Positions 1 to 64,000 of a DNA stretch of 64,000 bases are shown piece by piece (positions within the stretch are counted from its first letter, which is position 1; each line of letters opens with the position of its first letter). This stretch comes from Andalucia godoyi And28 (Eukaryota > Protista > Jakobida): the NCBI GenBank assembly GCA_009859145.1, contig VRVR01000015.1, positions 49,417 to 113,416 of the forward strand. Reading direction: 5' to 3'. The notes beneath the pieces were generated by a model. It made no database searches, had not been told where the DNA came from, and worked only from the letters and a program-made list of their open reading frames with translations. A program made the translations under genes and the position numbers.

Positions 1-2
1 AT

Positions 3-1940
3 TTTGACCAGGGTCAGAGAATCGCCGTAATGAATGCTGCGAAGATTGCTGGACTTAACTGTCTTGCGGTGATGAACGATTTGACGGCCGCTGCTCTGGA
101 CTATGCGCTGTTCCGCGGTGCCGAGCTGCCAGCCGAAGACTCCGACAAGCCGGAAAACATCGTGATTGTCGATGTGGGCCACTCGGCGCTCAAGGTTGCG
201 TGCGTGTCACTTCGGAGAGGCCTGGTGAATGTCAAGGCACATGGATATGACATCAACTTTGGATCCCGCGTCTTGGATGTGGCACTTGCAAACCACTATG
301 CTGCAGACTGGGAGAAAAAGACGGGAGTTCCCCTTCGCGCAGAGTATCCGAAATCCATGATGCGCTTGGTGCAAGCCTGCGAAAAGGTCAAGAAGACGCT
401 CTCTGCGAATGCACAGGCGCAGCTCAACATCGAGTGCCTGGCTGAAGATAGAGACATGAACTATCTTGTGTCCAGAGAATTTTTGGAACAGCTGGTTGAG
501 CCCCTGCTTGCACGCGCTCTGGAACCAGTCCGTTCAGCATTGGAACTGGCTGGCTGGGCACCAAAGGATGTCACGGCGGTGGAAATGATCGGAGGGGGGT
601 CTCGTATCCCTGCAGTCAAGAAATTGCTGGCGGATTACTTTGGCCAGGAGTGCAAGACCAGGTTGAATGCGTCTGAAGCAATCTGCCGTGGTGCTGCAAT
701 TGAATGCGCGATTTTGTCACCCCATTTCAAGGTTCGCGAAACACAGGTCAAGGACGCGCATACGGCGTCGGAGCTCTCAATGGCATGGACGCCAAAGGGT
801 CGGGCAGAACCGAAGGTGTCGACTGTTTTCGAGAAGAATGCACCGTACCCTGCAGTGAAGATGGTGTCCCTGGACCGAAGTGCAATTGACGGGAACTCGC
901 TGGAAATCACGCTTGGACCGCGAGTGGGCGTCGCCGCCGTTTCGGGCATCCCACCAGCCCAGGATGGCAAGACAATGACCGTGAAGCTGAGGCTTGGACT
1001 CAATGTGTCCGGTTTGTATTCTGTCGAAGGAGCGGAAGTCGTTACAGAATGGGACGAGGAGAAGGTGGAAGAAAAGTCAAAGGAGGAGGCCAAGGAAGGG
1101 GATGTCGCCGCTGCACCTGCCGCTGCAGAGGAAAAGAAACCGGCAATCGTTCGCAAGAAGCAGCGTGCGGACCTCAAAGTTGAGATGCGGTATGCCCCGG
1201 AGCTCAATGTCATGTCATCAAAGCTGATCGATGATGCCGTCTTGTTGGAAGGACAATTGCTTGCTCAGGACAAGCTGATAATGGATACCTGGGATCGCAA
1301 GAATGCTTTGGAGTCGTACATTTATGCCCTCCGCTCCAAGATTTACGACGACAATGTTCTGGCGCCTTTCGTGACGGAGGACGTGACAAACCAGTTTTCC
1401 AAGGCCCTCGAAGATGCCGAATCGTGGTTGTACTCGGAAGAAGGCGAGAACGCAGCAAAGCAGGCGTATGTTGACCGCTTGAATGCACTCAAGAAGATTG
1501 GAGACCCCATCGAACTTCGGCACTCGGAATTCTTCGAGAGGCCGTCCATGTTAGACTTTTTGTCCAAGACGATTGCGTCTGTAAGGGAGAAGGCTGCTGC
1601 CTTCCAAGGCGTTGGCGCGGACGAGGATCGCACGAAGGTTGTTGCAATGTGCGATGAGGCAGGGGCGTGGCTTGCAAAGGCCAATGCAGCGCTTTCGCAG
1701 ACTGCTCGCCATGTTACCCCCTCCATTCTGTGCAGAGAAATTGCAGATCGTGCCAACAAACTGATCAGTGATGCAAAGCCGCTCCTGAACAAGAAGAGGG
1801 ACGCGCCGAAAGTCGAAGCCGATGTCAAGATGGAGGATTCTCAACCCCAGGAGAACCTGCCGAAGGATGCCGACGCCGAAGAGATTGTGATTAATCAGGC
1901 GGACTCGAATGCACATGCGGAAACCATGGATCTTGATTAA
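3..1940 (+). CDS. HSPA4: Hsp110/HSPA4-family (Hsp70 superfamily) chaperone / nucleotide-exchange factor, 5'-truncated by window edge
   Basis: Frame is open from position 3 (FDQGQRIAVMNAAKIAGLNCLAVMND); IEMIGGGSR-type motif (VEMIGGGSRIP), LNASEAICRGAA, DRKNALESYIY and WLYSEEGENAAKQAYVDRL are Hsp110/SSE-type motifs. Confidence 0.92.
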   Translation, partial: FDQGQRIAVMNAAKIAGLNCLAVMNDLTAAALDYALFRGAELPAEDSDKPENIVIVDVGHSALKVACVSLRRGLVNVKAHGYDINFGSRVLDVALANHYAADWEKKTGVPLRAEYPKSMMRLVQACEKVKKTLSANAQAQLNIECLAEDRDMNYLVSREFLEQLVEPLLARALEPVRSALELAGWAPKDVTAVEMIGGGSRIPAVKKLLADYFGQECKTRLNASEAICRGAAIECAILSPHFKVRETQVKDAHTASELSMAWTPKGRAEPKVSTVFEKNAPYPAVKMVSLDRSAIDGNSLEITLGPRVGVAAVSGIPPAQDGKTMTVKLRLGLNVSGLYSVEGAEVVTEWDEEKVEEKSKEEAKEGDVAAAPAAAEEKKPAIVRKKQRADLKVEMRYAPELNVMSSKLIDDAVLLEGQLLAQDKLIMDTWDRKNALESYIYALRSKIYDDNVLAPFVTEDVTNQFSKALEDAESWLYSEEGENAAKQAYVDRLNALKKIGDPIELRHSEFFERPSMLDFLSKTIASVREKAAAFQGVGADEDRTKVVAMCDEAGAWLAKANAALSQTARHVTPSILCREIADRANKLISDAKPLLNKKRDAPKVEADVKMEDSQPQENLPKDADAEEIVINQADSNAHAETMDLD

Positions 1941-1974
1941 AGGCCTCGTTGGAGATTACATGTGATGATGTGTT

Positions 1975-1975
<1 letters not shown>

Positions 1976-2055
<80 letters not shown>
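1976..2055. repeat. (CT)40 microsatellite 3' of Hsp110
   Basis: Perfect CT dinucleotide run read directly. Confidence 0.97.
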
Positions 2056-2057
<2 letters not shown>

Positions 2058-3483
2058 ATTCTTTCATTCTTCACGGTAAACCTACAGATTTATTACAGCC
2101 ATCAGGACGCTCTCATTTCAATAGCAACAAAGAGAGAGTATGTGATCTAAGAACTATGTTTTTTTAAAGAATAAAACTGACTCATACAATTCACAAAAGA
2201 TTATAAAGATGATTTACTGGAAAGGGAAGGACACTGTATCACTGTGCACTGTTCATCGTGTCATCTCCACCATCATCAATTGGAACAATTTGTTCATCCG
2301 GTGCACAGTTCACTTCCTCGATGGAAAGATCTTCCAGGACGTGCCCTTGCCACTCGACATGAGCAGCCCGTCGACATAAGAAGAATCTGACCCTGCAGGC
2401 ATTTCAATAATCTCGGGGACGCGGTTTCCTTTTCGGCAACCTCAAAGACTGCATCGTCGGTCGGAAGAAGCACCAGCAGAGGGAACAGAAGCAGAAGTAG
2501 GAAACGGGTGCAGGAGACGGGATTGAGAAAAGGAAATTTTAAAATTTAAAAAAACGGAAGAAAGCATCGGAATCTCTGAGTTCAATTATATGGAAGCGCC
2601 CTTATTGCTATTGTTCACAGCATCCTCTTCTTTCTTGGGATGTCCATTACTGTGCTGCATCACACACGTGCAACAGCGGTGTGTGTGTAAACTGCTAGAA
2701 GAAGCAGCATCTGTTGCAACATCGGCGGAAGGAGGATGTGGTGTATCCGTCGTCTTGGCGCCCGTCAGCTTGACGACACAAGCGAGCGTCAGAGGGGCGC
2801 CGCGGAAATGTCATACGTCTTGCGCAGCGTGGCAGGGGGTCATGCACATTGGCATCGAGTGGAAAATGAAGAAAAAAAGACGATTGAAGCAAGTAAACGC
2901 GAACTGGCTATGGTTGCTGTTTTAAAGAATGTCCCAAAAATTAGCGTCTGAACAATTTGGGGACATTCGAGCTAAGCAGCGTTGAACCTTGGGTTGCAGT
3001 TGTTAAACGAACAAATCCGGATTCTCATCTTCGTTTGCTTGTAGTTTTTTTTTATATATATTTTAAACGTGCGTTCATGCATGTTGCTTGTTGTCGCCTT
3101 TGTGACAAACGACAGGCGGTCAGAGCACGGGGGTTTAATATTTGCATATGCGCAGTTTCACTGGAAGGCCTGCTCTCCGGATTCCAGTGCACTGTATCCC
3201 GGCCTTCCAGCGGTCAGTTCGAGCATCTAAATGAAATCAGTAGAAGTGGATAGAAGTCCCACCAAAACAAATCAAAACACACAAATGTCGAGGAATCTCC
3301 TATCCCCTCGGAATGGTGGCAAGCGAGAGAAGAAAAAAAGAGCTGAACGATTGAATGCCGTTCAAAGAATTTCCAGCATATCAGTCGGTTGTCTGTGAAG
3401 TACTTTCTCCTTGCGAATTTCGAAGCCAGTTTGTCGAAGTATTCGAGCAGTCGGAAGAACGAACGCATTTCTCTATTGACTCC

Positions 3484-4788
3484 ATGGGCAGAAACAGGAA
3501 CAGAAGCGGCAGCAGCACAGAAGAGAGCAAACAGCACAATGCTGACACCCTTTCGGATCATGCGTCGAGCGACGACGGCGGCCACAAGATCAAATCCGAG
3601 GCATTTGTCTTGTACGAGACTGCGTGGTCGCCGTTCAGCGCCAAAGTTCGAGGTGCTTTGAACTACCTCGGACTTCCGTTCAAACCCGTCGAAATCCAGT
3701 CGGTGTCCGAGCACGTCCTTCGCTACCTCGAATCTCGCGCAACAAATCCAGCGGTGGAAAGCTCCGTGGAAAAGAAACGCAGCGAAGCGCCGGCATCCGC
3801 ATCCGCATCCGCATCCGCACCAGCGCTCAAGCACGAGGCACATGTGGAGCATCACTTGCGAACTCCCGTTCTTGTCGACCACAACATGCAGGGCGTCGTG
3901 ATCGAGTCGTCCGACGCGATTCTCACACACCTCAATGCATTCTACACTGACGAAGCAAAGCAGCTGGTACCAAACGATGGCATTAAGAAAATGCTACGTG
4001 CACTGGACGAGGACATTGGCTTGGCTGGCAGAAAGCTTGCGTACACGAGAATCTCCTTGATGGATGCCTCCGTGTTTGCCGACTTGTACTATGCGCACAA
4101 GCGAACCTACCTGCGGTTGCCGTGGATCCGTTTCCTGACAGGAATGCTCATCGCCATGTCCACAGTGTCCGAGTACGATCTTCACTTGAACGAGCAGAAT
4201 CACGTCCTGGAAAATCTAGAAGCTGTATTGTGGAATGAATGGCTTCCTCGGGTGCATCGGGCACAAGAGAACAGCGAGTGGCTCGCTGGCCCGGTCTTCA
4301 CAATGGTCGACATTGCATTCTCCGAATTTCTGCGCCCTCTCTTGATTGTCCCAAGAATTGCCAACGACGTTCGGTTCAAGGAGCTTTTGGATTTCCAGAA
4401 ACGAGCTATTGCTCACGGAAACCTCGACCCGATCGAAAATTGCCTGTGGTGCCAGCTTGCCAGCCAGCTAAAACATCGGTCACTGTGGCACTTCCCCATT
4501 GATGTGGCGATCATTAGCACTCGGAAAGCAGAGCAGCTTGTGCGCAGCATCGCTTCCTCCTCGAATTACGTTGGACGCATTCGCAATCGCATTCCACTGT
4601 TTCAAACGGCATCCGCCATACAAGACGCCCAAGCATCGAGCGGTGCTTCCGAGGACCTCATCATCAAGCTGCACAATTCGCGATCAAAGGGACTCGTTTC
4701 CGGGACCATTGATCTTGCCGCCGGCCTTGTATCCAGCGGATACAATTTCTGGGTTGGAATTCGTCCGCAGCTGTGGTCAACCGGGTAA
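3484..4788 (+). CDS. Glutathione S-transferase-family protein (GST-N thioredoxin fold plus GST-C), with N- and C-terminal extensions
   Basis: VLYETAWSPFSAKVRGALNYLGLPF, TPVLVD...IESSDAILTHL and WLAGPVFTMVDIAF motifs. Start taken at ATG 3484 (the ORF track starts at 3355). Confidence 0.8.
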   Translation: MGRNRNRSGSSTEESKQHNADTLSDHASSDDGGHKIKSEAFVLYETAWSPFSAKVRGALNYLGLPFKPVEIQSVSEHVLRYLESRATNPAVESSVEKKRSEAPASASASASAPALKHEAHVEHHLRTPVLVDHNMQGVVIESSDAILTHLNAFYTDEAKQLVPNDGIKKMLRALDEDIGLAGRKLAYTRISLMDASVFADLYYAHKRTYLRLPWIRFLTGMLIAMSTVSEYDLHLNEQNHVLENLEAVLWNEWLPRVHRAQENSEWLAGPVFTMVDIAFSEFLRPLLIVPRIANDVRFKELLDFQKRAIAHGNLDPIENCLWCQLASQLKHRSLWHFPIDVAIISTRKAEQLVRSIASSSNYVGRIRNRIPLFQTASAIQDAQASSGASEDLIIKLHNSRSKGLVSGTIDLAAGLVSSGYNFWVGIRPQLWSTG

Positions 4789-4904
4789 TCAAAGCACCGC
4801 TCGGTGCCATCGAGATTTGCTTCCTCCCCTACCCAGTGCTTCATCCCTTTTTTCTTGTTGGAGGCTTTTTATTATTATTTAAATTTAAGTTTAAATTATT
4901 GTTA

Positions 4905-5735
4905 TCACACAGTCTTTGTAGTGGTAGAGGGGGGAATTCCCTCGCACTTTGTGGATCGAACCTCCTGTTCGTATTTGTCGTAAAGAAAACAAGTAGATAA
5001 CACGCACCCTTCCGGACAAAGCCTCCACAAATCTTCATACCGGACTACCTGCAGCGTAATTTGTTCGCCTTCGTGTGTGCAGCCCGTAACTTTGCCATCA
5101 AACTGCAAGATCTGCTGCAGTGGCATCTCAGCTTCGTATACAAATACTTTCAGAAACTCATCGCAGCCGCCCGGAGACGGATAGATTCCCTGGAAAATTC
5201 TGCCGCTTGGATGGCTTCCATAGAAATGGTCGTACAAATCGACAAGTCTGCCTCCTGATGCAGTGGCGTCCAGTCCAGTTTCTTCAAGCAGCTCGCGACG
5301 GGCGACGGATGCTGCATCTGATTCGTCGTCCAGCATACCAGCCGGAATTTCCGGGAACTGAAAAATCGACGCGGGGATCCGTGGCTGCGCTGTAACAATC
5401 GAATATCGAGGTGTTCCTTCAACATCCTGCGCACGCAGAACAACAAGAATGCAAACGGCACCGCCTCTCATAAAGACGATACCCGGAACCTGTGTTCCAT
5501 CGGGCCCGAACGTCGTCGTTTTGAATTTTAAGAATCCAACACGCGTTCCAAAATAGTCAAGCGACTGAAATTCAATCGCCTTCACCTTGAAACGCGATTC
5601 TCGTCCAATTCGATCTCGCCAACTCTGAAACATTCCGCAAGAAACAGCATCCTCAATCCGCAGCTTGCCTTCCATCCCACTGCTCACCGAAACCTCGCAT
5701 TCCGATTCTCCAATCTGAATCACTGTTGCCTGCAT
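4905..5735 (-). CDS. NUDX14: Nudix hydrolase, plant NUDX14-like (ADP-sugar pyrophosphatase type)
   Basis: Nudix box EIPAGMLDDESDAASVARRELLEETG; FGTRVGFLKFK, VPGIVFMRGGAV and YPSPGGCDE match the NUDX14 subfamily as I recall it. Confidence 0.82.
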   Translation of the reverse strand: MQATVIQIGESECEVSVSSGMEGKLRIEDAVSCGMFQSWRDRIGRESRFKVKAIEFQSLDYFGTRVGFLKFKTTTFGPDGTQVPGIVFMRGGAVCILVVLRAQDVEGTPRYSIVTAQPRIPASIFQFPEIPAGMLDDESDAASVARRELLEETGLDATASGGRLVDLYDHFYGSHPSGRIFQGIYPSPGGCDEFLKVFVYEAEMPLQQILQFDGKVTGCTHEGEQITLQVVRYEDLWRLCPEGCVLSTCFLYDKYEQEVRSTKCEGIPPSTTTKTV

Positions 5736-6021
5736 CGTTCCACCCTCATCAATAATTCAGTCATTCAAAGAACAGCATTCGTTTTTTGTTTTTTTTTTGG
5801 GAGCCTTTCGGAGTCTTCTCGACTTTTGTCAGACGACAACAAAAACAAAAACAAAAGATTGAAAAAAAGAAAACACAAACAGTGGTAACGGTCGTATCGT
5901 CCGTTTTCTTCCCCCCACTTTTGCTTCCTGCAAGTTTCCCTATTCCTGTTTAGCCTTTTGCCGCCTATGGCTGTTCGCGAGAGAAGACTTTGGCCTTTTT
6001 CCCCTGTTTTTTTCTCTTTCC

Positions 6022-6023
<2 letters not shown>

Positions 6024-6055
<32 letters not shown>
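6024..6055. repeat. (TG)n microsatellite in the divergent Nudix/USO1 spacer
   Basis: Direct read. Confidence 0.95.
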
Positions 6056-6059
<4 letters not shown>

Positions 6060-6123
6060 TTTGTTGTCGAATTGACGTGGTTTGCAAACGACGGAAGCAG
6101 GTGGAAAGCAGCGTGGATTTGGA

Positions 6124-8523
6124 ATGAACTTTCTTCGGTCTGGAGTAAGCACTCTTCTTGGCGCAGCACGCACTGCAGACATTGAGGAAGAGACGGATGT
6201 TGCTGTGCTGACTGCGCGTTTGACATCCTCAACTGCGCAATTCGAGGATCTCAGAGCGTCGATTCAGCAACTTGCGTTGTTGATTAGCGACCATGAAGAA
6301 AAGTTCACGAATGATACTGTGCTGGCACTGTTCCAGACGATTCCAAAGATCAAGCAGGACTTCGGGACACTGCGAACAGCATTGGATTTGCTCGATACAC
6401 TGATCTCATCCATGGAATCAACTGGGAAATCGCTCAAAGAAGACAGATTCAGCATTTTTGGAACATCAGAATATCCAATGCAGTCGCTTTTGCTGCTGCT
6501 GACAGAAAAGAAGGCGCAAATCCGCCTTTTTGCATTGCAGATTCTGTCGTGCGTTGTGCATCATGCAGCAGCGCTACCAGACTATCGGTCGTTCATCGAG
6601 AATATAATTGTGTCGACGCCACAAGGAATTGCGCATATTATTGATGCGCTGTCGGACGATCGCGATGTGATACGCAACGAAGCGCTGCTCGTCGTTACGA
6701 ACCTTGCTCGTTGCAGGGAGGAACTGCAAAAGATTCTAGTGTTTGAAGGTGTTCTCGAGTCGTTGTTCAAAATCATCAAGCAGGAGGGAGTCTTCACGGG
6801 TGGTGTCATTGTGACGGACGCGCTGAAATGCATGCGAGATTTGCTGGCAAATTCATCGTCGAATCAAAAGTACTTCCGTGAATCTGGACTATTTGCGGGT
6901 CTTGCACAGTTGTTTTCCCAGATCAAGGATGCAACAGAGGACACAACGCAGACTCAAAACGTGACGAGTCTTGTGTTTGAGCTGCTAAGCTTCCTGCTGT
7001 CGGATCCCCAAAATCGATCGGCTCTGGTGAAGGCAAAGTTTGTCCATTCATTGGTGTCTGTGGCTGCAAGTCCCAATCCCGCAGTCAAACTTCGCAAGGA
7101 CTGCTTGTATTTGCTCCGAAGGCTTGTAGATCGACAGCGCGACGCTTCTCGAGAATTGTTGGTGTCGGCAGTGGAGGAGTCAATGTCGCTGATGGCTCTT
7201 GTTTTCGATCGAAGTGGGGATAAACAAATGCGAGCTCTGATCGCAGACATCTATCGTCGAGCACTCAGTTCTTCCGAGGAAGCGCAGATCTCCATGGCCA
7301 AGCTGATCGCTACGGATATTAACCCCGATGCTTCGGACGCACATCACATTGTGATTGATGCAATCCGCTTAACCTCGGAGCCGGGCGATAATCCTGCGGA
7401 GTGGTTCTTCGCCGTCATGTTTTTGGTCGGAATTATTGACAAGAACGCAGTCTCGAAAGATCTCTTGCTGGATGCAGTATTTGGAAAATTGATGAAGAAG
7501 GTTTCGGCGCTTCTGAAAGCATCCAGCTCGATCACTCTGCAGATTTGTGGCTTGCTGCAGATTCTCATTTGCTTCCTTGACGGGCATCCTCGGTCGGCAG
7601 CATCTTTTGTTTCGTCCTCGTCCTTGTTCTCGTTCATGGACTCTATAGAGAAACCGGAATTGTCCATGTACGTTCGGGGATTCGTGAATTTACTGTGCAC
7701 TGTACTTCTTCCCCTTCTTCCGGAAGACGACAGCACCGCCCGCGTGTCGCGTTCGCAGTTTTTCAGCATTCTGTCAAAGCGCGTTGGCATTGACGGTCTT
7801 GAAGAGAGTCTGGCGCACCTATATGCCTCGGCGGCTTTCTCCAAATGGTCTCAAGTGCCAGATGACCAGTTTTGCGACGCAGTCGTTGCGAATATCAACC
7901 AGTTCGAACCGGTCATCGACACCTGGTTTGCCGGTGTGCTTCAGAATCAGCTGCGAGATTTTCAGAAGACCTTCCTTGGATTGTACGCGTCTACGTTGAC
8001 TTCACCTGCGCCCCAGCAGGCATCGCCTAATAATGCGGCTTCGGCAGCAATGGCTGATGAATTGAAGGCCAAGGAAATGTTGATTCAGTCGTTGCGAACG
8101 CAGATCCAGTCCCTCCGTGACCAGCTGGACAAGAAAGCGAGCTCTGGGAGTAGCGGGGGTGATGCAGAGATGAAGACTGCGCTGTGTTCGCTTCTTGAGC
8201 AATTTGCAAGTGTTGAATCAACGGTGCGTTCGCGACTGTCTCCGCTCGTGAATATCCCATTGCAAGCTCCTCTGTCCCCCTTTTCGTACAATTCGCAGCA
8301 CTTGTTTGGTGCACACACGAAGGAGTCATTGAAACTGATTGCCGAGCAGTCCCAAAAGCTGAGCAGCACGCTCATGTCTCATTTTTCGAGTGCGGAAAGG
8401 CGAATTGCCGGGCTTGTGGAGGAAAAGGCCAAGCTGCAACAGGAATTGCAAGAAACCATGGATGACCGAGATGATCTGTTCGTTTGGCTGCAGGATCTTG
8501 AAGAGAAATCGAGTTCGAATTAA
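6124..8523 (+). CDS. USO1: USO1/p115 vesicle-tethering protein (armadillo head plus short coiled coil)
   Basis: Starts MNFLR; STPQGIAHIIDALSDDRDVIRNEALL, LQKILVFEG and GGVIVTDALKCMRDLLANSSSNQKYFRESG are p115 head motifs; C-terminal QETMDDRDDLFVWL. Confidence 0.9.
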   Translation: MNFLRSGVSTLLGAARTADIEEETDVAVLTARLTSSTAQFEDLRASIQQLALLISDHEEKFTNDTVLALFQTIPKIKQDFGTLRTALDLLDTLISSMESTGKSLKEDRFSIFGTSEYPMQSLLLLLTEKKAQIRLFALQILSCVVHHAAALPDYRSFIENIIVSTPQGIAHIIDALSDDRDVIRNEALLVVTNLARCREELQKILVFEGVLESLFKIIKQEGVFTGGVIVTDALKCMRDLLANSSSNQKYFRESGLFAGLAQLFSQIKDATEDTTQTQNVTSLVFELLSFLLSDPQNRSALVKAKFVHSLVSVAASPNPAVKLRKDCLYLLRRLVDRQRDASRELLVSAVEESMSLMALVFDRSGDKQMRALIADIYRRALSSSEEAQISMAKLIATDINPDASDAHHIVIDAIRLTSEPGDNPAEWFFAVMFLVGIIDKNAVSKDLLLDAVFGKLMKKVSALLKASSSITLQICGLLQILICFLDGHPRSAASFVSSSSLFSFMDSIEKPELSMYVRGFVNLLCTVLLPLLPEDDSTARVSRSQFFSILSKRVGIDGLEESLAHLYASAAFSKWSQVPDDQFCDAVVANINQFEPVIDTWFAGVLQNQLRDFQKTFLGLYASTLTSPAPQQASPNNAASAAMADELKAKEMLIQSLRTQIQSLRDQLDKKASSGSSGGDAEMKTALCSLLEQFASVESTVRSRLSPLVNIPLQAPLSPFSYNSQHLFGAHTKESLKLIAEQSQKLSSTLMSHFSSAERRIAGLVEEKAKLQQELQETMDDRDDLFVWLQDLEEKSSSN

Positions 8524-8550
8524 TGTTTGTTGCTTTGCTCTCCGTGTCTG

Positions 8551-10281
8551 TCACGCTTCTCTTCTGTTGAAATTACGGACCTCTGTCAGCGTCAGGCACG
8601 TTCCAAGTGTCCACAAAGGTCTTGCGTGGGGAGTTTCCGTTTCTGATGGCGATGTCGATGTCGATGTCGATGTTGTTGGCGATGCCGATTGTCCTCGTGC
8701 TCTTGCAAACAGACTCGTGGCATGTACAGTCATCTTTCCAAGAATCCCTGCTTTGCTTGGGAGAGCCTCGTGCTCCTCATCAAGATTCCGATTTTTGCAT
8801 GCAATCCGCCCCACATCCCATCTGCATTTTTGATTCATGTTCGGAAAGGCAACGGACAGTTGCAAGCACGAATCCGCTGCGCAAATTCCAATTGGAGGGA
8901 GAACATATTCTCCGTACAGCATGTTTGGAGACACAAGAACCAAGAATATTGTGGTAATCAGCTGCTTGCTATCGTAAATTTTGCAGGTTGTTATGAATGG
9001 GATGTCCGTACTCTGAAATTGCGCAAGGACATGCAGGGTATAGCAGTGAGAAGTGATGATCTTGCTGTCCTGATGGATGTACCGATTTCTTGTGTTGTCT
9101 CGTATCCACACCCTTGGAAAAACGTGGATTTCTTTCGCTGCATCGGCACCCAGACCTTGTTGACTGCTTGCACAGCATGCAGACGGCGATACTGACGGTG
9201 TCGCCTGAACCGCAAACAACGAACGCTTGGTATTTTCTGTTGATGATCCCGTTCCAAGCGGCGAAGTCGGCACGGCCGTGAGCTTTCCAGGTTTCTCCTG
9301 TCTTGACGGTAGTGGTCCTTCCGGAAAAGAGCGGGGATGCGGGAACGGTCTCGTCTCTTTCGGAGTGTGTTCTGAGCAAAAGTGATCCTGAGGGTTCGTA
9401 TTGTGGCTTGCGAATGCCTCCTCCGATGGAACTGTTGATGCGGATTCTTGCAGCGCCGGTTCGTCGTCGTTTGCTTGGGACTGCGCTACCTTGGAATCGA
9501 CATCGCTGCTTGCGCAATGTGGAGACTGCTCCGCGACCGTCTTGCCCGTGTTCAAACAGCTTGCGATTCGACCCGCCTCCTTTCGGGATTCTCGTTTTTT
9601 CTTTTCCAGCTTTTCCCTGTAAATCTTGAAGATCTGCTGACTTTCGTCCAGTTCTATTGCTTTTGTGCATTTTGGACACATGCGAATCGTATATCTTGTT
9701 GCGAGCATTCTGTATTCGCAGCCAAGATGGAAAGAATGTCCGCAGCGCAGCGTGTGCCAGTCTTGAATCTGCCCGTCGATGCTTTCATCCAGAAGGCAAA
9801 TTCCACAATCGGTATCTTTCCAGATGCTTGCAATTTCTTCTGGCAATCTGTTCCTGACATACTCGACATAGGGCGGGTCCCATAAGCTGTCTTTGACGAG
9901 CACGCTTCGCTTCCTGCGTTCCGTTTCGTCGTAGGTCTCTTCTTTTTCGTATTCTACGGCTTTTGACCATCCGAATATTGCCTGTTGCTCCTTCCATTTC
10001 TGAACGATGAAATCAGACACGTAGTGTGCTCTTGAGCCGTACATCCACTGACCCAAAATTCTCTGTGTACCAGGATGCATCTCACGGACAAGCCTGTTTG
10101 CAATGTTCTCGAAAGCAGCCGCATTCTCCAGTCTCATTCTTCCCAGGAGCAAGCCCGGATTCTGCCGGTAACGTTCTGCAATGTCCTGGACCGTGCGCCT
10201 GTGCAACCGAGACATCTTGAATGGATATTTGACAGTATAACGAGAAGCCGCAGGCTGACTACCTTGTCTTTTGGAATTCAT
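8551..10281 (-). CDS. RING-H2 finger protein with an unrecognised beta-rich C-terminal domain
   Basis: CGIC-x14-CGHSFHLGC-x13-CPKC gives a C3H2C3 pattern; 576-codon ORF from an ATG. Confidence 0.7.
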   Translation of the reverse strand: MNSKRQGSQPAASRYTVKYPFKMSRLHRRTVQDIAERYRQNPGLLLGRMRLENAAAFENIANRLVREMHPGTQRILGQWMYGSRAHYVSDFIVQKWKEQQAIFGWSKAVEYEKEETYDETERRKRSVLVKDSLWDPPYVEYVRNRLPEEIASIWKDTDCGICLLDESIDGQIQDWHTLRCGHSFHLGCEYRMLATRYTIRMCPKCTKAIELDESQQIFKIYREKLEKKKRESRKEAGRIASCLNTGKTVAEQSPHCASSDVDSKVAQSQANDDEPALQESASTVPSEEAFASHNTNPQDHFCSEHTPKETRPFPHPRSFPEGPLPSRQEKPGKLTAVPTSPLGTGSSTENTKRSLFAVQATPSVSPSACCASSQQGLGADAAKEIHVFPRVWIRDNTRNRYIHQDSKIITSHCYTLHVLAQFQSTDIPFITTCKIYDSKQLITTIFLVLVSPNMLYGEYVLPPIGICAADSCLQLSVAFPNMNQKCRWDVGRIACKNRNLDEEHEALPSKAGILGKMTVHATSLFARARGQSASPTTSTSTSTSPSETETPHARPLWTLGTCLTLTEVRNFNRREA

Positions 10282-10353
10282 CCGTGTTTCCCCCTGAATT
10301 TGAATGGCGCGTGCGCGCGAGAGAGATAGAGAATATATATGTATGATGCGCGC

Positions 10354-10355
<2 letters not shown>

Positions 10356-10388
<33 letters not shown>
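10356..10388. repeat. (GT)n microsatellite preceded by a (GC)n run
   Basis: Direct read. Confidence 0.95.
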
Positions 10389-10389
<1 letters not shown>

Positions 10390-10853
10390 TTGAATGGATA
10401 TTACATGTTAAAAACTAATATCATCTCCAAAACATTCCGAAATGAAACAAAACAAATAAGAAAATCTAAATAAGAAAACACTAAAAAGAAAACGTAAAAA
10501 TTCGAAAGGATGATTAAAGAGAATCAGGAAAAACTCAGGAGAGCGGAGACACGAGTTGTGCTTCTTTTTCTTTTTTCCCCCTTCTTCTCCTTTTCCCCGA
10601 CATCGTCTGTCTGGTGGGTTACTTCCCGCCACTGACGTTTTGGCCAATGACAAGTCATTGCCAAAAAAGACGCTTTTCAAACCAAATTGTCATTCCCTCT
10701 TACCCTGTCTCTCTCTTCCTCTCATCATCATTATTCCAAATGAGCTTGGTTTTTATCTTCCTTTCCCCCTTTCCTTTGGTATTCTTCTTATATTTCTTCA
10801 CTTGGGTTTCCCGGTTTGCTTTTCTCACTACTAAAACTTCTCCTCGAGCATCC

Positions 10854-12584
10854 ATGTCTGCCCCTGCTGCCGCCCCTGCCGCCTCTTCAACTGCGCAGTC
10901 TGGAGACCGTCTTAACGAGAAGGTCAAGGAACGCGATGTCAGAATGTCAAACTTGCTCGCTGCAAAATGTATGTCTTTTAATCGACTTGTTGGAACGCCT
11001 TTTCCGGATTTGATCTAACCTTTTCTTCTTCTTCTTCTTCTTCTTCCTCGTCGTCGTCGTTGTTGTTGATGATGTTTTTTTTGCTCTCATTGTATAGCTC
11101 TTGCCGATGCCGTCCGTACTTCTCTTGGACCGCGTGGAATGGACAAGATGGTTGTGGATTCTAGTGGAGACGTTTTGATCACGAACGACGGAGCGACTGT
11201 GCTTCGCGAGTTGGAGGTCACGCACCCTGCTGCAAAGATGCTTGTGAAGCTCTCGGCTGCTCAAGATGTGGAAGCTGGAGACGGCACTACGTCCGTCGTC
11301 GTTATCTGCGGTGCTTTGCTTTCTGCATGCCAGACCCTTTTGGAAAAGGGTATCCATGCCACAGCGATTTCGGAGGCATTCCAGGTTGCCTGCGACAAGG
11401 CTGAAGAAGTTTTGCACAGTATGGCCGTTCCTCTGCAGCTGTCGGACCGAGAAACGCTTATTCGATGTGCGCGGACATCTCTGCAGTCCAAGATCGTATC
11501 ACAACATGCCGACATGCTTGCGCCAGTGGCTGTCGACGCCGTTTTGAAGATTGCCGCGAACAATAATGCGGATTTGAGAGATATCCGCATCGTCAAGAAG
11601 CTCGGCATGACTCTTGATGACTCGGAACTCATCGACGGCCTTGTATTTGCACAAAAAGCATCGCACTTGGCCAACGGACCCACTCGTATTGAGAATGCAA
11701 AGATCGGACTGATCCAGTTCTGCTTGTCGCCGCCCAAATCCGATATGGACAACACCGTGGTGGTTTCCAACTATGAGCAGATGGATCGCGTTCATGCAGA
11801 AGAGCGCGCGTATTTGCTGAACCTCTGCAAGAGCATCAAGAAAACAGGATGCAACGTCTTGCTTATCCAAAAGTCCATTTTGCGAGACGCCGTTACTCCC
11901 CTCTCCTTGTCCTTCCTTGCACAGATGAAGATCATGGTAATCCGAGATATTGAGCGTGACGACATCGAGTTCATCTCCAAGACTCTGGGATGCAAGCCCG
12001 TCGCCCACGTGGATCTCTTCACTGCCGACAAGCTCGGTTCCGCGAACCTCGTTGAGGAAAGCCCCACTGCTGATGGCAAGATTGTCAAGGTTACGGGGAT
12101 CCCTACTGAACACAAGACCGTGTCGATTCTCTTGCGCGGCACTGCGAAGTTGATCCTTGATGAAGCGGACCGATCACTGCATGACGCTCTTTGCGTTGTT
12201 CGAGCACTTGTCAAGAAGCAGTTCTTGATTGCGGGTGGCGGAGCTCCCGAGTCCGAGGTTGCGTACCAACTGGAGCGTTATGCGAAGACTCTTGGCGGTG
12301 TGAATGCATACTGCGTGCGGGCGTTCGCAGAGGCTTTGGAGGTGATCCCTTATACTCTGGCTGAGAATGCTGGCATGTACCCCGTGGAGGTTGTTGCCGA
12401 GCTGCGTCAGAAGCACGCAGAAGGCGGAAAGAATGTGGGCATCAATGTCCGTAGAGGTGGTGTTTCGTCGATGTTGGATGAAAACGTTGTTCAACCATTG
12501 CTCGTGACGCTGTCGGCGATCCGATTGGCGACTGAGACCGTGCGTATGATCCTCAAGATCGACGATATTGTCCCTGTCCGCTAA
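10854..12584 (+). CDS. CCT4: T-complex protein 1 subunit delta; two exons, 10854-10968 and 11098-12584
   Basis: Splicing gives ...[24 protein letters not shown]; GDGTTSV, LSDRETL and [17 protein letters not shown]...[32 protein letters not shown] are CCT4-specific. Confidence 0.97.
10969..11097 (+). other. 129-nt GT-AG spliceosomal intron (phase 1) in CCT4
   Basis: GTATGT donor, pyrimidine tract, TATAG acceptor; removal restores the conserved reading frame. Confidence 0.93.
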
Positions 12585-12624
12585 ACTCGCCTGCATGGAC
12601 AGGTGGTGCTAATGTCTCTGTTTT

Positions 12625-12627
<3 letters not shown>

Positions 12628-12714
<87 letters not shown>

Positions 12715-12729
12715 TCTCTCTCTCTCTCT
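12628..12729. repeat. Interrupted (CT)n microsatellite 3' of CCT4
   Basis: Direct read. Confidence 0.95.
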
Positions 12730-12961
12730 ATCTTTTTCTGTTGTTGCTGTGTCTTATTACTGCTTCTATGCGTCTGCTGCACCTTTTATACACCTACAGG
12801 ATAAATGCGAAATGACTTTTTCTTCGGTGTTTTCTTGTTTAGAATCCGTTATCCGTCCACGAAAATCTTTACAATCCCATATCTTCTTTCTCCATGTACA
12901 TGTACATTTTTGAGACGTAAATCAGCTGGGGGAATAGGGGAGGGAAATCGCACTTCTGTTT

Positions 12962-14023
12962 CTATTCATCTTCGCCATCATCTTCATCGTCCCTGTAGCG
13001 ACTATTATCACCGTCTTGCTCCTCCATGTCGTCAGAAATCTTGCTCCGACCGCTTTGTCTTTCGTGCGGATCGGGACTCTTAGAGAACAAGGATGGAGAC
13101 CGAGCCGATCGCCCAGAAATCTGTGTGTACCTCCTAGACGTCTCTCTGTTGCACATGTTGACCAACGTTTCCAATTGCTCGGAAGAGGCACATGTCATTG
13201 CCCGAGAGAGATCATCAATCACAACCTCGGGTCTGGCAAACCCGCGGTCTCCTGGGTCATTCCGTGCCTTCACGCCGCCACGTGAGGAAACCATTCGAAG
13301 CCCCGCACCTTGCCTTTCTTCGTCCCAAAAGCACATTATTGCAAATCGGACAATGTCTCCGTCTCGGATCAATGGCCGCGAGCTTCGAAACTCGACGTCG
13401 CAGAGAGACCGCGCATGCTGGATTCCGTTTTGCGCAACCATGTCGAACGCATATCTCGAATAGTCCTTCATCATGCAGAAATGCAGCAAAAATACACGAT
13501 TCGCAGCATCCTCATAAACCAAATCTGCAAAATGGCGGACGCTGCCAAGCCCCAGTTTCGTACACGGAACGTGCATCTGCATCCTCTTCACTCTTTCAAA
13601 CTTCAGAAGACTGCACGCAACACCAAAGCAAATTTCAATAGTGGTCAGCTCGGAAAAGAATGCTTTCTGTCGAAGCAGCGATCGCATCCTTTGGCGGAGG
13701 TTGATGACTGCAGTATAAGGATGTAGACCTCCGTCATCCGCCCATCGCTGGCTGCGCTGTCCATGCATGACAAGCTCAAACTTCTCAGAAACGTCAATCA
13801 GCCCAATCCGAATAAGAAACAAAACCGTCCGTCTCGCTTGCTCCGACGACGCAGGCATAAAATGTCGCCCGTACTCGTCATAAAAAGAAGTAAACAGCAC
13901 CGGAGACGACGAGACCGACGAACCACTCTCCGACGACAATTGCACCTGTGGCACCTGCTGTTGCTGCTGGGGTTGTTGTAGTTGTTGGGGACGCTCCTCA
14001 CTGACATTGATCCCTCCTTCCAT
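12962..14023 (-). CDS. Hypothetical protein, possibly a degenerate PD-(D/E)XK fold
   Basis: 353-codon ATG-initiated ORF with poly-Q N-terminus, globular middle and acidic tail; no firm family match. Confidence 0.65.
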   Translation of the reverse strand: MEGGINVSEERPQQLQQPQQQQQVPQVQLSSESGSSVSSSPVLFTSFYDEYGRHFMPASSEQARRTVLFLIRIGLIDVSEKFELVMHGQRSQRWADDGGLHPYTAVINLRQRMRSLLRQKAFFSELTTIEICFGVACSLLKFERVKRMQMHVPCTKLGLGSVRHFADLVYEDAANRVFLLHFCMMKDYSRYAFDMVAQNGIQHARSLCDVEFRSSRPLIRDGDIVRFAIMCFWDEERQGAGLRMVSSRGGVKARNDPGDRGFARPEVVIDDLSRAMTCASSEQLETLVNMCNRETSRRYTQISGRSARSPSLFSKSPDPHERQSGRSKISDDMEEQDGDNSRYRDDEDDGEDE

Positions 14024-14340
14024 TTCACCGTTTCCGTGCGAAAATCCACCCTAATCCCCTTTCTCTGTCGCGCTTCCTAATCGGACTAAATAATATTTGT
14101 CCTTGCGGGGGCCAGAGGGGCGTTGGTTCGGAAGAGGGAGAGGGGGTCATTCTTCTCCGACTGTACATGGCGCCATGCGCATTGCAGGCTGCATGCATCT
14201 CGATTGACGCTGCATCAGTTGATGCTATCGGAGGAACCAGACGGGTTTGGGAGATGGGCGTGCTGTTCGGGAGAGTAAGCAAGGATCCGTCAAGGAAACG
14301 ACACAACAGGAACAAATTAAGAGAAAAAGCAGGCACACAG

Positions 14341-14361
14341 AAAGAGACAGACAGACACACA

Positions 14362-14415
<54 letters not shown>
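14341..14415. repeat. Compound (AC)n(AG)n microsatellite in a divergent promoter
   Basis: Direct read. Confidence 0.93.
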
Positions 14416-14461
14416 CAACGAGAAAAAGGGAAAGAGGAAAGAGAAACCGCTCTGAGAAGAA

Positions 14462-14902
14462 ATGATTCGATTTGTAATGTTGGTGAACAAACAAGGGCAA
14501 ACGCGGCTTGCGCAGTATACAAAGTACATTAGCATTGATGAAAGAACAGCATTGGAAGCAGAGGTGGTTCGAAAGTGTCTTGGGCGTCGAGATACCGAGT
14601 GCTCGTTTTTTGAGTATCAGGACTACAAGATTGTGTTTCGGCGATATGCAGCTCTGTTCTTCATTGCAGGGATCAGTCATGATGAAAACGAGCTTGGAGC
14701 ACTCGAGTTTATCCATGCGTTTGTCGAGACTTTGGACCGGTACTTTGAGAATGTGTGCGAGCTGGATCTGATGTTCAACATCGAAAAGGCTCATTACATT
14801 CTCGAGGAAATGGTCCAGCATGGCTGGATTGTGGATACCAACAAGTCAAACATCCTCGCACCGGTACACATGCTCGATCAGACCCAGCAGCAGGCAAACT
14901 AA
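14462..14902 (+). CDS. AP4S1: AP-4 adaptor complex subunit sigma
   Basis: MIRFVMLVNKQGQTRL, ECSFFEYQDYKIVFRRYAALFF, ENELGALEFIHAFVETLDRYFENVCELDLMFN; the KQGQTRL and YAALF signatures are sigma-4 type. Confidence 0.92.
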   Translation: MIRFVMLVNKQGQTRLAQYTKYISIDERTALEAEVVRKCLGRRDTECSFFEYQDYKIVFRRYAALFFIAGISHDENELGALEFIHAFVETLDRYFENVCELDLMFNIEKAHYILEEMVQHGWIVDTNKSNILAPVHMLDQTQQQAN

Positions 14903-15147
14903 ACATCGGTGTGCCACTTGATTGCTGTAGCGCACGTTTTAATAATAATTAAAAGAAGAAGCTTCCCGAGGATCTTCCTTTGTTGTCAGTCGAATACATT
15001 ATGATCACTTCATTGTTTTTCGATTACGATGCGATTGTTGATTCAGCGCGTGTCATGATGATGATGATGATGATGATGATGATAGGTTGAATGACACCGA
15101 GGAGATGCGGGGATGCGGCTCGGCAAAATTCTGAGCTGTAAACCCCA

Positions 15148-17037
15148 TTATGGAGGTGGCATAGACGAAGCGTCCACAACGTGCCATTGGAAAACAATGT
15201 TTCCACTCTCGTCGCGAACAGGACCGTTTGAATCTGCAAGGAACTCGTTCGTATGATCCTCGATGACGATGCCCCCACCAAAGGAGTCGGTTGCTTCCGC
15301 CGTGTTGTCAACTATGGTAAACTTGCGATTGAGATTCGGCTGTACCACAGGGACATCGTGGACTTTCGATTCCACAGGACCGCTCGGAACTGAATTCTGC
15401 AAACAAGATGTCCAGTTAGCGTGAAACGATGCGTCCAGAGCATCCGGCGTCGACATCATCTGCTGGCTCCCAGAAACAGTGTTCTTCACATTTGCAACGG
15501 GGTCTCGACAAAACGAAGCATTGGAGTAGAAGGAGTGATGTTGCCCGGGAATCGGATATTCGCAATATCCACTAATCGGGGGCACGACGGCACCAGCGTA
15601 CGACATCTGATGATGACTCGCGGATTTTTCCGGTGCAAGATGTCCAGCGTACTCCATTTCTTCACGAGAGCGGCTTCTCGTCGTTGCAACGTGCGCAGTA
15701 CTCGGAAGATAAGGACAGAGGTGCGATGACGATGATGAGACAGATGGCAAAGAAGAAGACGAGGAAGAAAGAAAAGGAAGAGGAGGAGCAGGGGGAAAAG
15801 GATTATTTCGAGGTTCGACGTGGCCAGGCGGAAAGTGCGATGGCGCATTGAACAAGTTGGCTTCTCCGAGTGCAGAACCAGATCCGCTCCGGGACGAATA
15901 GGCGGGTGCGGCAATCGGCATGGCCCAAGGGTTGTAGTTGACAGAAGATCCATATGCAGAATAGGGAGCACTGAGATGAGTGCTCGCTTGAGACTCCGAG
16001 GCCGACGACAGTGGAGTGTGCACAGATGCCACCTTGGGAGGAACACAGGCAAGCATCATGTTCGACATCGCCGGAGTGGACGTTGATGCATAATAGGCCG
16101 CTGCAGACGCATCCGGAGAGCTGGCGAGGTGCGTACTGCCCTTTCCTGTGCTTCCGTTCGACGCGGAATGACTCATGCTGGACGTTCGCGCTCCAACGAC
16201 AATGGAAATCGGTGGCAGTGGCAGATGTTGCGACGAAGCAGAATGGGAAGACGTTGGGCAGTATTCGGTGGGGCATGACGCAAACCAAGCACGAATCGAG
16301 TTGTCAACCCCGCTCGAGGAACCGGAGCCGCTTGGATTAGACAGACTCACCGCGGACTTTGACAGAGATGGGTCAATGTAATGCGGTCGAAGACTCGGCG
16401 ACTCCGGTATGTAGACAGAGTTCTGTGTTGCTGGAGACCCATCGTCGCTGACGCGATACCGCAGGTTCCAAGCTGGAAGATCTCGACCGTGCAGTGCCGG
16501 ACCGCCATTCGGAAACGACGGGGAAATGCCTGCTGAGTGGTGACGATGGTTGTGACGGCGGTGGTTGTGGGGATGCTGAGGATCAGCATTGATGTTGTCA
16601 CACACAAGAGTCGGGTACTGTGTATGCGAATAATGAGGACGAAAATTCGACGAATTACTCGAATTTTGAAGAAGAAGGTGCTGTTGTTGTTGTTGAGGAA
16701 TCGAGGCATGTGGCTCTGAAAACGAACGGAACTGGGTAATACAATCTGGTCTTGAAAAAGCGGTTCCATGGTGGTCGGAAGCATCGGAGAGCCGTGCGTG
16801 TGAACCGCTGCTGTGGGACAAGGAAGTATGGGAAACTTCGTGCCCGCGTCCCTTGACAGGAGTCCTGCCCGACTCCGCGCTGGACGTCTGGCTGCTGGAC
16901 GAAATAGAAGGAACGGAAGCTCCTCTCTTACGCTTAGGAACAGGAACGGATAAGCTCGTAGGCTCCGACTTCCTCTTCAGCGGTACATCTCTTGTCGCTC
17001 CGGACTGCAAAGGCAGACTGCTCGTCTTTTGAGACAT
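15148..17037 (-). CDS. Low-complexity Ser/Pro/His-rich hypothetical protein with a short ordered C-terminus
   Basis: Long ORF; first plausible ATG at 17037 (MSQKTSS) after the (TGATGT)n repeat; KRK..PKRKR NLS-like motif. Confidence 0.65.
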   Translation of the reverse strand: MSQKTSSLPLQSGATRDVPLKRKSEPTSLSVPVPKRKRGASVPSISSSSQTSSAESGRTPVKGRGHEVSHTSLSHSSGSHARLSDASDHHGTAFSRPDCITQFRSFSEPHASIPQQQQQHLLLQNSSNSSNFRPHYSHTQYPTLVCDNINADPQHPHNHRRHNHRHHSAGISPSFPNGGPALHGRDLPAWNLRYRVSDDGSPATQNSVYIPESPSLRPHYIDPSLSKSAVSLSNPSGSGSSSGVDNSIRAWFASCPTEYCPTSSHSASSQHLPLPPISIVVGARTSSMSHSASNGSTGKGSTHLASSPDASAAAYYASTSTPAMSNMMLACVPPKVASVHTPLSSASESQASTHLSAPYSAYGSSVNYNPWAMPIAAPAYSSRSGSGSALGEANLFNAPSHFPPGHVEPRNNPFPPAPPLPFLSSSSSSLPSVSSSSSHLCPYLPSTAHVATTRSRSREEMEYAGHLAPEKSASHHQMSYAGAVVPPISGYCEYPIPGQHHSFYSNASFCRDPVANVKNTVSGSQQMMSTPDALDASFHANWTSCLQNSVPSGPVESKVHDVPVVQPNLNRKFTIVDNTAEATDSFGGGIVIEDHTNEFLADSNGPVRDESGNIVFQWHVVDASSMPPP

Positions 17038-18444
17038 TCCTTTGATGTTGATGTTGATGTTGATGTTGATGTTGATTTTGTATCGCTCAGAGTGGTAACT
17101 CCCGTTTGGCTGAACTCGCAGAAACAACAACACCCAGATGAATGAAAAAATAGGCTTCCAAAAAACTTGCCAAACAAACAAACAAAAAAAAAGACGCAGC
17201 AAAGCAGTTTATTGGGTCGCGGAAAGAGTTCAACCCAAAACACCCCAGTTTCAACAACAAAAAAATGAAAGGAGGGGAAGGTTTTCATTCGGAAGCGCTC
17301 CAAACAACGAAAAGGCATGAAAACTTCTTGCCAAAAAGTAGAAACGGTGTGCCCGATTGGAGCGATGATGCGTGCAAGCGCTGCGTCCCAGCCAAAGCAG
17401 GCTGCTAGGGCCAGGAAAACCGCCAGATAGCAAACATTCCGCATTTTGCGAAAATCCCAGTACTCGAATAGACGAAAGCGCTTTCGTGCGGCGTCCACAT
17501 TCTGTGACTCTGCCTGCACGTTCGAAGTCGGTGCCTTGACGCAAATTTGGCCAAGCATCACATTTCCATTCTTCTGGGAAACGGGCGGGGGTGAATGGAC
17601 ATGCGTACGGAGAGAGGCGAGGCACACATCGCAGCAGACTTTGCTCTTCTTTGGAAACTTCCGAACACCCTATCAAGCAACACCGTGCTAGCGGGTACAA
17701 ATCATCCAAACTGGGTAAGTATGAGACTTCGTCTCGTCGTTCGCTCACGCTTCGCAGCTCGAACTGCGCCTTACCAGTTTAAGGCATCCTCGATCTGCTT
17801 CTGCTGCTACCAGCCCGGAGGAGCCCGCTTCGCCTCCCGGGACCGTTCTTCGAATCCTCGGCTGCTCATACCGCGAACTTCCTTTGTTTTTTGTCGCCGG
17901 CTATCCTACGATGCCGTGGGAGCCTGCCGTCCGTTTTTTTTTTCCTTGACAGATTCCGCAGCGGTAATCGTCATACACAAACAGATGGGCCGTGGGAGCA
18001 AACGGCACTGACGTGCCTGCACAGTGCCTGCGGGCTCGGGTTGCCAAGCAGCCAGAACCCAGGTCCATCAAACCTTTTCAGGGCACGGCGGCGTCAAGCG
18101 ACAGAAGCACCTCGGAAGCCAGAAACAAGAAAAAGAAAAAAAAGAAAAGGATGTTTCGTTGCTCCGCAAGCTGTTGTTCTTCTACCAAAACATCCATCCA
18201 TTTTAAAAAATAATGAGAAGTAACAAATAGTAGTTTTCAGGAAATAGCTTCAGACTTCTGCATGCACAAACCTCTTCACTGGCAGAAACATTAAAAACAA
18301 CTCTGTTTGTGGCCGCACGATCATAGTGTCCATAGTATCAATACCAGTATTTTATACATATTTAATTCATTTTTCAAAAAAAGAAAATATTCTTGTTTCA
18401 TTCTCTTTCTCTGTGACGAACTGCGTTCCCAACTGCTGGTTGAA

Positions 18445-18516
18445 ATCATAGTATCATAGTATCATAGTATCACAGTATCACAGTATCACAGTATCATTGT
18501 ATCATAGTATCATTGC
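18445..18516 (+). repeat. Nine tandem octamers ATCA(T/C)(A/T)GT ending 3 nt before the ATG of the 2209-aa gene
   Basis: atcatagt x3, atcacagt x3, atcattgt, atcatagt, atcattgc, then gaaATG. Confidence 0.92.
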
Positions 18517-18519
18517 GAA

Positions 18520-21500
18520 ATGGAGTCTCCCGGTCGCAATTCTGAAAGCCGGCCGTGGAAAGTTCTGCCGTCTCCTGAATCAACTCGGTCAATGCAGGGT
18601 GCATACACGATGCCCCATCCACCTGTTCTCGCGGCCAGCAACCCTCAGGCGCTTTCTAAAATGGGTGAGCCGCCAAAGAACCCCCTTTTCAAGTCGAAGT
18701 TCTCTGCAGCAGAACAGTTGTCCATGCTTCGACGGCCACCCCCGCCTCCAAGTACCATGCGAGATCCTAATGGCTTTCCAGAAGGGACGAACGTGTTCAG
18801 CGAGTCGCGGAATATAAGCCGATTGCTGAACGAAGATCGTCGGAGAAACAAGTTGATGTTTTGGATCATGGGAATCCACGTCGTTCTCTTTTGGGCTGTC
18901 GTTGGATTGCTTGTCTACAACACCTTGATGTTGCAGAGCCTTGCAAGGGAGTCTAACTGGGACGTTTCCAAGATGACTGCCAAACAAGTTACCACGAGTA
19001 ACTTGCAAGTTTCATCCAGTGGTCCGCAATCCGTGTCTGTGGAGTCCACGAACAACGCAGCGTCGTTATCTGTCATGTCCAGCGTTGGCGCAGCGTCCCT
19101 GGTGCTGGACGGAGCTGATTCGCCGATCTCTCTTCTCTCGCGGAATGGTGAGCTTGTGATGGAAGCAGGCAATCAGCCCGCCATGAAGATCGCTGGTTCC
19201 GGAAGCAGCTTCAACGGTAGTGTCTCGACGTCGTCTCTCAAGGCAAACACCATTGACTTGTCTGCAGGCGCTGCATCGATCCTGTCGTTTACCACTTCAC
19301 CGAGTCTTTCCCCGGATGGCAGAATCGTGACGATGGCCAGCGATGTGCAAACCAATTCGATGTCATTTGCTCCGTCCACAGGGCTGTCGATTGCAAAGGG
19401 AGCTTCCGAATTGCTGCTCATCAAGGATAATGTGCTGTTGAATTCCATCCGCGGCGGATTCGTGCAAGTGAACGACGTGCTTTTTGTAAATCAGACCGTG
19501 CAACTCTCTGGCCTCGTGGTTTCGAGTCGCGGTATCTCGGTAAGAAATGGGAGCCTCGATGTCTCGACTGCTTCTGGAGATGTGTCCATTTCTGCGGGGC
19601 ATGGAATCATTGTTGCGCAAAGCGACGTTCTTCTGCAGACAGGACGCGGACTGTATGTGTCTGATGTGTTCTCACCGTCGTCTCAAAACCTCACTTTGCA
19701 TTCCAGCACTGGATCGCTGACTTTGAATGTCTCCAGCGTGTTCATTGGTCCTGCTGAAGAGGCGACTGTGGCGCTTGCCGGTTCTCTGAGAATTGTTGCT
19801 GGCTCGGGGGCCGCTGGCACGTCTGCCATTGGTCATGGATCCGGCGGTAGTGGTGTGAAGGGAGGAGACGTCTCGATTCAAGCGGGTGCAGGTGGTGCAG
19901 GAGGGTCCTCGGGGGGATTCAGTGGTGCTGGTGGAAATGCAGGCTCTGGTGGAAATGTGCTCCTGGTTCATGGAACTGGAGGCAGCGCTGCGGCTGTAGA
20001 CATTCTTCAAACGTCTGTTGCAGGTGCTGATGGAGAGGTTATCGTATCTGCCTCCTGTCTCGTTTCAGGTGCCCACTGCGGCCCCACCGCTGCTTCCCGA
20101 ATGAGAATATCATCCCCATCACCCGTACTGTCTCTTGGAGATAAAGACGCATCGTTCGGATTTCGTGCGAACTCGTCCTCCGCCTCTAGTTCTCTTCATT
20201 TGTTTTCCGATGCATATGGTGGCGATGTCGTCAAGGTGGGGTCCTCTGCTTGGAGAGATCCATTTGACACTCGCGCGACTGTGAACATTGAGCAGGGGGT
20301 CTTGCGAATTCGCCAGGAGAACGTCGGTTATGTCGCCGCGGTTGTGTCCCCTCTCTCTACCACAGTATCACTCATCTCGCAAGTCAACAGCACCGCGGTT
20401 TCTTTCAACAATCATTTCTTTGTCGTGTCCGATAGCGCATCATTGCATCTGTTTTCATCGAGTGACACGGCAAAGAGGCTTGAGCTTCGCGCATCGGCAC
20501 CTGCGATTCTGGCAAGAGGCCTTCCGTTTTCCTTCGTCGACAACACGGTAGGCATGCAGCAAGTGATCATCACGTCAGAAAGAGTGCATGCTGCAAATGG
20601 ATCGACCATCCAAGTCGGAAGCGGAGTCGTTTCCTTTTCAGACGGGCTTGTTCTTCGTTCTCGCGAGTCAGCAATTCAATTCAAAGACTCTGCAAGCGTC
20701 ATTTCCATCAATGCCACCTCCTACTTGTCCGTCGATTCTCCGGAACCGACGAGATTCCTGGCAGGCATTGCGCTGTGCACGGCCTCTCCAGCTGCTGATC
20801 CGACGTGCGCAAATTCCATTCTTCTGAATGGAACTTCTGCGTCGATTTCCTCGGCTTCGCTGGCTCTCGATTTTTCGACGTCCACCGTGACCACGGACAA
20901 GTTGTATGGCCGAAATAGCTTGTTTCTTAGTTCGACGACCGGGGTGTTCGTGGATTCGACAAGACCGCTTTCCGGCGTAACACTCCCTGCGGCCGGTGGC
21001 TTGCTTTCAGACTTGCAAATCTTCTTTTTCAATTCCACTGTTCTGAGCCGAAATTCGTCAATCTACTTGAAGCCTGCGGATGCGCTGGTAGTCACTGGAT
21101 CTCAGCTTGTGAAAGTTGGCTCGCTGATGTTGTCTGGACAGACGAGTGTGTTGTCTGGCCCAGGAATGGTGCTTGACTATTCCGCCAACGCATTGGGCTC
21201 GACTTCCGGCCAGGGACTTGTGGTGTTCTCTCACAGTTCTCTGAAGATACTGGCTAGTTCGTCGAGCCTTATTTTGTCAGCCTCCGCATCCAGCCGCTTG
21301 CTCCTGCAGGACGGTGCTCGAATTGTGGATGGATCGACAATGGTGTTGAATTTTTCGGCGGCCTCCTTGCAGTCTCTGGGCATTCTCTATATGAACCCGC
21401 TTTCGGAAGTAGTAGTGCAAGGCACGTCAGGATCCACGACTGTAACGCTTGGAGACCGCAGCGTTTCTGAAAACATCCGCATGACGCCTACGTCCGTGAC

Positions 21501-24500
21501 AGGAGCTTCGTTGCAGCTCTTGTTTTCTGCCTCACCTGGTGTTCCGGGGGCAACGTCCTCCATCAAAGATTCTGCTCGGGATTTGGTTGTCAGTTCGCTA
21601 TACAACAAAGTGGTATTGGCGGCTGGTGCTCCAGGAATCATGGTGGAAGTCTCTCCGGAAGCGTTCACTGCCAGTGGCGGATCTGCTTCCCCTCGCATGT
21701 CCACTTCCAAATCGTCTTTCTACCTGGATTTTGGTACGCGAACGGTAGGAACCTCGGCTGGCACAGAGAGTCTTGTGCTACGCGGCGGCAATGATGTCCA
21801 AATTACAGGTACCAATCGTATTGTTTTTGGCTCAACTGTGACTGCGCAGTCGCTAACAGTGTGTGGTTCCTGCGGAGTGTCGTCTGACCAGTACTATATT
21901 TCCGGGCTGCAGCTGAAGATGGACTTTGTCGGCTCTTCGTTAGAATCACAGACTGGAGATATGATCATTTCTTCTCCTGCAGTTGCGGGTGTGGTCTCTC
22001 TTCGTTCAACGTCTGGTGTTCGACTGAAATCAGCGTCGGGCACCACCGGCTTAAATATGCGAGACGAGAATTCGAATGTTGAAATTGACTTTGCTGCGCG
22101 TTTGGTTCGATCTATGACGGGAGAACTCACCATTTTAGGAGAAGCTTCCACGAGAATTGTGTCTGGCGACGCAGGTTTATTTCTTCTGCCTTTGGGATCG
22201 GGGCCATCAAAGCCTCTGAAGATCATTGCTGGTGCAGCGGACAGTGCGTTGTACTACCAGAGACCCGTTGCAACTTGTGCGGGCACCTATACGACGTTTT
22301 TTGCTGGACAAAATGCCATTGGTGGATGTGCTTCTGGAGGTGGCGCTGTTGTGGTTTCTGCCGGCTCTGCGTTCCAAGGAGCAGGTGGCGATGTGTCGCT
22401 CATTGCTGGAGATAACACTGCTGCCCCCGGGAAAGCCGGAGATGTTTACCTCATTTCTGGCCAGAATATTGGTGGCAGCATTGGTGATACACTCGTTCAG
22501 ACTCGCCAGATGAATGTGTATTTCCGAGGAGCACAGTGGAAAGTACTGAGCGTTGGTACGAGCACCGTCGATGGTGACTTTGTGTATGTTGGAAACACGA
22601 ATTCATCGTACGCCTTCGATACCGATGCTTACACTGATCTGATTGTGACTCGGTCTCGAATTCAGAGCCTGGTTGCAGCGGAGACGATTACTATCTCAAA
22701 CGAGATTCCGGTATCTCGGAACATTCTTACCTCGATCCAGATCGGTCATCCCACCGACATGACCAAGTATACGCAGCTGATTTACGCGCGCGCGCTGCGG
22801 TATCGGTTTGTGGATCCAGCGTCGTACACAGGATTCTATATGGACCCGATCAGCATTCTGCTCAATCGATCGCACTCGATTGATGTGTGGACGACGAATC
22901 TGACAGCGCGATCGGAGGGATTCCTTGATTTTCAGACGGGGACGCAGGGTGTGCGCATGGGGCCGATTGACACGCTTCGGACGCTTGCGGTGGAGATTGG
23001 ATCGGTGAAAGCACCGGTGGAGATCTATCGTCCGCAGTCGAACGGTGTTGCTGGCACATACACGAAGCTCATTGGCCAAGATGCGTGCACGTCGTGCGGC
23101 GCTGGTGGCGCGGTGTCTGTGTATGGCGGAATGTCAAACAGTGCCTCGTCTGCAGATGTTGGTGGATCTGTCAACCTGTATGCGGGAACCGGTGGTGCTG
23201 GCAGTTCTGGCGGACCCATTTCGATTGTGGCCGGATCTGCGTCTACTTCGGGTTTTGGAGGATCCATACTTCTCCAGGCAGGGACAAGCGATATCACCAC
23301 GTCGTATGGTGGGACGAATGTGCGCACGCGGTGGTTTGATGTTCGGAGAGTATCGGGTGCGTACTCTATGATTCGGACGGACACACATACCGATGACAGC
23401 TCGGGAGACTTTGTGCACATCGGGAATACGGATGCAACGTATGCATATGACGCCGTCGAGTATACGGACAACATAGTTTTGCGCTCCCGTGTGCAGCAGC
23501 TGATTGCGGGTGAGAACATTACAATCTCGAACGAAATTCCGGTGTCGCAGAACATCGTGACGTCCATCCAGATTGGACATCCCACCGACATGACCAAGTA
23601 TACGCAGCTGATTTACGCGCGCGCGCTGCGGTATCGGTTTGTGGATCCAGCGTCGTACACAGGATTCTATATGGACCCGATCAGCATTCTGCTCAATCGA
23701 TCGCACTCGATTGATGTGTGGACGACGAATCTGACAGCGCGATCGGAGGGATTCCTTGATTTTCAGACGGGGACGCAGGGTGTGCGCATGGGGCCGATTG
23801 ACACGCTTCGGACGCTTGCGGTGGAGATTGGATCGGTGAAAGCACCGGTGGAGATCTATCGTCCGCAGTCGAACGGTGTTGCTGGCACATACACGAAGCT
23901 CATTGGCCAAGATGCGTGCACGTCGTGCGGCGCTGGCGGCGGGATATCCATTTACGGCGGTAATGCACACAGCACGCTTGCCTCTGATACCGGCGGTTCC
24001 GTAGAGTTGCGTGCTGGTCAAGGTGCTGCTTCCAGTTCTGGTGGTTCCATTTCCCTTGTAGCTGGTTCGGCATTGGGTGCCGGTACTGGTGGATCGTTGT
24101 CGATCGCCGCTGGTGCTGGAGCTGGCACATCTACGTATGGTGGTGTGAATGTTCGAACGCGGTGGTTTGATGTGCGACAGATTTCCGCAACGTATTCTTT
24201 GTTGCGCATCGACACGCATCCCGATGACACCAGTGCAGATCATGTAGACATTGGAAATGTAGACAGCTCGATTCCCTACACAGACACTCGGTATACCAAC
24301 AAAGTGCAGGTTCGGGCCACGGAATTTGCCGTCGAAGTTGGCTCTCAAATGAATGTTGTTCCTGCGCAGTCTTCGTCATCGCAATTTCTTGTCGGCTCGA
24401 ATTCGGTAGTGTTTAGTGCGATTCAGTTACGAGCCAGTACAACCACCATCTATGATGGCTCCAATGTTGCGGCCCTTACAATTGCAGCATCCTCTGCGAC

Positions 24501-25149
24501 CCTTTCGCGTTCGACCACGCTCTCTTTGGAAACCACTGCTGGCACGGGTACGATAATCAATGTCGGTACAAGCACAGCTTTCACAGAAAACGTCTACATT
24601 CGAGGAACCACCGTGAAGATTTTCACGTCTGCATCAAGTCCAACAGTGACGGTCCAAAACGGTGGCAACTTGTTGATTAGCGTCGGTGCCTCGAACTTTG
24701 TCAAGATCGTCAGTGGCGATGTCGATGTTCAGGCTGGAAAATTCCGAGAATACGGAAACAGCATTCTGCCTAAGGGTTCAATTATCTTGTTCCGTGGATC
24801 CGCCTGTCCGCCTGGCTATACATTTGTGTCCGATACGGCGGATCGAGTACTCGTTGGTGCAGTAACTTCGACCACTGCCTCCCCTTCCTCTCTTGGGCCT
24901 CTTGTTGGAGTTTCTTCCTATCAGTTTCAAGTCAAGACGTCTTCTGCGACCGTTAATCTTCCAGACCATGGGCATGCTGTGTCAACAGTTTCTCAACCTA
25001 TTTCTGGCTATGGTACTACGTCCGTCTACAGTGGACCGGCCGGGTCTGGCGTGTCGAACGTCCCCATTACTGCATTCCAATCGGATTCTAAGAACATCAA
25101 CCAAATTCTGCCCGGTGTCTACATTCTTGTTTGTGAAAAGGATATCTAG
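18520..25149 (+). CDS. 2209-aa type II membrane-anchored Ser/Gly/Thr-rich beta-repeat fibre-like protein with a C-terminal phage tail-collar-like domain
   Basis: Uninterrupted ORF; one hydrophobic helix at aa ~112-133 after RRRNK; GG-x-V/I-x-I/L-x-AG repeats; 277-aa internal repeats; C-terminal LPKGSIILFRGSACPPGY...LPDHGH...ILVCEK. Confidence 0.85.
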   Translation: MESPGRNSESRPWKVLPSPESTRSMQGAYTMPHPPVLAASNPQALSKMGEPPKNPLFKSKFSAAEQLSMLRRPPPPPSTMRDPNGFPEGTNVFSESRNISRLLNEDRRRNKLMFWIMGIHVVLFWAVVGLLVYNTLMLQSLARESNWDVSKMTAKQVTTSNLQVSSSGPQSVSVESTNNAASLSVMSSVGAASLVLDGADSPISLLSRNGELVMEAGNQPAMKIAGSGSSFNGSVSTSSLKANTIDLSAGAASILSFTTSPSLSPDGRIVTMASDVQTNSMSFAPSTGLSIAKGASELLLIKDNVLLNSIRGGFVQVNDVLFVNQTVQLSGLVVSSRGISVRNGSLDVSTASGDVSISAGHGIIVAQSDVLLQTGRGLYVSDVFSPSSQNLTLHSSTGSLTLNVSSVFIGPAEEATVALAGSLRIVAGSGAAGTSAIGHGSGGSGVKGGDVSIQAGAGGAGGSSGGFSGAGGNAGSGGNVLLVHGTGGSAAAVDILQTSVAGADGEVIVSASCLVSGAHCGPTAASRMRISSPSPVLSLGDKDASFGFRANSSSASSSLHLFSDAYGGDVVKVGSSAWRDPFDTRATVNIEQGVLRIRQENVGYVAAVVSPLSTTVSLISQVNSTAVSFNNHFFVVSDSASLHLFSSSDTAKRLELRASAPAILARGLPFSFVDNTVGMQQVIITSERVHAANGSTIQVGSGVVSFSDGLVLRSRESAIQFKDSASVISINATSYLSVDSPEPTRFLAGIALCTASPAADPTCANSILLNGTSASISSASLALDFSTSTVTTDKLYGRNSLFLSSTTGVFVDSTRPLSGVTLPAAGGLLSDLQIFFFNSTVLSRNSSIYLKPADALVVTGSQLVKVGSLMLSGQTSVLSGPGMVLDYSANALGSTSGQGLVVFSHSSLKILASSSSLILSASASSRLLLQDGARIVDGSTMVLNFSAASLQSLGILYMNPLSEVVVQGTSGSTTVTLGDRSVSENIRMTPTSVTGASLQLLFSASPGVPGATSSIKDSARDLVVSSLYNKVVLAAGAPGIMVEVSPEAFTASGGSASPRMSTSKSSFYLDFGTRTVGTSAGTESLVLRGGNDVQITGTNRIVFGSTVTAQSLTVCGSCGVSSDQYYISGLQLKMDFVGSSLESQTGDMIISSPAVAGVVSLRSTSGVRLKSASGTTGLNMRDENSNVEIDFAARLVRSMTGELTILGEASTRIVSGDAGLFLLPLGSGPSKPLKIIAGAADSALYYQRPVATCAGTYTTFFAGQNAIGGCASGGGAVVVSAGSAFQGAGGDVSLIAGDNTAAPGKAGDVYLISGQNIGGSIGDTLVQTRQMNVYFRGAQWKVLSVGTSTVDGDFVYVGNTNSSYAFDTDAYTDLIVTRSRIQSLVAAETITISNEIPVSRNILTSIQIGHPTDMTKYTQLIYARALRYRFVDPASYTGFYMDPISILLNRSHSIDVWTTNLTARSEGFLDFQTGTQGVRMGPIDTLRTLAVEIGSVKAPVEIYRPQSNGVAGTYTKLIGQDACTSCGAGGAVSVYGGMSNSASSADVGGSVNLYAGTGGAGSSGGPISIVAGSASTSGFGGSILLQAGTSDITTSYGGTNVRTRWFDVRRVSGAYSMIRTDTHTDDSSGDFVHIGNTDATYAYDAVEYTDNIVLRSRVQQLIAGENITISNEIPVSQNIVTSIQIGHPTDMTKYTQLIYARALRYRFVDPASYTGFYMDPISILLNRSHSIDVWTTNLTARSEGFLDFQTGTQGVRMGPIDTLRTLAVEIGSVKAPVEIYRPQSNGVAGTYTKLIGQDACTSCGAGGGISIYGGNAHSTLASDTGGSVELRAGQGAASSSGGSISLVAGSALGAGTGGSLSIAAGAGAGTSTYGGVNVRTRWFDVRQISATYSLLRIDTHPDDTSADHVDIGNVDSSIPYTDTRYTNKVQVRATEFAVEVGSQMNVVPAQSSSSQFLVGSNSVVFSAIQLRASTTTIYDGSNVAALTIAASSATLSRSTTLSLETTAGTGTIINVGTSTAFTENVYIRGTTVKIFTSASSPTVTVQNGGNLLISVGASNFVKIVSGDVDVQAGKFREYGNSILPKGSIILFRGSACPPGYTFVSDTADRVLVGAVTSTTASPSSLGPLVGVSSYQFQVKTSSATVNLPDHGHAVSTVSQPISGYGTTSVYSGPAGSGVSNVPITAFQSDSKNINQILPGVYILVCEKDI
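22747..23936 (+). repeat. Intragenic direct repeat: 359-bp identical copies at 22747-23105 and 23578-23936 (period 831 bp = 277 codons)
   Basis: Base-by-base comparison shows identity; flanking parts of the repeat unit are conserved in protein but diverged at synonymous sites. Confidence 0.95.
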
Positions 25150-25562
25150 TTCCCCCGGGGTGGATGGCGAGTGGCGAGAAACCGCACCCGAGTTTTTTTC
25201 CTGCTGTACTTTTTAACAAAACTGCACACGCTAATGCACAACAAAGTCCGAAAGAGCATGAAAACACCTCAATTCTTCCGCTCCCGCCTTTCTTTTGGCG
25301 CCAGATCAAAAGAAAAAACCCATTCTGACATGACACAAGCACTGACACTTTAGGCCAAAAAGACTCGATTTTTCGTCCTTGTCTTTCATGGCTCTTTCTT
25401 TAAACTTATTATTATTGTTATTAATTTATTAATTTCTTTTTTTAAAATTTTTGTCGTAATTTTATGGTATTATATTATTTTTCTCTAGTTGTATTGTTTA
25501 TATTTATTTTTTAAGTTGTTGCTTCCAAGGCCCGTTCGTGACTGCAAAGAGAAAAAAGAGAG

Positions 25563-28019
25563 ATGTCTGGCTGGGACGAAGGCGGAGTCTTTGTGGCGAA
25601 TGCAGGACTTGTGGACGATGCATCCGAAGGCGGGCTGAACTCGGATTCGGGTCTCCGAAATGCAGCATTGTCGACATTCCAAGCACGGCTTCGAGACTTC
25701 CTGCGACAGTTTGAGTCTGGAAATGAATATTCATACCGTGAGATGCTTACGACCCGGATTAGGACTGGAGTGTTCTCAATTCCCGTTTCGCTGGATGATT
25801 TGCGTGCATATGACCCGGCATTGGCGGATGCAATTGTGATGCAGCCCAACACGTATCTCCCGCTTCTGGATGCTGCGCTTCTGGATGCTGCGCGACTGAT
25901 CTTGCATCCCGATGAACTGATTCCGTTGTTCAATGCTCATCCAGCGGGACTGCCGGCTTCTTCGAACAATGCCACTGCCCCAACGACGTCGTTGCTGCAA
26001 GCGGAGCTGATTTACAGAGCCCGGCCGTTGCACATTCGCGATCTTTCGTCCTCACTGGTTGGGCGACTTGTTGTAGTTCGTGGAATTGTGATTGCATCGT
26101 CCAAGACACGCGCAAAGGCTTCATCGCTTGTACTATCGTGTCGATCGTGCCGTGCCGTCAAGACGGTGTCGGTACGTCCTGGATTCTCTGCAGCTTCTAT
26201 TCCCCGAAAGTGCGATGGACCATCGTCATCAGATGCAACGGCACAGTGTCCGCTGGATCCGTTCGTGGTTGTTGCAGATAAATCCACGTTTGTCGATCAA
26301 CAGACCCTGAAACTGCAAGAGCCTCCCGAGGCCGTACCGACTGGTGAAATGCCTCGACATGTCTTGTGTGCGGTGGACCGTGGATTGGTTGCCCGCGCAC
26401 CTCCGGGTTCTCGTGTTCGTATTGTTGGTGTATATTCGATTATGAACAACAATATGGGACCGACAGCTGGCGGAGTTGCCCTGCGAACACCTTACATCCG
26501 AATCGTCGGAGTGATGATGGACTCGCTTGCAGGGACGTCTTCTTCTCTTGCAAACTCGCTGTTCTCTTCTTCCAGTGCCAACCCAAGCGGTAGCAATGCG
26601 AATGGTGGCGATGCAGAGCGCACAGACGGAATGATGTGGCTCATGTCGGAAGAAGAGCAATACAAGAGGCTTGCTGCGGATCCCCAGTGCATAGACAAGC
26701 TTGTCGCCGCAATGGATCCTGCCATTTATGGCCATGAGAGAATCAAGCTGGCGGTAGCCTGCCTGCTCTTCGGAGGAGCCCGAAAGGCGCCGATGCCCAC
26801 TGGAACACGGGTCAGAGGAGACATCAATGTGTTGCTTTTGGGAGATCCTTCAACTGCAAAATCGCAGTTTCTGAAGTTTGCAGAACGTGTTGCTCCAGTC
26901 GGAGTCTATACTTCTGGAAAGGGTTCTTCAGCAGCTGGTCTTACTGCGTCTGTTGTTCGCGATCCGACCTCGGGAGAGTTCTATTTGGAAGGTGGATCCA
27001 TGGTTTTGGCGGACGGCGGAGTCGTTTGCATTGACGAGTTCGACAAGATGAGAGCATCGGATCGAGTTGCGATTCACGAAGCCATGGAGCAGCAGACAAT
27101 CTCCATTGCAAAGGCCGGTATTACCACCGTGTTGAATGCTCGTGCTGCCGTGTTGGCTGCTGCCAATCCTTTGGCTGGTCGTTACGATGATATGAAGACT
27201 GCGTCCGAGCAGGTGGATTTTCAGTCTACTATCCTTTCGCGTTTTGATCTTATCTTCATTGTGCGCGATGTTCGCGATGAAGCTCGCGATCGGTCTCTTG
27301 CGCAGCACGTCTTGGGAGTCCACATGGCCGCAACTGCCGCATCTGGCTCATCGTTGAATACGTCGCTGCTTGGTGGCGGAGGAGACGTTGTCGCTGCTGG
27401 CGCGGGCGCTGGGAAGGACGGATCCAACAGTACATCTGGACGCTCTGTTGCTCCGGTGCGCGATGAACTCAGTGTGGATTTCTTGCGAAGATACATTGCC
27501 TATTGCCGAGCACATTGCTCGCCACGTCTTTCTGCGGAAGCAGCCAGAACTTTGGAGCATTTCTTTGTACAAATTCGAGCCCAAATGAGAGAGAGATCCC
27601 GTCAAGCAGGGACGTCTGTTCGTCAAATTCCCATCACAGTGCGCCAGCTGGAATCTTTGGTGCGCGTGTCCGAGTCGCTTGCGAAGATGACTCTGTCCAC
27701 AACTGCAACCGTGGACCATATCAACCGTGCTATCGAACTGTTCAAAGCATCGACCATGGAGGCTGCGAACTCGGGAATGCTGGCTGCCGCTGACGAGTAC
27801 CTCGCACCAGAAACCCGTGCTGCGATCTCGCGGGCGGAAGCTATGGTGCAGCGCTTGGTCGGCATCGGACAGATTGCGGCATCTGGAAAGGTTGTGGAAA
27901 GCGTGGTGTCTCAAGCTGGTGTTGGAGACTTCGCTGTCCATCGTGCTCTTTTTGCGATGGAAAAACGCGGCGAAATCGAGTTTCTCAGACAAAAGAAACA
28001 GTTCAAGAGGATGCGGTGA
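25563..28019 (+). CDS. MCM5: DNA replication licensing factor MCM5
   Basis: MSGWDEG N-terminus, CRSC zinc finger, GDPSTAKSQFLK Walker A, VCIDEFDKM Walker B, ILSRFDLIF arginine finger, ITVRQLESLVR. Confidence 0.97.
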   Translation: MSGWDEGGVFVANAGLVDDASEGGLNSDSGLRNAALSTFQARLRDFLRQFESGNEYSYREMLTTRIRTGVFSIPVSLDDLRAYDPALADAIVMQPNTYLPLLDAALLDAARLILHPDELIPLFNAHPAGLPASSNNATAPTTSLLQAELIYRARPLHIRDLSSSLVGRLVVVRGIVIASSKTRAKASSLVLSCRSCRAVKTVSVRPGFSAASIPRKCDGPSSSDATAQCPLDPFVVVADKSTFVDQQTLKLQEPPEAVPTGEMPRHVLCAVDRGLVARAPPGSRVRIVGVYSIMNNNMGPTAGGVALRTPYIRIVGVMMDSLAGTSSSLANSLFSSSSANPSGSNANGGDAERTDGMMWLMSEEEQYKRLAADPQCIDKLVAAMDPAIYGHERIKLAVACLLFGGARKAPMPTGTRVRGDINVLLLGDPSTAKSQFLKFAERVAPVGVYTSGKGSSAAGLTASVVRDPTSGEFYLEGGSMVLADGGVVCIDEFDKMRASDRVAIHEAMEQQTISIAKAGITTVLNARAAVLAAANPLAGRYDDMKTASEQVDFQSTILSRFDLIFIVRDVRDEARDRSLAQHVLGVHMAATAASGSSLNTSLLGGGGDVVAAGAGAGKDGSNSTSGRSVAPVRDELSVDFLRRYIAYCRAHCSPRLSAEAARTLEHFFVQIRAQMRERSRQAGTSVRQIPITVRQLESLVRVSESLAKMTLSTTATVDHINRAIELFKASTMEAANSGMLAAADEYLAPETRAAISRAEAMVQRLVGIGQIAASGKVVESVVSQAGVGDFAVHRALFAMEKRGEIEFLRQKKQFKRMR

Positions 28020-28332
28020 TCTGTTCTCTCTTTCCTTCTTTTCCTGCTCTCTTTTTTCGGTTGTCGTGTTGTTTTACTCTCTTGAAGAGAATGTTTGTGT
28101 TTGCAATAGGTTTTTGTATGCTGTGCTTTGTAAAGAAACTGGCGGATCTCACCGTACGCCGGAAGGCTCTCCTTCCTGTCACCGTGTCCACAAAGTGCTG
28201 ACTTGAAACCCTCCGTCAAATGCCATCCGCTGCACCAATGTTTTCTTTCTTTATTTCCTACTGCCCGATCCAGTTGTTGCTGTCGATACGCAAATGCAAA
28301 CCACGAGACAAACAAAAATCACGCAAAATACA

Positions 28333-31266
28333 CTACATGTTTTCCTCGTCTGATTCGTAGTCGCCGTATCTCCAGATTCCACGGCGGTTCGTTCTTGCAA
28401 ACTCTTGTTCCTGCGTGAACTGGCTGACGATAGCCTGGAATACGGCTTCTCGTCGCGATTGGACCCGCGCAAATCCGCCGTGGATCAGGGTTGCGTTGAT
28501 GTTGACATTCCGCGTGTAGTCGAGCAGCACCACCCAAGATTCACGTCCATTCACCGAGCGGTACTGCACTTGGGCGGTCAAAACACGGGTGTTCTGGCCG
28601 GTCTTTGCATCGAAATCTTGGGCAAGTCGTCCCAGTTCAAAGGCACAGTCATCTCCGTTTTCATCCGAAGGCGCCCGAACAAATGCCAAATGGCACAGCA
28701 TGGCCTGCGCAGGAACGCGCTCCAGAGAAACATCAGAATATGCAGAAGTCATGGGGCGTGTATCACGGAAGGCAACACGCTCCACGTTCCCAAAGTCGAC
28801 GTACAGCACTTCAGCAATCTTTTCAGATTCAAAGACTTGGACAACCCGCGCTCGATACCACTTTCCGTCCGCAGAGAACTTGGCAAGAAGCGGCATGTTG
28901 GAAACTGACTTTTTGTTCTTCTTGAGTGCTTCTTCAATGGCAAATGCCCCCTTTTCAGGTGCAATTTCATCGAGCCCGAGGCTCTCGAGCCCGGCAGCAA
29001 TGGCCGACAGGGCGTTGGACTCGGGGACGGCATAGAACGTCGTTCCATCAACAATATCGGTCATGAGCAATCGCACAGACTCCGGCTTTAGAGGGATGAC
29101 AATCGTCGGATCACGATACTCGCCACTGCGCCCGGCAGCAGACGACTCATCGCCGCCAAACGCATCATCGCCGTCTTCTGCAGTGTCAAATGCATCTTGC
29201 TCACTCTGGCCAAGAGTGAAGAGACCCTTTGCTGCAGCACGTCCGCGTTCGGCAGCCTTCTTCAGGTCTTCTGCATACGGAGAACGATCAAGAGACTGGC
29301 GGTGGAGTCTCGAAAGACCTTCCTCCACAATCCATTCCGCAAAGTTCACTTTTCCTGCGTGTTTCGCCAGAGTTGATGTGCCCGGCACAAACAAAGCCCC
29401 AAGGAACGTTCCCTTCGGATCTACCCCCGTAACTTCTACCTCGACCTCGCGTTGCAAAATATGCTCCCGAGCAAACCACAGCGCCTCCAAACCAAACACC
29501 TCCCCTTTAGGACCCCCTTCGCGGTTCGCGGGAGGCTGTGGCGATCTGATTCCTTCAATGGCGAACGCGACAACGCACGATTCCTTGGGCAAGTACAAGC
29601 GCACACGGGAACCTGTGGAGACGTACACCACGATGGCCGGCTGTCTCTTGGCTCGCTGCAGAAAAGGCAGGAACTGACGTGCCTTTTGTGCATTGTTCAC
29701 CTCATTAATGTGCTGTTTCGGAGCCTGTCCTGTCGAATGGATACCAACTTTTCCCTCTTTGGCCCGAATCTCTGCGGCCGAGAGCTGATCGTAGTCGCGA
29801 GCGCGTTCATCGTCTCCAGCTTTGTGCTTGAGCACCAAAGCAAGTCCGGCCTCGACAAGCGCGACAGCGGCATTGATCTTCCCCTGAATGACCGTGGCCA
29901 TGAGTCTCTCGCGCTGGTTATCCGGGGACTTGCGCTTGTAATCAACACGCACACGCACAGCCTTTCCAACAAGTGCTTTTCTCAACATTTCCTTTGCCTC
30001 GAATGCGTACGGTTCATCTTCGGATCCGGTATCAAGACCCGGTCGCTTTGGTGCTAAACGTGGTGCGCGGATCGAGGCCAGCGATACGCTGAGCTGCGCG
30101 TCCATTGAATGACCGTTCGGAAGCACCACAATCGTATCACCAGAAACGACCTCAATTACATGAGCTGAAAATTCCCGTCCCAGAGTCGTAGCGGCCGCGG
30201 CAGCGCCTCCAGATGATGCAGACGCAGAAGATGCAGAACCCACGGCAGACGCTGCAGAAGGGATGGTGATGGAGCTGATTCCTTCTGGAGCAACATAGTC
30301 TTTCCAGACTCCCAAGCAGCGTTCTTTTGCAACTCGCTCTGCCTTGCGCAACTGCGCAGCAAACTTTGTGAGTGCCATGTTCCATTCCTGGATGCGGGCA
30401 AGACCGTCCGCTAGCAGCGCCTCTGAAAAAGGTTTTCCAGATGGCGATACAATGGACGCAAACAGACAAGTTCCGTTCTTGTCCATCCCTTCGAACTCAA
30501 CCGATACCGACCTCTGCAGCAACCGTGACTCTGTAAACTCCTTCGCCCGTTCACCAAGAGCAGCCTCCTCCGGATTCTCATCCTTGATTGACGGACACGA
30601 AATTCCAGTTTGACGCACCAGAATCATCTGGTAGGAAGGCATCATGAGCAATCGCACAAATGCGCCATCAATAACCTGTTCGACAACGCACGTTTGCTTT
30701 GTGCCCTTCACTGCGGACAACAGTGCCGAGCCATCATACGTGCCCCACGGTGCAACCTGTGCGGGTCTCGTGGTACTCGAGAACATTCCTACTTTTCCAT
30801 TCATTGCCTTTTCTTCGAGTGCAATCAGCATCGCTTGGTACTCATCGACATTTGCATCTTCGCGAGTCGGCTTCTTCACTCTGACCCATCCACTCTGCAC
30901 AAGTCGCACCGATACATCATCGCCACCCTCGTCACCCGGTCCAGAACCAGCTTCCGAAGCTGTCGCTCCCAGAAGCTGAACAGTCCCATAGTCCCGCTTT
31001 GCATTCGGATTCTGGTACAAAACAGTAAACTTCACCTGCTTTCCAACAACAAGCTTTCGCAAAAACTCGCGCGACTCCCAGGCAAACGCCTCGTCTGTCT
31101 TACCAGCCATACCGACTTCGGACGACGCCGGTCCACCGCGCGATCCAAATCGAGGCGCCTGCAAATGCGTCAGCGTAAGAAGCTTCTCAATCTTTTGCGA
31201 AGGATGCTTCAACACAAGAGTATCTCCTGACAAGACAGACTTTACAATCGCAGTTCCAGTCGACAT
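28333..31266 (-). CDS. SND1: Tudor-SN / staphylococcal nuclease domain-containing protein 1
   Basis: Four SN repeats (VKSVLSGDTL, EAFAWESREFLRK, EVVSGDTI, EPYAFEAKEMLRK) plus Tudor (DGKWYRARV..VLYVDFGN) and C-terminal IWRYGD; start at ATG 31266. Confidence 0.96.
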   Translation of the reverse strand: MSTGTAIVKSVLSGDTLVLKHPSQKIEKLLTLTHLQAPRFGSRGGPASSEVGMAGKTDEAFAWESREFLRKLVVGKQVKFTVLYQNPNAKRDYGTVQLLGATASEAGSGPGDEGGDDVSVRLVQSGWVRVKKPTREDANVDEYQAMLIALEEKAMNGKVGMFSSTTRPAQVAPWGTYDGSALLSAVKGTKQTCVVEQVIDGAFVRLLMMPSYQMILVRQTGISCPSIKDENPEEAALGERAKEFTESRLLQRSVSVEFEGMDKNGTCLFASIVSPSGKPFSEALLADGLARIQEWNMALTKFAAQLRKAERVAKERCLGVWKDYVAPEGISSITIPSAASAVGSASSASASSGGAAAAATTLGREFSAHVIEVVSGDTIVVLPNGHSMDAQLSVSLASIRAPRLAPKRPGLDTGSEDEPYAFEAKEMLRKALVGKAVRVRVDYKRKSPDNQRERLMATVIQGKINAAVALVEAGLALVLKHKAGDDERARDYDQLSAAEIRAKEGKVGIHSTGQAPKQHINEVNNAQKARQFLPFLQRAKRQPAIVVYVSTGSRVRLYLPKESCVVAFAIEGIRSPQPPANREGGPKGEVFGLEALWFAREHILQREVEVEVTGVDPKGTFLGALFVPGTSTLAKHAGKVNFAEWIVEEGLSRLHRQSLDRSPYAEDLKKAAERGRAAAKGLFTLGQSEQDAFDTAEDGDDAFGGDESSAAGRSGEYRDPTIVIPLKPESVRLLMTDIVDGTTFYAVPESNALSAIAAGLESLGLDEIAPEKGAFAIEEALKKNKKSVSNMPLLAKFSADGKWYRARVVQVFESEKIAEVLYVDFGNVERVAFRDTRPMTSAYSDVSLERVPAQAMLCHLAFVRAPSDENGDDCAFELGRLAQDFDAKTGQNTRVLTAQVQYRSVNGRESWVVLLDYTRNVNINATLIHGGFARVQSRREAVFQAIVSQFTQEQEFARTNRRGIWRYGDYESDEENM

Positions 31267-31768
31267 TTCCCCTTTCTTCTTTCTTCTTTCTTCTTTCTTC
31301 CTTTCCAAACTGTGTTTTCCTAAATACTTCTCGGGTGGAAAGAAATGTTCTAGATTCAAATGTTGGAAGAAAAAAATAAACAACAAGAAAACAAAAAAAC
31401 AAAAAACAAAAAGGAAATTAAAATAAATAGGAACGGAAGGAAAAGAAGGAAAAGAAGGGAAAGAAAGGGAAAGAAAGGGAAAGCCGAGACACGAGAAATT
31501 TGAAGTAGTTCAAAGTCGTGAGAAAGAGAGAAACCAAGAGCAAAGCACAAGAAAACCACAAAACCACAAGAATTACAAATAAGACACGTGTTCGAGTTTC
31601 GGATGTGTTTTGCTTTGATACAGTCCAGTCCACCGAAGAAAAGAGAGAGAGAAAAGTGCTTGCATCAATTGATCCAGCGAAAACGGTTGAATGAAATTCC
31701 CCAGCTTTTCTGAACGTTTCTCTTTTTGGAAAAAATCTCTCTTTGCTTTTCTTTTTAATTAATTAATA

Positions 31769-31794
31769 GTGTGTGTGTGTGTGTGTGTGTGTGT
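31769..31794. repeat. (GT)13 microsatellite just upstream of RSP4/6
   Basis: Direct read. Confidence 0.95.
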
Positions 31795-31814
31795 TTCTGA
31801 TCTGTTGTTGAACG

Positions 31815-33623
31815 ATGGCAAAGTCAGTGTCGAGTTACTTGGCCGAGTCTGGTCTTGAAGATCATCTTTTGGAAGTTCTGGTCCGAGTGTTGGAGTCAAA
31901 GCCAAGCGATCCACTTGCTGCGTTTGATGCTGTTTCCCGCATCATTGCATCTGAGCAGAAGGCCGGTAACAGCAGTGATGGTGGTGGTGGGTCATCGGAC
32001 AGCAGGGCAATCCCCGCGACAAACGTGAACCCGTATTCGCTGCCGTCGAAAGCATATCGCCAGACGAAGTTCAATCGCAATGTGGATCCTGAGCTTGATG
32101 TTGCACACGCAGGCGCAGTCTCCGAGCTTGTGTTCCCGAAGCCAAACCAGGCTGCCGCAGAAGAAGGTGCCGCTGCAGAGTATGTGCCGTTGAATGCAGA
32201 GTTTGAAGCGCAGAATACAACAGATGATCTTAAAGCACTTGGGCAATTCGGTGTTGTTTTTTCACCGGAACAGGCATATGAACTCGGATTTGCAATCAAG
32301 CGACTCTGCGAAAGCCAGCCTCTGAAGAGCGCGAGGTTCTGGGGAGTGGTCAAGGGCACGCAAAAAGACTACATTGTCGTGGAGACGGTGTTTCAGGACG
32401 GCCAGCGAGGAGGAAAGTCAAAGGACGGAGAAGATGCAGAGGAGCAAGACGCTGCGGCACCCGAAGGCGAGTTATCGGAAGAAGATCTACAGGAAGCACG
32501 GCTCAAAAAGGAGCAGGAAGTCAAGAGAACTCCGATGGAACTGCGGATTCCGGCCGAAGTGGAATCCGGCGCAAACCAGTTTGTCTACTTTGTCACGAAT
32601 GCCATCGGGGAGCCGTGGAGCAGACTCCCCGATCTTGTGCCTTCCCAGATTCTTGCGGCCCGAAACGTGAAGAGGTTCCTTACCGGAAACCTTGCCGAGG
32701 TCGTGATGTGGAACCCCGTGTTCCCCGGGACCGAGGCGAACCTTTTGCGCGCACAGATCGCTCGGATTTCCGCGGGAACACTCGTTGCACCCGCAGGACT
32801 GTTTGCGCTTTCTGGAGACGACGAGGAGGCGGAAGAGGGGTTTGACCCCGCGAAAAGGGGCAAGGGACCGTTGAAGTCGCTTCGTGAAAAGGAGGCCAAC
32901 GCAGAGTTTGCCGTTGTCGGCCACGAGATACTCGGACGGTTGGACGGATGGGTGCACTCTGAGCCGTGCTTGTCAACCCAGCAGGGACGGTCGACTCTTT
33001 GGCTGGCCCCTGAGCTTGCCAAGATGGATCAGGAGTATGAGGAGCAGAAGGATAATGAAGATGGACCGAAGCCGGTCCGCAGAGAGCCGGGTCCTGCGGA
33101 AACGGAGGATGTGCCACGACAGCTGTCCGTACTTGCAAAGGATGGGCCGTTGTTCGAGGCCACTGGGTTTTACAATGTCCCTGCACATGCATGGTCTGTC
33201 CGAGCTTCGAGGTCGGGTGCTTTTGCAGTTCGGTCGAACCGATGGCCGGGTGCAGTGGCGGTGTGCTACCCAATTGGAAAGGGTCCGGAACCTGAGCAGG
33301 ATGAAGATGCAAAGGTCAAGAAGGAACGCCCGACTCGGTATCGATTAGTCAATGTGTACGTTGGACACGGTCTCAAGACCGAGGCTCTGGAGAGACAGGA
33401 AAAGCCAGTGTTTGGCGCGCCGCAGCCACTGGGTCCAATCCAGGACGAGTACCATGTGTCGAGTGATTCGAAGGAGAAGCCGCTGCCCACGAGAGAACAG
33501 CTCAGCCAGTTCTTACCGCCGCCGCCACCAAAGCCTGTCGAGGAGGTGCCGGAGGAGTCGCAAGAAGACGGACAAGGTGCAGGTGACGCTGAAGGTGACG
33601 CGGAGCCCGACGCCGATGAATAG
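31815..33623 (+). CDS. RSPH4A: Axonemal radial spoke head protein RSP4/6 family
   Basis: ARFWGVVKGTQKDYIVVE, GANQFVYFVT..EPWSRLP, FLTGNL, FPGTEANLLRAQIARISAGT, RSNRWPGA, NVYVGHGLK; docking-like N-terminal helix pair. Confidence 0.92.
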   Translation: MAKSVSSYLAESGLEDHLLEVLVRVLESKPSDPLAAFDAVSRIIASEQKAGNSSDGGGGSSDSRAIPATNVNPYSLPSKAYRQTKFNRNVDPELDVAHAGAVSELVFPKPNQAAAEEGAAAEYVPLNAEFEAQNTTDDLKALGQFGVVFSPEQAYELGFAIKRLCESQPLKSARFWGVVKGTQKDYIVVETVFQDGQRGGKSKDGEDAEEQDAAAPEGELSEEDLQEARLKKEQEVKRTPMELRIPAEVESGANQFVYFVTNAIGEPWSRLPDLVPSQILAARNVKRFLTGNLAEVVMWNPVFPGTEANLLRAQIARISAGTLVAPAGLFALSGDDEEAEEGFDPAKRGKGPLKSLREKEANAEFAVVGHEILGRLDGWVHSEPCLSTQQGRSTLWLAPELAKMDQEYEEQKDNEDGPKPVRREPGPAETEDVPRQLSVLAKDGPLFEATGFYNVPAHAWSVRASRSGAFAVRSNRWPGAVAVCYPIGKGPEPEQDEDAKVKKERPTRYRLVNVYVGHGLKTEALERQEKPVFGAPQPLGPIQDEYHVSSDSKEKPLPTREQLSQFLPPPPPKPVEEVPEESQEDGQGAGDAEGDAEPDADE

Positions 33624-34298
33624 TAGGAGCAACCGACCAAAAGGCGAGAATGGAATAAAACAGTTCCGTTTCCTACCGGTGAATAATAATATGTCGTTGT
33701 CATGCATTCGGGAGTATGCATAAACAGACACGGTCAATACTGGCCGACACTAGCACGTTTGTTTCACAGGAACTTGTGCTTATGCACGCTCGGTTAAAAT
33801 TCAGCCGGTGACACAGGCTCTGCATTTTCGACACTCTTTAACGCAGCATCCGTAGCCATCTATTCTATCATTCGTTGGTTTCACTCATTTAATTCAAATA
33901 TGGGCGTGAGTGCGCTGGGATGACGCATTCGCCTACGCCTACGCCTACGCCGCTCGATACAGGGCCTCCTAGGTCCCGCAGACCTACTAAGAGACAACGT
34001 ATCTCCAGGTGCATCAATCGCTGCAACTGAGGACACGAAAGCGCCTGCTGATAGGGCCGTCAGAATCAAAATGCACCCTTCTCAGGAACAACGTGTCACG
34101 CTGAGAAAGTGGCTCACCGATGGATCGAGATTGGAACGGAGCGCGGAACATCTATCTGAAGAGCGCCGTGAGGCGTGTTGGGGGCCTATCCCCTTTCCGA
34201 CAACGGGATGCAAGACTGAATATGCATGTCTGTTCGTAGATATGCAGCATGTTCAGTGTATAATGTAGGCGCACAATTATGGTGCAGTATTGCTTTTT

Positions 34299-34300
<2 letters not shown>

Positions 34301-34344
<44 letters not shown>
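34301..34344. repeat. (GT)22 microsatellite
   Basis: Direct read. Confidence 0.95.
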
Positions 34345-34346
<2 letters not shown>

Positions 34347-34452
34347 CATTTCATTGTTTTCCTTCTGCTCTGATTTGGCACTCCACCAACCAACAGCGTT
34401 TGATGGGGGGAAATTCTTAAACATCGTTGTTCATTAATGTACCATCCCCCAT

Positions 34453-35502
34453 CTACGCACGACACAGAGAGGATCTTTCTTTCTCCACAGTCTCGAATGC
34501 GGCACCAGTCACAGGGACATGATAGAAGCTGCCGCTCTGTTTCACAATGTTCCACAGTTCAATGCCGGCTTGTCGAGAAGCCTCGTCTGCAACAAGCAGC
34601 TTTGACGGGATGCCGAGAAAATCGGCCAGGTATTTGAATAGCAGAGCCCTCAGTCGAACTCCACCTTGTTGCACGCGACCGAGGAACAGTGGCTGGTCGC
34701 CGCCAGCACGTGCTGGCGCGGACACCGTTGAGGTGGGCGAACACCCAGATAGCCGAGTGCCAGTCGCCATTCTCCCCCCAAAAGCATTCGACACAAACAA
34801 TGCCAGCATCATGGACTGCCCAAGCACATCAACGCTGAGTCCGCGAATTCCTTGCTTCTTTAGGGAGTCAAACATCCGAAGCGCGTCTGTTCGCAAGGCA
34901 GCGAGATCCTGATCGACCCGAGAATCAATTACGACGAGCTCGCAGCCGTCTGCTCTCGACGCCGAACACCAGCCTCGCGAATCAGTGGTGACAGCAGACA
35001 TTTCGCTCACGAGACTTGCAATGCGGAACGGTGTCTCCTTCCCAATCGAGAACGAAGATGAAGATGCCAACAACGACGAGGAGGAGCGTGAACGGTACCG
35101 AAGCAGCGACTGACCATCCGCTGGATTCATGCAGCATGCAAATCCGTCTTCGATCTTCCATTTCGCGCCAAGGCTCCCGAGAAGTGCAAACCGAAGCGTC
35201 GATTGAAAAGGCACGAACTCGTACCGTTTGCTTTCTGTCATTTGCACGCTGATCTTCCCCTTATTATCCACCTGCACCGAAAGAACTCGAGTCCCAGAGG
35301 AGTACTTCCGAATCGACGACTCGTCGGCGACCGCATAGAAGCATTCCTTGTCAACTTCTATCGGCTCAGCAAGAAAACACAGCCAATCTTCATCTTCTTT
35401 GTGCCGCTTCACCAGCTGCGTTTCGCTCTGCAAAACATAAACTAACTTTACATAGTCTGCAGCAATCGCCGGGTTCAGCAGCAGCACACTCGAATCCGAC
35501 AT
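34453..35502 (-). CDS. Protein with a C-terminal EDR1/CTR1/ARMC3-like peptidase-fold domain (degenerate)
   Basis: LALFVSNAFGG ... LFLGRVQQGGVRLRALLFKYLADFLGIPSKL ... WNIV resembles the EDR1-domain consensus LA.LV...MGG ... G.L..GLCRHRALLFK.LAD..GIPCRL. Confidence 0.7.
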   Translation of the reverse strand: MSDSSVLLLNPAIAADYVKLVYVLQSETQLVKRHKEDEDWLCFLAEPIEVDKECFYAVADESSIRKYSSGTRVLSVQVDNKGKISVQMTESKRYEFVPFQSTLRFALLGSLGAKWKIEDGFACCMNPADGQSLLRYRSRSSSSLLASSSSFSIGKETPFRIASLVSEMSAVTTDSRGWCSASRADGCELVVIDSRVDQDLAALRTDALRMFDSLKKQGIRGLSVDVLGQSMMLALFVSNAFGGRMATGTRLSGCSPTSTVSAPARAGGDQPLFLGRVQQGGVRLRALLFKYLADFLGIPSKLLVADEASRQAGIELWNIVKQSGSFYHVPVTGAAFETVEKERSSLCRA

Positions 35503-36088
35503 CCTCTTTCTCTCGTTTCCTGATCTGTCAGCAGAATATCCCCCCGCACAGAAGAAGAGAGAAGCGCGAGGACCATAAACGGCGCGAGAGACAGGAACTG
35601 CGAAATGGGGTGTGTGTTTCGCTGGATCAACAGAAACGGCGTTTTCCGTTCGCGATCAATTTGACATGAATTGATGTGGAATGAACGAGCAGCAATCCTT
35701 GCGGTTTGTAGTGCGCGCGTTGTGCAGCCGTGTACATGCGGTGCCGCACACGGACGCCCCCCACAAGGCACATTGATTGAATGACAGTGTGTGTGTGTGT
35801 GTGTGCAGAAGCGGGTCTATCTTTTTCTTGACCCCGACGCGCAAATTCGGAGATTCTGCAACTCACAAAGCAAAGGTGCGGCGGCATCAGTTGTGCGTGT
35901 GGTGCGGGTTTTCTTCTTCCACTTCCGAATTGAACAAGAGTGGGAGTTTGAAGAAACCATTTAAAAACAAGGGGAAAAGAAAAGGCAGGGGGAAAATAGC
36001 ACCGTGTTTTCATTTGCTGCTGTGCTTGTTCGTTCCTGTTCTCTTGTCGACTGTTGCCTTTCGGTATTGCACCAAACAGGAAGCATCC

Positions 36089-37129
36089 ATGGCAGGCTCT
36101 TCTGCGATTGTGAATCGCGCGCGAAACGCTCTCGAGTATTCGCTTCTCGCAGACTCATTGGCGCTAGGTGCACACTGGGTCTACAACACCGCAGAGCTGT
36201 CGCAGAAGCTTGGACGCGTTGACAAACTTCTTGCCCCGACACTTAACAACTACCACGCTGGAAAGACTGCCGGTGCTCAGACCCACTATGGAGATCAGAC
36301 ACTGATTCTCCTGGAATTCCTCGCTTCCTCTCCATCGGCATTGACAGATCTGCAGGAATCCAACACGGAGCCGTGGCGCTCTGCTTGGAAAAGCGGTGTG
36401 ACTGCGGACTCCTGGAAAGGATTTATGGACCATGCGACAAAGGATACGTTGACCTCGACTACCGGAAGTGCATCTGCAAGCACAGACATCGCAGGTGCCG
36501 CTCGCATCGCGCCCATCCTGTTCGCTGCTGCAAAAAGAGGGCTACTGGGTGAAAAGGGAGCAGCGAACAGCACTGAAGACGAGGAACAGGTGGTTCGCGC
36601 TGCCGTTGCTCAGACAGCGACTACGCACAATTCGGATATGGTGAAATTTGCGGCGGAGTTCTTTGCGCGCGTTGCATCCCGACTGCTTACAGGTCGGTTT
36701 GACGACGTGGATGCGGCACTTGACAGTGTTGTTGCGGATCTGGAACGCCCCGGCGATCGAAACAAGACTGGGAAGGGGATGGACGCGGTGAAGAAGGCGT
36801 TGAAGACGGGCCGAACAGGGTTGGCCGACGACGAAGCATTGCGGTCATTTGGAGAGGAAAAGACGTATCCAGGACTTACGATTAACACTGCCCAGTCCTG
36901 CAGTGTGGATGGAGCGTTACCAGTGACTGTCCATTTGATCGCAAAGTATAAAAACGATGCGAAGGAAGCCCTTGTGCGCAATGTTGGTCTTGGAGGCGAC
37001 CAGGCGGCAAGAGGACTGTTGATTGGACTCGTCCTGGGAGCACAGGCAAACCAGCCCGTTCCAGTCGAGTGGGCCAGCGAATGGGCGGCTCGGAAACGTG
37101 TTGATGAAGCCGTTGCAAAGTTGAAGTAA
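36089..37129 (+). CDS. ADP-ribosylglycohydrolase / crystallin J1-family protein, bacterial-type subfamily
   Basis: LADSLALGAHWVYN, THYGDQTLILLE, DIAGAARIAP, QTATTHN, ALVRNVGLGGDQAARGLLIGLVLGA; start at ATG 36089. Confidence 0.85.
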   Translation: MAGSSAIVNRARNALEYSLLADSLALGAHWVYNTAELSQKLGRVDKLLAPTLNNYHAGKTAGAQTHYGDQTLILLEFLASSPSALTDLQESNTEPWRSAWKSGVTADSWKGFMDHATKDTLTSTTGSASASTDIAGAARIAPILFAAAKRGLLGEKGAANSTEDEEQVVRAAVAQTATTHNSDMVKFAAEFFARVASRLLTGRFDDVDAALDSVVADLERPGDRNKTGKGMDAVKKALKTGRTGLADDEALRSFGEEKTYPGLTINTAQSCSVDGALPVTVHLIAKYKNDAKEALVRNVGLGGDQAARGLLIGLVLGAQANQPVPVEWASEWAARKRVDEAVAKLK

Positions 37130-38465
37130 AACACGAGCTTTCCTTGATGCTCTTGTGGTATTTCTTCTTGATGTGACCCGCATACGACTTTGCAGAAGTT
37201 CATTCGCTGTTTTTGATGAAACGCTCATCCACACGTGTCCGGGAGCCCTTTTTAATTGCATATGCAAATTTTGATCCGATATCTCATACTAGCGTGGCGG
37301 CGGAGAAAACAAAAGGCCGTGGACTGTGTTTTTTTGCCATGCCATCCCAGTATCCCCGTTTTCTCTGTCTCTCAAGCAGCTTCATGCGAATTTGCCTCAC
37401 CGAAAAGAGCTCGCGGCGACGGTTCCACTGCATTCAGCCCAATCGCAGACTGAAGGTAGTTGGATCGCTAATCGTGCCAAACTCGTGGATGAGCAGAAGA
37501 AACGACGAACGAAAAACAACCAGCAACAGTTTGCCCAGCTGCAGGAGGCGACGCGAAAGTCTGTGCAAGGCCAAACCGATCTTTCGTACCAGCGCGGGGC
37601 AGGAAGTTGGGTTTTCTTCGCTGTCCTACCGGGACTCGCTTCATGCTGAGTCTCCCGAAGAATGGTATGATTCACGTTAATTGAGCATCCGCCTAGCGGC
37701 CTAGCGGATCTGATGTCCATCAGCGGATGTTGCGAGAATCGCAAAAACGGTTCGAGAGGAGGCCCGCCGAGCTTCCTGCTGTTTGTTCGGGCAGCGCGAA
37801 TCCACCACGACAGAACAGTCGCTCCGACGATCGGTTTCTGCGAATTCGGATCACCTCAAAACAACACCATCACAGTCTGCTTGCACGCAATCAAGGATCT
37901 CCTCGCATGCACCTGTACAACATCACCGGCAAAAGGCGATCTGCGGATCAGCGAGCGGAAAACATAGGAGCAGACAGTGAATTCATGTCAGTCTTCTGTC
38001 AGCAAACTCGGGCAGATCATCGCATGCATGGATCGCTAGAAGCTGGCAAGCCGGTGGAGAACGGTATTGCCGGGGATCAACTTTTTTCCTGTTCAGGAAG
38101 AACTCATACGGCTCTCCGCTATATGGCAGTCACGAAGAGATGATGTGCATCTATCAGCCTCCTCACACCCTGAGGCTCCGCACTCGCCGTTTTTCCGGTG
38201 CAAAAATAGGACATCCTATGGGGCTCCAACGAGCCAGAACGGATGTTGTGCAATGTGCTCAAAGAACCTACTAGTACATTCTGTGTTGCCGTTTACCCGT
38301 TCGCTGTTTCTCTTTTTCTTCATCATCTCCTTCATCTTTTCCCCCTCCTTTCCCTCTCTTTTGTCTTTTCATATATCTTCTTATTTGCGAGACCTTGCTC
38401 CTGCTTTTGGAAAACAAGAAAGGTATTTGGGACAGCTAGATACTCCATTCCTTCACATTCAGAAC

Positions 38466-41400
38466 ATGGGTAAAACTTGCAGTACAGGTACAGCAGAGAC
38501 TGGTGCTTCATCTGGAGACAACGTCCGCGTATCTTCGATGCCGGTAGCCGAAGCATTCTGGGATGTCATGCAGGAGTTCAGAACCTGCTGCCGCCGCGGC
38601 AAGTCGCATCTGTTGCTGGAAGTGTGCGCCACCTTGTTCCTCATGTTAACTCCGCTGTTTGCTGTTACCTACCAGCAATGGGTGTCGCAGCCTTCTTCGT
38701 TTGCATTCTTGTACTTCACGTCGATTGTGACACTGGCCACATCGTTTGCAGTCGCTTGGAAAGTCCTTATCGCAGGCATCCAGACAGCCCGAGATGGCAG
38801 TTCAACAAGAAGCGGGCTGGCACTGAAGAGCGCTGGGGCGCTGTGGAGCTACTTTGCATCGTCGTGGCTCATTTTGGGTGTATTCACTGTTCTGAATGTT
38901 TCTCAAATCTCCGCTTTGTGGGATGATGCAATCCTTTCTTCGCTAGTGCTGGCGACGACTGTTGTTTTCGCGCTACTGGTAATGACATCATTGCCAGTCT
39001 ACTTCTTGCTCATGAGTTCCTTCCGCATCCTCAGGCCCACGGCATATTGCACTGCAGGCAATACGGATCAAGTTCTTCGCTTTGTCCTGCACGTCGCCAT
39101 GACGATTTCCATCGCATTCTATGAGCAGACGGCTGCTCCCTTTGCTGCATCGTGCATTGCAGGAGGCTTGATTGTTCTTGCGCACCAAGCATCAAAGCTG
39201 CAGTACAGAACGATGAACACCAATCTCATCTTCACGTTCGTTGGTGCCTCGACAGTTGGAATGGGAATCTACGTAGGGTTTGTGCCTTCTGATGCGGCGT
39301 TCATTGCGGCATTGCTTGCTCTACTCTTTGTCATGCCATGCTTGCCAACCTTCCTCGTCTGGCGTCGGCTGCTCGTGTCCCATGGTCCAATTGGCTCTCG
39401 CAATCGAGTCTACGACTCATCGTCTGTGGACGAAAGCGCCGAGTGCTCGCCGCGCAGTGCTTCCACGGCTGCCCAGCTGCCCGCCGTGGAGTATTTGCAA
39501 AAGGGAAATTTTGCAGACGACATGGAAAAGGGAAACTGCAGCAAGAGTCCAATGTCTGGCACTGGTAAGCAAGAGCAGTTTCCAGATCGACTGCTTCGCG
39601 AGTCGATACTGCTTCCGGGAGTGTCCGAGATGGAATCTGCAGAACTGTTCATGCGCATATTCTGCGGCAACATGCAGCGTTTGATGAACATGCACACAAC
39701 CGCGTACGACGAGGAACTCCCAGTGCTCTTGGAAGATATGTCCACTGCGCTCTCACGCGCATTAGAGATGTGGCCACGTGACGCAGAACTGCAGTTGTTC
39801 CATTTAACGTTCTTTGTGGAGTGCGGAGTGCTCACGTCCAATGCCCGCTGGCTTTCTCGAGCAACCACATCCTCTGGAACGGAGCTCTTTGAAAACGCTG
39901 GCAAGATCCTGAAGTTCAACCACTACTGCTTGGTTGTCGAAAAGCAGAAGAACATGTGCTCTCTTTCCGGAGCCAGTTTCGAATCCAAGCTGCTGCAGAA
40001 GCGCCTGAAACGGATCAACGGACTTCGGGCAGCCATTTTATCACTGCAAACACAGTTTTGGAAGACGCTTCTAGTGGATTCATCCAACATTGCGATGCTA
40101 TCGCAACTATCTTCTTTGATGGGAAAACTGGATGCAGAAGTATGGAAAATCTGGGCCAACCTAGATCGCATCTTTGGCTCAAGTGCGGATCTTCTCCGAG
40201 CCAAAGCCGAGTATGCTGGGGAAGTGAACGGAAACCATCCCTTAGCACACGAGATGTTCATGCGTGCTGAACAGATTGAAGACCACACCTACAAAGCTAA
40301 CCGGCAGTGGAACGGTGCACGCCAAGACTCGGTGGACGAGGAGTTCGTTAGCACGTCTCCCGGCGCTGAAATGAGTGCTCCGTCGACTAGACACTCCTCT
40401 GTGGCTCAGCATGAGATTCTCGGGCACTCCTCCGACACCATTCCACCGGTGCGAAGGGAGAGCATCCAGTTTTCTGAAAAGTCCTACTCGCATGTTCTGG
40501 AAGTGCGAACCGAGGAGCTTCCCGCGAGCCGCAAAGTTGTCAGTCGAAAATCCGCGCTGCGTCCGTCTCTTGGAGAGATGAGCAGCGTCCAGGGAAGTGA
40601 GTGTGGCGATGCATGCGACGCCGGTAGCGAGAGTGACGCCGATCCCGACGAAGCGAGCAGCTCTGCTGGGTCTGCTCAAGCCAGGTACGCCAGACTGAAA
40701 CAAGTTCGGCAGGAGTTCCTCAGTCGACAGTCCGCTTACCTGTCCAAGATGCAACATATGATGATTATTGCGATCGTGATCTCTCTGTTCGTGTTCCTTG
40801 GATTCTACCTGATGACAATTCTTGTTGTTCGACCACCAGTTACCGAGATCGACAGCGTAACCGGAGAACCGCTATCCACAGACAGTAATTCGTTGACGTT
40901 TGCATTTGACAATGCGAACAAACTGAAAGTCCCTCTTTCATCTGCACCGGGACAGGCACGCATTTGGCTGGACAAGCTGGCGACGGACTCGAATCGAGCG
41001 TCTCTTGGCGCGTTCACAAACACAATGACTTCCAATTTCCTGCGATATCTTGACCGACTGAACCGCAAGCGTGCGTCCTCCCAGTATGCACTGGAAGTAA
41101 TGAGCAGAGAATCAAATACGATCGTCTTTGCGGGTGAAACAGGAATAACATATCAATCATGGAACACATCTGCGAGAGCTGTTCGGAACGAGGATGTTCT
41201 TCAATTGACGGCGGTTCAGCTGACGAGAATGCGTGATTGCGTGTCGGCTGCCAAGAATTATGCCCTGACGAGGAACTCGACTACGGGACTGAACACAGTT
41301 ATTCCAACCCCAACAGTGACCTGCCAGGAGGGCTTCTTGTTCCTTTCGTACAACGGAAACACTGCATTATGGAACGCTCTCTCGGAAATCACGGACGTTT

Positions 41401-43640
41401 ATCGAGCAGAGTTGGACGAATCGTGCTACTCCATTCTTTGGATATTGCTGTCCGTAAGCTGTGCCGTTGTCATCATTATGATTTTGATCTTGTTCACCGT
41501 CCTGTTTCCTGGAATCACGAAAGCTGAGCACGAAAGAGACGGAATGATCAAGATGCTCGCGGGCCTGGACAAGAGCACTCTGAAGAAAATGCACGATGAT
41601 GCAAAAACCCGGTACCGCCATCAGAAACATTCGTTGTCAAATTCAATGCCGTCCACGTCCTTGTCATCCAATGGATCCAAAAGCCGGCCGCGCTTGCTCT
41701 TCGGTTTGGCGATTGCGTCCATGCTACTGTACATGTGCGGGTTTGTTGTGCTCATGGCGGTGTACTTGAACGATCTGTTCAGATTGCAAGAGGAAATTCG
41801 CTTCTTCCCTGTGATTGAGAGTTCGGCACGACGAGCTAACGAGCTCTGCCTTGAGTTGATTTCCCCGTCACTGTCGCCGTACGGAACGGAAGACCAGCTG
41901 CGAGACATACTTCGGGAACGCATCAGTGCACTGCTTCAAGGATGGTCAGACTTGACATCAACTCGGACTTCGCACGGAGTCATGACGGGCATCAGTCGGC
42001 TGTCGGATGGCGTCCGCAGCGCAGTACTTTCCCCCACATGCACCCCGTACAACTCCAATGCAACTCTGTTCGACTGCCGTTCCTTGGACGAGGTTATTTC
42101 GACGCTTGCTTCCGACTTTGACTACTACGCATCCTCCACCCGATCTTCGGTGTTCAAGATCACGGCTTCTGCATACACTCGGATCTACACCGCCGTCCGA
42201 GAAGTGCTTCCAACAAAAATGAACAATCTGCAAAATGCATGGGTGCAGTACTACAATCCCCGCTCCAGAACGTTCAATCTGATTGCAAACGTTCTTTTCG
42301 CGTGCTCGTTCGTCATTTTCCCGCTGATTCTGTACTTTGGGCTCTACATCCCACTGTCGACGCTGAAGCGGACGCACCAACAACTGAAAGTCATGTTCCT
42401 ACTCATTCCGTTTGAGTTATCTGAACAGGACGATCGGGTTTGGTCTTACGTGTCCGGGTCGGAAACTGACGAGGTTGCGCTTGGCTTGCAGAGCAGCAGC
42501 CGGCAAAGGCAAGCCTCTACGAAAGCAAAACAGTCGGAAAGCGCAGAGAGTGTGGAGACGGTGCTCGATACGCTGCCCGACGGCTACTTCTGCATCAATG
42601 AAAAGGGAATTATCGTGTCGGTGAACTCACAAGCATGCATACTGTGCGCAAAAGCTCGGGAAGCTCTGATTGGTCTGCCGTTTGAGGAGTTGCTGGAAGA
42701 GAGCTCGTTTATCCGGTCTCTTATTCATGGACGACAAAAAGGAAAGTTCACGTTTGAAGCGAACTGCATCGTTCAGCAGAAGGGTCAAGAAGTGCATGTG
42801 CCAGTCCGAGTTGTTGCGAGCTGCGGAAGCAGCAGCGAAGACGAAAAGGAGAATTCAAAGGACACGTCCCGACAGCAGCTGAAGAACCACAACATTGTTC
42901 TCTTTGTTCGAGACATCACCTCGGAGAAGCTGCAGAACGCTCTGCTGGAGCAAGAAAAGCAGAAGAGCACGTCGATTCTCAAGAACATTTTGCCGTTGCC
43001 AGTCGCTTCCAGGCTCATGCGAAACGAGAGACCCATTGCGTACAAGCACGAAAGCGTGTGCACCATGTTTTGTGATATTGTCGGTTTCACGTCTCTGGCA
43101 GGCACGGCAGACGCCACCGCCCTGGTAAGCCTTCTCGACGGCATCTTTTCTGAAATTGATGAAATCTGCGAGCGGCACGGAGTAACAAAAGTCAAGACAA
43201 TTGGAGACTGCGTGTTCCTGTGCAGTGGGCTGATTATTGACGGAGTGTCGATCGATCCGGGGCACACCTCGGACGGTGCAAGTGCCAGTCGAAACATTGT
43301 CGGCGATATGATTGAAGCCTCGATCAGGATCATTGAAGTGTTCCGATGCCGAAATCTGCAGTGTCGCATTGGTATCAACGTCGGTCCTGTTATATCGGGT
43401 GTGATTGGAAAGGTCAAGTTCGCCTATGACTTGTGGAGTGACTCGGTGAACGTGGCCTCGAGAATGGAGTCGACGGGTCTTCCGATGAGAATCCAGATCA
43501 GCAGGAGTGCGTATCAGATGGTGTATCACATGTACGAGTTTGATGCTCGCGAAGTCGGTGTCAAGGGAAAGGGATCCATGGAGGCCTTCTTGCTAATCGA
43601 CCGCAAAAATGACCAGCCAGTCGACAACAAGCTGGAATAA
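38466..43640 (+). CDS. Multi-pass membrane class III adenylate cyclase with a PAS domain
   Basis: Many TM segments; PAS (VLDTLPDGYFCINEKGIIVSVN); cyclase motifs MFCDIVGFT, KVKTIGD, RIGINVGPV, YDLWSDSVNVASRMES; start at ATG 38466. Confidence 0.9.
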   Translation: MGKTCSTGTAETGASSGDNVRVSSMPVAEAFWDVMQEFRTCCRRGKSHLLLEVCATLFLMLTPLFAVTYQQWVSQPSSFAFLYFTSIVTLATSFAVAWKVLIAGIQTARDGSSTRSGLALKSAGALWSYFASSWLILGVFTVLNVSQISALWDDAILSSLVLATTVVFALLVMTSLPVYFLLMSSFRILRPTAYCTAGNTDQVLRFVLHVAMTISIAFYEQTAAPFAASCIAGGLIVLAHQASKLQYRTMNTNLIFTFVGASTVGMGIYVGFVPSDAAFIAALLALLFVMPCLPTFLVWRRLLVSHGPIGSRNRVYDSSSVDESAECSPRSASTAAQLPAVEYLQKGNFADDMEKGNCSKSPMSGTGKQEQFPDRLLRESILLPGVSEMESAELFMRIFCGNMQRLMNMHTTAYDEELPVLLEDMSTALSRALEMWPRDAELQLFHLTFFVECGVLTSNARWLSRATTSSGTELFENAGKILKFNHYCLVVEKQKNMCSLSGASFESKLLQKRLKRINGLRAAILSLQTQFWKTLLVDSSNIAMLSQLSSLMGKLDAEVWKIWANLDRIFGSSADLLRAKAEYAGEVNGNHPLAHEMFMRAEQIEDHTYKANRQWNGARQDSVDEEFVSTSPGAEMSAPSTRHSSVAQHEILGHSSDTIPPVRRESIQFSEKSYSHVLEVRTEELPASRKVVSRKSALRPSLGEMSSVQGSECGDACDAGSESDADPDEASSSAGSAQARYARLKQVRQEFLSRQSAYLSKMQHMMIIAIVISLFVFLGFYLMTILVVRPPVTEIDSVTGEPLSTDSNSLTFAFDNANKLKVPLSSAPGQARIWLDKLATDSNRASLGAFTNTMTSNFLRYLDRLNRKRASSQYALEVMSRESNTIVFAGETGITYQSWNTSARAVRNEDVLQLTAVQLTRMRDCVSAAKNYALTRNSTTGLNTVIPTPTVTCQEGFLFLSYNGNTALWNALSEITDVYRAELDESCYSILWILLSVSCAVVIIMILILFTVLFPGITKAEHERDGMIKMLAGLDKSTLKKMHDDAKTRYRHQKHSLSNSMPSTSLSSNGSKSRPRLLFGLAIASMLLYMCGFVVLMAVYLNDLFRLQEEIRFFPVIESSARRANELCLELISPSLSPYGTEDQLRDILRERISALLQGWSDLTSTRTSHGVMTGISRLSDGVRSAVLSPTCTPYNSNATLFDCRSLDEVISTLASDFDYYASSTRSSVFKITASAYTRIYTAVREVLPTKMNNLQNAWVQYYNPRSRTFNLIANVLFACSFVIFPLILYFGLYIPLSTLKRTHQQLKVMFLLIPFELSEQDDRVWSYVSGSETDEVALGLQSSSRQRQASTKAKQSESAESVETVLDTLPDGYFCINEKGIIVSVNSQACILCAKAREALIGLPFEELLEESSFIRSLIHGRQKGKFTFEANCIVQQKGQEVHVPVRVVASCGSSSEDEKENSKDTSRQQLKNHNIVLFVRDITSEKLQNALLEQEKQKSTSILKNILPLPVASRLMRNERPIAYKHESVCTMFCDIVGFTSLAGTADATALVSLLDGIFSEIDEICERHGVTKVKTIGDCVFLCSGLIIDGVSIDPGHTSDGASASRNIVGDMIEASIRIIEVFRCRNLQCRIGINVGPVISGVIGKVKFAYDLWSDSVNVASRMESTGLPMRIQISRSAYQMVYHMYEFDAREVGVKGKGSMEAFLLIDRKNDQPVDNKLE

Positions 43641-44149
43641 GCATCTCCTGAAATTCCTGCCTCGGTCGCTCTGTCAGATGGATGGATGGATAACATTTGA
43701 TTATGAATACTTGTGCATTAAAAAGAAAACAGATAACAAGTAAAACACCAAAAAACAAAACAAAAAACCCCAACGCTAGTGTGATATACTGCCTAGTATC
43801 ATTGGCTTCGTTGTCGGGGCGAGTAAGAATCGGAAAGGTTTCGATTATTAATAATAATAAAAATAACACAAATAGAAAAATAACAGTAAGAAGAAAAAAA
43901 GACACTCTGGACTTGACTACGGCAGGAACACCCTCGTCTTCCGTAGGGTTAGATCAACAAACAAACCTCCGGTATGCAAAACGGTCAACCGTTGGGGAGA
44001 CCAAATTGTCTATTATATTATAAGCCTTTTCGTTTTTCAGTGAGCATTTTCTTTTTCGTTTTCGTCTTTATTTTTGTATTTCATTTTTTTATTTTTTTAT
44101 TTGATTCCTTTTATATACATTTATAAACTCTTTTGGATTTGTGTCCGTG

Positions 44150-46474
44150 ATGAAGATCTTTATATCTCATTTGGATTCGTATCTTGGACGAGTGCTTTCT
44201 CGTCTGGTGCTGAAACAGTGTCCTGGAGCCACGATCGCCGGAATGTGCAGATCGGAAGAGTCCGTTGCGTACGTTGAGCAGCACGTGACAAAGGAGATTG
44301 TGTCGCCTCTCAAGAGCCTTGAGGAGTACAAAACATCGCTGCTTACGTCACAGATCATCTTTTTTGAGCTGATGCAAGGTGTGGAGGATGCGTCGTATGC
44401 ATTCAAGATTGTGAATGCTGGCAATTTTCCAGATCAGAAACTGTTCATTGGCATTTCAAGCGTCCTGTCATGGTCTGATTCGTATCCCAAGAAGCTTTCT
44501 GCACAGAACAGCGATGGATCTGCGGCTGCCACCACCAAGGAGCAGGAGCAGGTGGAGCAGAACGAGGCAGGTGGAGCAGAGGAACCCGAGGCAGAGGCAG
44601 AGGCAGAGGCAGAGGAGGAAAAGGAGGTCTTGACAGAGGACATGTACCACAAGAGAAAGGCGCATGCCGCGTATGGACGGTTCAAGGACGTTGAGAAGCT
44701 GATTACGGGAGGTGTCAAGAACCCGCGTCTTGGATCCTATGTCGTGTTTGCCGGGCTCGCGTACGGCGAGGGCGAGGACATTCTGCATGACTTGTTCCGG
44801 CAAGCGTGGTGTTTGGAGCCGGAGCAGCTTTCGGTGCTTGGGAAGGGAAAGAACATCATCCCTATGATCCACGTGAAGGATCTTGCACAGGGATTGCTGC
44901 GATTGGCGCTTGTGGAGGAGAAGCCAGATATCCGATATTTACTTGCGGTGGACGATGCGAATTCGACGCAGCTGCAGGTTGTGGAGACAATATCAAAGGT
45001 TCTTGGAACCGGAAAACCAGTCAAGCACGTCACAGGGGATGCAATCCTGTTGCATGAAAACGCAGAGTTCTTCTTGGTCGATCTCAAAATGGCTCCGGGC
45101 GCGTTCAAGGATCTTGAGGGATTCGAGTGGCATTGCCAGGCCGGATTTGTTGAGAGCGTTCGTGTTGTCGTTGGTGAATTCAAGGCGGTGAGAAAGCTGC
45201 AGGCGGTTCGGGTGGTCGTGGATGGTCCGCCCGCCGTCGGAAAGACAAACACTGCACGGCGTTTGGCACGTAAGCTGCGAGTGCCACACGTCACTGCACG
45301 GACTGCTATGGAAGAATTCTCCAAAGCTCGGCCAGATATTGTCAAGGAAGCAATGGACAAGCTCAAAGAATCGCTGTTGGCTGCTGAGCAAGAAATCCAG
45401 GCAGCAGCCCCGAAAAAAGGGAATGCCAAGACGCCAGTGGCGGTCGATCCCAAAGAAGAAGAGGAAAAACGGAAGAAACTGGAGCGGTCTCTGCGATGGG
45501 ATGATGCTTTGCTGATCCGTGCGGTTCGGTTCGTCTTACTATCTCCGCGCTGCCGGAATCATGGCTATGTTCTCGATGGATTTCCAAAGTCGTACAAACA
45601 AGCACGCATGATATTCCGCAAAATGAACACGGAAGAGGGCGCAGAAGGCGAACTTGAGGAAGAAGTTGAGGATGTCCCAATGGATGGATTGGATGTGAAT
45701 GAGCGCATTGATGTTGAGACTGCTCGTTTAATGCCTGAACTGGTCGTTGTGTTGAAGGCATCCAGTGACGACGTATTGCGCTTGCGGACCAAGGAGGACC
45801 GAATTGCACATGCCGTGGCTGTTGAAAAGGGCGAGGATCCGGAAGCCCGATTTGAACGAAGACTGCAGGTCTATGCAAATTCTCATCAGGCAACCGGCAA
45901 TAATCCCGTTCACTTTTTCGATGTTCACCAGGTTCGTTTGACAACGGTTGATACTGCTGATCGCGTGATTCCTGCCAAGGAGCAGGCAACACTGGTCGGG
46001 GCGAAGAGCGAGGAAGAGGAGCTTGAGCATGAAGACATGGCGACATTGGAGACGAAGGCCGCAGAGGAAATCGCGCAGCAAATCGAGGACTTCCTTGGTG
46101 GTGCCCGAAACTACGGTCCCTCAGACAGTGAGAAAGCTCTTGTGGAAGAACGGGCTCGTTTGCGCCATCAAAAGGAGGAGGAGGAGCGTGTTTCCAAGGA
46201 AAAGGAGAATGCCCAACGACTGGAGCAAGAGAAGCGCGAGCAGGAGCACAAAGAAAGGGAACAGCAAAGCAGGCTTAAGAGCATGAAGGATGCCGAGCGC
46301 CAAATCCTAGAAGAGAGAGCGAAGCCGCTGCGAAGATATCTCATGGAAGCCGTGGTTCCGACGTTGACGACGGGTCTGATCGAAGTCTGTAAGCTGCGGC
46401 CGCAGGATCCTGTGGATTTTCTTGCCGAGTATCTGTTCCGGCATAATCCCCTGGAGGACGAACAAGAAAACTGA
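44150..46474 (+). CDS. AK7: Adenylate kinase 7 (axonemal) with C-terminal Dpy-30 motif
   Basis: NAD-epimerase-like N-terminal part (FISHLDSYLG, LAYGEGED, IPMIHVKDLA), P-loop GPPAVGKT, GYVLDGFPKSYKQA, coiled coil, PLRRYLMEAVVPTLTTGLIEVCKLRPQDPVDFLAEYL. Confidence 0.93.
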   Translation: MKIFISHLDSYLGRVLSRLVLKQCPGATIAGMCRSEESVAYVEQHVTKEIVSPLKSLEEYKTSLLTSQIIFFELMQGVEDASYAFKIVNAGNFPDQKLFIGISSVLSWSDSYPKKLSAQNSDGSAAATTKEQEQVEQNEAGGAEEPEAEAEAEAEEEKEVLTEDMYHKRKAHAAYGRFKDVEKLITGGVKNPRLGSYVVFAGLAYGEGEDILHDLFRQAWCLEPEQLSVLGKGKNIIPMIHVKDLAQGLLRLALVEEKPDIRYLLAVDDANSTQLQVVETISKVLGTGKPVKHVTGDAILLHENAEFFLVDLKMAPGAFKDLEGFEWHCQAGFVESVRVVVGEFKAVRKLQAVRVVVDGPPAVGKTNTARRLARKLRVPHVTARTAMEEFSKARPDIVKEAMDKLKESLLAAEQEIQAAAPKKGNAKTPVAVDPKEEEEKRKKLERSLRWDDALLIRAVRFVLLSPRCRNHGYVLDGFPKSYKQARMIFRKMNTEEGAEGELEEEVEDVPMDGLDVNERIDVETARLMPELVVVLKASSDDVLRLRTKEDRIAHAVAVEKGEDPEARFERRLQVYANSHQATGNNPVHFFDVHQVRLTTVDTADRVIPAKEQATLVGAKSEEEELEHEDMATLETKAAEEIAQQIEDFLGGARNYGPSDSEKALVEERARLRHQKEEEERVSKEKENAQRLEQEKREQEHKEREQQSRLKSMKDAERQILEERAKPLRRYLMEAVVPTLTTGLIEVCKLRPQDPVDFLAEYLFRHNPLEDEQEN

Positions 46475-46652
46475 AGAGCACCACACAGTTTCGGTATATT
46501 CTACTCTCTCTCCTTATTATTATTATTATTTTTTTTTAAATTGAAAAAATAAAATAAAAGAAATAAAGAAATAAACATAACATCTCTTGATACAAGTATG
46601 TGCATATCAGCGTTTCTCTCTTTTTTCTCCTCCCTCTCACACCATCTCACTC

Positions 46653-49600
46653 TCACGCAGGAGAAGGGGCTCGGGAATTCTCATTTTTCTGGGCAGGTGC
46701 TGCAACGTGCATGGGAGTCTTGATCAGTGATTTCCGCTTTGACAGCCAGCCGTCGATTTGTCCATCCAATTCCGCAACAGCGTTGATCTCCACCATGCGA
46801 CCCCTGCTGCGGCAATGATCCACAAGATGCCGCCAAGATTCGGAACGGACACTGCTACTCAGCGTCTCGGCATTTCCACAAATGATGAGGCAGCGTCGAG
46901 CACGCGTCAATGCCACATTCAGTCGCCGGTAGTCGTTCAGAAAACCCAAGTCGCCCTGCCGATTCGAGCGCACTGCTGACACAATAATGACATCCTTTTC
47001 ACGTCCTTGAAACGCGTCCACCGTATTCACTTCGACCTCGGTATCCGAGATCGTTCCAATCATGGTCTTCAAAGCATCTCGCAACATCCGCTCTTGCTCC
47101 TTGTACGGAGTGATCACACCAATGGAAGGTGTAACCTCTGCACGCAGATCCAACAGACGCTTCACTAAAGCGGAAATAAACGACGCCTCGGAGTTGTTGC
47201 TGACAGATCGTGAATTTGATGACTGCTCCCTTCCAGCTACATCGAAAAACCAAAGAGTTCCCCACGGATGCGGACCAGTCAAGCGGCCGTGGTCCCGAGA
47301 GGCAGCCGGCTCTTCCTCAGCAGGCGGCAGTCGCGTGTCCGAGTAGCTCACACACATTGGCGCGTCTTCAAGTTCCCCGTCATAGAATTCATTCGATGGA
47401 AACTCTCGAATTTCAGGAGCCATTCGATGCTGGACAGTCAATCGCGTACGAACATGTTTCATGTCCGCACGCTCCTTGCTGCAAACATTCAGCATTCTTT
47501 CCATCATGGAAACCGCCAGACCATTTGACGCTGCCTGTTGGTCCAACACAGTTGCGGGCAATTGCTGTGGATCGCCAACGAGCACGATGCGATGCAGAGA
47601 CTGCGAAAACAGCGAAATCGGTATCAGCGTTTCCGGTTCGACAGCTTGCGATGCCTCGTCCACAATCAATGTGTCAAACAGCGGAACATTCAAGATGTTT
47701 CCTTGAGAGGATGGGTTCGACGACAACAACAGCGCAGACGCTGACAGAGTACATGCAATGACCGGATAACTTGCAATGATGCTCATTCTTTCCAAATCTC
47801 GCTTCTTGGAAAGCTCGCGCTCTTGCTGTTCCAGTCGCGAATACGAGCTATCCACCAGCCGCTCTAGATTCTGGATCTTTTCCTGCAACTTGATCTTTTC
47901 TGCTTCGGAAGACGCGGTGCTTGGGCTGTCGGCGATCCTATCAAAGTCGTCCCGAAGACGCCCAAGATCATCCTGGAAGGTCGCTCGCTCTTTTTCTGCA
48001 CTTTTCACACTCTGCAACAATGCACGCGGCATATTTCTATCCACAAGGACATCAATAAAGCACGTTTTCTTCACTTCAGCACTCATATTGTCCGGTATAC
48101 CAACGCGGGCTACTCGGCCTTCTCCAAACGTGCTGTGAATTCGCAAAGAGATTTCGTCGATAGCCGCATTTGAAGATGCGCACAACAGTATCCGGCGATT
48201 GTCATCAAACAAACAGCGGATCAAGTACGTGATCATTGTTGTTTTCCCTGTGCCTGGCGGTCCTTGAACAAGCGTAAATGCATCTCTCCGCCGTAAACAA
48301 TTTGAAATTGCAACACGCTGAGGAGGATTCTGATGCGCATTAATTTCGTCTTTGAGATTCTTGATCGACATGCCGACGTCTCGCTTCGCAAAGTCTGCAT
48401 ATGACTTGGCAAAATAGAAAGGATCCAATATGAAGCGTTGGTAGTGGAGCGGAAATGGACGATGAAGGGCCTCCCAACACCGGAGCAAGGTGGACAGTGA
48501 TCCAACGCGATACACGTTCACTTGATCTCCATTGGCGACAAATTTGCAGGAAAGAAAAAAGCTGTGCTGCGGACGGTTCTGCGAAGACGTCTGCGTGCGC
48601 GGCAGAACGCGACAAAATACTGCGGAAGGGGATGAAGAGCTGGAGCTGGAGCTGGAGCTGGAGCTGGAGCTAGGGGCACTCGCAGAGGAAGCGGTAGTGG
48701 TCGTGGAGGACTTGGAAGACAACTGAATTCGAGAATGGTAATCATCGGATTGTGCAATGCGTGCAGCAGTCTTTTCAATAATGACAATGTCATTCGCCTG
48801 AATGTTGTCGACGACCGGGAACAATGTAAACTGCGGTACTTTCTGAGCACCGGAAAATCCGTTGTTCGAATCATTAGCTGGCCGAACAGTGTGTCGCATT
48901 GACTTACTGAGCCTCGACAGTTTCGTCTGGTACAGCAATCCGCGAACTTCAAGAACCAAAAGCTTTCGAAAGTAGTCCTTGTAGCTTCCAAGATCTTGAA
49001 AGGCAACGTCTCGCTGCCGCATAGGATTCGACAATAATGGCTCGATCATTGGATCCCATTGTAGAATAAGATGAAACAGTTCGTCCACAAACCGTGACAC
49101 GTCTGGCATGGAAATCCCTGCAACTACTGGAGTGCCAGACACAATGGTCGGTACGCGCGACAACGACAGCATCGGATCGCTTCCAGTCGCAGGGCCAGTC
49201 GCAGGGCCAGTCGCAGGGCCAGTCGCAGATGAAGATGCTGATGGGCCGTTTGACCCTCCAGAAGTAAACTTTGTTTTCTTGGGCAGGAGAGAGCTTCCCG
49301 GAACAACAGCAGCTGAATGACCCACGGGTGTTCTTCCTGGGTTCGCCGCCGGTACATGGGAAATCTTGGACATTGGAATCAGCATCGTGTTCAGCGGAAG
49401 CCCAGCGCCAGCGCCTTTCACTGGCTTTGACCCAGACGACTTCGTCGCACCCAAGAACGCACCGGGCGGTTTGGGGGGACGAGGCATGTCAAGCAACATT
49501 GTTGTTCTTGGCGGTCCCGGAAGTTCGTCATCCGGGACGGTCCTCTTCTTGGCTGGAAGAACGTGTGGTGGTAACGACATATCCTGCTCAGAGCGCGGAA

Positions 49601-50553
49601 TGACTACTACAACTATTTCGTCTCTTGCGCGCCGAAGATGCGCAATGGCGACGCGAAGGCCCGCGTAGAGAACAGCGGAGCGGCTGGAAAACAATCGATC
49701 AATGACCGGGTTGCATACCGCTGGGAAATGTTCCATATTCGCATAAACTAGATCGAACCCACGTGAAACAATATCGTACATCAGTCCGTGACCATGAATC
49801 TTGTATAGCAGCCCGCTTTCCACGAGTGCTCCTTCTACATACATCAGAATTTCTACAGCACGGCACCAGAACTCCTTCGACCATTTGGGTCGGTCTTCTG
49901 ATTCCCCATACAGCTGAACGTCGTGCTTCAGAATGGCAGTAACTAACGGGACAAACTCTGGTGTCCCTTGATCGACGGACAGTGCATCGCACAGAGCAGA
50001 TGCAGAGTCTGCATGCCGATCCAAATCTGGGACGAGTGAATCCAGCAGCTGCATAAGCTTATTGTATCCAGGGAGCCAGTGCAGCTTCAAGCATGATGCA
50101 AATCGACGTACAAAGAACGGCTCCGACAGAATGTGTGTAGGTGCATGCAAAACCTCCATCAAGAAGGCACACAAGATTTCCAGCATTTGCGGATGCTCCT
50201 CGAAGACCTTTGGTTCCGACATGACCTCAATGACGTGAAAGACCCATTTTCGTATCGACGTATCCGATTCTGCAATCACCACTCTCCTTCCAAACAATGT
50301 CCGTATATTCTGCCAATATTCAGGACGCGAAGGCTGGAGAAACTGCGACGGATCGCTCCGTGTCGTTTCCATCACAAATCGATACACTTCATCTTGTGGC
50401 AATGTACCACCTGCAGCTCCAACACTCGACGAGGGCAATGGCGATGCGGAATTCATACTTGATCCGTAGGCGCGGATCATCATAACGTACCGTGCTCGAA
50501 CCGAAGTGCGCAAATCAAATATTCCCTTCAGAAGTTCCATTATACCAACAATG

Positions 50554-50610
<57 letters not shown>

Positions 50611-50639
50611 GGGGGTTCTTTGGTAGTCGTCAGATCCAT
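46653..50639 (-). CDS. SEN1: SEN1/senataxin-like superfamily 1 (Upf1-like) RNA/DNA helicase
   Basis: LVQGPPGTGKT, ASSNAAIDE, IVDEASQAVEPETLIP, VGDPQQLPATV, QHRM, GVITPY, NTVDAFQGREKD, RRLNVALTRAR. True start may be the ATG at 50540, after the poly-Ser microsatellite. Confidence 0.85.
50560..50610. repeat. (CTA)17 trinucleotide repeat (poly-Ser or 5' UTR of SEN1)
   Basis: Direct read. Confidence 0.95.
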
Positions 50640-51067
50640 GATGCCTCTTTCCCGTTCCCCAAGCCAACCTACGCAATAACAATTTCAATTTCAATTTCCA
50701 AAGACGAAGAGGGGCGATCGCACTGAAAATCTGCACAATACCTGTGGAATTAACAATAACAATAACAATGTGAACATCAAAAAGATGCAAAGAAACCAGA
50801 GGGAAGCACCGAATTTCATTTGCATTTGAGCCAATTCGCGGTGTTGAAAATGGACTCAAACAAGATCGTCATTGCTGTGCCTCAATTCGTCCTCTTTTGC
50901 ATGTTGTCTTTTGCATATTGGTGGAGCAGTGTTTTGACTTTGCATGTTTTCTAAGCTCTGTTGATCAGTTTGGTTGGCATTGTTAGAGCACGGCGTTTAT
51001 TTATTTATTTATTTATTTATTTGTTTGTTTGTTTGTTTTTGGAGAGGAGAGAAGAGGAGAGGAAAGG

Positions 51068-52228
51068 ATGAGTGACAGACCTGATGCGGGAGCACTGACT
51101 GCAATGCTGCGATCCGCAGGAAAGATAGGCTCGGATGTGTCGGTTGTCGATGCAGTGTGGGGCCCAATTGTTGGAGGAGCGACGTCGCAGGTGTTCCGCG
51201 TGGGCCTGCGCTATAGTTCCGAGGCTCCCGGGAACTCACCACCGTCAACGATTGTGGTCAAGCTGGGTGCTGTGAATACGCCTCTTGCGTCATTCGTGGA
51301 GACGGTGTTCCAGCCTCTGCTTCGTGAATCTCTGTTTTACTCTTCTTCGGTGCCATCTCTGCTTCCTGCATTCCACCGAGCCCCCGAATGCCTCTACTGT
51401 ACTAATCCAGAGTCGCTGCAAAAGGTACAAAGCGATGCGGAAAAGTCCTTTTGTCTTGTTATGGAAGACATTTCCGGCGAGAAGTGGATCAAGTGCAGTC
51501 AGGAAGCCGGTGCCAGCTATGACGAAGCGCGACTGGTGATCACTGCACTGGCTCGTTTCCACGCATCCTTCTGGGCAAAGTCATCGGTGGAAAAGGATGA
51601 ACTCGTAAAGAAGCATTTCCAGGGCTGGCAAGCACCGGAAGAGTGTGCCAAGGCTGCGCAGAATGTCTATGCATCCAAGCTGAGCGGCCTGCTGGATATC
51701 ATCCGCTCGGCACCAGGATGCACCAAGGAAGCGGCTGATAAATGCTGTCATCTGCTCTCTAATTTTGGTGCACGGTATGTAGAGTACCAAAAGTCTGCCG
51801 ATGCATTGCTTCCAGCAACGCTGCTCCACGGAGACAGTCGGTTTTCCAACTTTTTCCTGGCAAGCGACGACAGCGGAGTCGTTGTGTGCGACTGGCAAGG
51901 ATTCTCCGTGGGAAATTGCGGCGCGAACGTTGCATACTTCCTTGCAGAGTCTGTCAAGACTGAGGTGCGGCAGCAGCACGAACAGGAATTAATGGAACTG
52001 TATGTCCGCGAGCTCCATGCGACGAATGCTGCGACGCAAGATTTCTCGTTTGCAGATTTTCGCAAAGACTACATGGTCGGTCTGTTGGTGATTTCATTCT
52101 TCCCCGTACTGTGCGCCGGATACTACAACCATTCACAGGAAGTGAAGGCGATGATAGATCGATACGTCAACACGCTCGGTCTCCACATCGATGAGGTTTC
52201 TGCTGCCGTGGACCGCATTCTCTCGTGA
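51068..52228 (+). CDS. Aminoglycoside-phosphotransferase / ecdysteroid-kinase-like small-molecule kinase
   Basis: IVVKL, RESLFY, LVMEDI, LARFHASFW, TLLHGDSRFSNFF (Brenner-type HGD..N), VCDWQ; start at ATG 51068. Confidence 0.85.
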   Translation: MSDRPDAGALTAMLRSAGKIGSDVSVVDAVWGPIVGGATSQVFRVGLRYSSEAPGNSPPSTIVVKLGAVNTPLASFVETVFQPLLRESLFYSSSVPSLLPAFHRAPECLYCTNPESLQKVQSDAEKSFCLVMEDISGEKWIKCSQEAGASYDEARLVITALARFHASFWAKSSVEKDELVKKHFQGWQAPEECAKAAQNVYASKLSGLLDIIRSAPGCTKEAADKCCHLLSNFGARYVEYQKSADALLPATLLHGDSRFSNFFLASDDSGVVVCDWQGFSVGNCGANVAYFLAESVKTEVRQQHEQELMELYVRELHATNAATQDFSFADFRKDYMVGLLVISFFPVLCAGYYNHSQEVKAMIDRYVNTLGLHIDEVSAAVDRILS

Positions 52229-52384
52229 AGCGGAGTTATTGCTGGGCGGCCGCTGCCGTCCACTGAATTCCACATAAAGATTTGTTTGGTACTGGTTTGG
52301 TCTCTCTCTCTCTCTCTCGCGCGCGCGGTTGATTGTTACGTGTTAAGAGGCTGAGTATTCGTTTTAATAATAGCACAATGACAA

Positions 52385-52415
<31 letters not shown>

Positions 52416-52833
52416 GGACCGGGCACATTTCCTTTTTCCTATTTTTTTTTTTTTTTTTTTTTTGGTGGTTATTATTATTTTCTTCTTCTTCGAAAAAACA
52501 CATCATACATCCGCCCGAAAGAGAAGTGAGAATGAAAAGACAAAGGGCGGATTCAGCAACACCTAGAAGTGGTATCTTTTTGAGAGACTTGCTAGACAAA
52601 CGCAGGAGCCTAACAAAAGAAAAGGCCAAGAGCACCTGTACAAAACGGACGAGAGAAAATTGGCGAGGAAAACAGGGGAAGTACAAACAACAGAAAGAGG
52701 AAAAGAAAAAGAAAGAGGAAAAGAAGAAAAAACGGAAATCAGAAGAAACTACAAACACAAAACACATCCGAAACCAGAGTAAGCAACGTCACTGTCAAGG
52801 GTCATTGTGAGCTTTCGGAGCAGCGGCAATGCA

Positions 52834-54168
52834 TCACCGTAAATACGCAACAATGATGGAGATGTTGTCCGTTGAGCCTCGCTCCAAACTGCACTTCATA
52901 ATATACTGCGCAGCTTCGGTCGCACTCATCTTTTTCTGGTCGCGGGCTTTGACAATTAGTTCGCAAACCTCCTGGTCTTCCATGACGTCCCACACGCCAT
53001 CACACGCAACGACGAGCACTCCACCTGGACCAGTAATTCTTGCTTCTTGCACATGCGGCTCAGCAATAACCCATTTCTTGAGGCCGAAATCGCCGAGAGC
53101 ACGGGTGACCAGCAGCATGGCATTTACACGACCATTCAGCACCAAACCTCCGTTTTCACGAACACGCAAAGCTTCCGATTCCAACGACCCCTTGTGGTCT
53201 ACAGTCATTCGAACTGCAGTTCCATCGCGCTCAGGAAGCAACACAACCCTCGCATCTCCCACGTTCCCCGCATATACGCTGCGTCCGCGGACATAGGCAA
53301 CGGCTGACGTTGATCCTGTGAGCGAAAACTTGTCATGGGATTTCTTCAGATCCGCATCCGTGTCCAAATGCGCCTGTTGCAGTGCTTCCAACGGCGATTT
53401 GTTCTTATCAAGATGGGTCTGCACATGGACGTCCAAAATAGTGGACGCCATTCTCGCCACCTCCTCACCTCCGTGTCCATCATAAATGGCCAAAAAGGCA
53501 GCGTTATGATCCTTATTGAAGGGCTGCTTGATTGTGTGTGCATCCTCCATTGTTCGACGGAATCTTGCATTCTGCTCTTCGGCAAAACCAACTTCGCAAA
53601 CTGCGCAAGCCTCCATGGATGTTGGAGACCCAGAGGCGGTCGGCGAAGAGCTAGAACGACTCATGCTCTTGCGGCTCTCGCCATTTCCATCGTCGTCTAC
53701 TGCGATCGACGGGCTTGACTGTGCATAATGTACAGAGGTAGATGACATTGCCTTTGTGGTTCGTGAATCTCTCGGGTAGGCAGACACTGAAAGCGACGGT
53801 GCAAAAAACGATGATTTAGGAGAAGAAGATGAGGACGACGATGCAGATGACTTTGGAGACGTAGACCGGGATTTCGGGGAAGTGGGACCAGACTTGGGAG
53901 ATGATGACGATGTGGAGAATGAGCGCGCGAGCGTTGGAGAGCCTTTTGGAGACACCGATAGATTCGAAGGTCTTGACACTCCAGCGGCTTGCAACGGGGG
54001 AGGGAAAGTGGTAATACTCGCGGAAGGTGACGAAGGAGTTAATGACGACCTGAGCTCGATGCGACGGGTAGATTGAGTCGGCGAACCAGCAGAAACAGTC
54101 TTGTCAAAAGATGAAGATTTCGAAAGGCGGACAGCGTGGGATGGAAAACGAGGATCAGAAGAGTTCAT
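52834..54168 (-). CDS. PP2C/PPM protein phosphatase with a Ser-rich N-terminal extension
   Basis: RRTMEDAH, AIYDGHGG, GSTSAV, GNVGDARVV, VTRALGD, VACDGVWDV, GSTDNIS. Confidence 0.95.
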   Translation of the reverse strand: MNSSDPRFPSHAVRLSKSSSFDKTVSAGSPTQSTRRIELRSSLTPSSPSASITTFPPPLQAAGVSRPSNLSVSPKGSPTLARSFSTSSSSPKSGPTSPKSRSTSPKSSASSSSSSSPKSSFFAPSLSVSAYPRDSRTTKAMSSTSVHYAQSSPSIAVDDDGNGESRKSMSRSSSSPTASGSPTSMEACAVCEVGFAEEQNARFRRTMEDAHTIKQPFNKDHNAAFLAIYDGHGGEEVARMASTILDVHVQTHLDKNKSPLEALQQAHLDTDADLKKSHDKFSLTGSTSAVAYVRGRSVYAGNVGDARVVLLPERDGTAVRMTVDHKGSLESEALRVRENGGLVLNGRVNAMLLVTRALGDFGLKKWVIAEPHVQEARITGPGGVLVVACDGVWDVMEDQEVCELIVKARDQKKMSATEAAQYIMKCSLERGSTDNISIIVAYLR

Positions 54169-54568
54169 ACAACGTATACCTCGGCTTCTGCTTCTGCTTC
54201 TTCTTTTTCTTTCTTCCTCTCAAATGAAACCGCAGAAAGCAAACCACCAAGCAACCTTGACGAAGAGTAATAATTAACCACAAAAAGACACCTCGAGGAG
54301 AAGATCGAACACGTCACAATGAATGTGTGTATTGTCTGAAGTAAAGTAACTACCAAAGAGGCAAAACAAAAACAAAAACAAAAACAAAAAGACACGTAGT
54401 ATTACAGAAAGCACACCAGACTCCAATAACCGTGTAGCAAGATAGTGAGACAAGCAGGAAACAAGGATCGTGGACAAATGTACGCGATTTCTATAACGGC
54501 AACAAAAGTCGTCAAATTCACGAACGCTGGAAAGGTGTTTGTAATGTGAAACAACTCCAGAGACAGAC

Positions 54569-54599
<31 letters not shown>

Positions 54600-54770
54600 C
54601 AGAGAGGGATAAGTGTTTTGAAAACCTCACCTGCTGCTTCTTGTTTCTTCTTCTTCTTCTTCTTTTTCTTTTTTCCTTCTTGTCTTTATGAGGGGTGCAG
54701 GAGAGAAAAGAAGAAGACGAAAGAAAAGAAAGAAAGTACAGTGTAAGACGAAAACGAAAAAGAAGAACCG

Positions 54771-54803
54771 AACGAAACGAAACGAAACGAAACGAAACGA
54801 AAC

Positions 54804-54865
<62 letters not shown>
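54771..54865. repeat. Compound (AACGA)7 + (AG)n microsatellite in the PP2C/CYB5R divergent spacer
   Basis: Direct read. Confidence 0.93.
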
Positions 54866-54868
<3 letters not shown>

Positions 54869-55324
54869 GTCAATTGGGGGCATCTCTCCTTGGTGTCGGG
54901 GGCTTGTTGTGTCAGAGCTCAAACAGAACAGAGCAAACAAACAAGCAAACAAACATCAAGTGGGCAAATTTGTCAGTCCCTGTCAGACTGTGACAGTTCC
55001 CCCCCCCCATCCACCCCAATAAAACTGCATCATTCTAGAAAGTTGCCTCTTGCATCAACTCGTTCGTCTTTTTTTTTGTTTTTCCTCCGACTTCTGGAGG
55101 TGTTCGCGCTCTCGTTGGCAGTCTGTGCCTGATGAAGTTGCACGTTGGCTTCGTTCTTGCCCTTTTTTTGATTTCTTTTTGTTTTACACAGGTTTCCAAA
55201 AGGGAAAAACTGAAGTGGAAAGAAGAAAAGAAACTACAGAAAGAGAAAGGAAAAAGAAAAAATAACAACAACAACAACAATAATAATAATCATCAAAGGG
55301 GGGAAATAAGAAAGGATCATAATA

Positions 55325-56218
55325 ATGGAGTTGATGCAACAGTTTCTTGATTTTCCGACTTTGGCCATTGGTGCCGGTCTCGTCTTTGCAGTGTACAAGC
55401 TTGCACAGAAATCCGGACCAAAGGAGTCGTCGTCGTCGTCGTCGTCGTCGCTGTTGACGGGGGCTGGTGCGGTGAAATGCCAGTTGTCGGCGACTGAATT
55501 CACAAAGGTAGTGCTTACAGAAAAGATTTCGCTTACCACAGGAGTTGTGTGTCCTGTTACACTGTACCGATTCGCGCTTCCGGACTCGACAAAGCCGCTC
55601 GGACTGCCTATTGGGAAGCACATTTCGACTCGGTTTGTGAGCGCGGATGGTAAAGAAGTGATGCGGTCGTACACGCCGACATCGTCTGATGACGACGTTG
55701 GGCATTTCGATCTTGTGATCAAGGTTTATCCGACTGGTGTGATGTCCAAATACATTGACTCGCTCAAGATTGGCGACACGCTGGATGTCCGTGGACCGAA
55801 GGGGTCTTTCCAGTACCAGAAGAATGCGTACAAGAAGATTGGCATGATTGCTGGCGGTACTGGAATCACCCCCATGCTGCAGATTGCGCGAGAGATTCTC
55901 AAGCACAAGGACGACAAGACGCAAGTGTCACTGGTGTTTGGAAACGTCACTGCCGATGACATCATTCTCAAGGACCGGCTCGACAAGCTTGAGGCGGACC
56001 ACCCCGATCGCTTCCACGTGCACCACGTCCTGAATAACCCACCACAGGGATGGACACAAGGGGTAGGCTTTATCTCCCAGCTTGCCATCAAGGAGAACTT
56101 GCCCGCCCCAGGAGATGGAGTTCGCATCCTCATGTGTGGCCCGCCGCCCATGCTCAAAGCCATGGAATCGCACCTCGAATCACTCAAATATCCAAAGGAA
56201 TCCATCTTTAACTTTTAG
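55325..56218 (+). CDS. CYB5R: NADH-cytochrome b5 reductase
   Basis: N-terminal anchor; LGLPIGKHI, RSYTP, GVMSKY, GPKG, GMIAGGTGITPMLQ, MCGPPPM. Confidence 0.96.
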   Translation: MELMQQFLDFPTLAIGAGLVFAVYKLAQKSGPKESSSSSSSSLLTGAGAVKCQLSATEFTKVVLTEKISLTTGVVCPVTLYRFALPDSTKPLGLPIGKHISTRFVSADGKEVMRSYTPTSSDDDVGHFDLVIKVYPTGVMSKYIDSLKIGDTLDVRGPKGSFQYQKNAYKKIGMIAGGTGITPMLQIAREILKHKDDKTQVSLVFGNVTADDIILKDRLDKLEADHPDRFHVHHVLNNPPQGWTQGVGFISQLAIKENLPAPGDGVRILMCGPPPMLKAMESHLESLKYPKESIFNF

Positions 56219-56592
56219 GCTGGCCTTGCTATTTGTCTGGATGCGTGCGTCCCATTGTAAATCCCTTTGCTTGTGTCTTTTGGGTCTTTTTTTTTGTGAC
56301 TTTGTGAATTGACTTTCTATATTTTTATATATATGTATATACATACAGATATATTTTTTAAAATACAGAAGAACACAGTTCTCGATTATTTCACCGATCG
56401 TAGCGCATGTCTGTGACCCATTGCGTTAATATGCAGTTTGGACGAGTCCTGTTTGCAGAACTTGTCATTCTCGACGACTGTTATATTTTCTTCTCCATTT
56501 TAATTATATTTTCTTTTCTTCGTTTTCGTTTTATCCATTTTCTTGTGCTGTTGCTGTTCTTCGTTGAGAGAGGGAGGTGGCGACGAAGGAGA

Positions 56593-57687
56593 ATGAAGAA
56601 CGCGGCGGTTGCAGTGGTGATATCGCTGGTATCGGTGCTGGTGTTGTGTGTGGAGGGCAAGGTGCCGTTTGCATGCAAGCCTCTTGCACCTCGATCGAGC
56701 CCTGCGACGAGTGTGTGGGATCTTCGTGCGGATGACATCCGAGTGATTGGGACGTTGGGAGACTCGATATCTGCTGGATTTGCAATGCACGACCATTTTC
56801 TTGTGGATGGCCTATGGGAGTACCGTGCAGATGCGTTTACGGTTGGAGGAAACCCAGGTGCAACGACGGTTCCGAACTTTCTAAAGGCGGTTTCGCAGGA
56901 CGGGAAGCTTCCTTTTGGAGCTCCCGAGCAGTGCACGCTGCCGTTTGATGCGATAAAGTGGAAGGACAAGATCATCCAGCCGTATGACCCGGTGTCGCTT
57001 GGAGACGTGGCGCAGTCGATGGCGAAGATCGCTGCGCTGCCTGCACAAGTGGACTATCTCTATGGATTCATGAAGAACCACTCGCATGATTTTGACATGC
57101 AGAAAGACTGGAAAATGATTAATGTCTTGATCGGTGCAAATGACTTGTGCGTCAGCTGCGACCCGGGAAGACAAGACATCACGCCCGAAGCTTTCCAGCA
57201 AAAGTACGACAATGTCCTGACGCTCCTCAACCAGAATATCCCGCGTGCGTTCGTCAACATCATGACCCTTTTCAACGTGTCTCAGGTGCAGCGACTTGCA
57301 CAAAAGTCCGCATATTGCATGGAAATTCACAAGCTCTTTGACGAGTGTCCGTGCGCCATCGGACCAAATTCAGGTCCCGAGTCATGGGCGCTGATGGATG
57401 CACACACGGCTGCGTACAATGAAAAGATGTATGAATTGGAAGCGAAATGGGCCGCAAAGGGGCTCGCGGAGTTTGGAGTGCGAATCCAGCCAGTCCTCGA
57501 AAACCTGGACTTGCCCGACTTGTCCTATGTCTCCAATCTCGACTGCTTCCACCCCTCCGCCAAAGCAAACGAGCAAATGGCGATGGGCCTCTGGAACTCG
57601 TTTCTCAGCCCTGTAGACAAGAAGCCACGCGGAATCGATCCAGATCTCAAACTCATCTGTCCCGACGAAACAACTCGTCTCCAGTAA
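56593..57687 (+). CDS. Secreted GDSL/SGNH lipase, phospholipase B1-like
   Basis: Signal peptide from ATG 56593; LRADDIRVIGTLGDSISAG, DWKMINVLIGANDLC, DCFHPS. Confidence 0.9.
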   Translation: MKNAAVAVVISLVSVLVLCVEGKVPFACKPLAPRSSPATSVWDLRADDIRVIGTLGDSISAGFAMHDHFLVDGLWEYRADAFTVGGNPGATTVPNFLKAVSQDGKLPFGAPEQCTLPFDAIKWKDKIIQPYDPVSLGDVAQSMAKIAALPAQVDYLYGFMKNHSHDFDMQKDWKMINVLIGANDLCVSCDPGRQDITPEAFQQKYDNVLTLLNQNIPRAFVNIMTLFNVSQVQRLAQKSAYCMEIHKLFDECPCAIGPNSGPESWALMDAHTAAYNEKMYELEAKWAAKGLAEFGVRIQPVLENLDLPDLSYVSNLDCFHPSAKANEQMAMGLWNSFLSPVDKKPRGIDPDLKLICPDETTRLQ

Positions 57688-58575
57688 CACTCTCTTCTTA
57701 TTTTCCCCTCCCTCGCTACTCGATTATTGTTATTGATCATTTTGTCGTTCTCATTCTCATTATTATTGTGTGATGTTGGGTGAGTCGCAGCCCAACCCTC
57801 ACCTTGGGTGTTGGGTTGGTTCGCTTTTTGTGTGCATGTGCATGTGTGTGTGAATGCTGTGCATGTTTATTTGTAATAAAAATCTCAGGTAAAGTTTTTT
57901 TTTTCTTCAGATGTTACAACAGCATGTTATTAATTCTTGTTTGGATCCGAATTTGGGCGTCTACATTGAACACTAATCCACGGATAATCATCGCTGATCA
58001 CCCATCATCAATGTTGCAACCCAGCATGCATAGCATGATTGGGAACGGCGTAGGCCCCCAACACGCCCCTCGGCATGAGAGACGTTCTTACGATAGATGC
58101 TGCGTTGCATGGACAATAAAAATAAAGAATAAGTAATGAGCGTCACTGTGCGAGAATACAGCGCCGCGGCGTGTTTTTGGTTTGCGTGCGCCTTAGATTG
58201 CTTCATCATATCGCAATAAGGGGCAGCGGCTCTTTTTCCTTATTTGAGAATCAAGGCAAAATTGTCAGTCGGAGATGTCGGCCCAAACCGCCGTGTCCGA
58301 CAAATGCATACGAATTCTCCGCTAGTGTTTTAACAACATTATTTCCCCTATCTATCTATCTGTCTATCTATCTATCTATCTATCTATATATATATATAAA
58401 GTATAATTGAATGTACTATTTTATATTTTCCCTCGGTTCTTTTATTGATTCGCTTCCAGATCGATCAGCTTTTGGTCTTTTTGCGTACAGTCAAGAAATA
58501 AAAAAAAAGACTGTGTGAAGGTAGGACAGGGTTAAGGTTTAGGGGGTTAGGGTGTTTTGCAACTGGCGATCGGCG

Positions 58576-60648
58576 ATGACGCCCAATCGATCGTCTCGCG
58601 AAACGAGACGAGCACGTATCAGGAGTTTGCACGACCGGTTTCTTCTTTCGCCATTGGAAAAGTTTAAGCAGTTCGGGAAGCTGCCTTACAAGATGATACT
58701 TCATATCCTGTTGGCTGCCTTCTCAACTACACTGTGCATTTTGTTTGCGGCGTACCGAAATCCCGTGAGCTTCGCGCAGCGAGGCGCATTTGGAGTGTTG
58801 TTCATGCCGTCGGGCTCATTGCCGCAGATTGATACCGGCTATGGATCTCCGACGTATGATTTTGTAACCACGGAAGGCTTTCTCTCTCATCTGCAGTTTG
58901 TCGTGGCCTCGTACTACTCACTGAATGAGGTGTCGCCGGATCTGTACACGCTACTTGACAGTCCTGCAGATGGCCTTCGGCTGCAATTGGAACTGTACCG
59001 CGACGTGAATGTCCGCGATATCGACTACACTCGTGGAAAAATTGATCGAGACCCGGATACCGCGGACTTCATGCTTACGCCTGGGAATATGGGGCCGTTC
59101 AACATGTCGAATGCACAGGGTGTGAAGAGCATGTATCTCGATCGCATGATTGGAGCGAAACTCAAGTTCAGCCTCTCTTCGACAAACCTGTTGTCGTGGA
59201 TACCAACATGCATGGAATGGCATGTGACGTTTATCTATGACTTTTCGCAGCGGGGAGGTTCCATCCGCCTCTTTCTGGACGTTGACCGTCTCTTTTGTAG
59301 CCACGTTCCCTCGGATGTTTCGGATCTTTCCAATATTCCCACCTTTTGGATTGCACTGCTTGCGATCCTCGTGGCGTTTCTTTCCATCTGCTTTTCGATG
59401 CGGCGACTGTGGAAGTTGCGATCCGTCAAAAAACAGTTTCCCTACATCCCTTGGAGACTTATCATTGGACTCATGGATATGTGGATCGTCTTTGCAATAG
59501 TCTCCTCGTTGATGATCTTCATTTCTTCCTGTTTCCTGATTTCGTCGCTCGCCTACGAGTTTGGAGATGACGAAGCCGTGGCGTTGTTGATGGGATTCGG
59601 GTGCCTTTGCTCCTGGGTCAATCTCGTTCGCTACTTTGAGTTCTCTCCAAAGCTGTACATTCTCATCTTGACGCTCCGTCGCGGAATGCCGAACGTCCTG
59701 CGATTTGTGTTTGGCGTGGCGCCTGTTTTTCTCGGATACTGCATCTTTGGCACCATCGTCTTTGGCGCCTACGTGCATGCCTTTGAATCCATTGGAAGTT
59801 CCGCCGTCACTCTGTTTGCGGTTTTGAACGGTGATCGGATCTGGGACACGTTTGCAGATATTTACAACATCAACCCTGCCCTAGGTGTCATATCCCGCAT
59901 CTATCTGTATACCTTCATCTGTCTGTTTATCTACGCGGTGCTGAATATCTTCATCCACATCATGGAAGAGGGGTTTTTCTCTGCGAAGGAGGATCCGCAT
60001 CCGCACAATCGCTTTGAGAAAGTCGTCAATCGGATCATGTCGACGAGAGAATCCATGATCGCTCCTCCATTGCCCGGAATGGAAATGGGTTTGGAAGCTG
60101 AGGACATCCTGCTTCGCGACTTGCAGAAATCAAAAAGGACTGGGAACCACACGTACGGCGGGACCAGGGCAGGCAGGAAAAAGGTATCGAATGATGCACT
60201 CTCACAGCCTCTCATGGAGGCCTCTCCATCCAGCGAGCTTCATGACGGAGCTGAAAGAGGTGTTCTTCGTCGTGGTGGTGGTGCTGATGATGATGACGAC
60301 GACGATGTTGATGACAATATCGATGTCAAAGAGTCCGAGCGTGGTCGTCCGCTTCGCAGCAGTGCCGCATCGGTTGTCCATGACCCAAGCAAATTGTCTA
60401 TAGATGCCGCTCTCCAAACGTTGGAGCTCGTGCAAATGCAACTTCGCAAAGTCCACTATGGAAAGGGTATGTCCCAGGAGGACAAGTTCAACCTTGCGAT
60501 GCTTCTCAATCTTTCGCAACGATTTTGCGACTGCAGAGGCCACTCAGATCCAGCGTCATCCACATCCAGCTTGTCCGATACTGCTGCTTCGTCGACTGCA
60601 ACCTCCAGCATCATGGCAACCAGCGCCACTGGCGGAAGCAGTCCGTAA
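58576..60648 (+). CDS. MCOLN: Mucolipin (TRPML) cation channel
   Basis: SPLEKF..GKLPYKMILHIL before S1, large S1-S2 luminal domain, WVNLVRYF, LTLRRGMPNVLRF, pore TLFAVLNGD, LNIFIHIMEE. Confidence 0.9.
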   Translation: MTPNRSSRETRRARIRSLHDRFLLSPLEKFKQFGKLPYKMILHILLAAFSTTLCILFAAYRNPVSFAQRGAFGVLFMPSGSLPQIDTGYGSPTYDFVTTEGFLSHLQFVVASYYSLNEVSPDLYTLLDSPADGLRLQLELYRDVNVRDIDYTRGKIDRDPDTADFMLTPGNMGPFNMSNAQGVKSMYLDRMIGAKLKFSLSSTNLLSWIPTCMEWHVTFIYDFSQRGGSIRLFLDVDRLFCSHVPSDVSDLSNIPTFWIALLAILVAFLSICFSMRRLWKLRSVKKQFPYIPWRLIIGLMDMWIVFAIVSSLMIFISSCFLISSLAYEFGDDEAVALLMGFGCLCSWVNLVRYFEFSPKLYILILTLRRGMPNVLRFVFGVAPVFLGYCIFGTIVFGAYVHAFESIGSSAVTLFAVLNGDRIWDTFADIYNINPALGVISRIYLYTFICLFIYAVLNIFIHIMEEGFFSAKEDPHPHNRFEKVVNRIMSTRESMIAPPLPGMEMGLEAEDILLRDLQKSKRTGNHTYGGTRAGRKKVSNDALSQPLMEASPSSELHDGAERGVLRRGGGADDDDDDDVDDNIDVKESERGRPLRSSAASVVHDPSKLSIDAALQTLELVQMQLRKVHYGKGMSQEDKFNLAMLLNLSQRFCDCRGHSDPASSTSSLSDTAASSTATSSIMATSATGGSSP

Positions 60649-60675
60649 GGAAGTGTCTCTCGCTCTGCCATTGAG

Positions 60676-61557
60676 CTAGTAGGACGACAGCCGGCCGTTG
60701 CGAATCACATATCGTCTGCGCTGCGGTGGTGTCCGCGACCGGTGTCCTCCATCCTCAGAGTAGTGCACAGACCAGTATCCGGCGACCCAGACGTAGAAGA
60801 TCCCGACGATAAACCCCGAAGCATGCGCCACGAATGAGATTGTGGGATCCAGGAGCGTCAGCATGGCGATCTGGACTGCGATCGCATGCAAGCGACTGTT
60901 GTGCGCCACGAGGTCCCAAAGCCCTGTTCGCGACCGCTGTGCCTGCACGGCGTAGGCTCCCGCAAGCGTCATCATCGCAAAAAGTACTCCAGAAAGCCCG
61001 ATTCCGCACGAATAAAACTCGTTGTAACTTGATATGGCGAACAGCAACCACGAAAGCACGGTATGCACGAGCGCAATGCAAGGAATCGACAGCAGCACGC
61101 TCAGGAAAAAGGGCCACGAACCCAGCAAATCTTCCACGAGCACACCTGAATGCAGCAACGATCCCATGTTCGAGAGAAGATGGCCGATGTTCACATGGTG
61201 GAACACAGATCCAAATGCCGGCAACAAGACCGAGGTCCGCCATTCGTCCATCAACCTCGTCCTATGATGGGGGTTCGTCTGCTTGTACTGCAAGTCTGAA
61301 AGAGACGATGATACCGCAGAAGCGACCTTGAATGGACAGAACAAGCTTGACTCAAAGTCGGGAACGATGGGAATTGGAATGGGAAGAGGTGATATGAAAT
61401 CATCCGTATAGACTGCAAAGCAAACGCATGCGATACCTAGTGTGACCCAGGGAATGTGGCGGTTCGGTCCGCGATCCGAAAGCAGCCTTCCCACAATCTG
61501 TCCGAACATGAGCAACAAGTACGGTGCTTCTCCTGCATGCTGCCGTCCTCTCCGCAT
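60676..61557 (-). CDS. Rhomboid-family intramembrane serine protease (RHBDD1/RBL14-like)
   Basis: FHHVNIGHLLSNM, catalytic GLSG, SFVAHASG; start may be the ATG at 61509. Confidence 0.88.
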   Translation of the reverse strand: MRRGRQHAGEAPYLLLMFGQIVGRLLSDRGPNRHIPWVTLGIACVCFAVYTDDFISPLPIPIPIVPDFESSLFCPFKVASAVSSSLSDLQYKQTNPHHRTRLMDEWRTSVLLPAFGSVFHHVNIGHLLSNMGSLLHSGVLVEDLLGSWPFFLSVLLSIPCIALVHTVLSWLLFAISSYNEFYSCGIGLSGVLFAMMTLAGAYAVQAQRSRTGLWDLVAHNSRLHAIAVQIAMLTLLDPTISFVAHASGFIVGIFYVWVAGYWSVHYSEDGGHRSRTPPQRRRYVIRNGRLSSY

Positions 61558-61580
61558 CCCTCCACAATGACCGTTACAAA

Positions 61581-61757
61581 ACAGAACAGAACAGAACAGA
61601 ACAGAACAGAACAGAACAGAACAGAACAGAACAGAACAGAACAGAACAGAACAGAACAGGAAAAAACGACGAAACGAAACGAAACAACGAAACGAAACGA
61701 AACGAAACGAAACGAAACGAAACGAAACGACAGAAAAGAAAAGAAAAGAAAAGAAAA
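61581..61757. repeat. Composite pentamer array (ACAGA)~16 / (GAAAC)n / (GAAAA)n
   Basis: Direct read. Confidence 0.94.
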
Positions 61758-61983
61758 AACGCGCGACACATCATCAACTTCAAGTTTTCTCAATTTGGAT
61801 AAACCTCCGAAACCATTTCTTTTTATCAGTTCTTTCAAGACTCGCTAGCATCAAAGCCGTGCTCGGTTTAAAAAAACCTCCGACAAAAGGGTGATGGGGG
61901 GGTTCCTTTTTTAGCCTCGTATGCGCCAAGCACATGCTTTTGGATTTTGCCAAAATTGATGGGGCGAATGTCCAGATCGGGAA

Positions 61984-62622
61984 ATGAAAACCGCGCTCAT
62001 AATCACCGATGTCCAAAACGACTTTATCAGCGGTGCTCTTCCGGTTCCGCATGGACTCGAGGTAATCGCTCCGATCAATGCGCTGCGGACACACGGCGAG
62101 TTCGACCTCGTTGTGCTAACCCAGGATTGGCACCCGGCAACCCACAAGTCCTTTGCATCCAACAACCCTGTGCCCAACTTCAATGCTGATTGCGAGTGTG
62201 AATCGCATGCGGCCCCCTTTTCCGTGCGCGCGTCGGATGGCCAAGTGATGTGGCCAGACCACTGTCTGCAAGAGTCAACGGGCGCGGAGTTCCATCCGTT
62301 GTTGCTCGTGAACCGCGACACAGACATCATCGTACGTAAAGGCATGGTGGAATCGGTGGACTCGTACTCGGGGTTCTTTGACAATGACCGCAAATGCCCG
62401 ACTCCGCTTCACGCGATCTTGCAGCAGAACGGCATAGATACGCTCGTGGTATGCGGCCTGGCGACGGACTACTGCGTGCGGTCCACCGTTCGAGACGCCA
62501 TTGATCTCGGCTATCGAACGTTCTTTGTCAAGGATTGCTCGCGAGGCATTTCGGAGAATGACATCAACGTCAACGGCGCTATCACCGTCACTTCCCGTGA
62601 CTACATCCAACCACCGCAATAG
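61984..62622 (+). CDS. PNC1: Nicotinamidase/pyrazinamidase (isochorismatase family)
   Basis: ITDVQNDF, QDWHP, WPDHC, RKG..SVDSYSGF, CGLATDYCV provide the Asp-Lys-Cys triad and metal ligands. Confidence 0.96.
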   Translation: MKTALIITDVQNDFISGALPVPHGLEVIAPINALRTHGEFDLVVLTQDWHPATHKSFASNNPVPNFNADCECESHAAPFSVRASDGQVMWPDHCLQESTGAEFHPLLLVNRDTDIIVRKGMVESVDSYSGFFDNDRKCPTPLHAILQQNGIDTLVVCGLATDYCVRSTVRDAIDLGYRTFFVKDCSRGISENDINVNGAITVTSRDYIQPPQ

Positions 62623-62759
62623 CACACCTCGATACGCAATCGTCGGCCAACATGAACGAATCCCTGGGAGGAGGAGGAGGAAGAAGAAGAAGAAGAAGAA
62701 GCGAGAAAATAGTAAAATGACGATTTCTTTCACTTTTTCCTTGGTTGGTCGAGAACAGG

Positions 62760-63641
62760 CTAGAAGAGCGTGCCAGTGGGGGAGATAAACGGGACTTGAG
62801 AAGGCACTGCACCGTCGACGATCTTGCCGATCCAGAGTCTCCAGAAGTCGAGCAGCAGCGTGACGATCATCGCGGCACCAAACGCATCGACGGTGGCTCT
62901 TCCGGTTGTCCAGTGCACCTCGTCAGCCTTGTTCTCTGCGATGCGATAGTACATGGGGAATGACACAACAAAGTAGAGGGCATAACACATGGAACCGACT
63001 ATGTACATTGCATCGCGGTCGATGAAGGAGTAGTACGGGAAGCGCTCGATGGTCCATGTTTCCATGTATGCGGTGACGTAGCTCATGACGAGAATGAGCG
63101 CCCACCAGAAGACGAGCCCGAGCGACCGCGTCTTTCGCAGCAGCATTGTGGACAGTGTGTGGTAGAGGATAAAGTAGGCGTGTGTGCACGCAATCAGGAA
63201 GACCGGGACATCGTTCAGCCGATGTGCGTCCATCGTGTACTTTGCACCGAGCAGCGAGTAGAAATAGTGTGTCCAAAAGTAGTTTCCAATAAAGGAAAAC
63301 ACAAAAATCCATGCATTGGACTGCACTGAAAAGCGTGCGTGCCACGGCCTTGATGCTTCCACCGGTCCAATCCAGGACGGCGCAAACAACGAGATCAGAA
63401 TCGGAGGGAACATCAGAACAGCACCCACTGCCGCATACCACCAACGATCAAACTGTTCGTAGACCTCTGTCACCACAATCGCAGAGAAGAACAGCACCCA
63501 GCACACCGAGTACTTTACATAGAAGATTTCCGTCTCACGCTTCGCCGGCGTCGATGCAAACCAGCCCGACGAAGACGATCCGCCTCCTGCTGCAACGCGC
63601 TTTGTCATCAACGATGTCTTTGTCTTTTTCACACTCGACAT
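62760..63641 (-). CDS. CPI1: Cycloeucalenol cycloisomerase (cyclopropyl sterol isomerase)
   Basis: FIGNYFWTHYFYSLLGAKYT, THAYF, AYMETW, FPYYSF.DR..MY.VGS..YALYFVVSFPMYYRI, AAMIVTLLLDFWRL. Confidence 0.92.
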   Translation of the reverse strand: MSSVKKTKTSLMTKRVAAGGGSSSSGWFASTPAKRETEIFYVKYSVCWVLFFSAIVVTEVYEQFDRWWYAAVGAVLMFPPILISLFAPSWIGPVEASRPWHARFSVQSNAWIFVFSFIGNYFWTHYFYSLLGAKYTMDAHRLNDVPVFLIACTHAYFILYHTLSTMLLRKTRSLGLVFWWALILVMSYVTAYMETWTIERFPYYSFIDRDAMYIVGSMCYALYFVVSFPMYYRIAENKADEVHWTTGRATVDAFGAAMIVTLLLDFWRLWIGKIVDGAVPSQVPFISPTGTLF

Positions 63642-63691
63642 CCTTTACCTCCCTTTCTTCACCAGTTGTAGCGCCACCAGGAATCAAACCA

Positions 63692-63709
63692 GAGAGAGTG
63701 TGTGAGAGT

Positions 63710-63749
<40 letters not shown>

Positions 63750-63759
63750 ACACACACAC
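63692..63759. repeat. Compound (AG)n/(AC)n microsatellite upstream of CPI1
   Basis: Direct read. Confidence 0.9.
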
Positions 63760-64000
63760 TGCGACCGAAACGGTACGGGAAAACGTTCGGATGCTAGAAA
63801 TCGAAGGTTACGAAAAACCCTTCTACTAAACGCAGAGTCTGGCGAGGCAACTACAGCAGGTCGGCTATTACAACGTCCAGTCTGTGTGTCTTCAGTCGCA
63901 GTTCGAGTGTCGGACTAACTTACCCGAAATAGACAATTGCAACAGGCTCCTATCGTTACCCAAAGCATCCGGTATTGCTCGTGGTTTTGTGGTTTTGTGG

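Follow-up and report, generated by a model that had tools for sequence, protein, structure and literature searches.

Gene and genomic setting

The window analysed here is a stretch of 64,000 nucleotides of nuclear DNA from Andalucia godoyi, a free-living, bacterivorous flagellate belonging to the jakobids, a deep-branching lineage studied almost exclusively for its mitochondria. At 18520..25149 on the forward (+) strand it carries an open reading frame of 2209 codons and a stop codon, which starts with ATG, has no internal stop and is far longer than expected by chance in DNA of about 51% GC; the preliminary description of an intronless 2209-aa frame was thus correct. The gene corresponds to ANDGO_04149 plus one additional 277-aa module, the EukProt model being identical to the window ORF except for this unit. 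No portion of the protein matched a curated family above threshold.

Both flanks consist of compactly arranged eukaryotic housekeeping genes, and the neighbours include those for HSP70, TCP-1, MCM5, Tudor-SN, a radial spoke head protein, a cyclase, a helicase and PP2C, among others. The GC content is 0.53 in the gene versus 0.51 in the window and is even across the latter, where neither viral neighbour genes nor a break in composition were found, and a PHROG search with the protein matched no family. Because the neighbours are housekeeping genes, five paralogues exist in the same genome and relatives occur in a second jakobid, the gene is resident and not proviral, as had been proposed from its ordinary flanks.

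Predicted cytoplasmic tail and membrane anchor

The first 111 residues (18520..18852, +) are predicted to form a Pro-rich cytoplasmic tail with NPLF at aa 54-57 and RRRNK at its end. A single transmembrane helix follows at aa 112-133 (18853..18918, +): the most hydrophobic 19-residue window in the entire protein begins at aa 112-116, immediately after RRRNK, and His120 and Trp125 of the helix are invariant in eight aligned family sequences. The net charge is +4 over the 15 residues preceding the helix and -1 over the 15 following it, which fits an N-in/C-out topology. Hydrophobicity and flanking charge therefore agree with the Pro-rich tail, the single helix and the type II orientation first described.

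Stalk, repeats and modules

The part beyond the helix begins with the Ser/Thr-rich stalk A (aa 134-429; 18919..19806, +), which shows an alternating pattern and finds a detectable homologue only in ANDGO_08282. It is followed by Gly-rich segment 1 (aa 430-520; 19807..20079, +), to which P0003 also matches, and by stalk B (aa 521-769; 20080..20826, +), whose homologue is likewise restricted to the close paralogue. In the proximal 1100 residues or so, no homologue was detectable beyond this closest paralogue, and no relative is informative on the fold. Weak repeats of about 55-65 aa occupy aa 770-1248 (20827..22263, +), as indicated by a motif spacing of 55-65 residues or twice that and by profile-profile self-matches (E 2e-4 to 1e-3).

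The distal half is built of three modules. In module 1 (aa 1249-1518; 22264..23073, +), a Cys pair and Gly-rich repeats of 16-19 aa are combined with a body of about 190 aa; module 2 (aa 1519-1795; 23074..23904, +) is 277 aa long, has CxxC at its start and is the unit absent from the public gene model; and in module 3 (aa 1796-2049; 23905..24666, +) the body is diverged and is accompanied by CxxC and a Gly-rich segment. The 277-aa modules that had been noticed before are real, since DNA repeats are spaced 831 nt apart, the protein matches itself at offset 277 with up to 97% identity, and one stretch of 359 nt is repeated exactly. Moreover, aa 1330-1520 matched aa 1890-2050 in a profile-profile comparison (probability 97.8%, E 9e-13). 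The composition of the protein (S 15.1, G 10.9, V 9.1, A 9.1 and T 8.2%) and the repeat analysis are in line with the Ser/Gly/Thr/Val-rich ectodomain and Gly-rich repeats reported before, and the conserved cysteines of the ectodomain would fit an oxidising, extracytoplasmic location. The earlier count of about 20 N-x-S/T sequons was accurate as well (20 in the whole protein, 19 in the ectodomain), but the suggestion that they are glycosylation sites was not borne out: shuffled ectodomains contain 19.1 +/- 3.8 sequons, so there is no enrichment, and since the number is exactly that predicted from composition, the sequons are no evidence of glycosylation.

When the profile of the Gly-rich repeats was compared with the PDB, the top four matches were gp5/VgrG, a T6SS spike, Gp5 and an eCIS fibre (E 0.0064 to 0.28). 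The scores (9gtr_q, E 0.0064; 6sjl_A, 0.018; 9vzk_q, 0.24) are borderline and concern low-complexity sequence. DUF2345 was matched with E 0.0047 in one of 11 Gly-rich segments, no family member reaching the cut-off of Pfam, and gp27/gp5 OB-fold spike domains gave no Pfam or PHROG match anywhere in the protein. The Gly-rich segments may thus bear a weak resemblance to the beta-helices of gp5/VgrG spikes.

C-terminal tip domain

The last 160 residues (aa 2050-2209; 24667..25146, +) form a tip domain which profile and fold evidence assign to the tail-collar / gp10_C kind. Neither Pfam Collar (PF07484) nor Gp10_C (PF21939) was matched even at E <= 10, with the whole protein or with C-terminal pieces. 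When the last 160 aa were used as a profile, 92 proteins came up at E <= 1e-3; 85 of these are small, and among the small ones Pfam Collar is present in 13 and Gp10_C in 6. Furthermore, the profile of 42 tip sequences matched solved structures in the PDB, namely 9qgo ('Tail fiber protein', E 2e-4) and 9cuy ('Short tail fiber', E 0.005). At least 90% of these 42 sequences agree in the columns P2084, G2086, C2096, P2097, G2099, G2108, R2109, G2113, H2150, H2152, P2198, C2205 and K2207. The two histidines make up a His-x-His motif, which is present in seven of eight jakobid-type tips, the exception being P0003; in the solved fibre tips of T4 gp12 and gp37, the His pairs of three chains bind metal on the axis.

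A monomer model of the tip had moderate confidence (mean pLDDT 68.5), and a monomer model of 325 aa was poor (pLDDT 44). The comparison with phage fibres by Foldseek, which the preliminary description had proposed, was made with the former model: the best match in BFVD was a 'Tail fiber protein' (E 2e-3, probability 0.99, TM only 0.33), and nearly all named BFVD matches are tail-collar or Gp10_C proteins, with TM-scores of only about 0.3. Against the PDB none was significant (best E 0.45; C-terminal domain of T4 gp10, E 2.6), and the eight weak matches are all of one kind, with six tail-fibre/baseplate chains and three chains of 6ov6. Sequence profiles and the predicted fold together support the view that the tip belongs with the tail-collar / gp10_C domains as a divergent branch. 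The tail-collar-like tip suggested earlier thus stands on the 9qgo match, the Collar-bearing homologues and the fold matches, although the Pfam threshold is missed.

Outside the jakobids, the nearest relatives of the tip are mostly from bacterial and archaeal MAGs, with some phage contigs. The subfamily with the conserved Cys pair is common to many MAG proteins and was also found within a phage structural module in L006. Of the virus- or phage-related fibre first envisaged, the relation of the tip to phage tail-fibre domains is retained, but a viral source is not supported, the nearest outside relatives being mostly bacterial and archaeal.

A jakobid multigene family

A search with the tip profile retrieved ANDGO_08282, 02946, 02842, 07176 and 02922, two genes of Stygiella incarcerata, a Logan contig protein and a JGI metagenome protein, and in all of them the tip domain lies at the extreme C-terminus. 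A. godoyi thus has at least six family genes, i.e. ANDGO_04149 and five paralogues, all annotated as hypothetical proteins and without mention in the searchable literature. The two Stygiella homologues are full-length and come from a transcriptome. Outside A. godoyi and S. incarcerata, only two environmental sequences are full-length relatives that combine the same helix, modules and tip. The N-terminally complete members share the same transmembrane helix with positive charge on its N-terminal side, and Gly-rich modules in variable number, from 0 to 4 per gene, characterise the six A. godoyi genes and the Stygiella transcripts. In the tips, the middle varies among paralogues on a conserved frame. 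The best reading of these sequence comparisons is that ANDGO_04149 belongs to a jakobid-restricted multigene family of giant proteins with a type II membrane anchor.

A proposed surface fibre and its alternatives

The protein is giant, crosses the membrane once and has an outer end similar to the tip with which phage tail fibres bind their receptors. As read from its sequence, it would therefore probably be a long fibre on the cell surface, which might grip bacteria or surfaces. We lean slightly towards the fuller reading that the family consists of jakobid-restricted, type II anchored surface fibres, probably trimeric, with a binding tip of prokaryote or phage type, where trimer, fibre shape, surface location and function are our inference. 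In such a fibre, the short Pro-rich tail would be kept in the cytoplasm, the His/Trp-conserved helix would span the membrane once, and about 2075 residues would lie outside the cell or in a lumen. The outer part would be a beta-rich stalk of repeats, whose distal half would consist of a variable number of modules, each opening with a Cys pair and continuing with 16-19-residue Gly-rich repeats like those of the gp5/VgrG triple-stranded beta-helix, and the chain would end in the 160-residue tail-collar / gp10_C-kind domain with its His-x-His and Cys pair. In the most likely arrangement, three chains would join into a long fibre that is held by its N-termini in the plasma membrane and presents a ligand-binding tip. 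The fibre would most likely be used to attach to the surfaces of bacteria or of the substrate, either to capture prey or to adhere, and paralogues differing in the number of modules and in the tip middle could offer different reach and specificity.

The trimer could be wrong, and the protein might instead be a surface coat or adhesion protein with a monomeric beta-solenoid, i.e. a single-chain stalk like that of bacterial passenger-domain adhesins, with the C-terminal domain reused as a monomeric lectin-like module. A Ser/Gly/Thr-rich repetitive sequence without a significant match to any trimeric fold would suit it, the gp5/VgrG matches are only borderline, and the AF2 monomer models, which are not confident, do not speak against it. 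However, the tail-collar-type relatives of the tip are, to our knowledge, domains known solely as trimers, the conserved His-x-His makes most sense on a three-fold axis, and the proteins that the Gly-rich profile matches best in the PDB are without exception trimeric spikes or fibres, so that we regard a monomer as unlikely. It is also conceivable that the protein is a structural component of a cyst wall, an extracellular matrix or a flagellar vane or surface, with a tip that serves assembly and not ligand capture, as might be expected of a large, repetitive, Ser/Gly/Thr-rich protein with conserved cysteines from a multigene family. Yet a conserved tail and an anchor with invariant residues suit a tethered receptor or adhesin better than secreted wall material, and the variation of the tip middle on a conserved frame is the pattern of a binding domain; we consider this role quite improbable.

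That the gene is foreign DNA and not a working host gene, be it an integrated provirus, a prophage-like remnant, a bacterial contaminant or DNA acquired very recently, could be argued from the prokaryotic and phage nature of the proteins to which the tip is related outside jakobids. It is contradicted by the compact housekeeping flanks, the even GC content (0.53 versus 0.51), the five paralogues together with the full-length Stygiella transcripts, the N-terminal type II anchor common to the family and the absence of any PHROG family match, and it has been rejected as extremely improbable.

If the surface-fibre reading is followed further, the family might be a receptor set that jakobids built from the prokaryotic and phage tail-fibre toolkit, taking from it the tail-collar-type tip and beta-helical segments like those of spikes; tethered to the plasma membrane, the diversified set would serve to recognise bacterial prey. 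We regard this as a speculative and rather unlikely extension, which, if true, would mean that a predator recognises bacterial surfaces with the same kind of device as phages do. As far as we know, the molecular basis on which heterotrophic flagellates recognise and hold their prey is largely unknown, and a chromosomal, multi-copy, membrane-anchored family with a phage-type tip offers a definite candidate for the molecules that recognise surfaces. In addition, it would clearly exemplify how a eukaryotic membrane protein can take in a fibre domain of prokaryote or phage type, with expansion thereafter.

Relation to known systems

Among the closest known systems are the phage domains PF07484 Collar and PF21939 Gp10_C and the bacterial 'microcystin-dependent protein' (MdpB)-like proteins, with which the A. 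godoyi tip shares a C-terminal domain of about 160 aa and the His-x-His. The profile match to solved tail fibres and the homologues bearing Collar or Gp10_C link the tip to them, and its weak fold matches are of this kind too. It differs in lying below the Pfam threshold and in belonging to the conserved-Cys-pair subfamily, and, unlike tail-collar proteins that are part of a virion or small and soluble, it sits on a 2000-aa stalk with a eukaryotic type II anchor. With the gp5/VgrG spikes (triple-stranded beta-helix, DUF2345), the likeness concerns the 16-19-residue Gly-rich repeats, which best match the beta-helical C-terminal parts at borderline E (0.005-0.02), whereas the A. godoyi protein is without OB-fold, lysozyme or gp27-like part and has short Gly-rich segments in alternation with bodies of about 190 aa.

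Among eukaryotes, the class A scavenger receptors, transmembrane collagens and sarcoglycans of animals are trimeric type II proteins in which a stalk carries a C-terminal binding head. The A. godoyi protein would share with them, by analogy, only the plan of a cytoplasmic tail, one transmembrane helix, a long stalk and a distal domain; there is no sequence relation, its stalk chemistry is different, and in the Pfam search a Collagen domain was not found and Sarcoglycan_1 gave only E 1.1 over 26 residues. The collagen-like tail-collar protein of Orpheovirus and the tail-collar protein of Cafeteria roenbergensis virus, both among the BFVD fold matches (E 0.03), have the same kind of tip and a long repetitive stalk and are associated with eukaryotes. 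They are, however, virion or viral proteins with collagen-like stalks, while the A. godoyi protein comes from a family of chromosomal genes, is anchored in the membrane and lacks collagen repeats.

Gene structure and membrane anchor

The gene at window positions 18520-25149 (+ strand) consists, just as the preliminary description had claimed, of one intronless ORF of 2209 codons, which starts with ATG and has no internal stop codon, and such an intronless giant gene fits the compact, mostly intron-free genome of A. godoyi (~20 Mb; PMC7050145). The top database match of its product is ANDGO_04149 of Andalucia godoyi in EukProt (1932 aa). The two proteins are identical over their N-terminal 1530 and C-terminal 529 residues and so differ by exactly one 277-aa unit, which is present three times in the window copy and twice in the public model. 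The missing unit could be due to a collapsed assembly, or the copy number could truly differ, as between strains; an exact direct repeat of 359 nt within the gene (22747-23105 = 23578-23936) could explain either. The window protein is rich in Ser (15.1%), Gly (10.9%), Val (9.1%), Ala (9.1%) and Thr (8.2%). Its sole strongly hydrophobic stretch, aa 112-133, is immediately preceded by RRRNK, and the net charge is +4 in the 15 residues before the helix and -1 in the 15 residues after it, so the protein is predicted by the positive-inside rule to be of type II (N-in/C-out), in agreement with the single transmembrane (TM) helix and topology proposed earlier. Of the 20 N-x-S/T sequons, 19 fall within the ectodomain, where 1000 shuffled sequences give 19.1 ± 3.8. 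The earlier count of about 20 was thus right, but the number is at chance level and was dropped as evidence of glycosylation. In addition, the cytoplasmic tail carries an NPLF motif (18679-18690, aa 54-57), a possible sorting or adaptor motif, which also occurs in ANDGO_08282 and ANDGO_02946; it was found in three of seven tails and is absent from the other four, and it was not retained as a family feature.

Repeat modules and Gly-rich segments

The 831-nt spacing of DNA repeats within the gene, together with protein self-matches at an offset of 277 residues (up to 97% identity), defines three modules, at aa 1249-1518, 1519-1795 and 1796-2049. Each is built of a Cys pair, followed by Gly-rich repeats of 16-19 aa and then by a body of ~190 aa; in modules 2 and 3 the Cys pair is a CxxC at the start. 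The body also recurs in profile-profile comparison, between aa 1330-1520 and 1890-2050 (probability 97.8%, E 9e-13) and between aa 1130-1255 and 1330-1520 (probability 95%). The 277-aa modules and Gly-rich repeats noted from the sequence are confirmed. One more Gly-rich segment spans aa 430-520. Weak repeats of ~55-65 aa each occupy aa 770-1250, and self-comparison of the membrane-proximal stalk gave weak repeats and nothing more.

Searches of the whole protein and of seven pieces of it against Pfam, PHROGs, NCBIfam and the PDB sequences gave nothing significant; the weak matches to Ephrin_rec_like, PD40, Sarcoglycan_1 and DUF7323 were taken as noise, and DUF2345, matched by one Gly-rich segment (E 0.0047), was kept as a lead. 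The best four PDB matches of a profile made from 11 Gly-rich segments were the gp5/VgrG spike 9gtr (E 0.0064), the type VI secretion spike protein 6sjl (E 0.018), Gp5 in 9vzk (E 0.24) and the eCIS fibre 8on5 (E 0.28). These matches all agree in kind and concern low-complexity sequence, and they suggest a borderline likeness of the Gly-rich segments to trimeric beta-helical spikes or fibres. No match to the PDB was obtained with a profile of the whole family, and word-index protein searches (with the whole protein, with aa 520-1255 and with the family alignment), a method swamped here by low-complexity words, returned only ANDGO_04149 and ANDGO_08282.

The C-terminal tip

A HMMER profile of aa 1885-2209 was searched exhaustively against 1.84 billion representatives, and 92 proteins were found at E <= 1e-3. 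The best matches are giant proteins with the domain at their extreme C-terminus, namely ANDGO_08282, 02946, 02842, 07176 and 02922, a transcript fragment of Stygiella incarcerata and a 2061-aa protein of a Logan contig. The remaining 85, all small, come from metagenomes and MAGs; Pfam recognises Collar in 13 of them and Gp10_C in six, and one is named microcystin-dependent protein. An alignment of the last 160 aa (aa 2050-2209) in 42 sequences has 13 columns conserved in at least 90% of them, including C2096, C2205 and a His-x-His (H2150, H2152). Against the PDB, its profile matched phage proteins of known structure, namely a 'Tail fiber protein' (9qgo, E 2e-4), a 'Short tail fiber' (9cuy, E 0.005) and a 'Long tail fiber' (8kec, E 0.17). 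When the tip was compared by tblastn with 50,697 phage records, the outcome was no more than a weak match (E 0.3): a putative tail fibre from Synechococcus phage S-TIP37 aligned through its own sub-threshold Collar region.

The first AF2 model (aa 1885-2209, eight sequences; pLDDT 44) was too poor for use, and that from the 42-sequence alignment reached a mean pLDDT of 68.5, with a core near 90. In Foldseek the latter, a monomer, had no significant match in the PDB; its eight weak matches there were all of one kind: two were entries of the T4 gp10 C-terminal domain, three were chains of 6ov6, and the others were the T4 long-fibre tip, a phage baseplate and an eCIS fibre. In BFVD, a tail fibre protein of a myovirus ranked first (E 2e-3, probability 0.99). 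Tail-collar or Gp10_C proteins made up nearly all of the named matches, with Orpheovirus and Cafeteria roenbergensis virus among their sources, and TM-scores were only ~0.3. The proposed likeness to phage fibres is supported by the 9qgo and BFVD matches but falls short of the Pfam threshold and, in Foldseek, of significance against the PDB. From these profile and model comparisons we conclude that the tip is a diverged domain of the tail-collar kind.

A search for related loci with seven prokaryotic sequences as query indicated that the tip subfamily with the Cys pair is widespread among MAGs of bacteria and archaea, Elusimicrobia, Patescibacteria, Woesearchaeota, Planctomycetota and Myxococcota among them, where its contexts are not obviously phage. 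In one case its gene belongs to a cluster resembling those for pili or type II secretion (locus L004, 7878-9716), and in another, from a Planctomycetota MAG, it has Beta_helix proteins as neighbours (L003, 1202-2386). It was also found in IMG/VR contigs, in one of which it is flanked by head and tail genes within a module of virion structural genes (L006, 3461-4384). We conclude that the tip derives either from prokaryotes or from phages.

A jakobid protein family

Besides the fragment, Stygiella has a second gene with a full-length transcript (1665 aa), whose product resembles a 1628-aa JGI metagenome protein. All family members with a complete N-terminus have the same lone TM helix, with a positively charged N-terminal side, and His120 and Trp125 are invariant in an eight-sequence alignment of this region. 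The number of modules per gene ranges from 0 to 4 or more, and the membrane-proximal stalk was unalignable between distant paralogues in pairwise HMMER. The relatives, the shared anchor and the module counts thus indicate that the family predates the split of Andalucia and Stygiella, has grown in A. godoyi and is fast-evolving except for anchor, modules and tip. The Logan family member is encoded on contig SRR15116022_15529 (6623 nt; GC 0.59 versus 0.51 in the window), and its called N-terminus appears too long, reaching ~210 aa ahead of the TM helix. The model of ANDGO_02842 (2636 aa), which has the most modules in the family, with four CxxC starts, is without the N-terminal tail and TM helix of the other paralogues, and its 5' end may therefore be mis-annotated.

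Fibres with a tail-collar tip have been described from phages, bacteria and giant viruses; the jakobid family is chromosomal, eukaryotic and furnished with a predicted type II membrane anchor. Literature searches covering the family's genes by name, the SRA run and protist tail-collar proteins returned nothing relevant, and as far as our searches reach, a chromosomal eukaryotic family joining a tail-collar-like tip and spike-like segments to such an anchor is undescribed.

Proposed architecture and alternatives

The sequence analysis establishes the gene, its conserved type II anchor, the modular repeats, the family and the kinship of the tip. Tail-collar tips and gp5/VgrG helices are known to be trimeric, and in solved fibre tips His-x-His binds metal on the three-fold axis. 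Considering these relatives and the conserved His-x-His, we assume, with somewhat more confidence than doubt, that three chains would associate into a long fibre, which would be rooted in the plasma membrane and present a binding tip. Judged roughly by how many residues phage long tail fibres need per unit length, such a fibre would measure about 100 nm. The conserved cysteines of the ectodomain fit an extracytoplasmic location. Moreover, the paralogues differ in module number and in the middle part of the tip, which fits a set of fibres of varied reach and specificity. For a bacterivore, binding of prey or substrate would be the most economical function, though prey recognition as such is a reading of fairly low probability.

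The chain could instead be a monomeric solenoid serving as adhesin or coat protein, which we consider improbable given the trimeric relatives of the tip and the trimeric nature of the best, borderline PDB matches of the Gly-rich segments, and a structural component of the cyst wall, matrix or flagellum is slightly more doubtful still. That the gene is foreign DNA is extremely improbable, being contradicted by its paralogues and its flanks, and provirus or contamination was dropped on these grounds, in line with the earlier view of a resident gene. The neighbours are ordinary eukaryotic genes, tightly packed and mostly uninterrupted, including those for HSP70, GST-like, NUDIX, p115-like, TCP-1, MCM5 (25563-28019), Tudor-SN, radial spoke head, ADP-ribosylglycohydrolase, PAS-cyclase, Dpy-30, SF1 helicase, PP2C and polycystin-type channel proteins, and GC is uniform along the whole window.

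Other ORFs in the window

At E <= 0.001, Pfam recognised nothing in two sizeable ORFs upstream of the gene, at 12962-14023 (-, 353 aa) and 15148-17202 (-, 684 aa). The Pfam profile of HSP70 aligned to the ORF at 30-1940 (+) only from position 154 onward, and the N-terminal part is absent from this ORF, lying beyond the window or across an intron. Furthermore, the 1857-aa ORF at 38067-43640 (+) is a large signalling protein, as judged by its TPR, PAS and C-terminal adenylate/guanylate cyclase domains.

Follow-up and report, generated by a model that had tools for sequence, protein, structure and literature searches.

The gene and its genomic setting

The 64,000 nucleotides analysed here (referred to as the window) come from the nuclear genome of the free-living jakobid Andalucia godoyi. 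On the forward strand, which carries all features given with positions below, positions 18520 to 25149 are occupied by an intronless open reading frame of 2209 codons plus stop. The public gene model ANDGO_04149 (1932 amino acids) corresponds to this 2209-amino acid protein without one repeat unit. The neighbours are genes for MCM5, Tudor-SN, CCT, a radial-spoke head protein and adenylate cyclase, and no viral hallmark gene was found among the tested neighbours with Pfam matches on either side. The GC content of the gene and its GC3 value (both 0.53) are as in the neighbouring genes; its base composition is native and fully adapted.

The encoded protein begins with a predicted cytoplasmic region (amino acids 1-111, positions 18520 to 18852) ending in the basic stretch RRRNK, and continues with a single hydrophobic transmembrane helix (amino acids 112-134, positions 18853 to 18921). 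Because the basic stretch directly precedes the helix, an N-in, C-out topology is predicted and, judged from its sequence, the product is a giant type II membrane protein. A histidine and a tryptophan within the helix and an arginine ahead of it are invariant in seven aligned jakobid paralogues. The ectodomain comprises about 2070 residues, is rich in Ser, Gly and Thr, and carries the C-terminal tip at its end. It contains a tandem repeat of a 277-amino acid unit in about 2.5 copies (amino acids ~1228-1933, positions 22201 to 24318), which are 54-95% identical. Comparison of a 1946-amino acid stretch of the ectodomain with the PDB gave no meaningful match, and a Pfam scan of five jakobid paralogues detected no domain, Collar included.

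The same architecture is shared by at least six A. godoyi paralogues, by transcripts of Stygiella incarcerata and by one Logan contig. Full-length relatives were found only among the Andalucia godoyi proteins of EukProt. In a phylogenetic tree the sequences sharing this architecture form one clade, with bootstrap values of 91 for the Andalucia type and 74 when Stygiella is included. The family turned up in no literature search as described from jakobids.

Parts of the C-terminal tip and its predicted fold

In the initial annotation positions 24763 to 25149 had been described as a phage tail-collar-like tip, quoted as ILPKGSIILFRGSACPPGYTFVSDTADRVLVGA ... VNLPDHGHAV ... KNINQILPGVYILVCEKDI followed by a stop. 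Translation of the forward strand reproduced these strings exactly; the segment consists of the final 128 codons and the stop codon of the reading frame. It is directly preceded by a neck, SGDVDVQAGKFREYGNS (positions 24712 to 24762), whose conservation extends beyond the jakobid paralogues to Pfam-verified Collar proteins and to a subset of the closest prokaryotic relatives. The predicted collar-like core combines an N-terminal segment with the final 14 residues of the protein, and a variable insert separates the two. The N-terminal half of the core (amino acids 2082-2115, positions 24763 to 24864) contains the invariant pair Cys2096-Pro2097, the insert (amino acids 2116-2195, positions 24865 to 25104) bears the HxH motif, and the core is closed by the C-terminal strand ILPGVYILVCEKDI (positions 25105 to 25146). 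This order, in which an N-terminal strand motif precedes the HxH segment and a short strand at the C-terminus comes last, had been proposed before and holds across the family.

Conservation is distributed unevenly along the domain. Core and neck are the most conserved parts, and the insert, with 14% identity among the jakobid rows, is far more variable than the core. Two cysteines, Cys2096 (positions 24805 to 24807) and Cys2205 (positions 25132 to 25134), are invariant in an alignment of 41 tips, and Lys2207 in the C-terminal strand is kept in at least 90% of the rows. The HGH motif (amino acids 2150-2152, positions 24967 to 24975) provides two conserved columns, His2150 and His2152: histidine occupies both in 8 of the 9 jakobid rows and in 31 of the 32 prokaryotic rows, and the relative P0003 has lost the motif.

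The AlphaFold2 monomer model of the tip had a moderate pLDDT (71.7), which was lowest in the insert and reached 94 in the N-terminal half of the core (amino acids 2086-2105) and 92 in the C-terminal strand; prediction from a two-row alignment gave a pLDDT of 36. Foldseek searches with the monomer model retrieved tail-fibre and collar proteins almost exclusively, none of them significant (best E-value 0.011 with a TM-score of 0.27, probability up to 0.98, no TM-score above 0.41). The best PDB match was C24, the putative receptor-binding tip of the long tail fibre of a Bizionia argentinensis prophage (6ov6; E-value 0.29, TM-score 0.41, 14% identity). This is a weak fold match and no match to C24 was found at the sequence level. 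The C24 protein has been described as a tail-fibre tip resembling that of the T4 long fibre. Nearly all of the top 30 or so BFVD matches, likewise not significant, were tail-fibre, tail-collar, Gp10_C or MdpB proteins, and the BFVD matches included proteins of Terrestrivirus, Orpheovirus and Cafeteria roenbergensis virus.

Relationship to phage tail-fibre tips

The HMMER comparison with Pfam Collar, which had been suggested as a check of the tail-collar identity, gave no match for the full protein or for the last 128 amino acids, even at E ≤ 1. There was likewise no direct match to Pfam Gp10_C in the protein, and scans of the tip and of the whole protein against PHROGs and NCBIfam profiles yielded nothing relevant. 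No matches were obtained in a word-indexed protein search with the 182-amino acid C-terminus. Sequence searches of the PDB with a single sequence, a two-row profile and a 41-row profile returned sub-significant tail-fibre matches or none; the top three matches of the 41-row profile were all phage fibres, again below significance, and T4 chains were absent from the results. A tblastn search of phage genomes gave one weak match, to a putative tail fibre of a Synechococcus phage (database-wide E-value 0.09).

An exhaustive search of 1.84 billion proteins was performed with a profile built from the tip and its closest paralogue. It yielded 128 proteins at a library-wide E ≤ 1e-3, some of which passed Pfam Collar. 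Ten classical-type matches, without the cysteines, were scanned, and all ten fitted Pfam Collar (PF07484) at E ≤ 0.0011, seven of them above its gathering threshold of 24 bits; four matched Gp10_C, two above the cutoff of that model. An assignment of the Collar-positive proteins to the matches aligning in several stretches proved wrong; the Collar-positive proteins are those without the first cysteine. The library-wide E-values of the Collar-verified proteins against the Andalucia profile ranged from 1.6e-9 (P0010) to about 1e-4. When the 41-row tip alignment was compared with the Collar-verified set by hhalign, a probability of 99.2% was obtained over 152 columns, which take in the HxH motif and the C-terminal strand, with an E-value of 2e-19 that is optimistic because the Collar-positive set had been picked by the Andalucia profile. 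With the jakobid rows only, the probability was 99.4%, and reversed controls gave 0.5% or less.

Sequence comparison places the tip, as a diverged member, in the phage tail-fibre superfamily of 'collar + gp10 C-terminal' domains. Of the tail-collar identity put forward earlier, the homology to collar and gp10 C-terminal tips stood and direct recognition by Pfam Collar did not; the link requires intermediate sequences or profile-profile comparison. The view that the tip is the best clue to the origin of the protein was borne out. The initial annotation, correct as to the sequence, overlooked the eukaryotic host, the membrane anchoring and the distinct subfamily to which the tip belongs.

That subfamily was defined by a cysteine directly before a Pro-x-Gly-aromatic motif and a second cysteine three to five residues from the C-terminus, in a domain that ends the protein. 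The A. godoyi tip has this arrangement (Cys2096 and Cys2205), with the second cysteine five residues from the C-terminus; in most relatives the distance is four. The two cysteines occur together: of the 219 proteins with the first cysteine, 202 terminate in Cys-x-Lys/Ala and another 13 carry a cysteine three to five residues from the end, and 18 of the 19 proteins without the first cysteine also lack the last one. In most matches the tip domain is at the extreme C-terminus. Members are widespread among uncultured bacteria and DPANN archaea and on phage contigs. A scan of viral contigs with eight close prokaryotic members as query included an IMG/VR contig in which a member is encoded 2.2 kb downstream of a major head protein gene, and in one bacterial genome relatives adjoin pilus-type rather than phage genes. 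On this sequence evidence, the two-cysteine branch of the collar superfamily is large, unannotated and missed by current curated models.

The actual family of the tip is this unannotated group, which is represented in Elusimicrobia, Patescibacteria, DPANN archaea and others. Both cysteines, the HxH columns, the C-terminal location and partly the neck are common to the tip and the prokaryotic members. These are, however, mostly proteins of 150-300 amino acids with an N-terminal signal anchor, whereas the jakobid tip proteins comprise 1300-2600 residues. The prokaryotic members usually have two or more HxH motifs, in contrast to at most one in the Andalucia-type tips and three in Stygiella, and the aromatic residue of the Pro-x-Gly-aromatic motif is Trp in the prokaryotic members and in Stygiella but Tyr or Phe in the Andalucia type.

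As in the T4 gp12 collar, the gp10 C-terminal domain and gp37 D10/D11 (PF07484 and PF21939), the domain lies at the C-terminal end of a putative fibre and its predicted collar core pairs an N-terminal segment with the final strand, the HxH region being inserted between them; the tip aligns over its whole length with proteins bearing both the Collar and the Gp10_C models. The D10 domain of gp37 has a collar fold in which the needle is an insertion and iron is held by histidines of three chains (PMC6957217). In comparison with the T4 type, the stretch following the Pro-x-Gly-aromatic motif is shorter, the tip has two cysteines that classical members lack, the organism carrying it is eukaryotic and the predicted fibre has its anchor in a membrane instead of a baseplate. 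A likeness to MdpB and tail-collar proteins was also found: P0010, annotated as 'microcystin-dependent protein', is 38% identical over 63 residues to the neck and collar start of A. godoyi, and the BFVD fold matches carry MdpB and tail-collar names. Those proteins are short and soluble or belong to virions, unlike the 2209-residue membrane protein of A. godoyi, whose tip is without the classical MdpB-type motif that has a cysteine after the aromatic residue.

Origin and possible role

The far end of the protein being a diverged phage tail-fibre tip domain, capture of a prokaryotic or phage gene, old by its look, is suggested. We consider it probable that this jakobid-specific family of giant membrane proteins ends in a diverged two-cysteine tip of the collar/gp10 type that was captured onto a surface fibre. 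An ancestor of Andalucia and Stygiella would have acquired the neck-plus-tip module from either a bacterium or a phage, and the module would have come to form the far end of a long fibre on the cell surface. Three chains may assemble as they do in phage fibres, and a metal ion may be coordinated on the three-fold axis by the HxH histidines. The two cysteines could link the N-terminal segment and the C-terminal strand through a putative disulfide, and the variable insert would be the exposed surface contacting a ligand. Taking into account that A. godoyi is a bacterivorous flagellate, a bacterial surface structure would be the most likely ligand, which would suggest adhesion to prey or substrate.

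Two other readings were considered. The gene could belong to an integrated giant virus, virophage or virus-like element and encode a virion fibre, as tail-collar proteins occur in giant viruses (see the BFVD matches) and such domains have been noted in virophage-related elements in the literature. This is largely refuted and very unlikely: the tested flanking genes with Pfam matches are housekeeping genes on either side and include no viral hallmark gene, the base composition is native, dispersed paralogues and Stygiella retain the cytoplasmic head and the membrane helix, and the nearest relatives are prokaryotic and phage proteins, not those of giant viruses. The resemblance might otherwise be an artefact, arising from bacterial or phage contamination of the assembly or from chance likeness of motifs, and it is true that no curated profile directly matches the protein. 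However, the tip is encoded in frame at the end of a 6.6-kb ORF with eukaryotic genes around it on the same contig, library-corrected E-values against Pfam-verified Collar proteins go down to 1.6e-9, reversed-sequence controls fail and homologues occur in the transcriptome of a second jakobid. Contamination and chance resemblance, for which we see next to no probability, were rejected, as was a provirus, from context, composition and statistics.

A different question is whether the tip binds anything. Accepting the same homology, it could serve only as the C-terminal trimerisation or folding nucleus of a structural cell-coat or glycocalyx fibre without a specific ligand. The homologous domains of T4 gp10 and gp11 are structural baseplate parts and not receptor binders (PMC6957217), core and neck are the best conserved parts, as an assembly module needs, and in the Andalucia tips the insert is short and only one HxH is kept where the prokaryotic relatives mostly have two or more motifs. 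Against this, the insert is only 14% identical among paralogues while the core is kept, and a single small genome holds at least six paralogues; such insert variation and paralogue number are the pattern expected for a diversifying contact surface. Moreover, a pure assembly module has no need of a membrane-distal position. We regard the purely structural role as rather unlikely. If it were correct, the interest of the protein would be modest, that of a tidy story of domain capture.

A phage-type tip has become a fixture of a eukaryotic nuclear genome, where it caps the outer end of a whole family of giant membrane proteins. Its conservation in two jakobid genera together with the adapted composition makes this a clear example of how a protist captured and reused a module of prokaryotic or phage origin. 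No devices for the recognition of bacterial surfaces are better understood than phage tail-fibre tips. A role of the captured tip in recognising bacteria is plausible. The more far-reaching proposal, that jakobids domesticated a phage or bacterial receptor-binding tip as multigene membrane-fibre receptors for bacterial cell-surface structures, so that a phage module for host recognition would serve a predator in the capture or discrimination of prey, is tentative. The tip proteins are also a concrete candidate for how small bacterivorous flagellates contact or distinguish their prey, a poorly known step. The comparison also exposed the large unannotated two-cysteine collar branch in candidate-phyla bacteria, DPANN archaea and phages.

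Anatomy of the gene and direct searches with the tip

Translation confirmed that 24763-25149 (+) encodes the strings quoted in the initial annotation and constitutes the last 128 codons and the stop of an uninterrupted ORF of 2209 aa (18520-25149). The coordinates of the protein parts were verified in the same way: the neck (24712-24762), the first half of the core (24763-24864), the insert (24865-25104) with the HGH motif (24967-24975; His2150 and His2152) and the last strand (25105-25146) follow each other on the plus strand, and the two cysteine codons (Cys2096 and Cys2205) are at 24805-24807 and 25132-25134 (+). The protein has only one strongly hydrophobic segment (aa 112-134), and because this is preceded by a basic stretch, the N-terminus is predicted to be cytoplasmic, with approximately 2070 residues outside. 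Ser (15%) and Gly (11%), with Val, Ala and Thr, are abundant in the predicted ectodomain, in which a 277-aa unit is repeated in tandem, in about 2.5 copies, between aa ~1228 and ~1933 (54-95% identity between copies). Sequence searches with the shaft gave no match in PDB or Pfam. The start codon is six bases past the end of an 8-bp tandem repeat (18445-18513; unit ATCATAGT, 8.6 copies, 93% matches).

The Pfam Collar comparison proposed in the initial annotation, which had described a collar-type tip, gave no match with the window protein itself, and direct profile scans with Gp10_C, PHROGs and NCBIfam were likewise negative. All matches in PDB sequence searches with the tip were sub-significant, the best ones being phage fibres: 9qgo ('tail fiber protein', E 0.06), 9cuy ('short tail fiber', E 0.17) and 8kec ('long tail fiber', E 0.22). 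The sole, weak match in phage genomes was to Synechococcus phage S-TIP37, in a putative tail fibre; the stretch that matched carries a sub-threshold Collar match itself.

Link to the collar domains and predicted fold

A profile built from the tips of the window protein and its closest paralogue was run against 1.84 billion representative proteins and returned 128 proteins at E<=1e-3, in most of which the aligned stretch runs to the final residue. They form two groups, distinguished by the presence or absence of the two cysteines. A Pfam scan of 115 of these proteins detected Collar in 13 and Gp10_C in 6. The group without the cysteines, here called classical, comprised 16 proteins; ten of them were scanned, each with a Collar match of E<=0.0011 that in seven cases exceeded the 24-bit cutoff, and in four of the ten Gp10_C was found just downstream of Collar (two above its cutoff). 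Library-wide E-values of the classical proteins against the Andalucia profile ranged from 1.6e-9 to ~1e-4, the lowest belonging to P0010, a microcystin-dependent protein by its source's name, which was in pairwise alignment 38% identical to the window neck and collar start over 63 residues. In profile-profile comparisons, whose E-values are generous because the classical targets had been chosen by the Andalucia profile (the library-corrected values of 1.6e-9 to ~1e-4 are free of that bias), 15 classical proteins matched the 41-row tip alignment at a probability of 99.2% (E 2e-19, 152 columns spanning neck to last strand, HxH segments included), the nine jakobid rows at 99.4% (E 4.5e-21, 61 columns) and the window pair at 99.3% (E 7.4e-21, 86 columns), whereas with reversed targets the 41-row alignment or the jakobid rows gave at most 0.5% (E 0.13-0.36, 16-33 columns). 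Thus, the assignment as a collar-type tip holds by way of the classical, Collar-positive proteins and not by direct Pfam recognition, and we regard homology to the collar-type phage domains as highly probable.

The AF2 monomer predicted from the 41-row alignment was a moderate model (mean pLDDT 71.7), in which ten-residue blocks peaked at 92-94 within the two core segments and dropped to 50-55 where the insert begins, the pattern expected if the insert were to fold only in an intertwined oligomer. With this model, Foldseek ranked 6ov6 first in PDB (E 0.29, TM 0.41, not significant); a published paper assigns 6ov6 to the long tail fibre of a Bizionia prophage, as its receptor-binding tip, and notes a likeness to the tip of the T4 long fibre. 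Nearly all of the top ~30 predicted viral structures were tail-fibre, 'phage tail collar domain', Gp10 C-terminal or MdpB proteins, some of them from giant viruses (E from 0.011 up, probability to 0.98, TM<=0.40). None of these matches is significant alone; their agreement in kind is striking.

The layout of the tip, a first core segment, a variable HxH insert and a closing strand, resembles that of the T4 gp37 and gp12 tips. The gp12 collar comprises residues 342-397 (PMC3004832), and its fold is present also in gp10, gp11 and the D10 domain of gp37, into which a needle is inserted; in gp37 iron ions are bound by histidines from three chains (PMC6957217). Identity among the jakobid rows is 42-51% in the core segments, as against 14% in the insert. 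The HxH columns contain His in 8 of 9 jakobid and 31 of 32 prokaryotic rows, and the number of HxH motifs is mostly at least two in prokaryotic members, three in Stygiella and one in Andalucia.

The two-cysteine group in prokaryotes, phages and jakobids

The larger group, which includes the window tip, has one Cys directly before a Pro-x-Gly-aromatic motif and another a few residues from the end. Both cysteines and the Pro were invariant in the 41 rows, and ten further columns, including both His of HxH, were at least 90% conserved. Among all fetched proteins with the first Cys, 202 of 219 terminated in Cys-x-Lys/Ala, in 13 others a Cys lay 3-5 residues before the terminus, and 4 were fragments; where the first Cys was missing, the last one was also absent in 18 of 19. 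Because the two are present or absent together, a disulfide, or a shared ligand role, is suggested as the link between the first core segment and the final strand. This branch of the superfamily is unannotated and new here.

With the 41-row alignment as query, 182 proteins scored E<=1e-5. Nearly all of them are proteins of 150-300 aa that carry neither a name nor a precomputed Pfam domain; those with a name were from MAGs of Patescibacteria, Pacearchaeota and Spirochaetia, and an earlier match was from a Planctomycetota MAG. Scanning one genome per prokaryotic species revealed 179 loci (Elusimicrobia, Patescibacteria, DPANN archaea, Omnitrophota, Actinomycetota, Bacteriovoracia and others), nearly all MAGs among the 80 of 179 listed. 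One bacterial locus (NCBI GCA_900175155.1, 4615-6687) has three tandem genes of 227-230 aa each, at least two of them in the two-cysteine family; a T2SSF platform gene and two prepilin-like Laminin_G_3 genes immediately precede them, a neighbourhood suggesting that some bacteria use the module in their cells, associated with pili. Members were also found on 11 IMG/VR viral contigs. On one of these (UViG_3300048591_000707, 5680-6468) the member is within a phage structural module, with a major head protein gene (phrog_1328, E 2.5e-48) 2.2 kb upstream of it; the large ORFs next to it had no PHROG match. Given this phage context and the pilus-type locus, the module is used by phages and, apparently, by cells.

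Apart from ANDGO_08282, the matches in Andalucia include ANDGO_07176, 02842, 02946 and 02922, which are 1329-2636 aa long. Transcripts of Stygiella incarcerata encode relatives, one of 1665 aa, thus homologues are expressed. A 6.6-kb contig (Logan SRR15116022; 6623 bases, GC 0.59) encodes a relative of 2061 aa, which shares membrane helix and tip with the family and in which HxH is absent. The tip is the end of all these jakobid-type proteins, and the repeat module is common to several. In a neighbour-joining tree of the tips, seven Andalucia-type sequences, including that of the Logan contig, formed one clade (bootstrap 91); joined by the two Stygiella sequences, they made up a wider clade (bootstrap 74), separate from every prokaryotic row. 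The simplest reading would be one capture before the Andalucia/Stygiella split, followed by gene duplication.

Genomic setting and possible role

Two EukProt entries of Andalucia godoyi were all that the whole-protein search returned: ANDGO_08282, a paralogue with 63% identity, and ANDGO_04149, identical to the window ORF up to residue ~1530 and devoid of one 277-aa repeat (1932 vs 2209 aa). The extra unit, within the repeat stretch at 22201-24318, reflects either repeat collapse in one of the assemblies or a real difference in copy number, and the long minus-strand ORFs in this region (e.g. 23134-24348) probably arise from the repeat. The neighbouring ORFs encode MCM5 (25563-28019), a Tudor-SN nuclease (28333-31386, -), a CCT chaperonin subunit, a radial-spoke head protein, a PAS-adenylate cyclase and an SF1 helicase; three sizeable ORFs near the gene, 8551-10281, 12962-14023 and 15148-17202 (all -), had no Pfam match at E<=1e-5. 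GC content and third-position GC of the gene are both 0.53, and the neighbours are alike. The A. godoyi genome is compact (~20 Mb) and mostly intron-free (PMC7050145), with which the window agrees. With ordinary eukaryotic neighbours and native GC and GC3, the gene is a resident of the nuclear genome and neither a contaminant nor an inserted virus. Derivation of the locus from a viral element is contradicted by context, composition and statistics and is very unlikely; against an artefact the same three speak, leaving it a negligible chance.

The reading that we favour, with somewhat more confidence than doubt, is a membrane-anchored, probably trimeric surface fibre with the phage-type tip at its distal end. 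The chain would trimerize, the tip would be stabilized by metal at HxH and by the cysteine pair, and the variable insert would provide the contact surface. Because A. godoyi preys on bacteria, whose envelopes are the targets of phage tips, bacterial binding would be, by analogy, the most attractive function. The main competing explanation, in which the tip would serve solely to nucleate the assembly of a structural coat fibre, is consistent with the structural role of the homologous gp10 and gp11 domains, but we consider it rather improbable. Tail-collar domains are already known outside phages, e.g. in MdpB proteins and giant-virus fibres; what is new here is the combination of a eukaryotic host, a membrane anchor, a 2000-aa shaft and a multigene family.

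In six of the relatives the membrane helix is located behind an N-terminal cytoplasmic region. A His and a Trp within the helix (18853-18921), and an Arg before it, are invariant in the window protein and the relatives P0002, P0003, P0004, P0006, P0013 and P0245; a polar His in a single-pass helix hints that helices pack against each other, e.g. within a trimer, or that there is a partner protein. Three paralogues have a short motif, Asn-Pro-Leu-Phe, in their cytoplasmic head.
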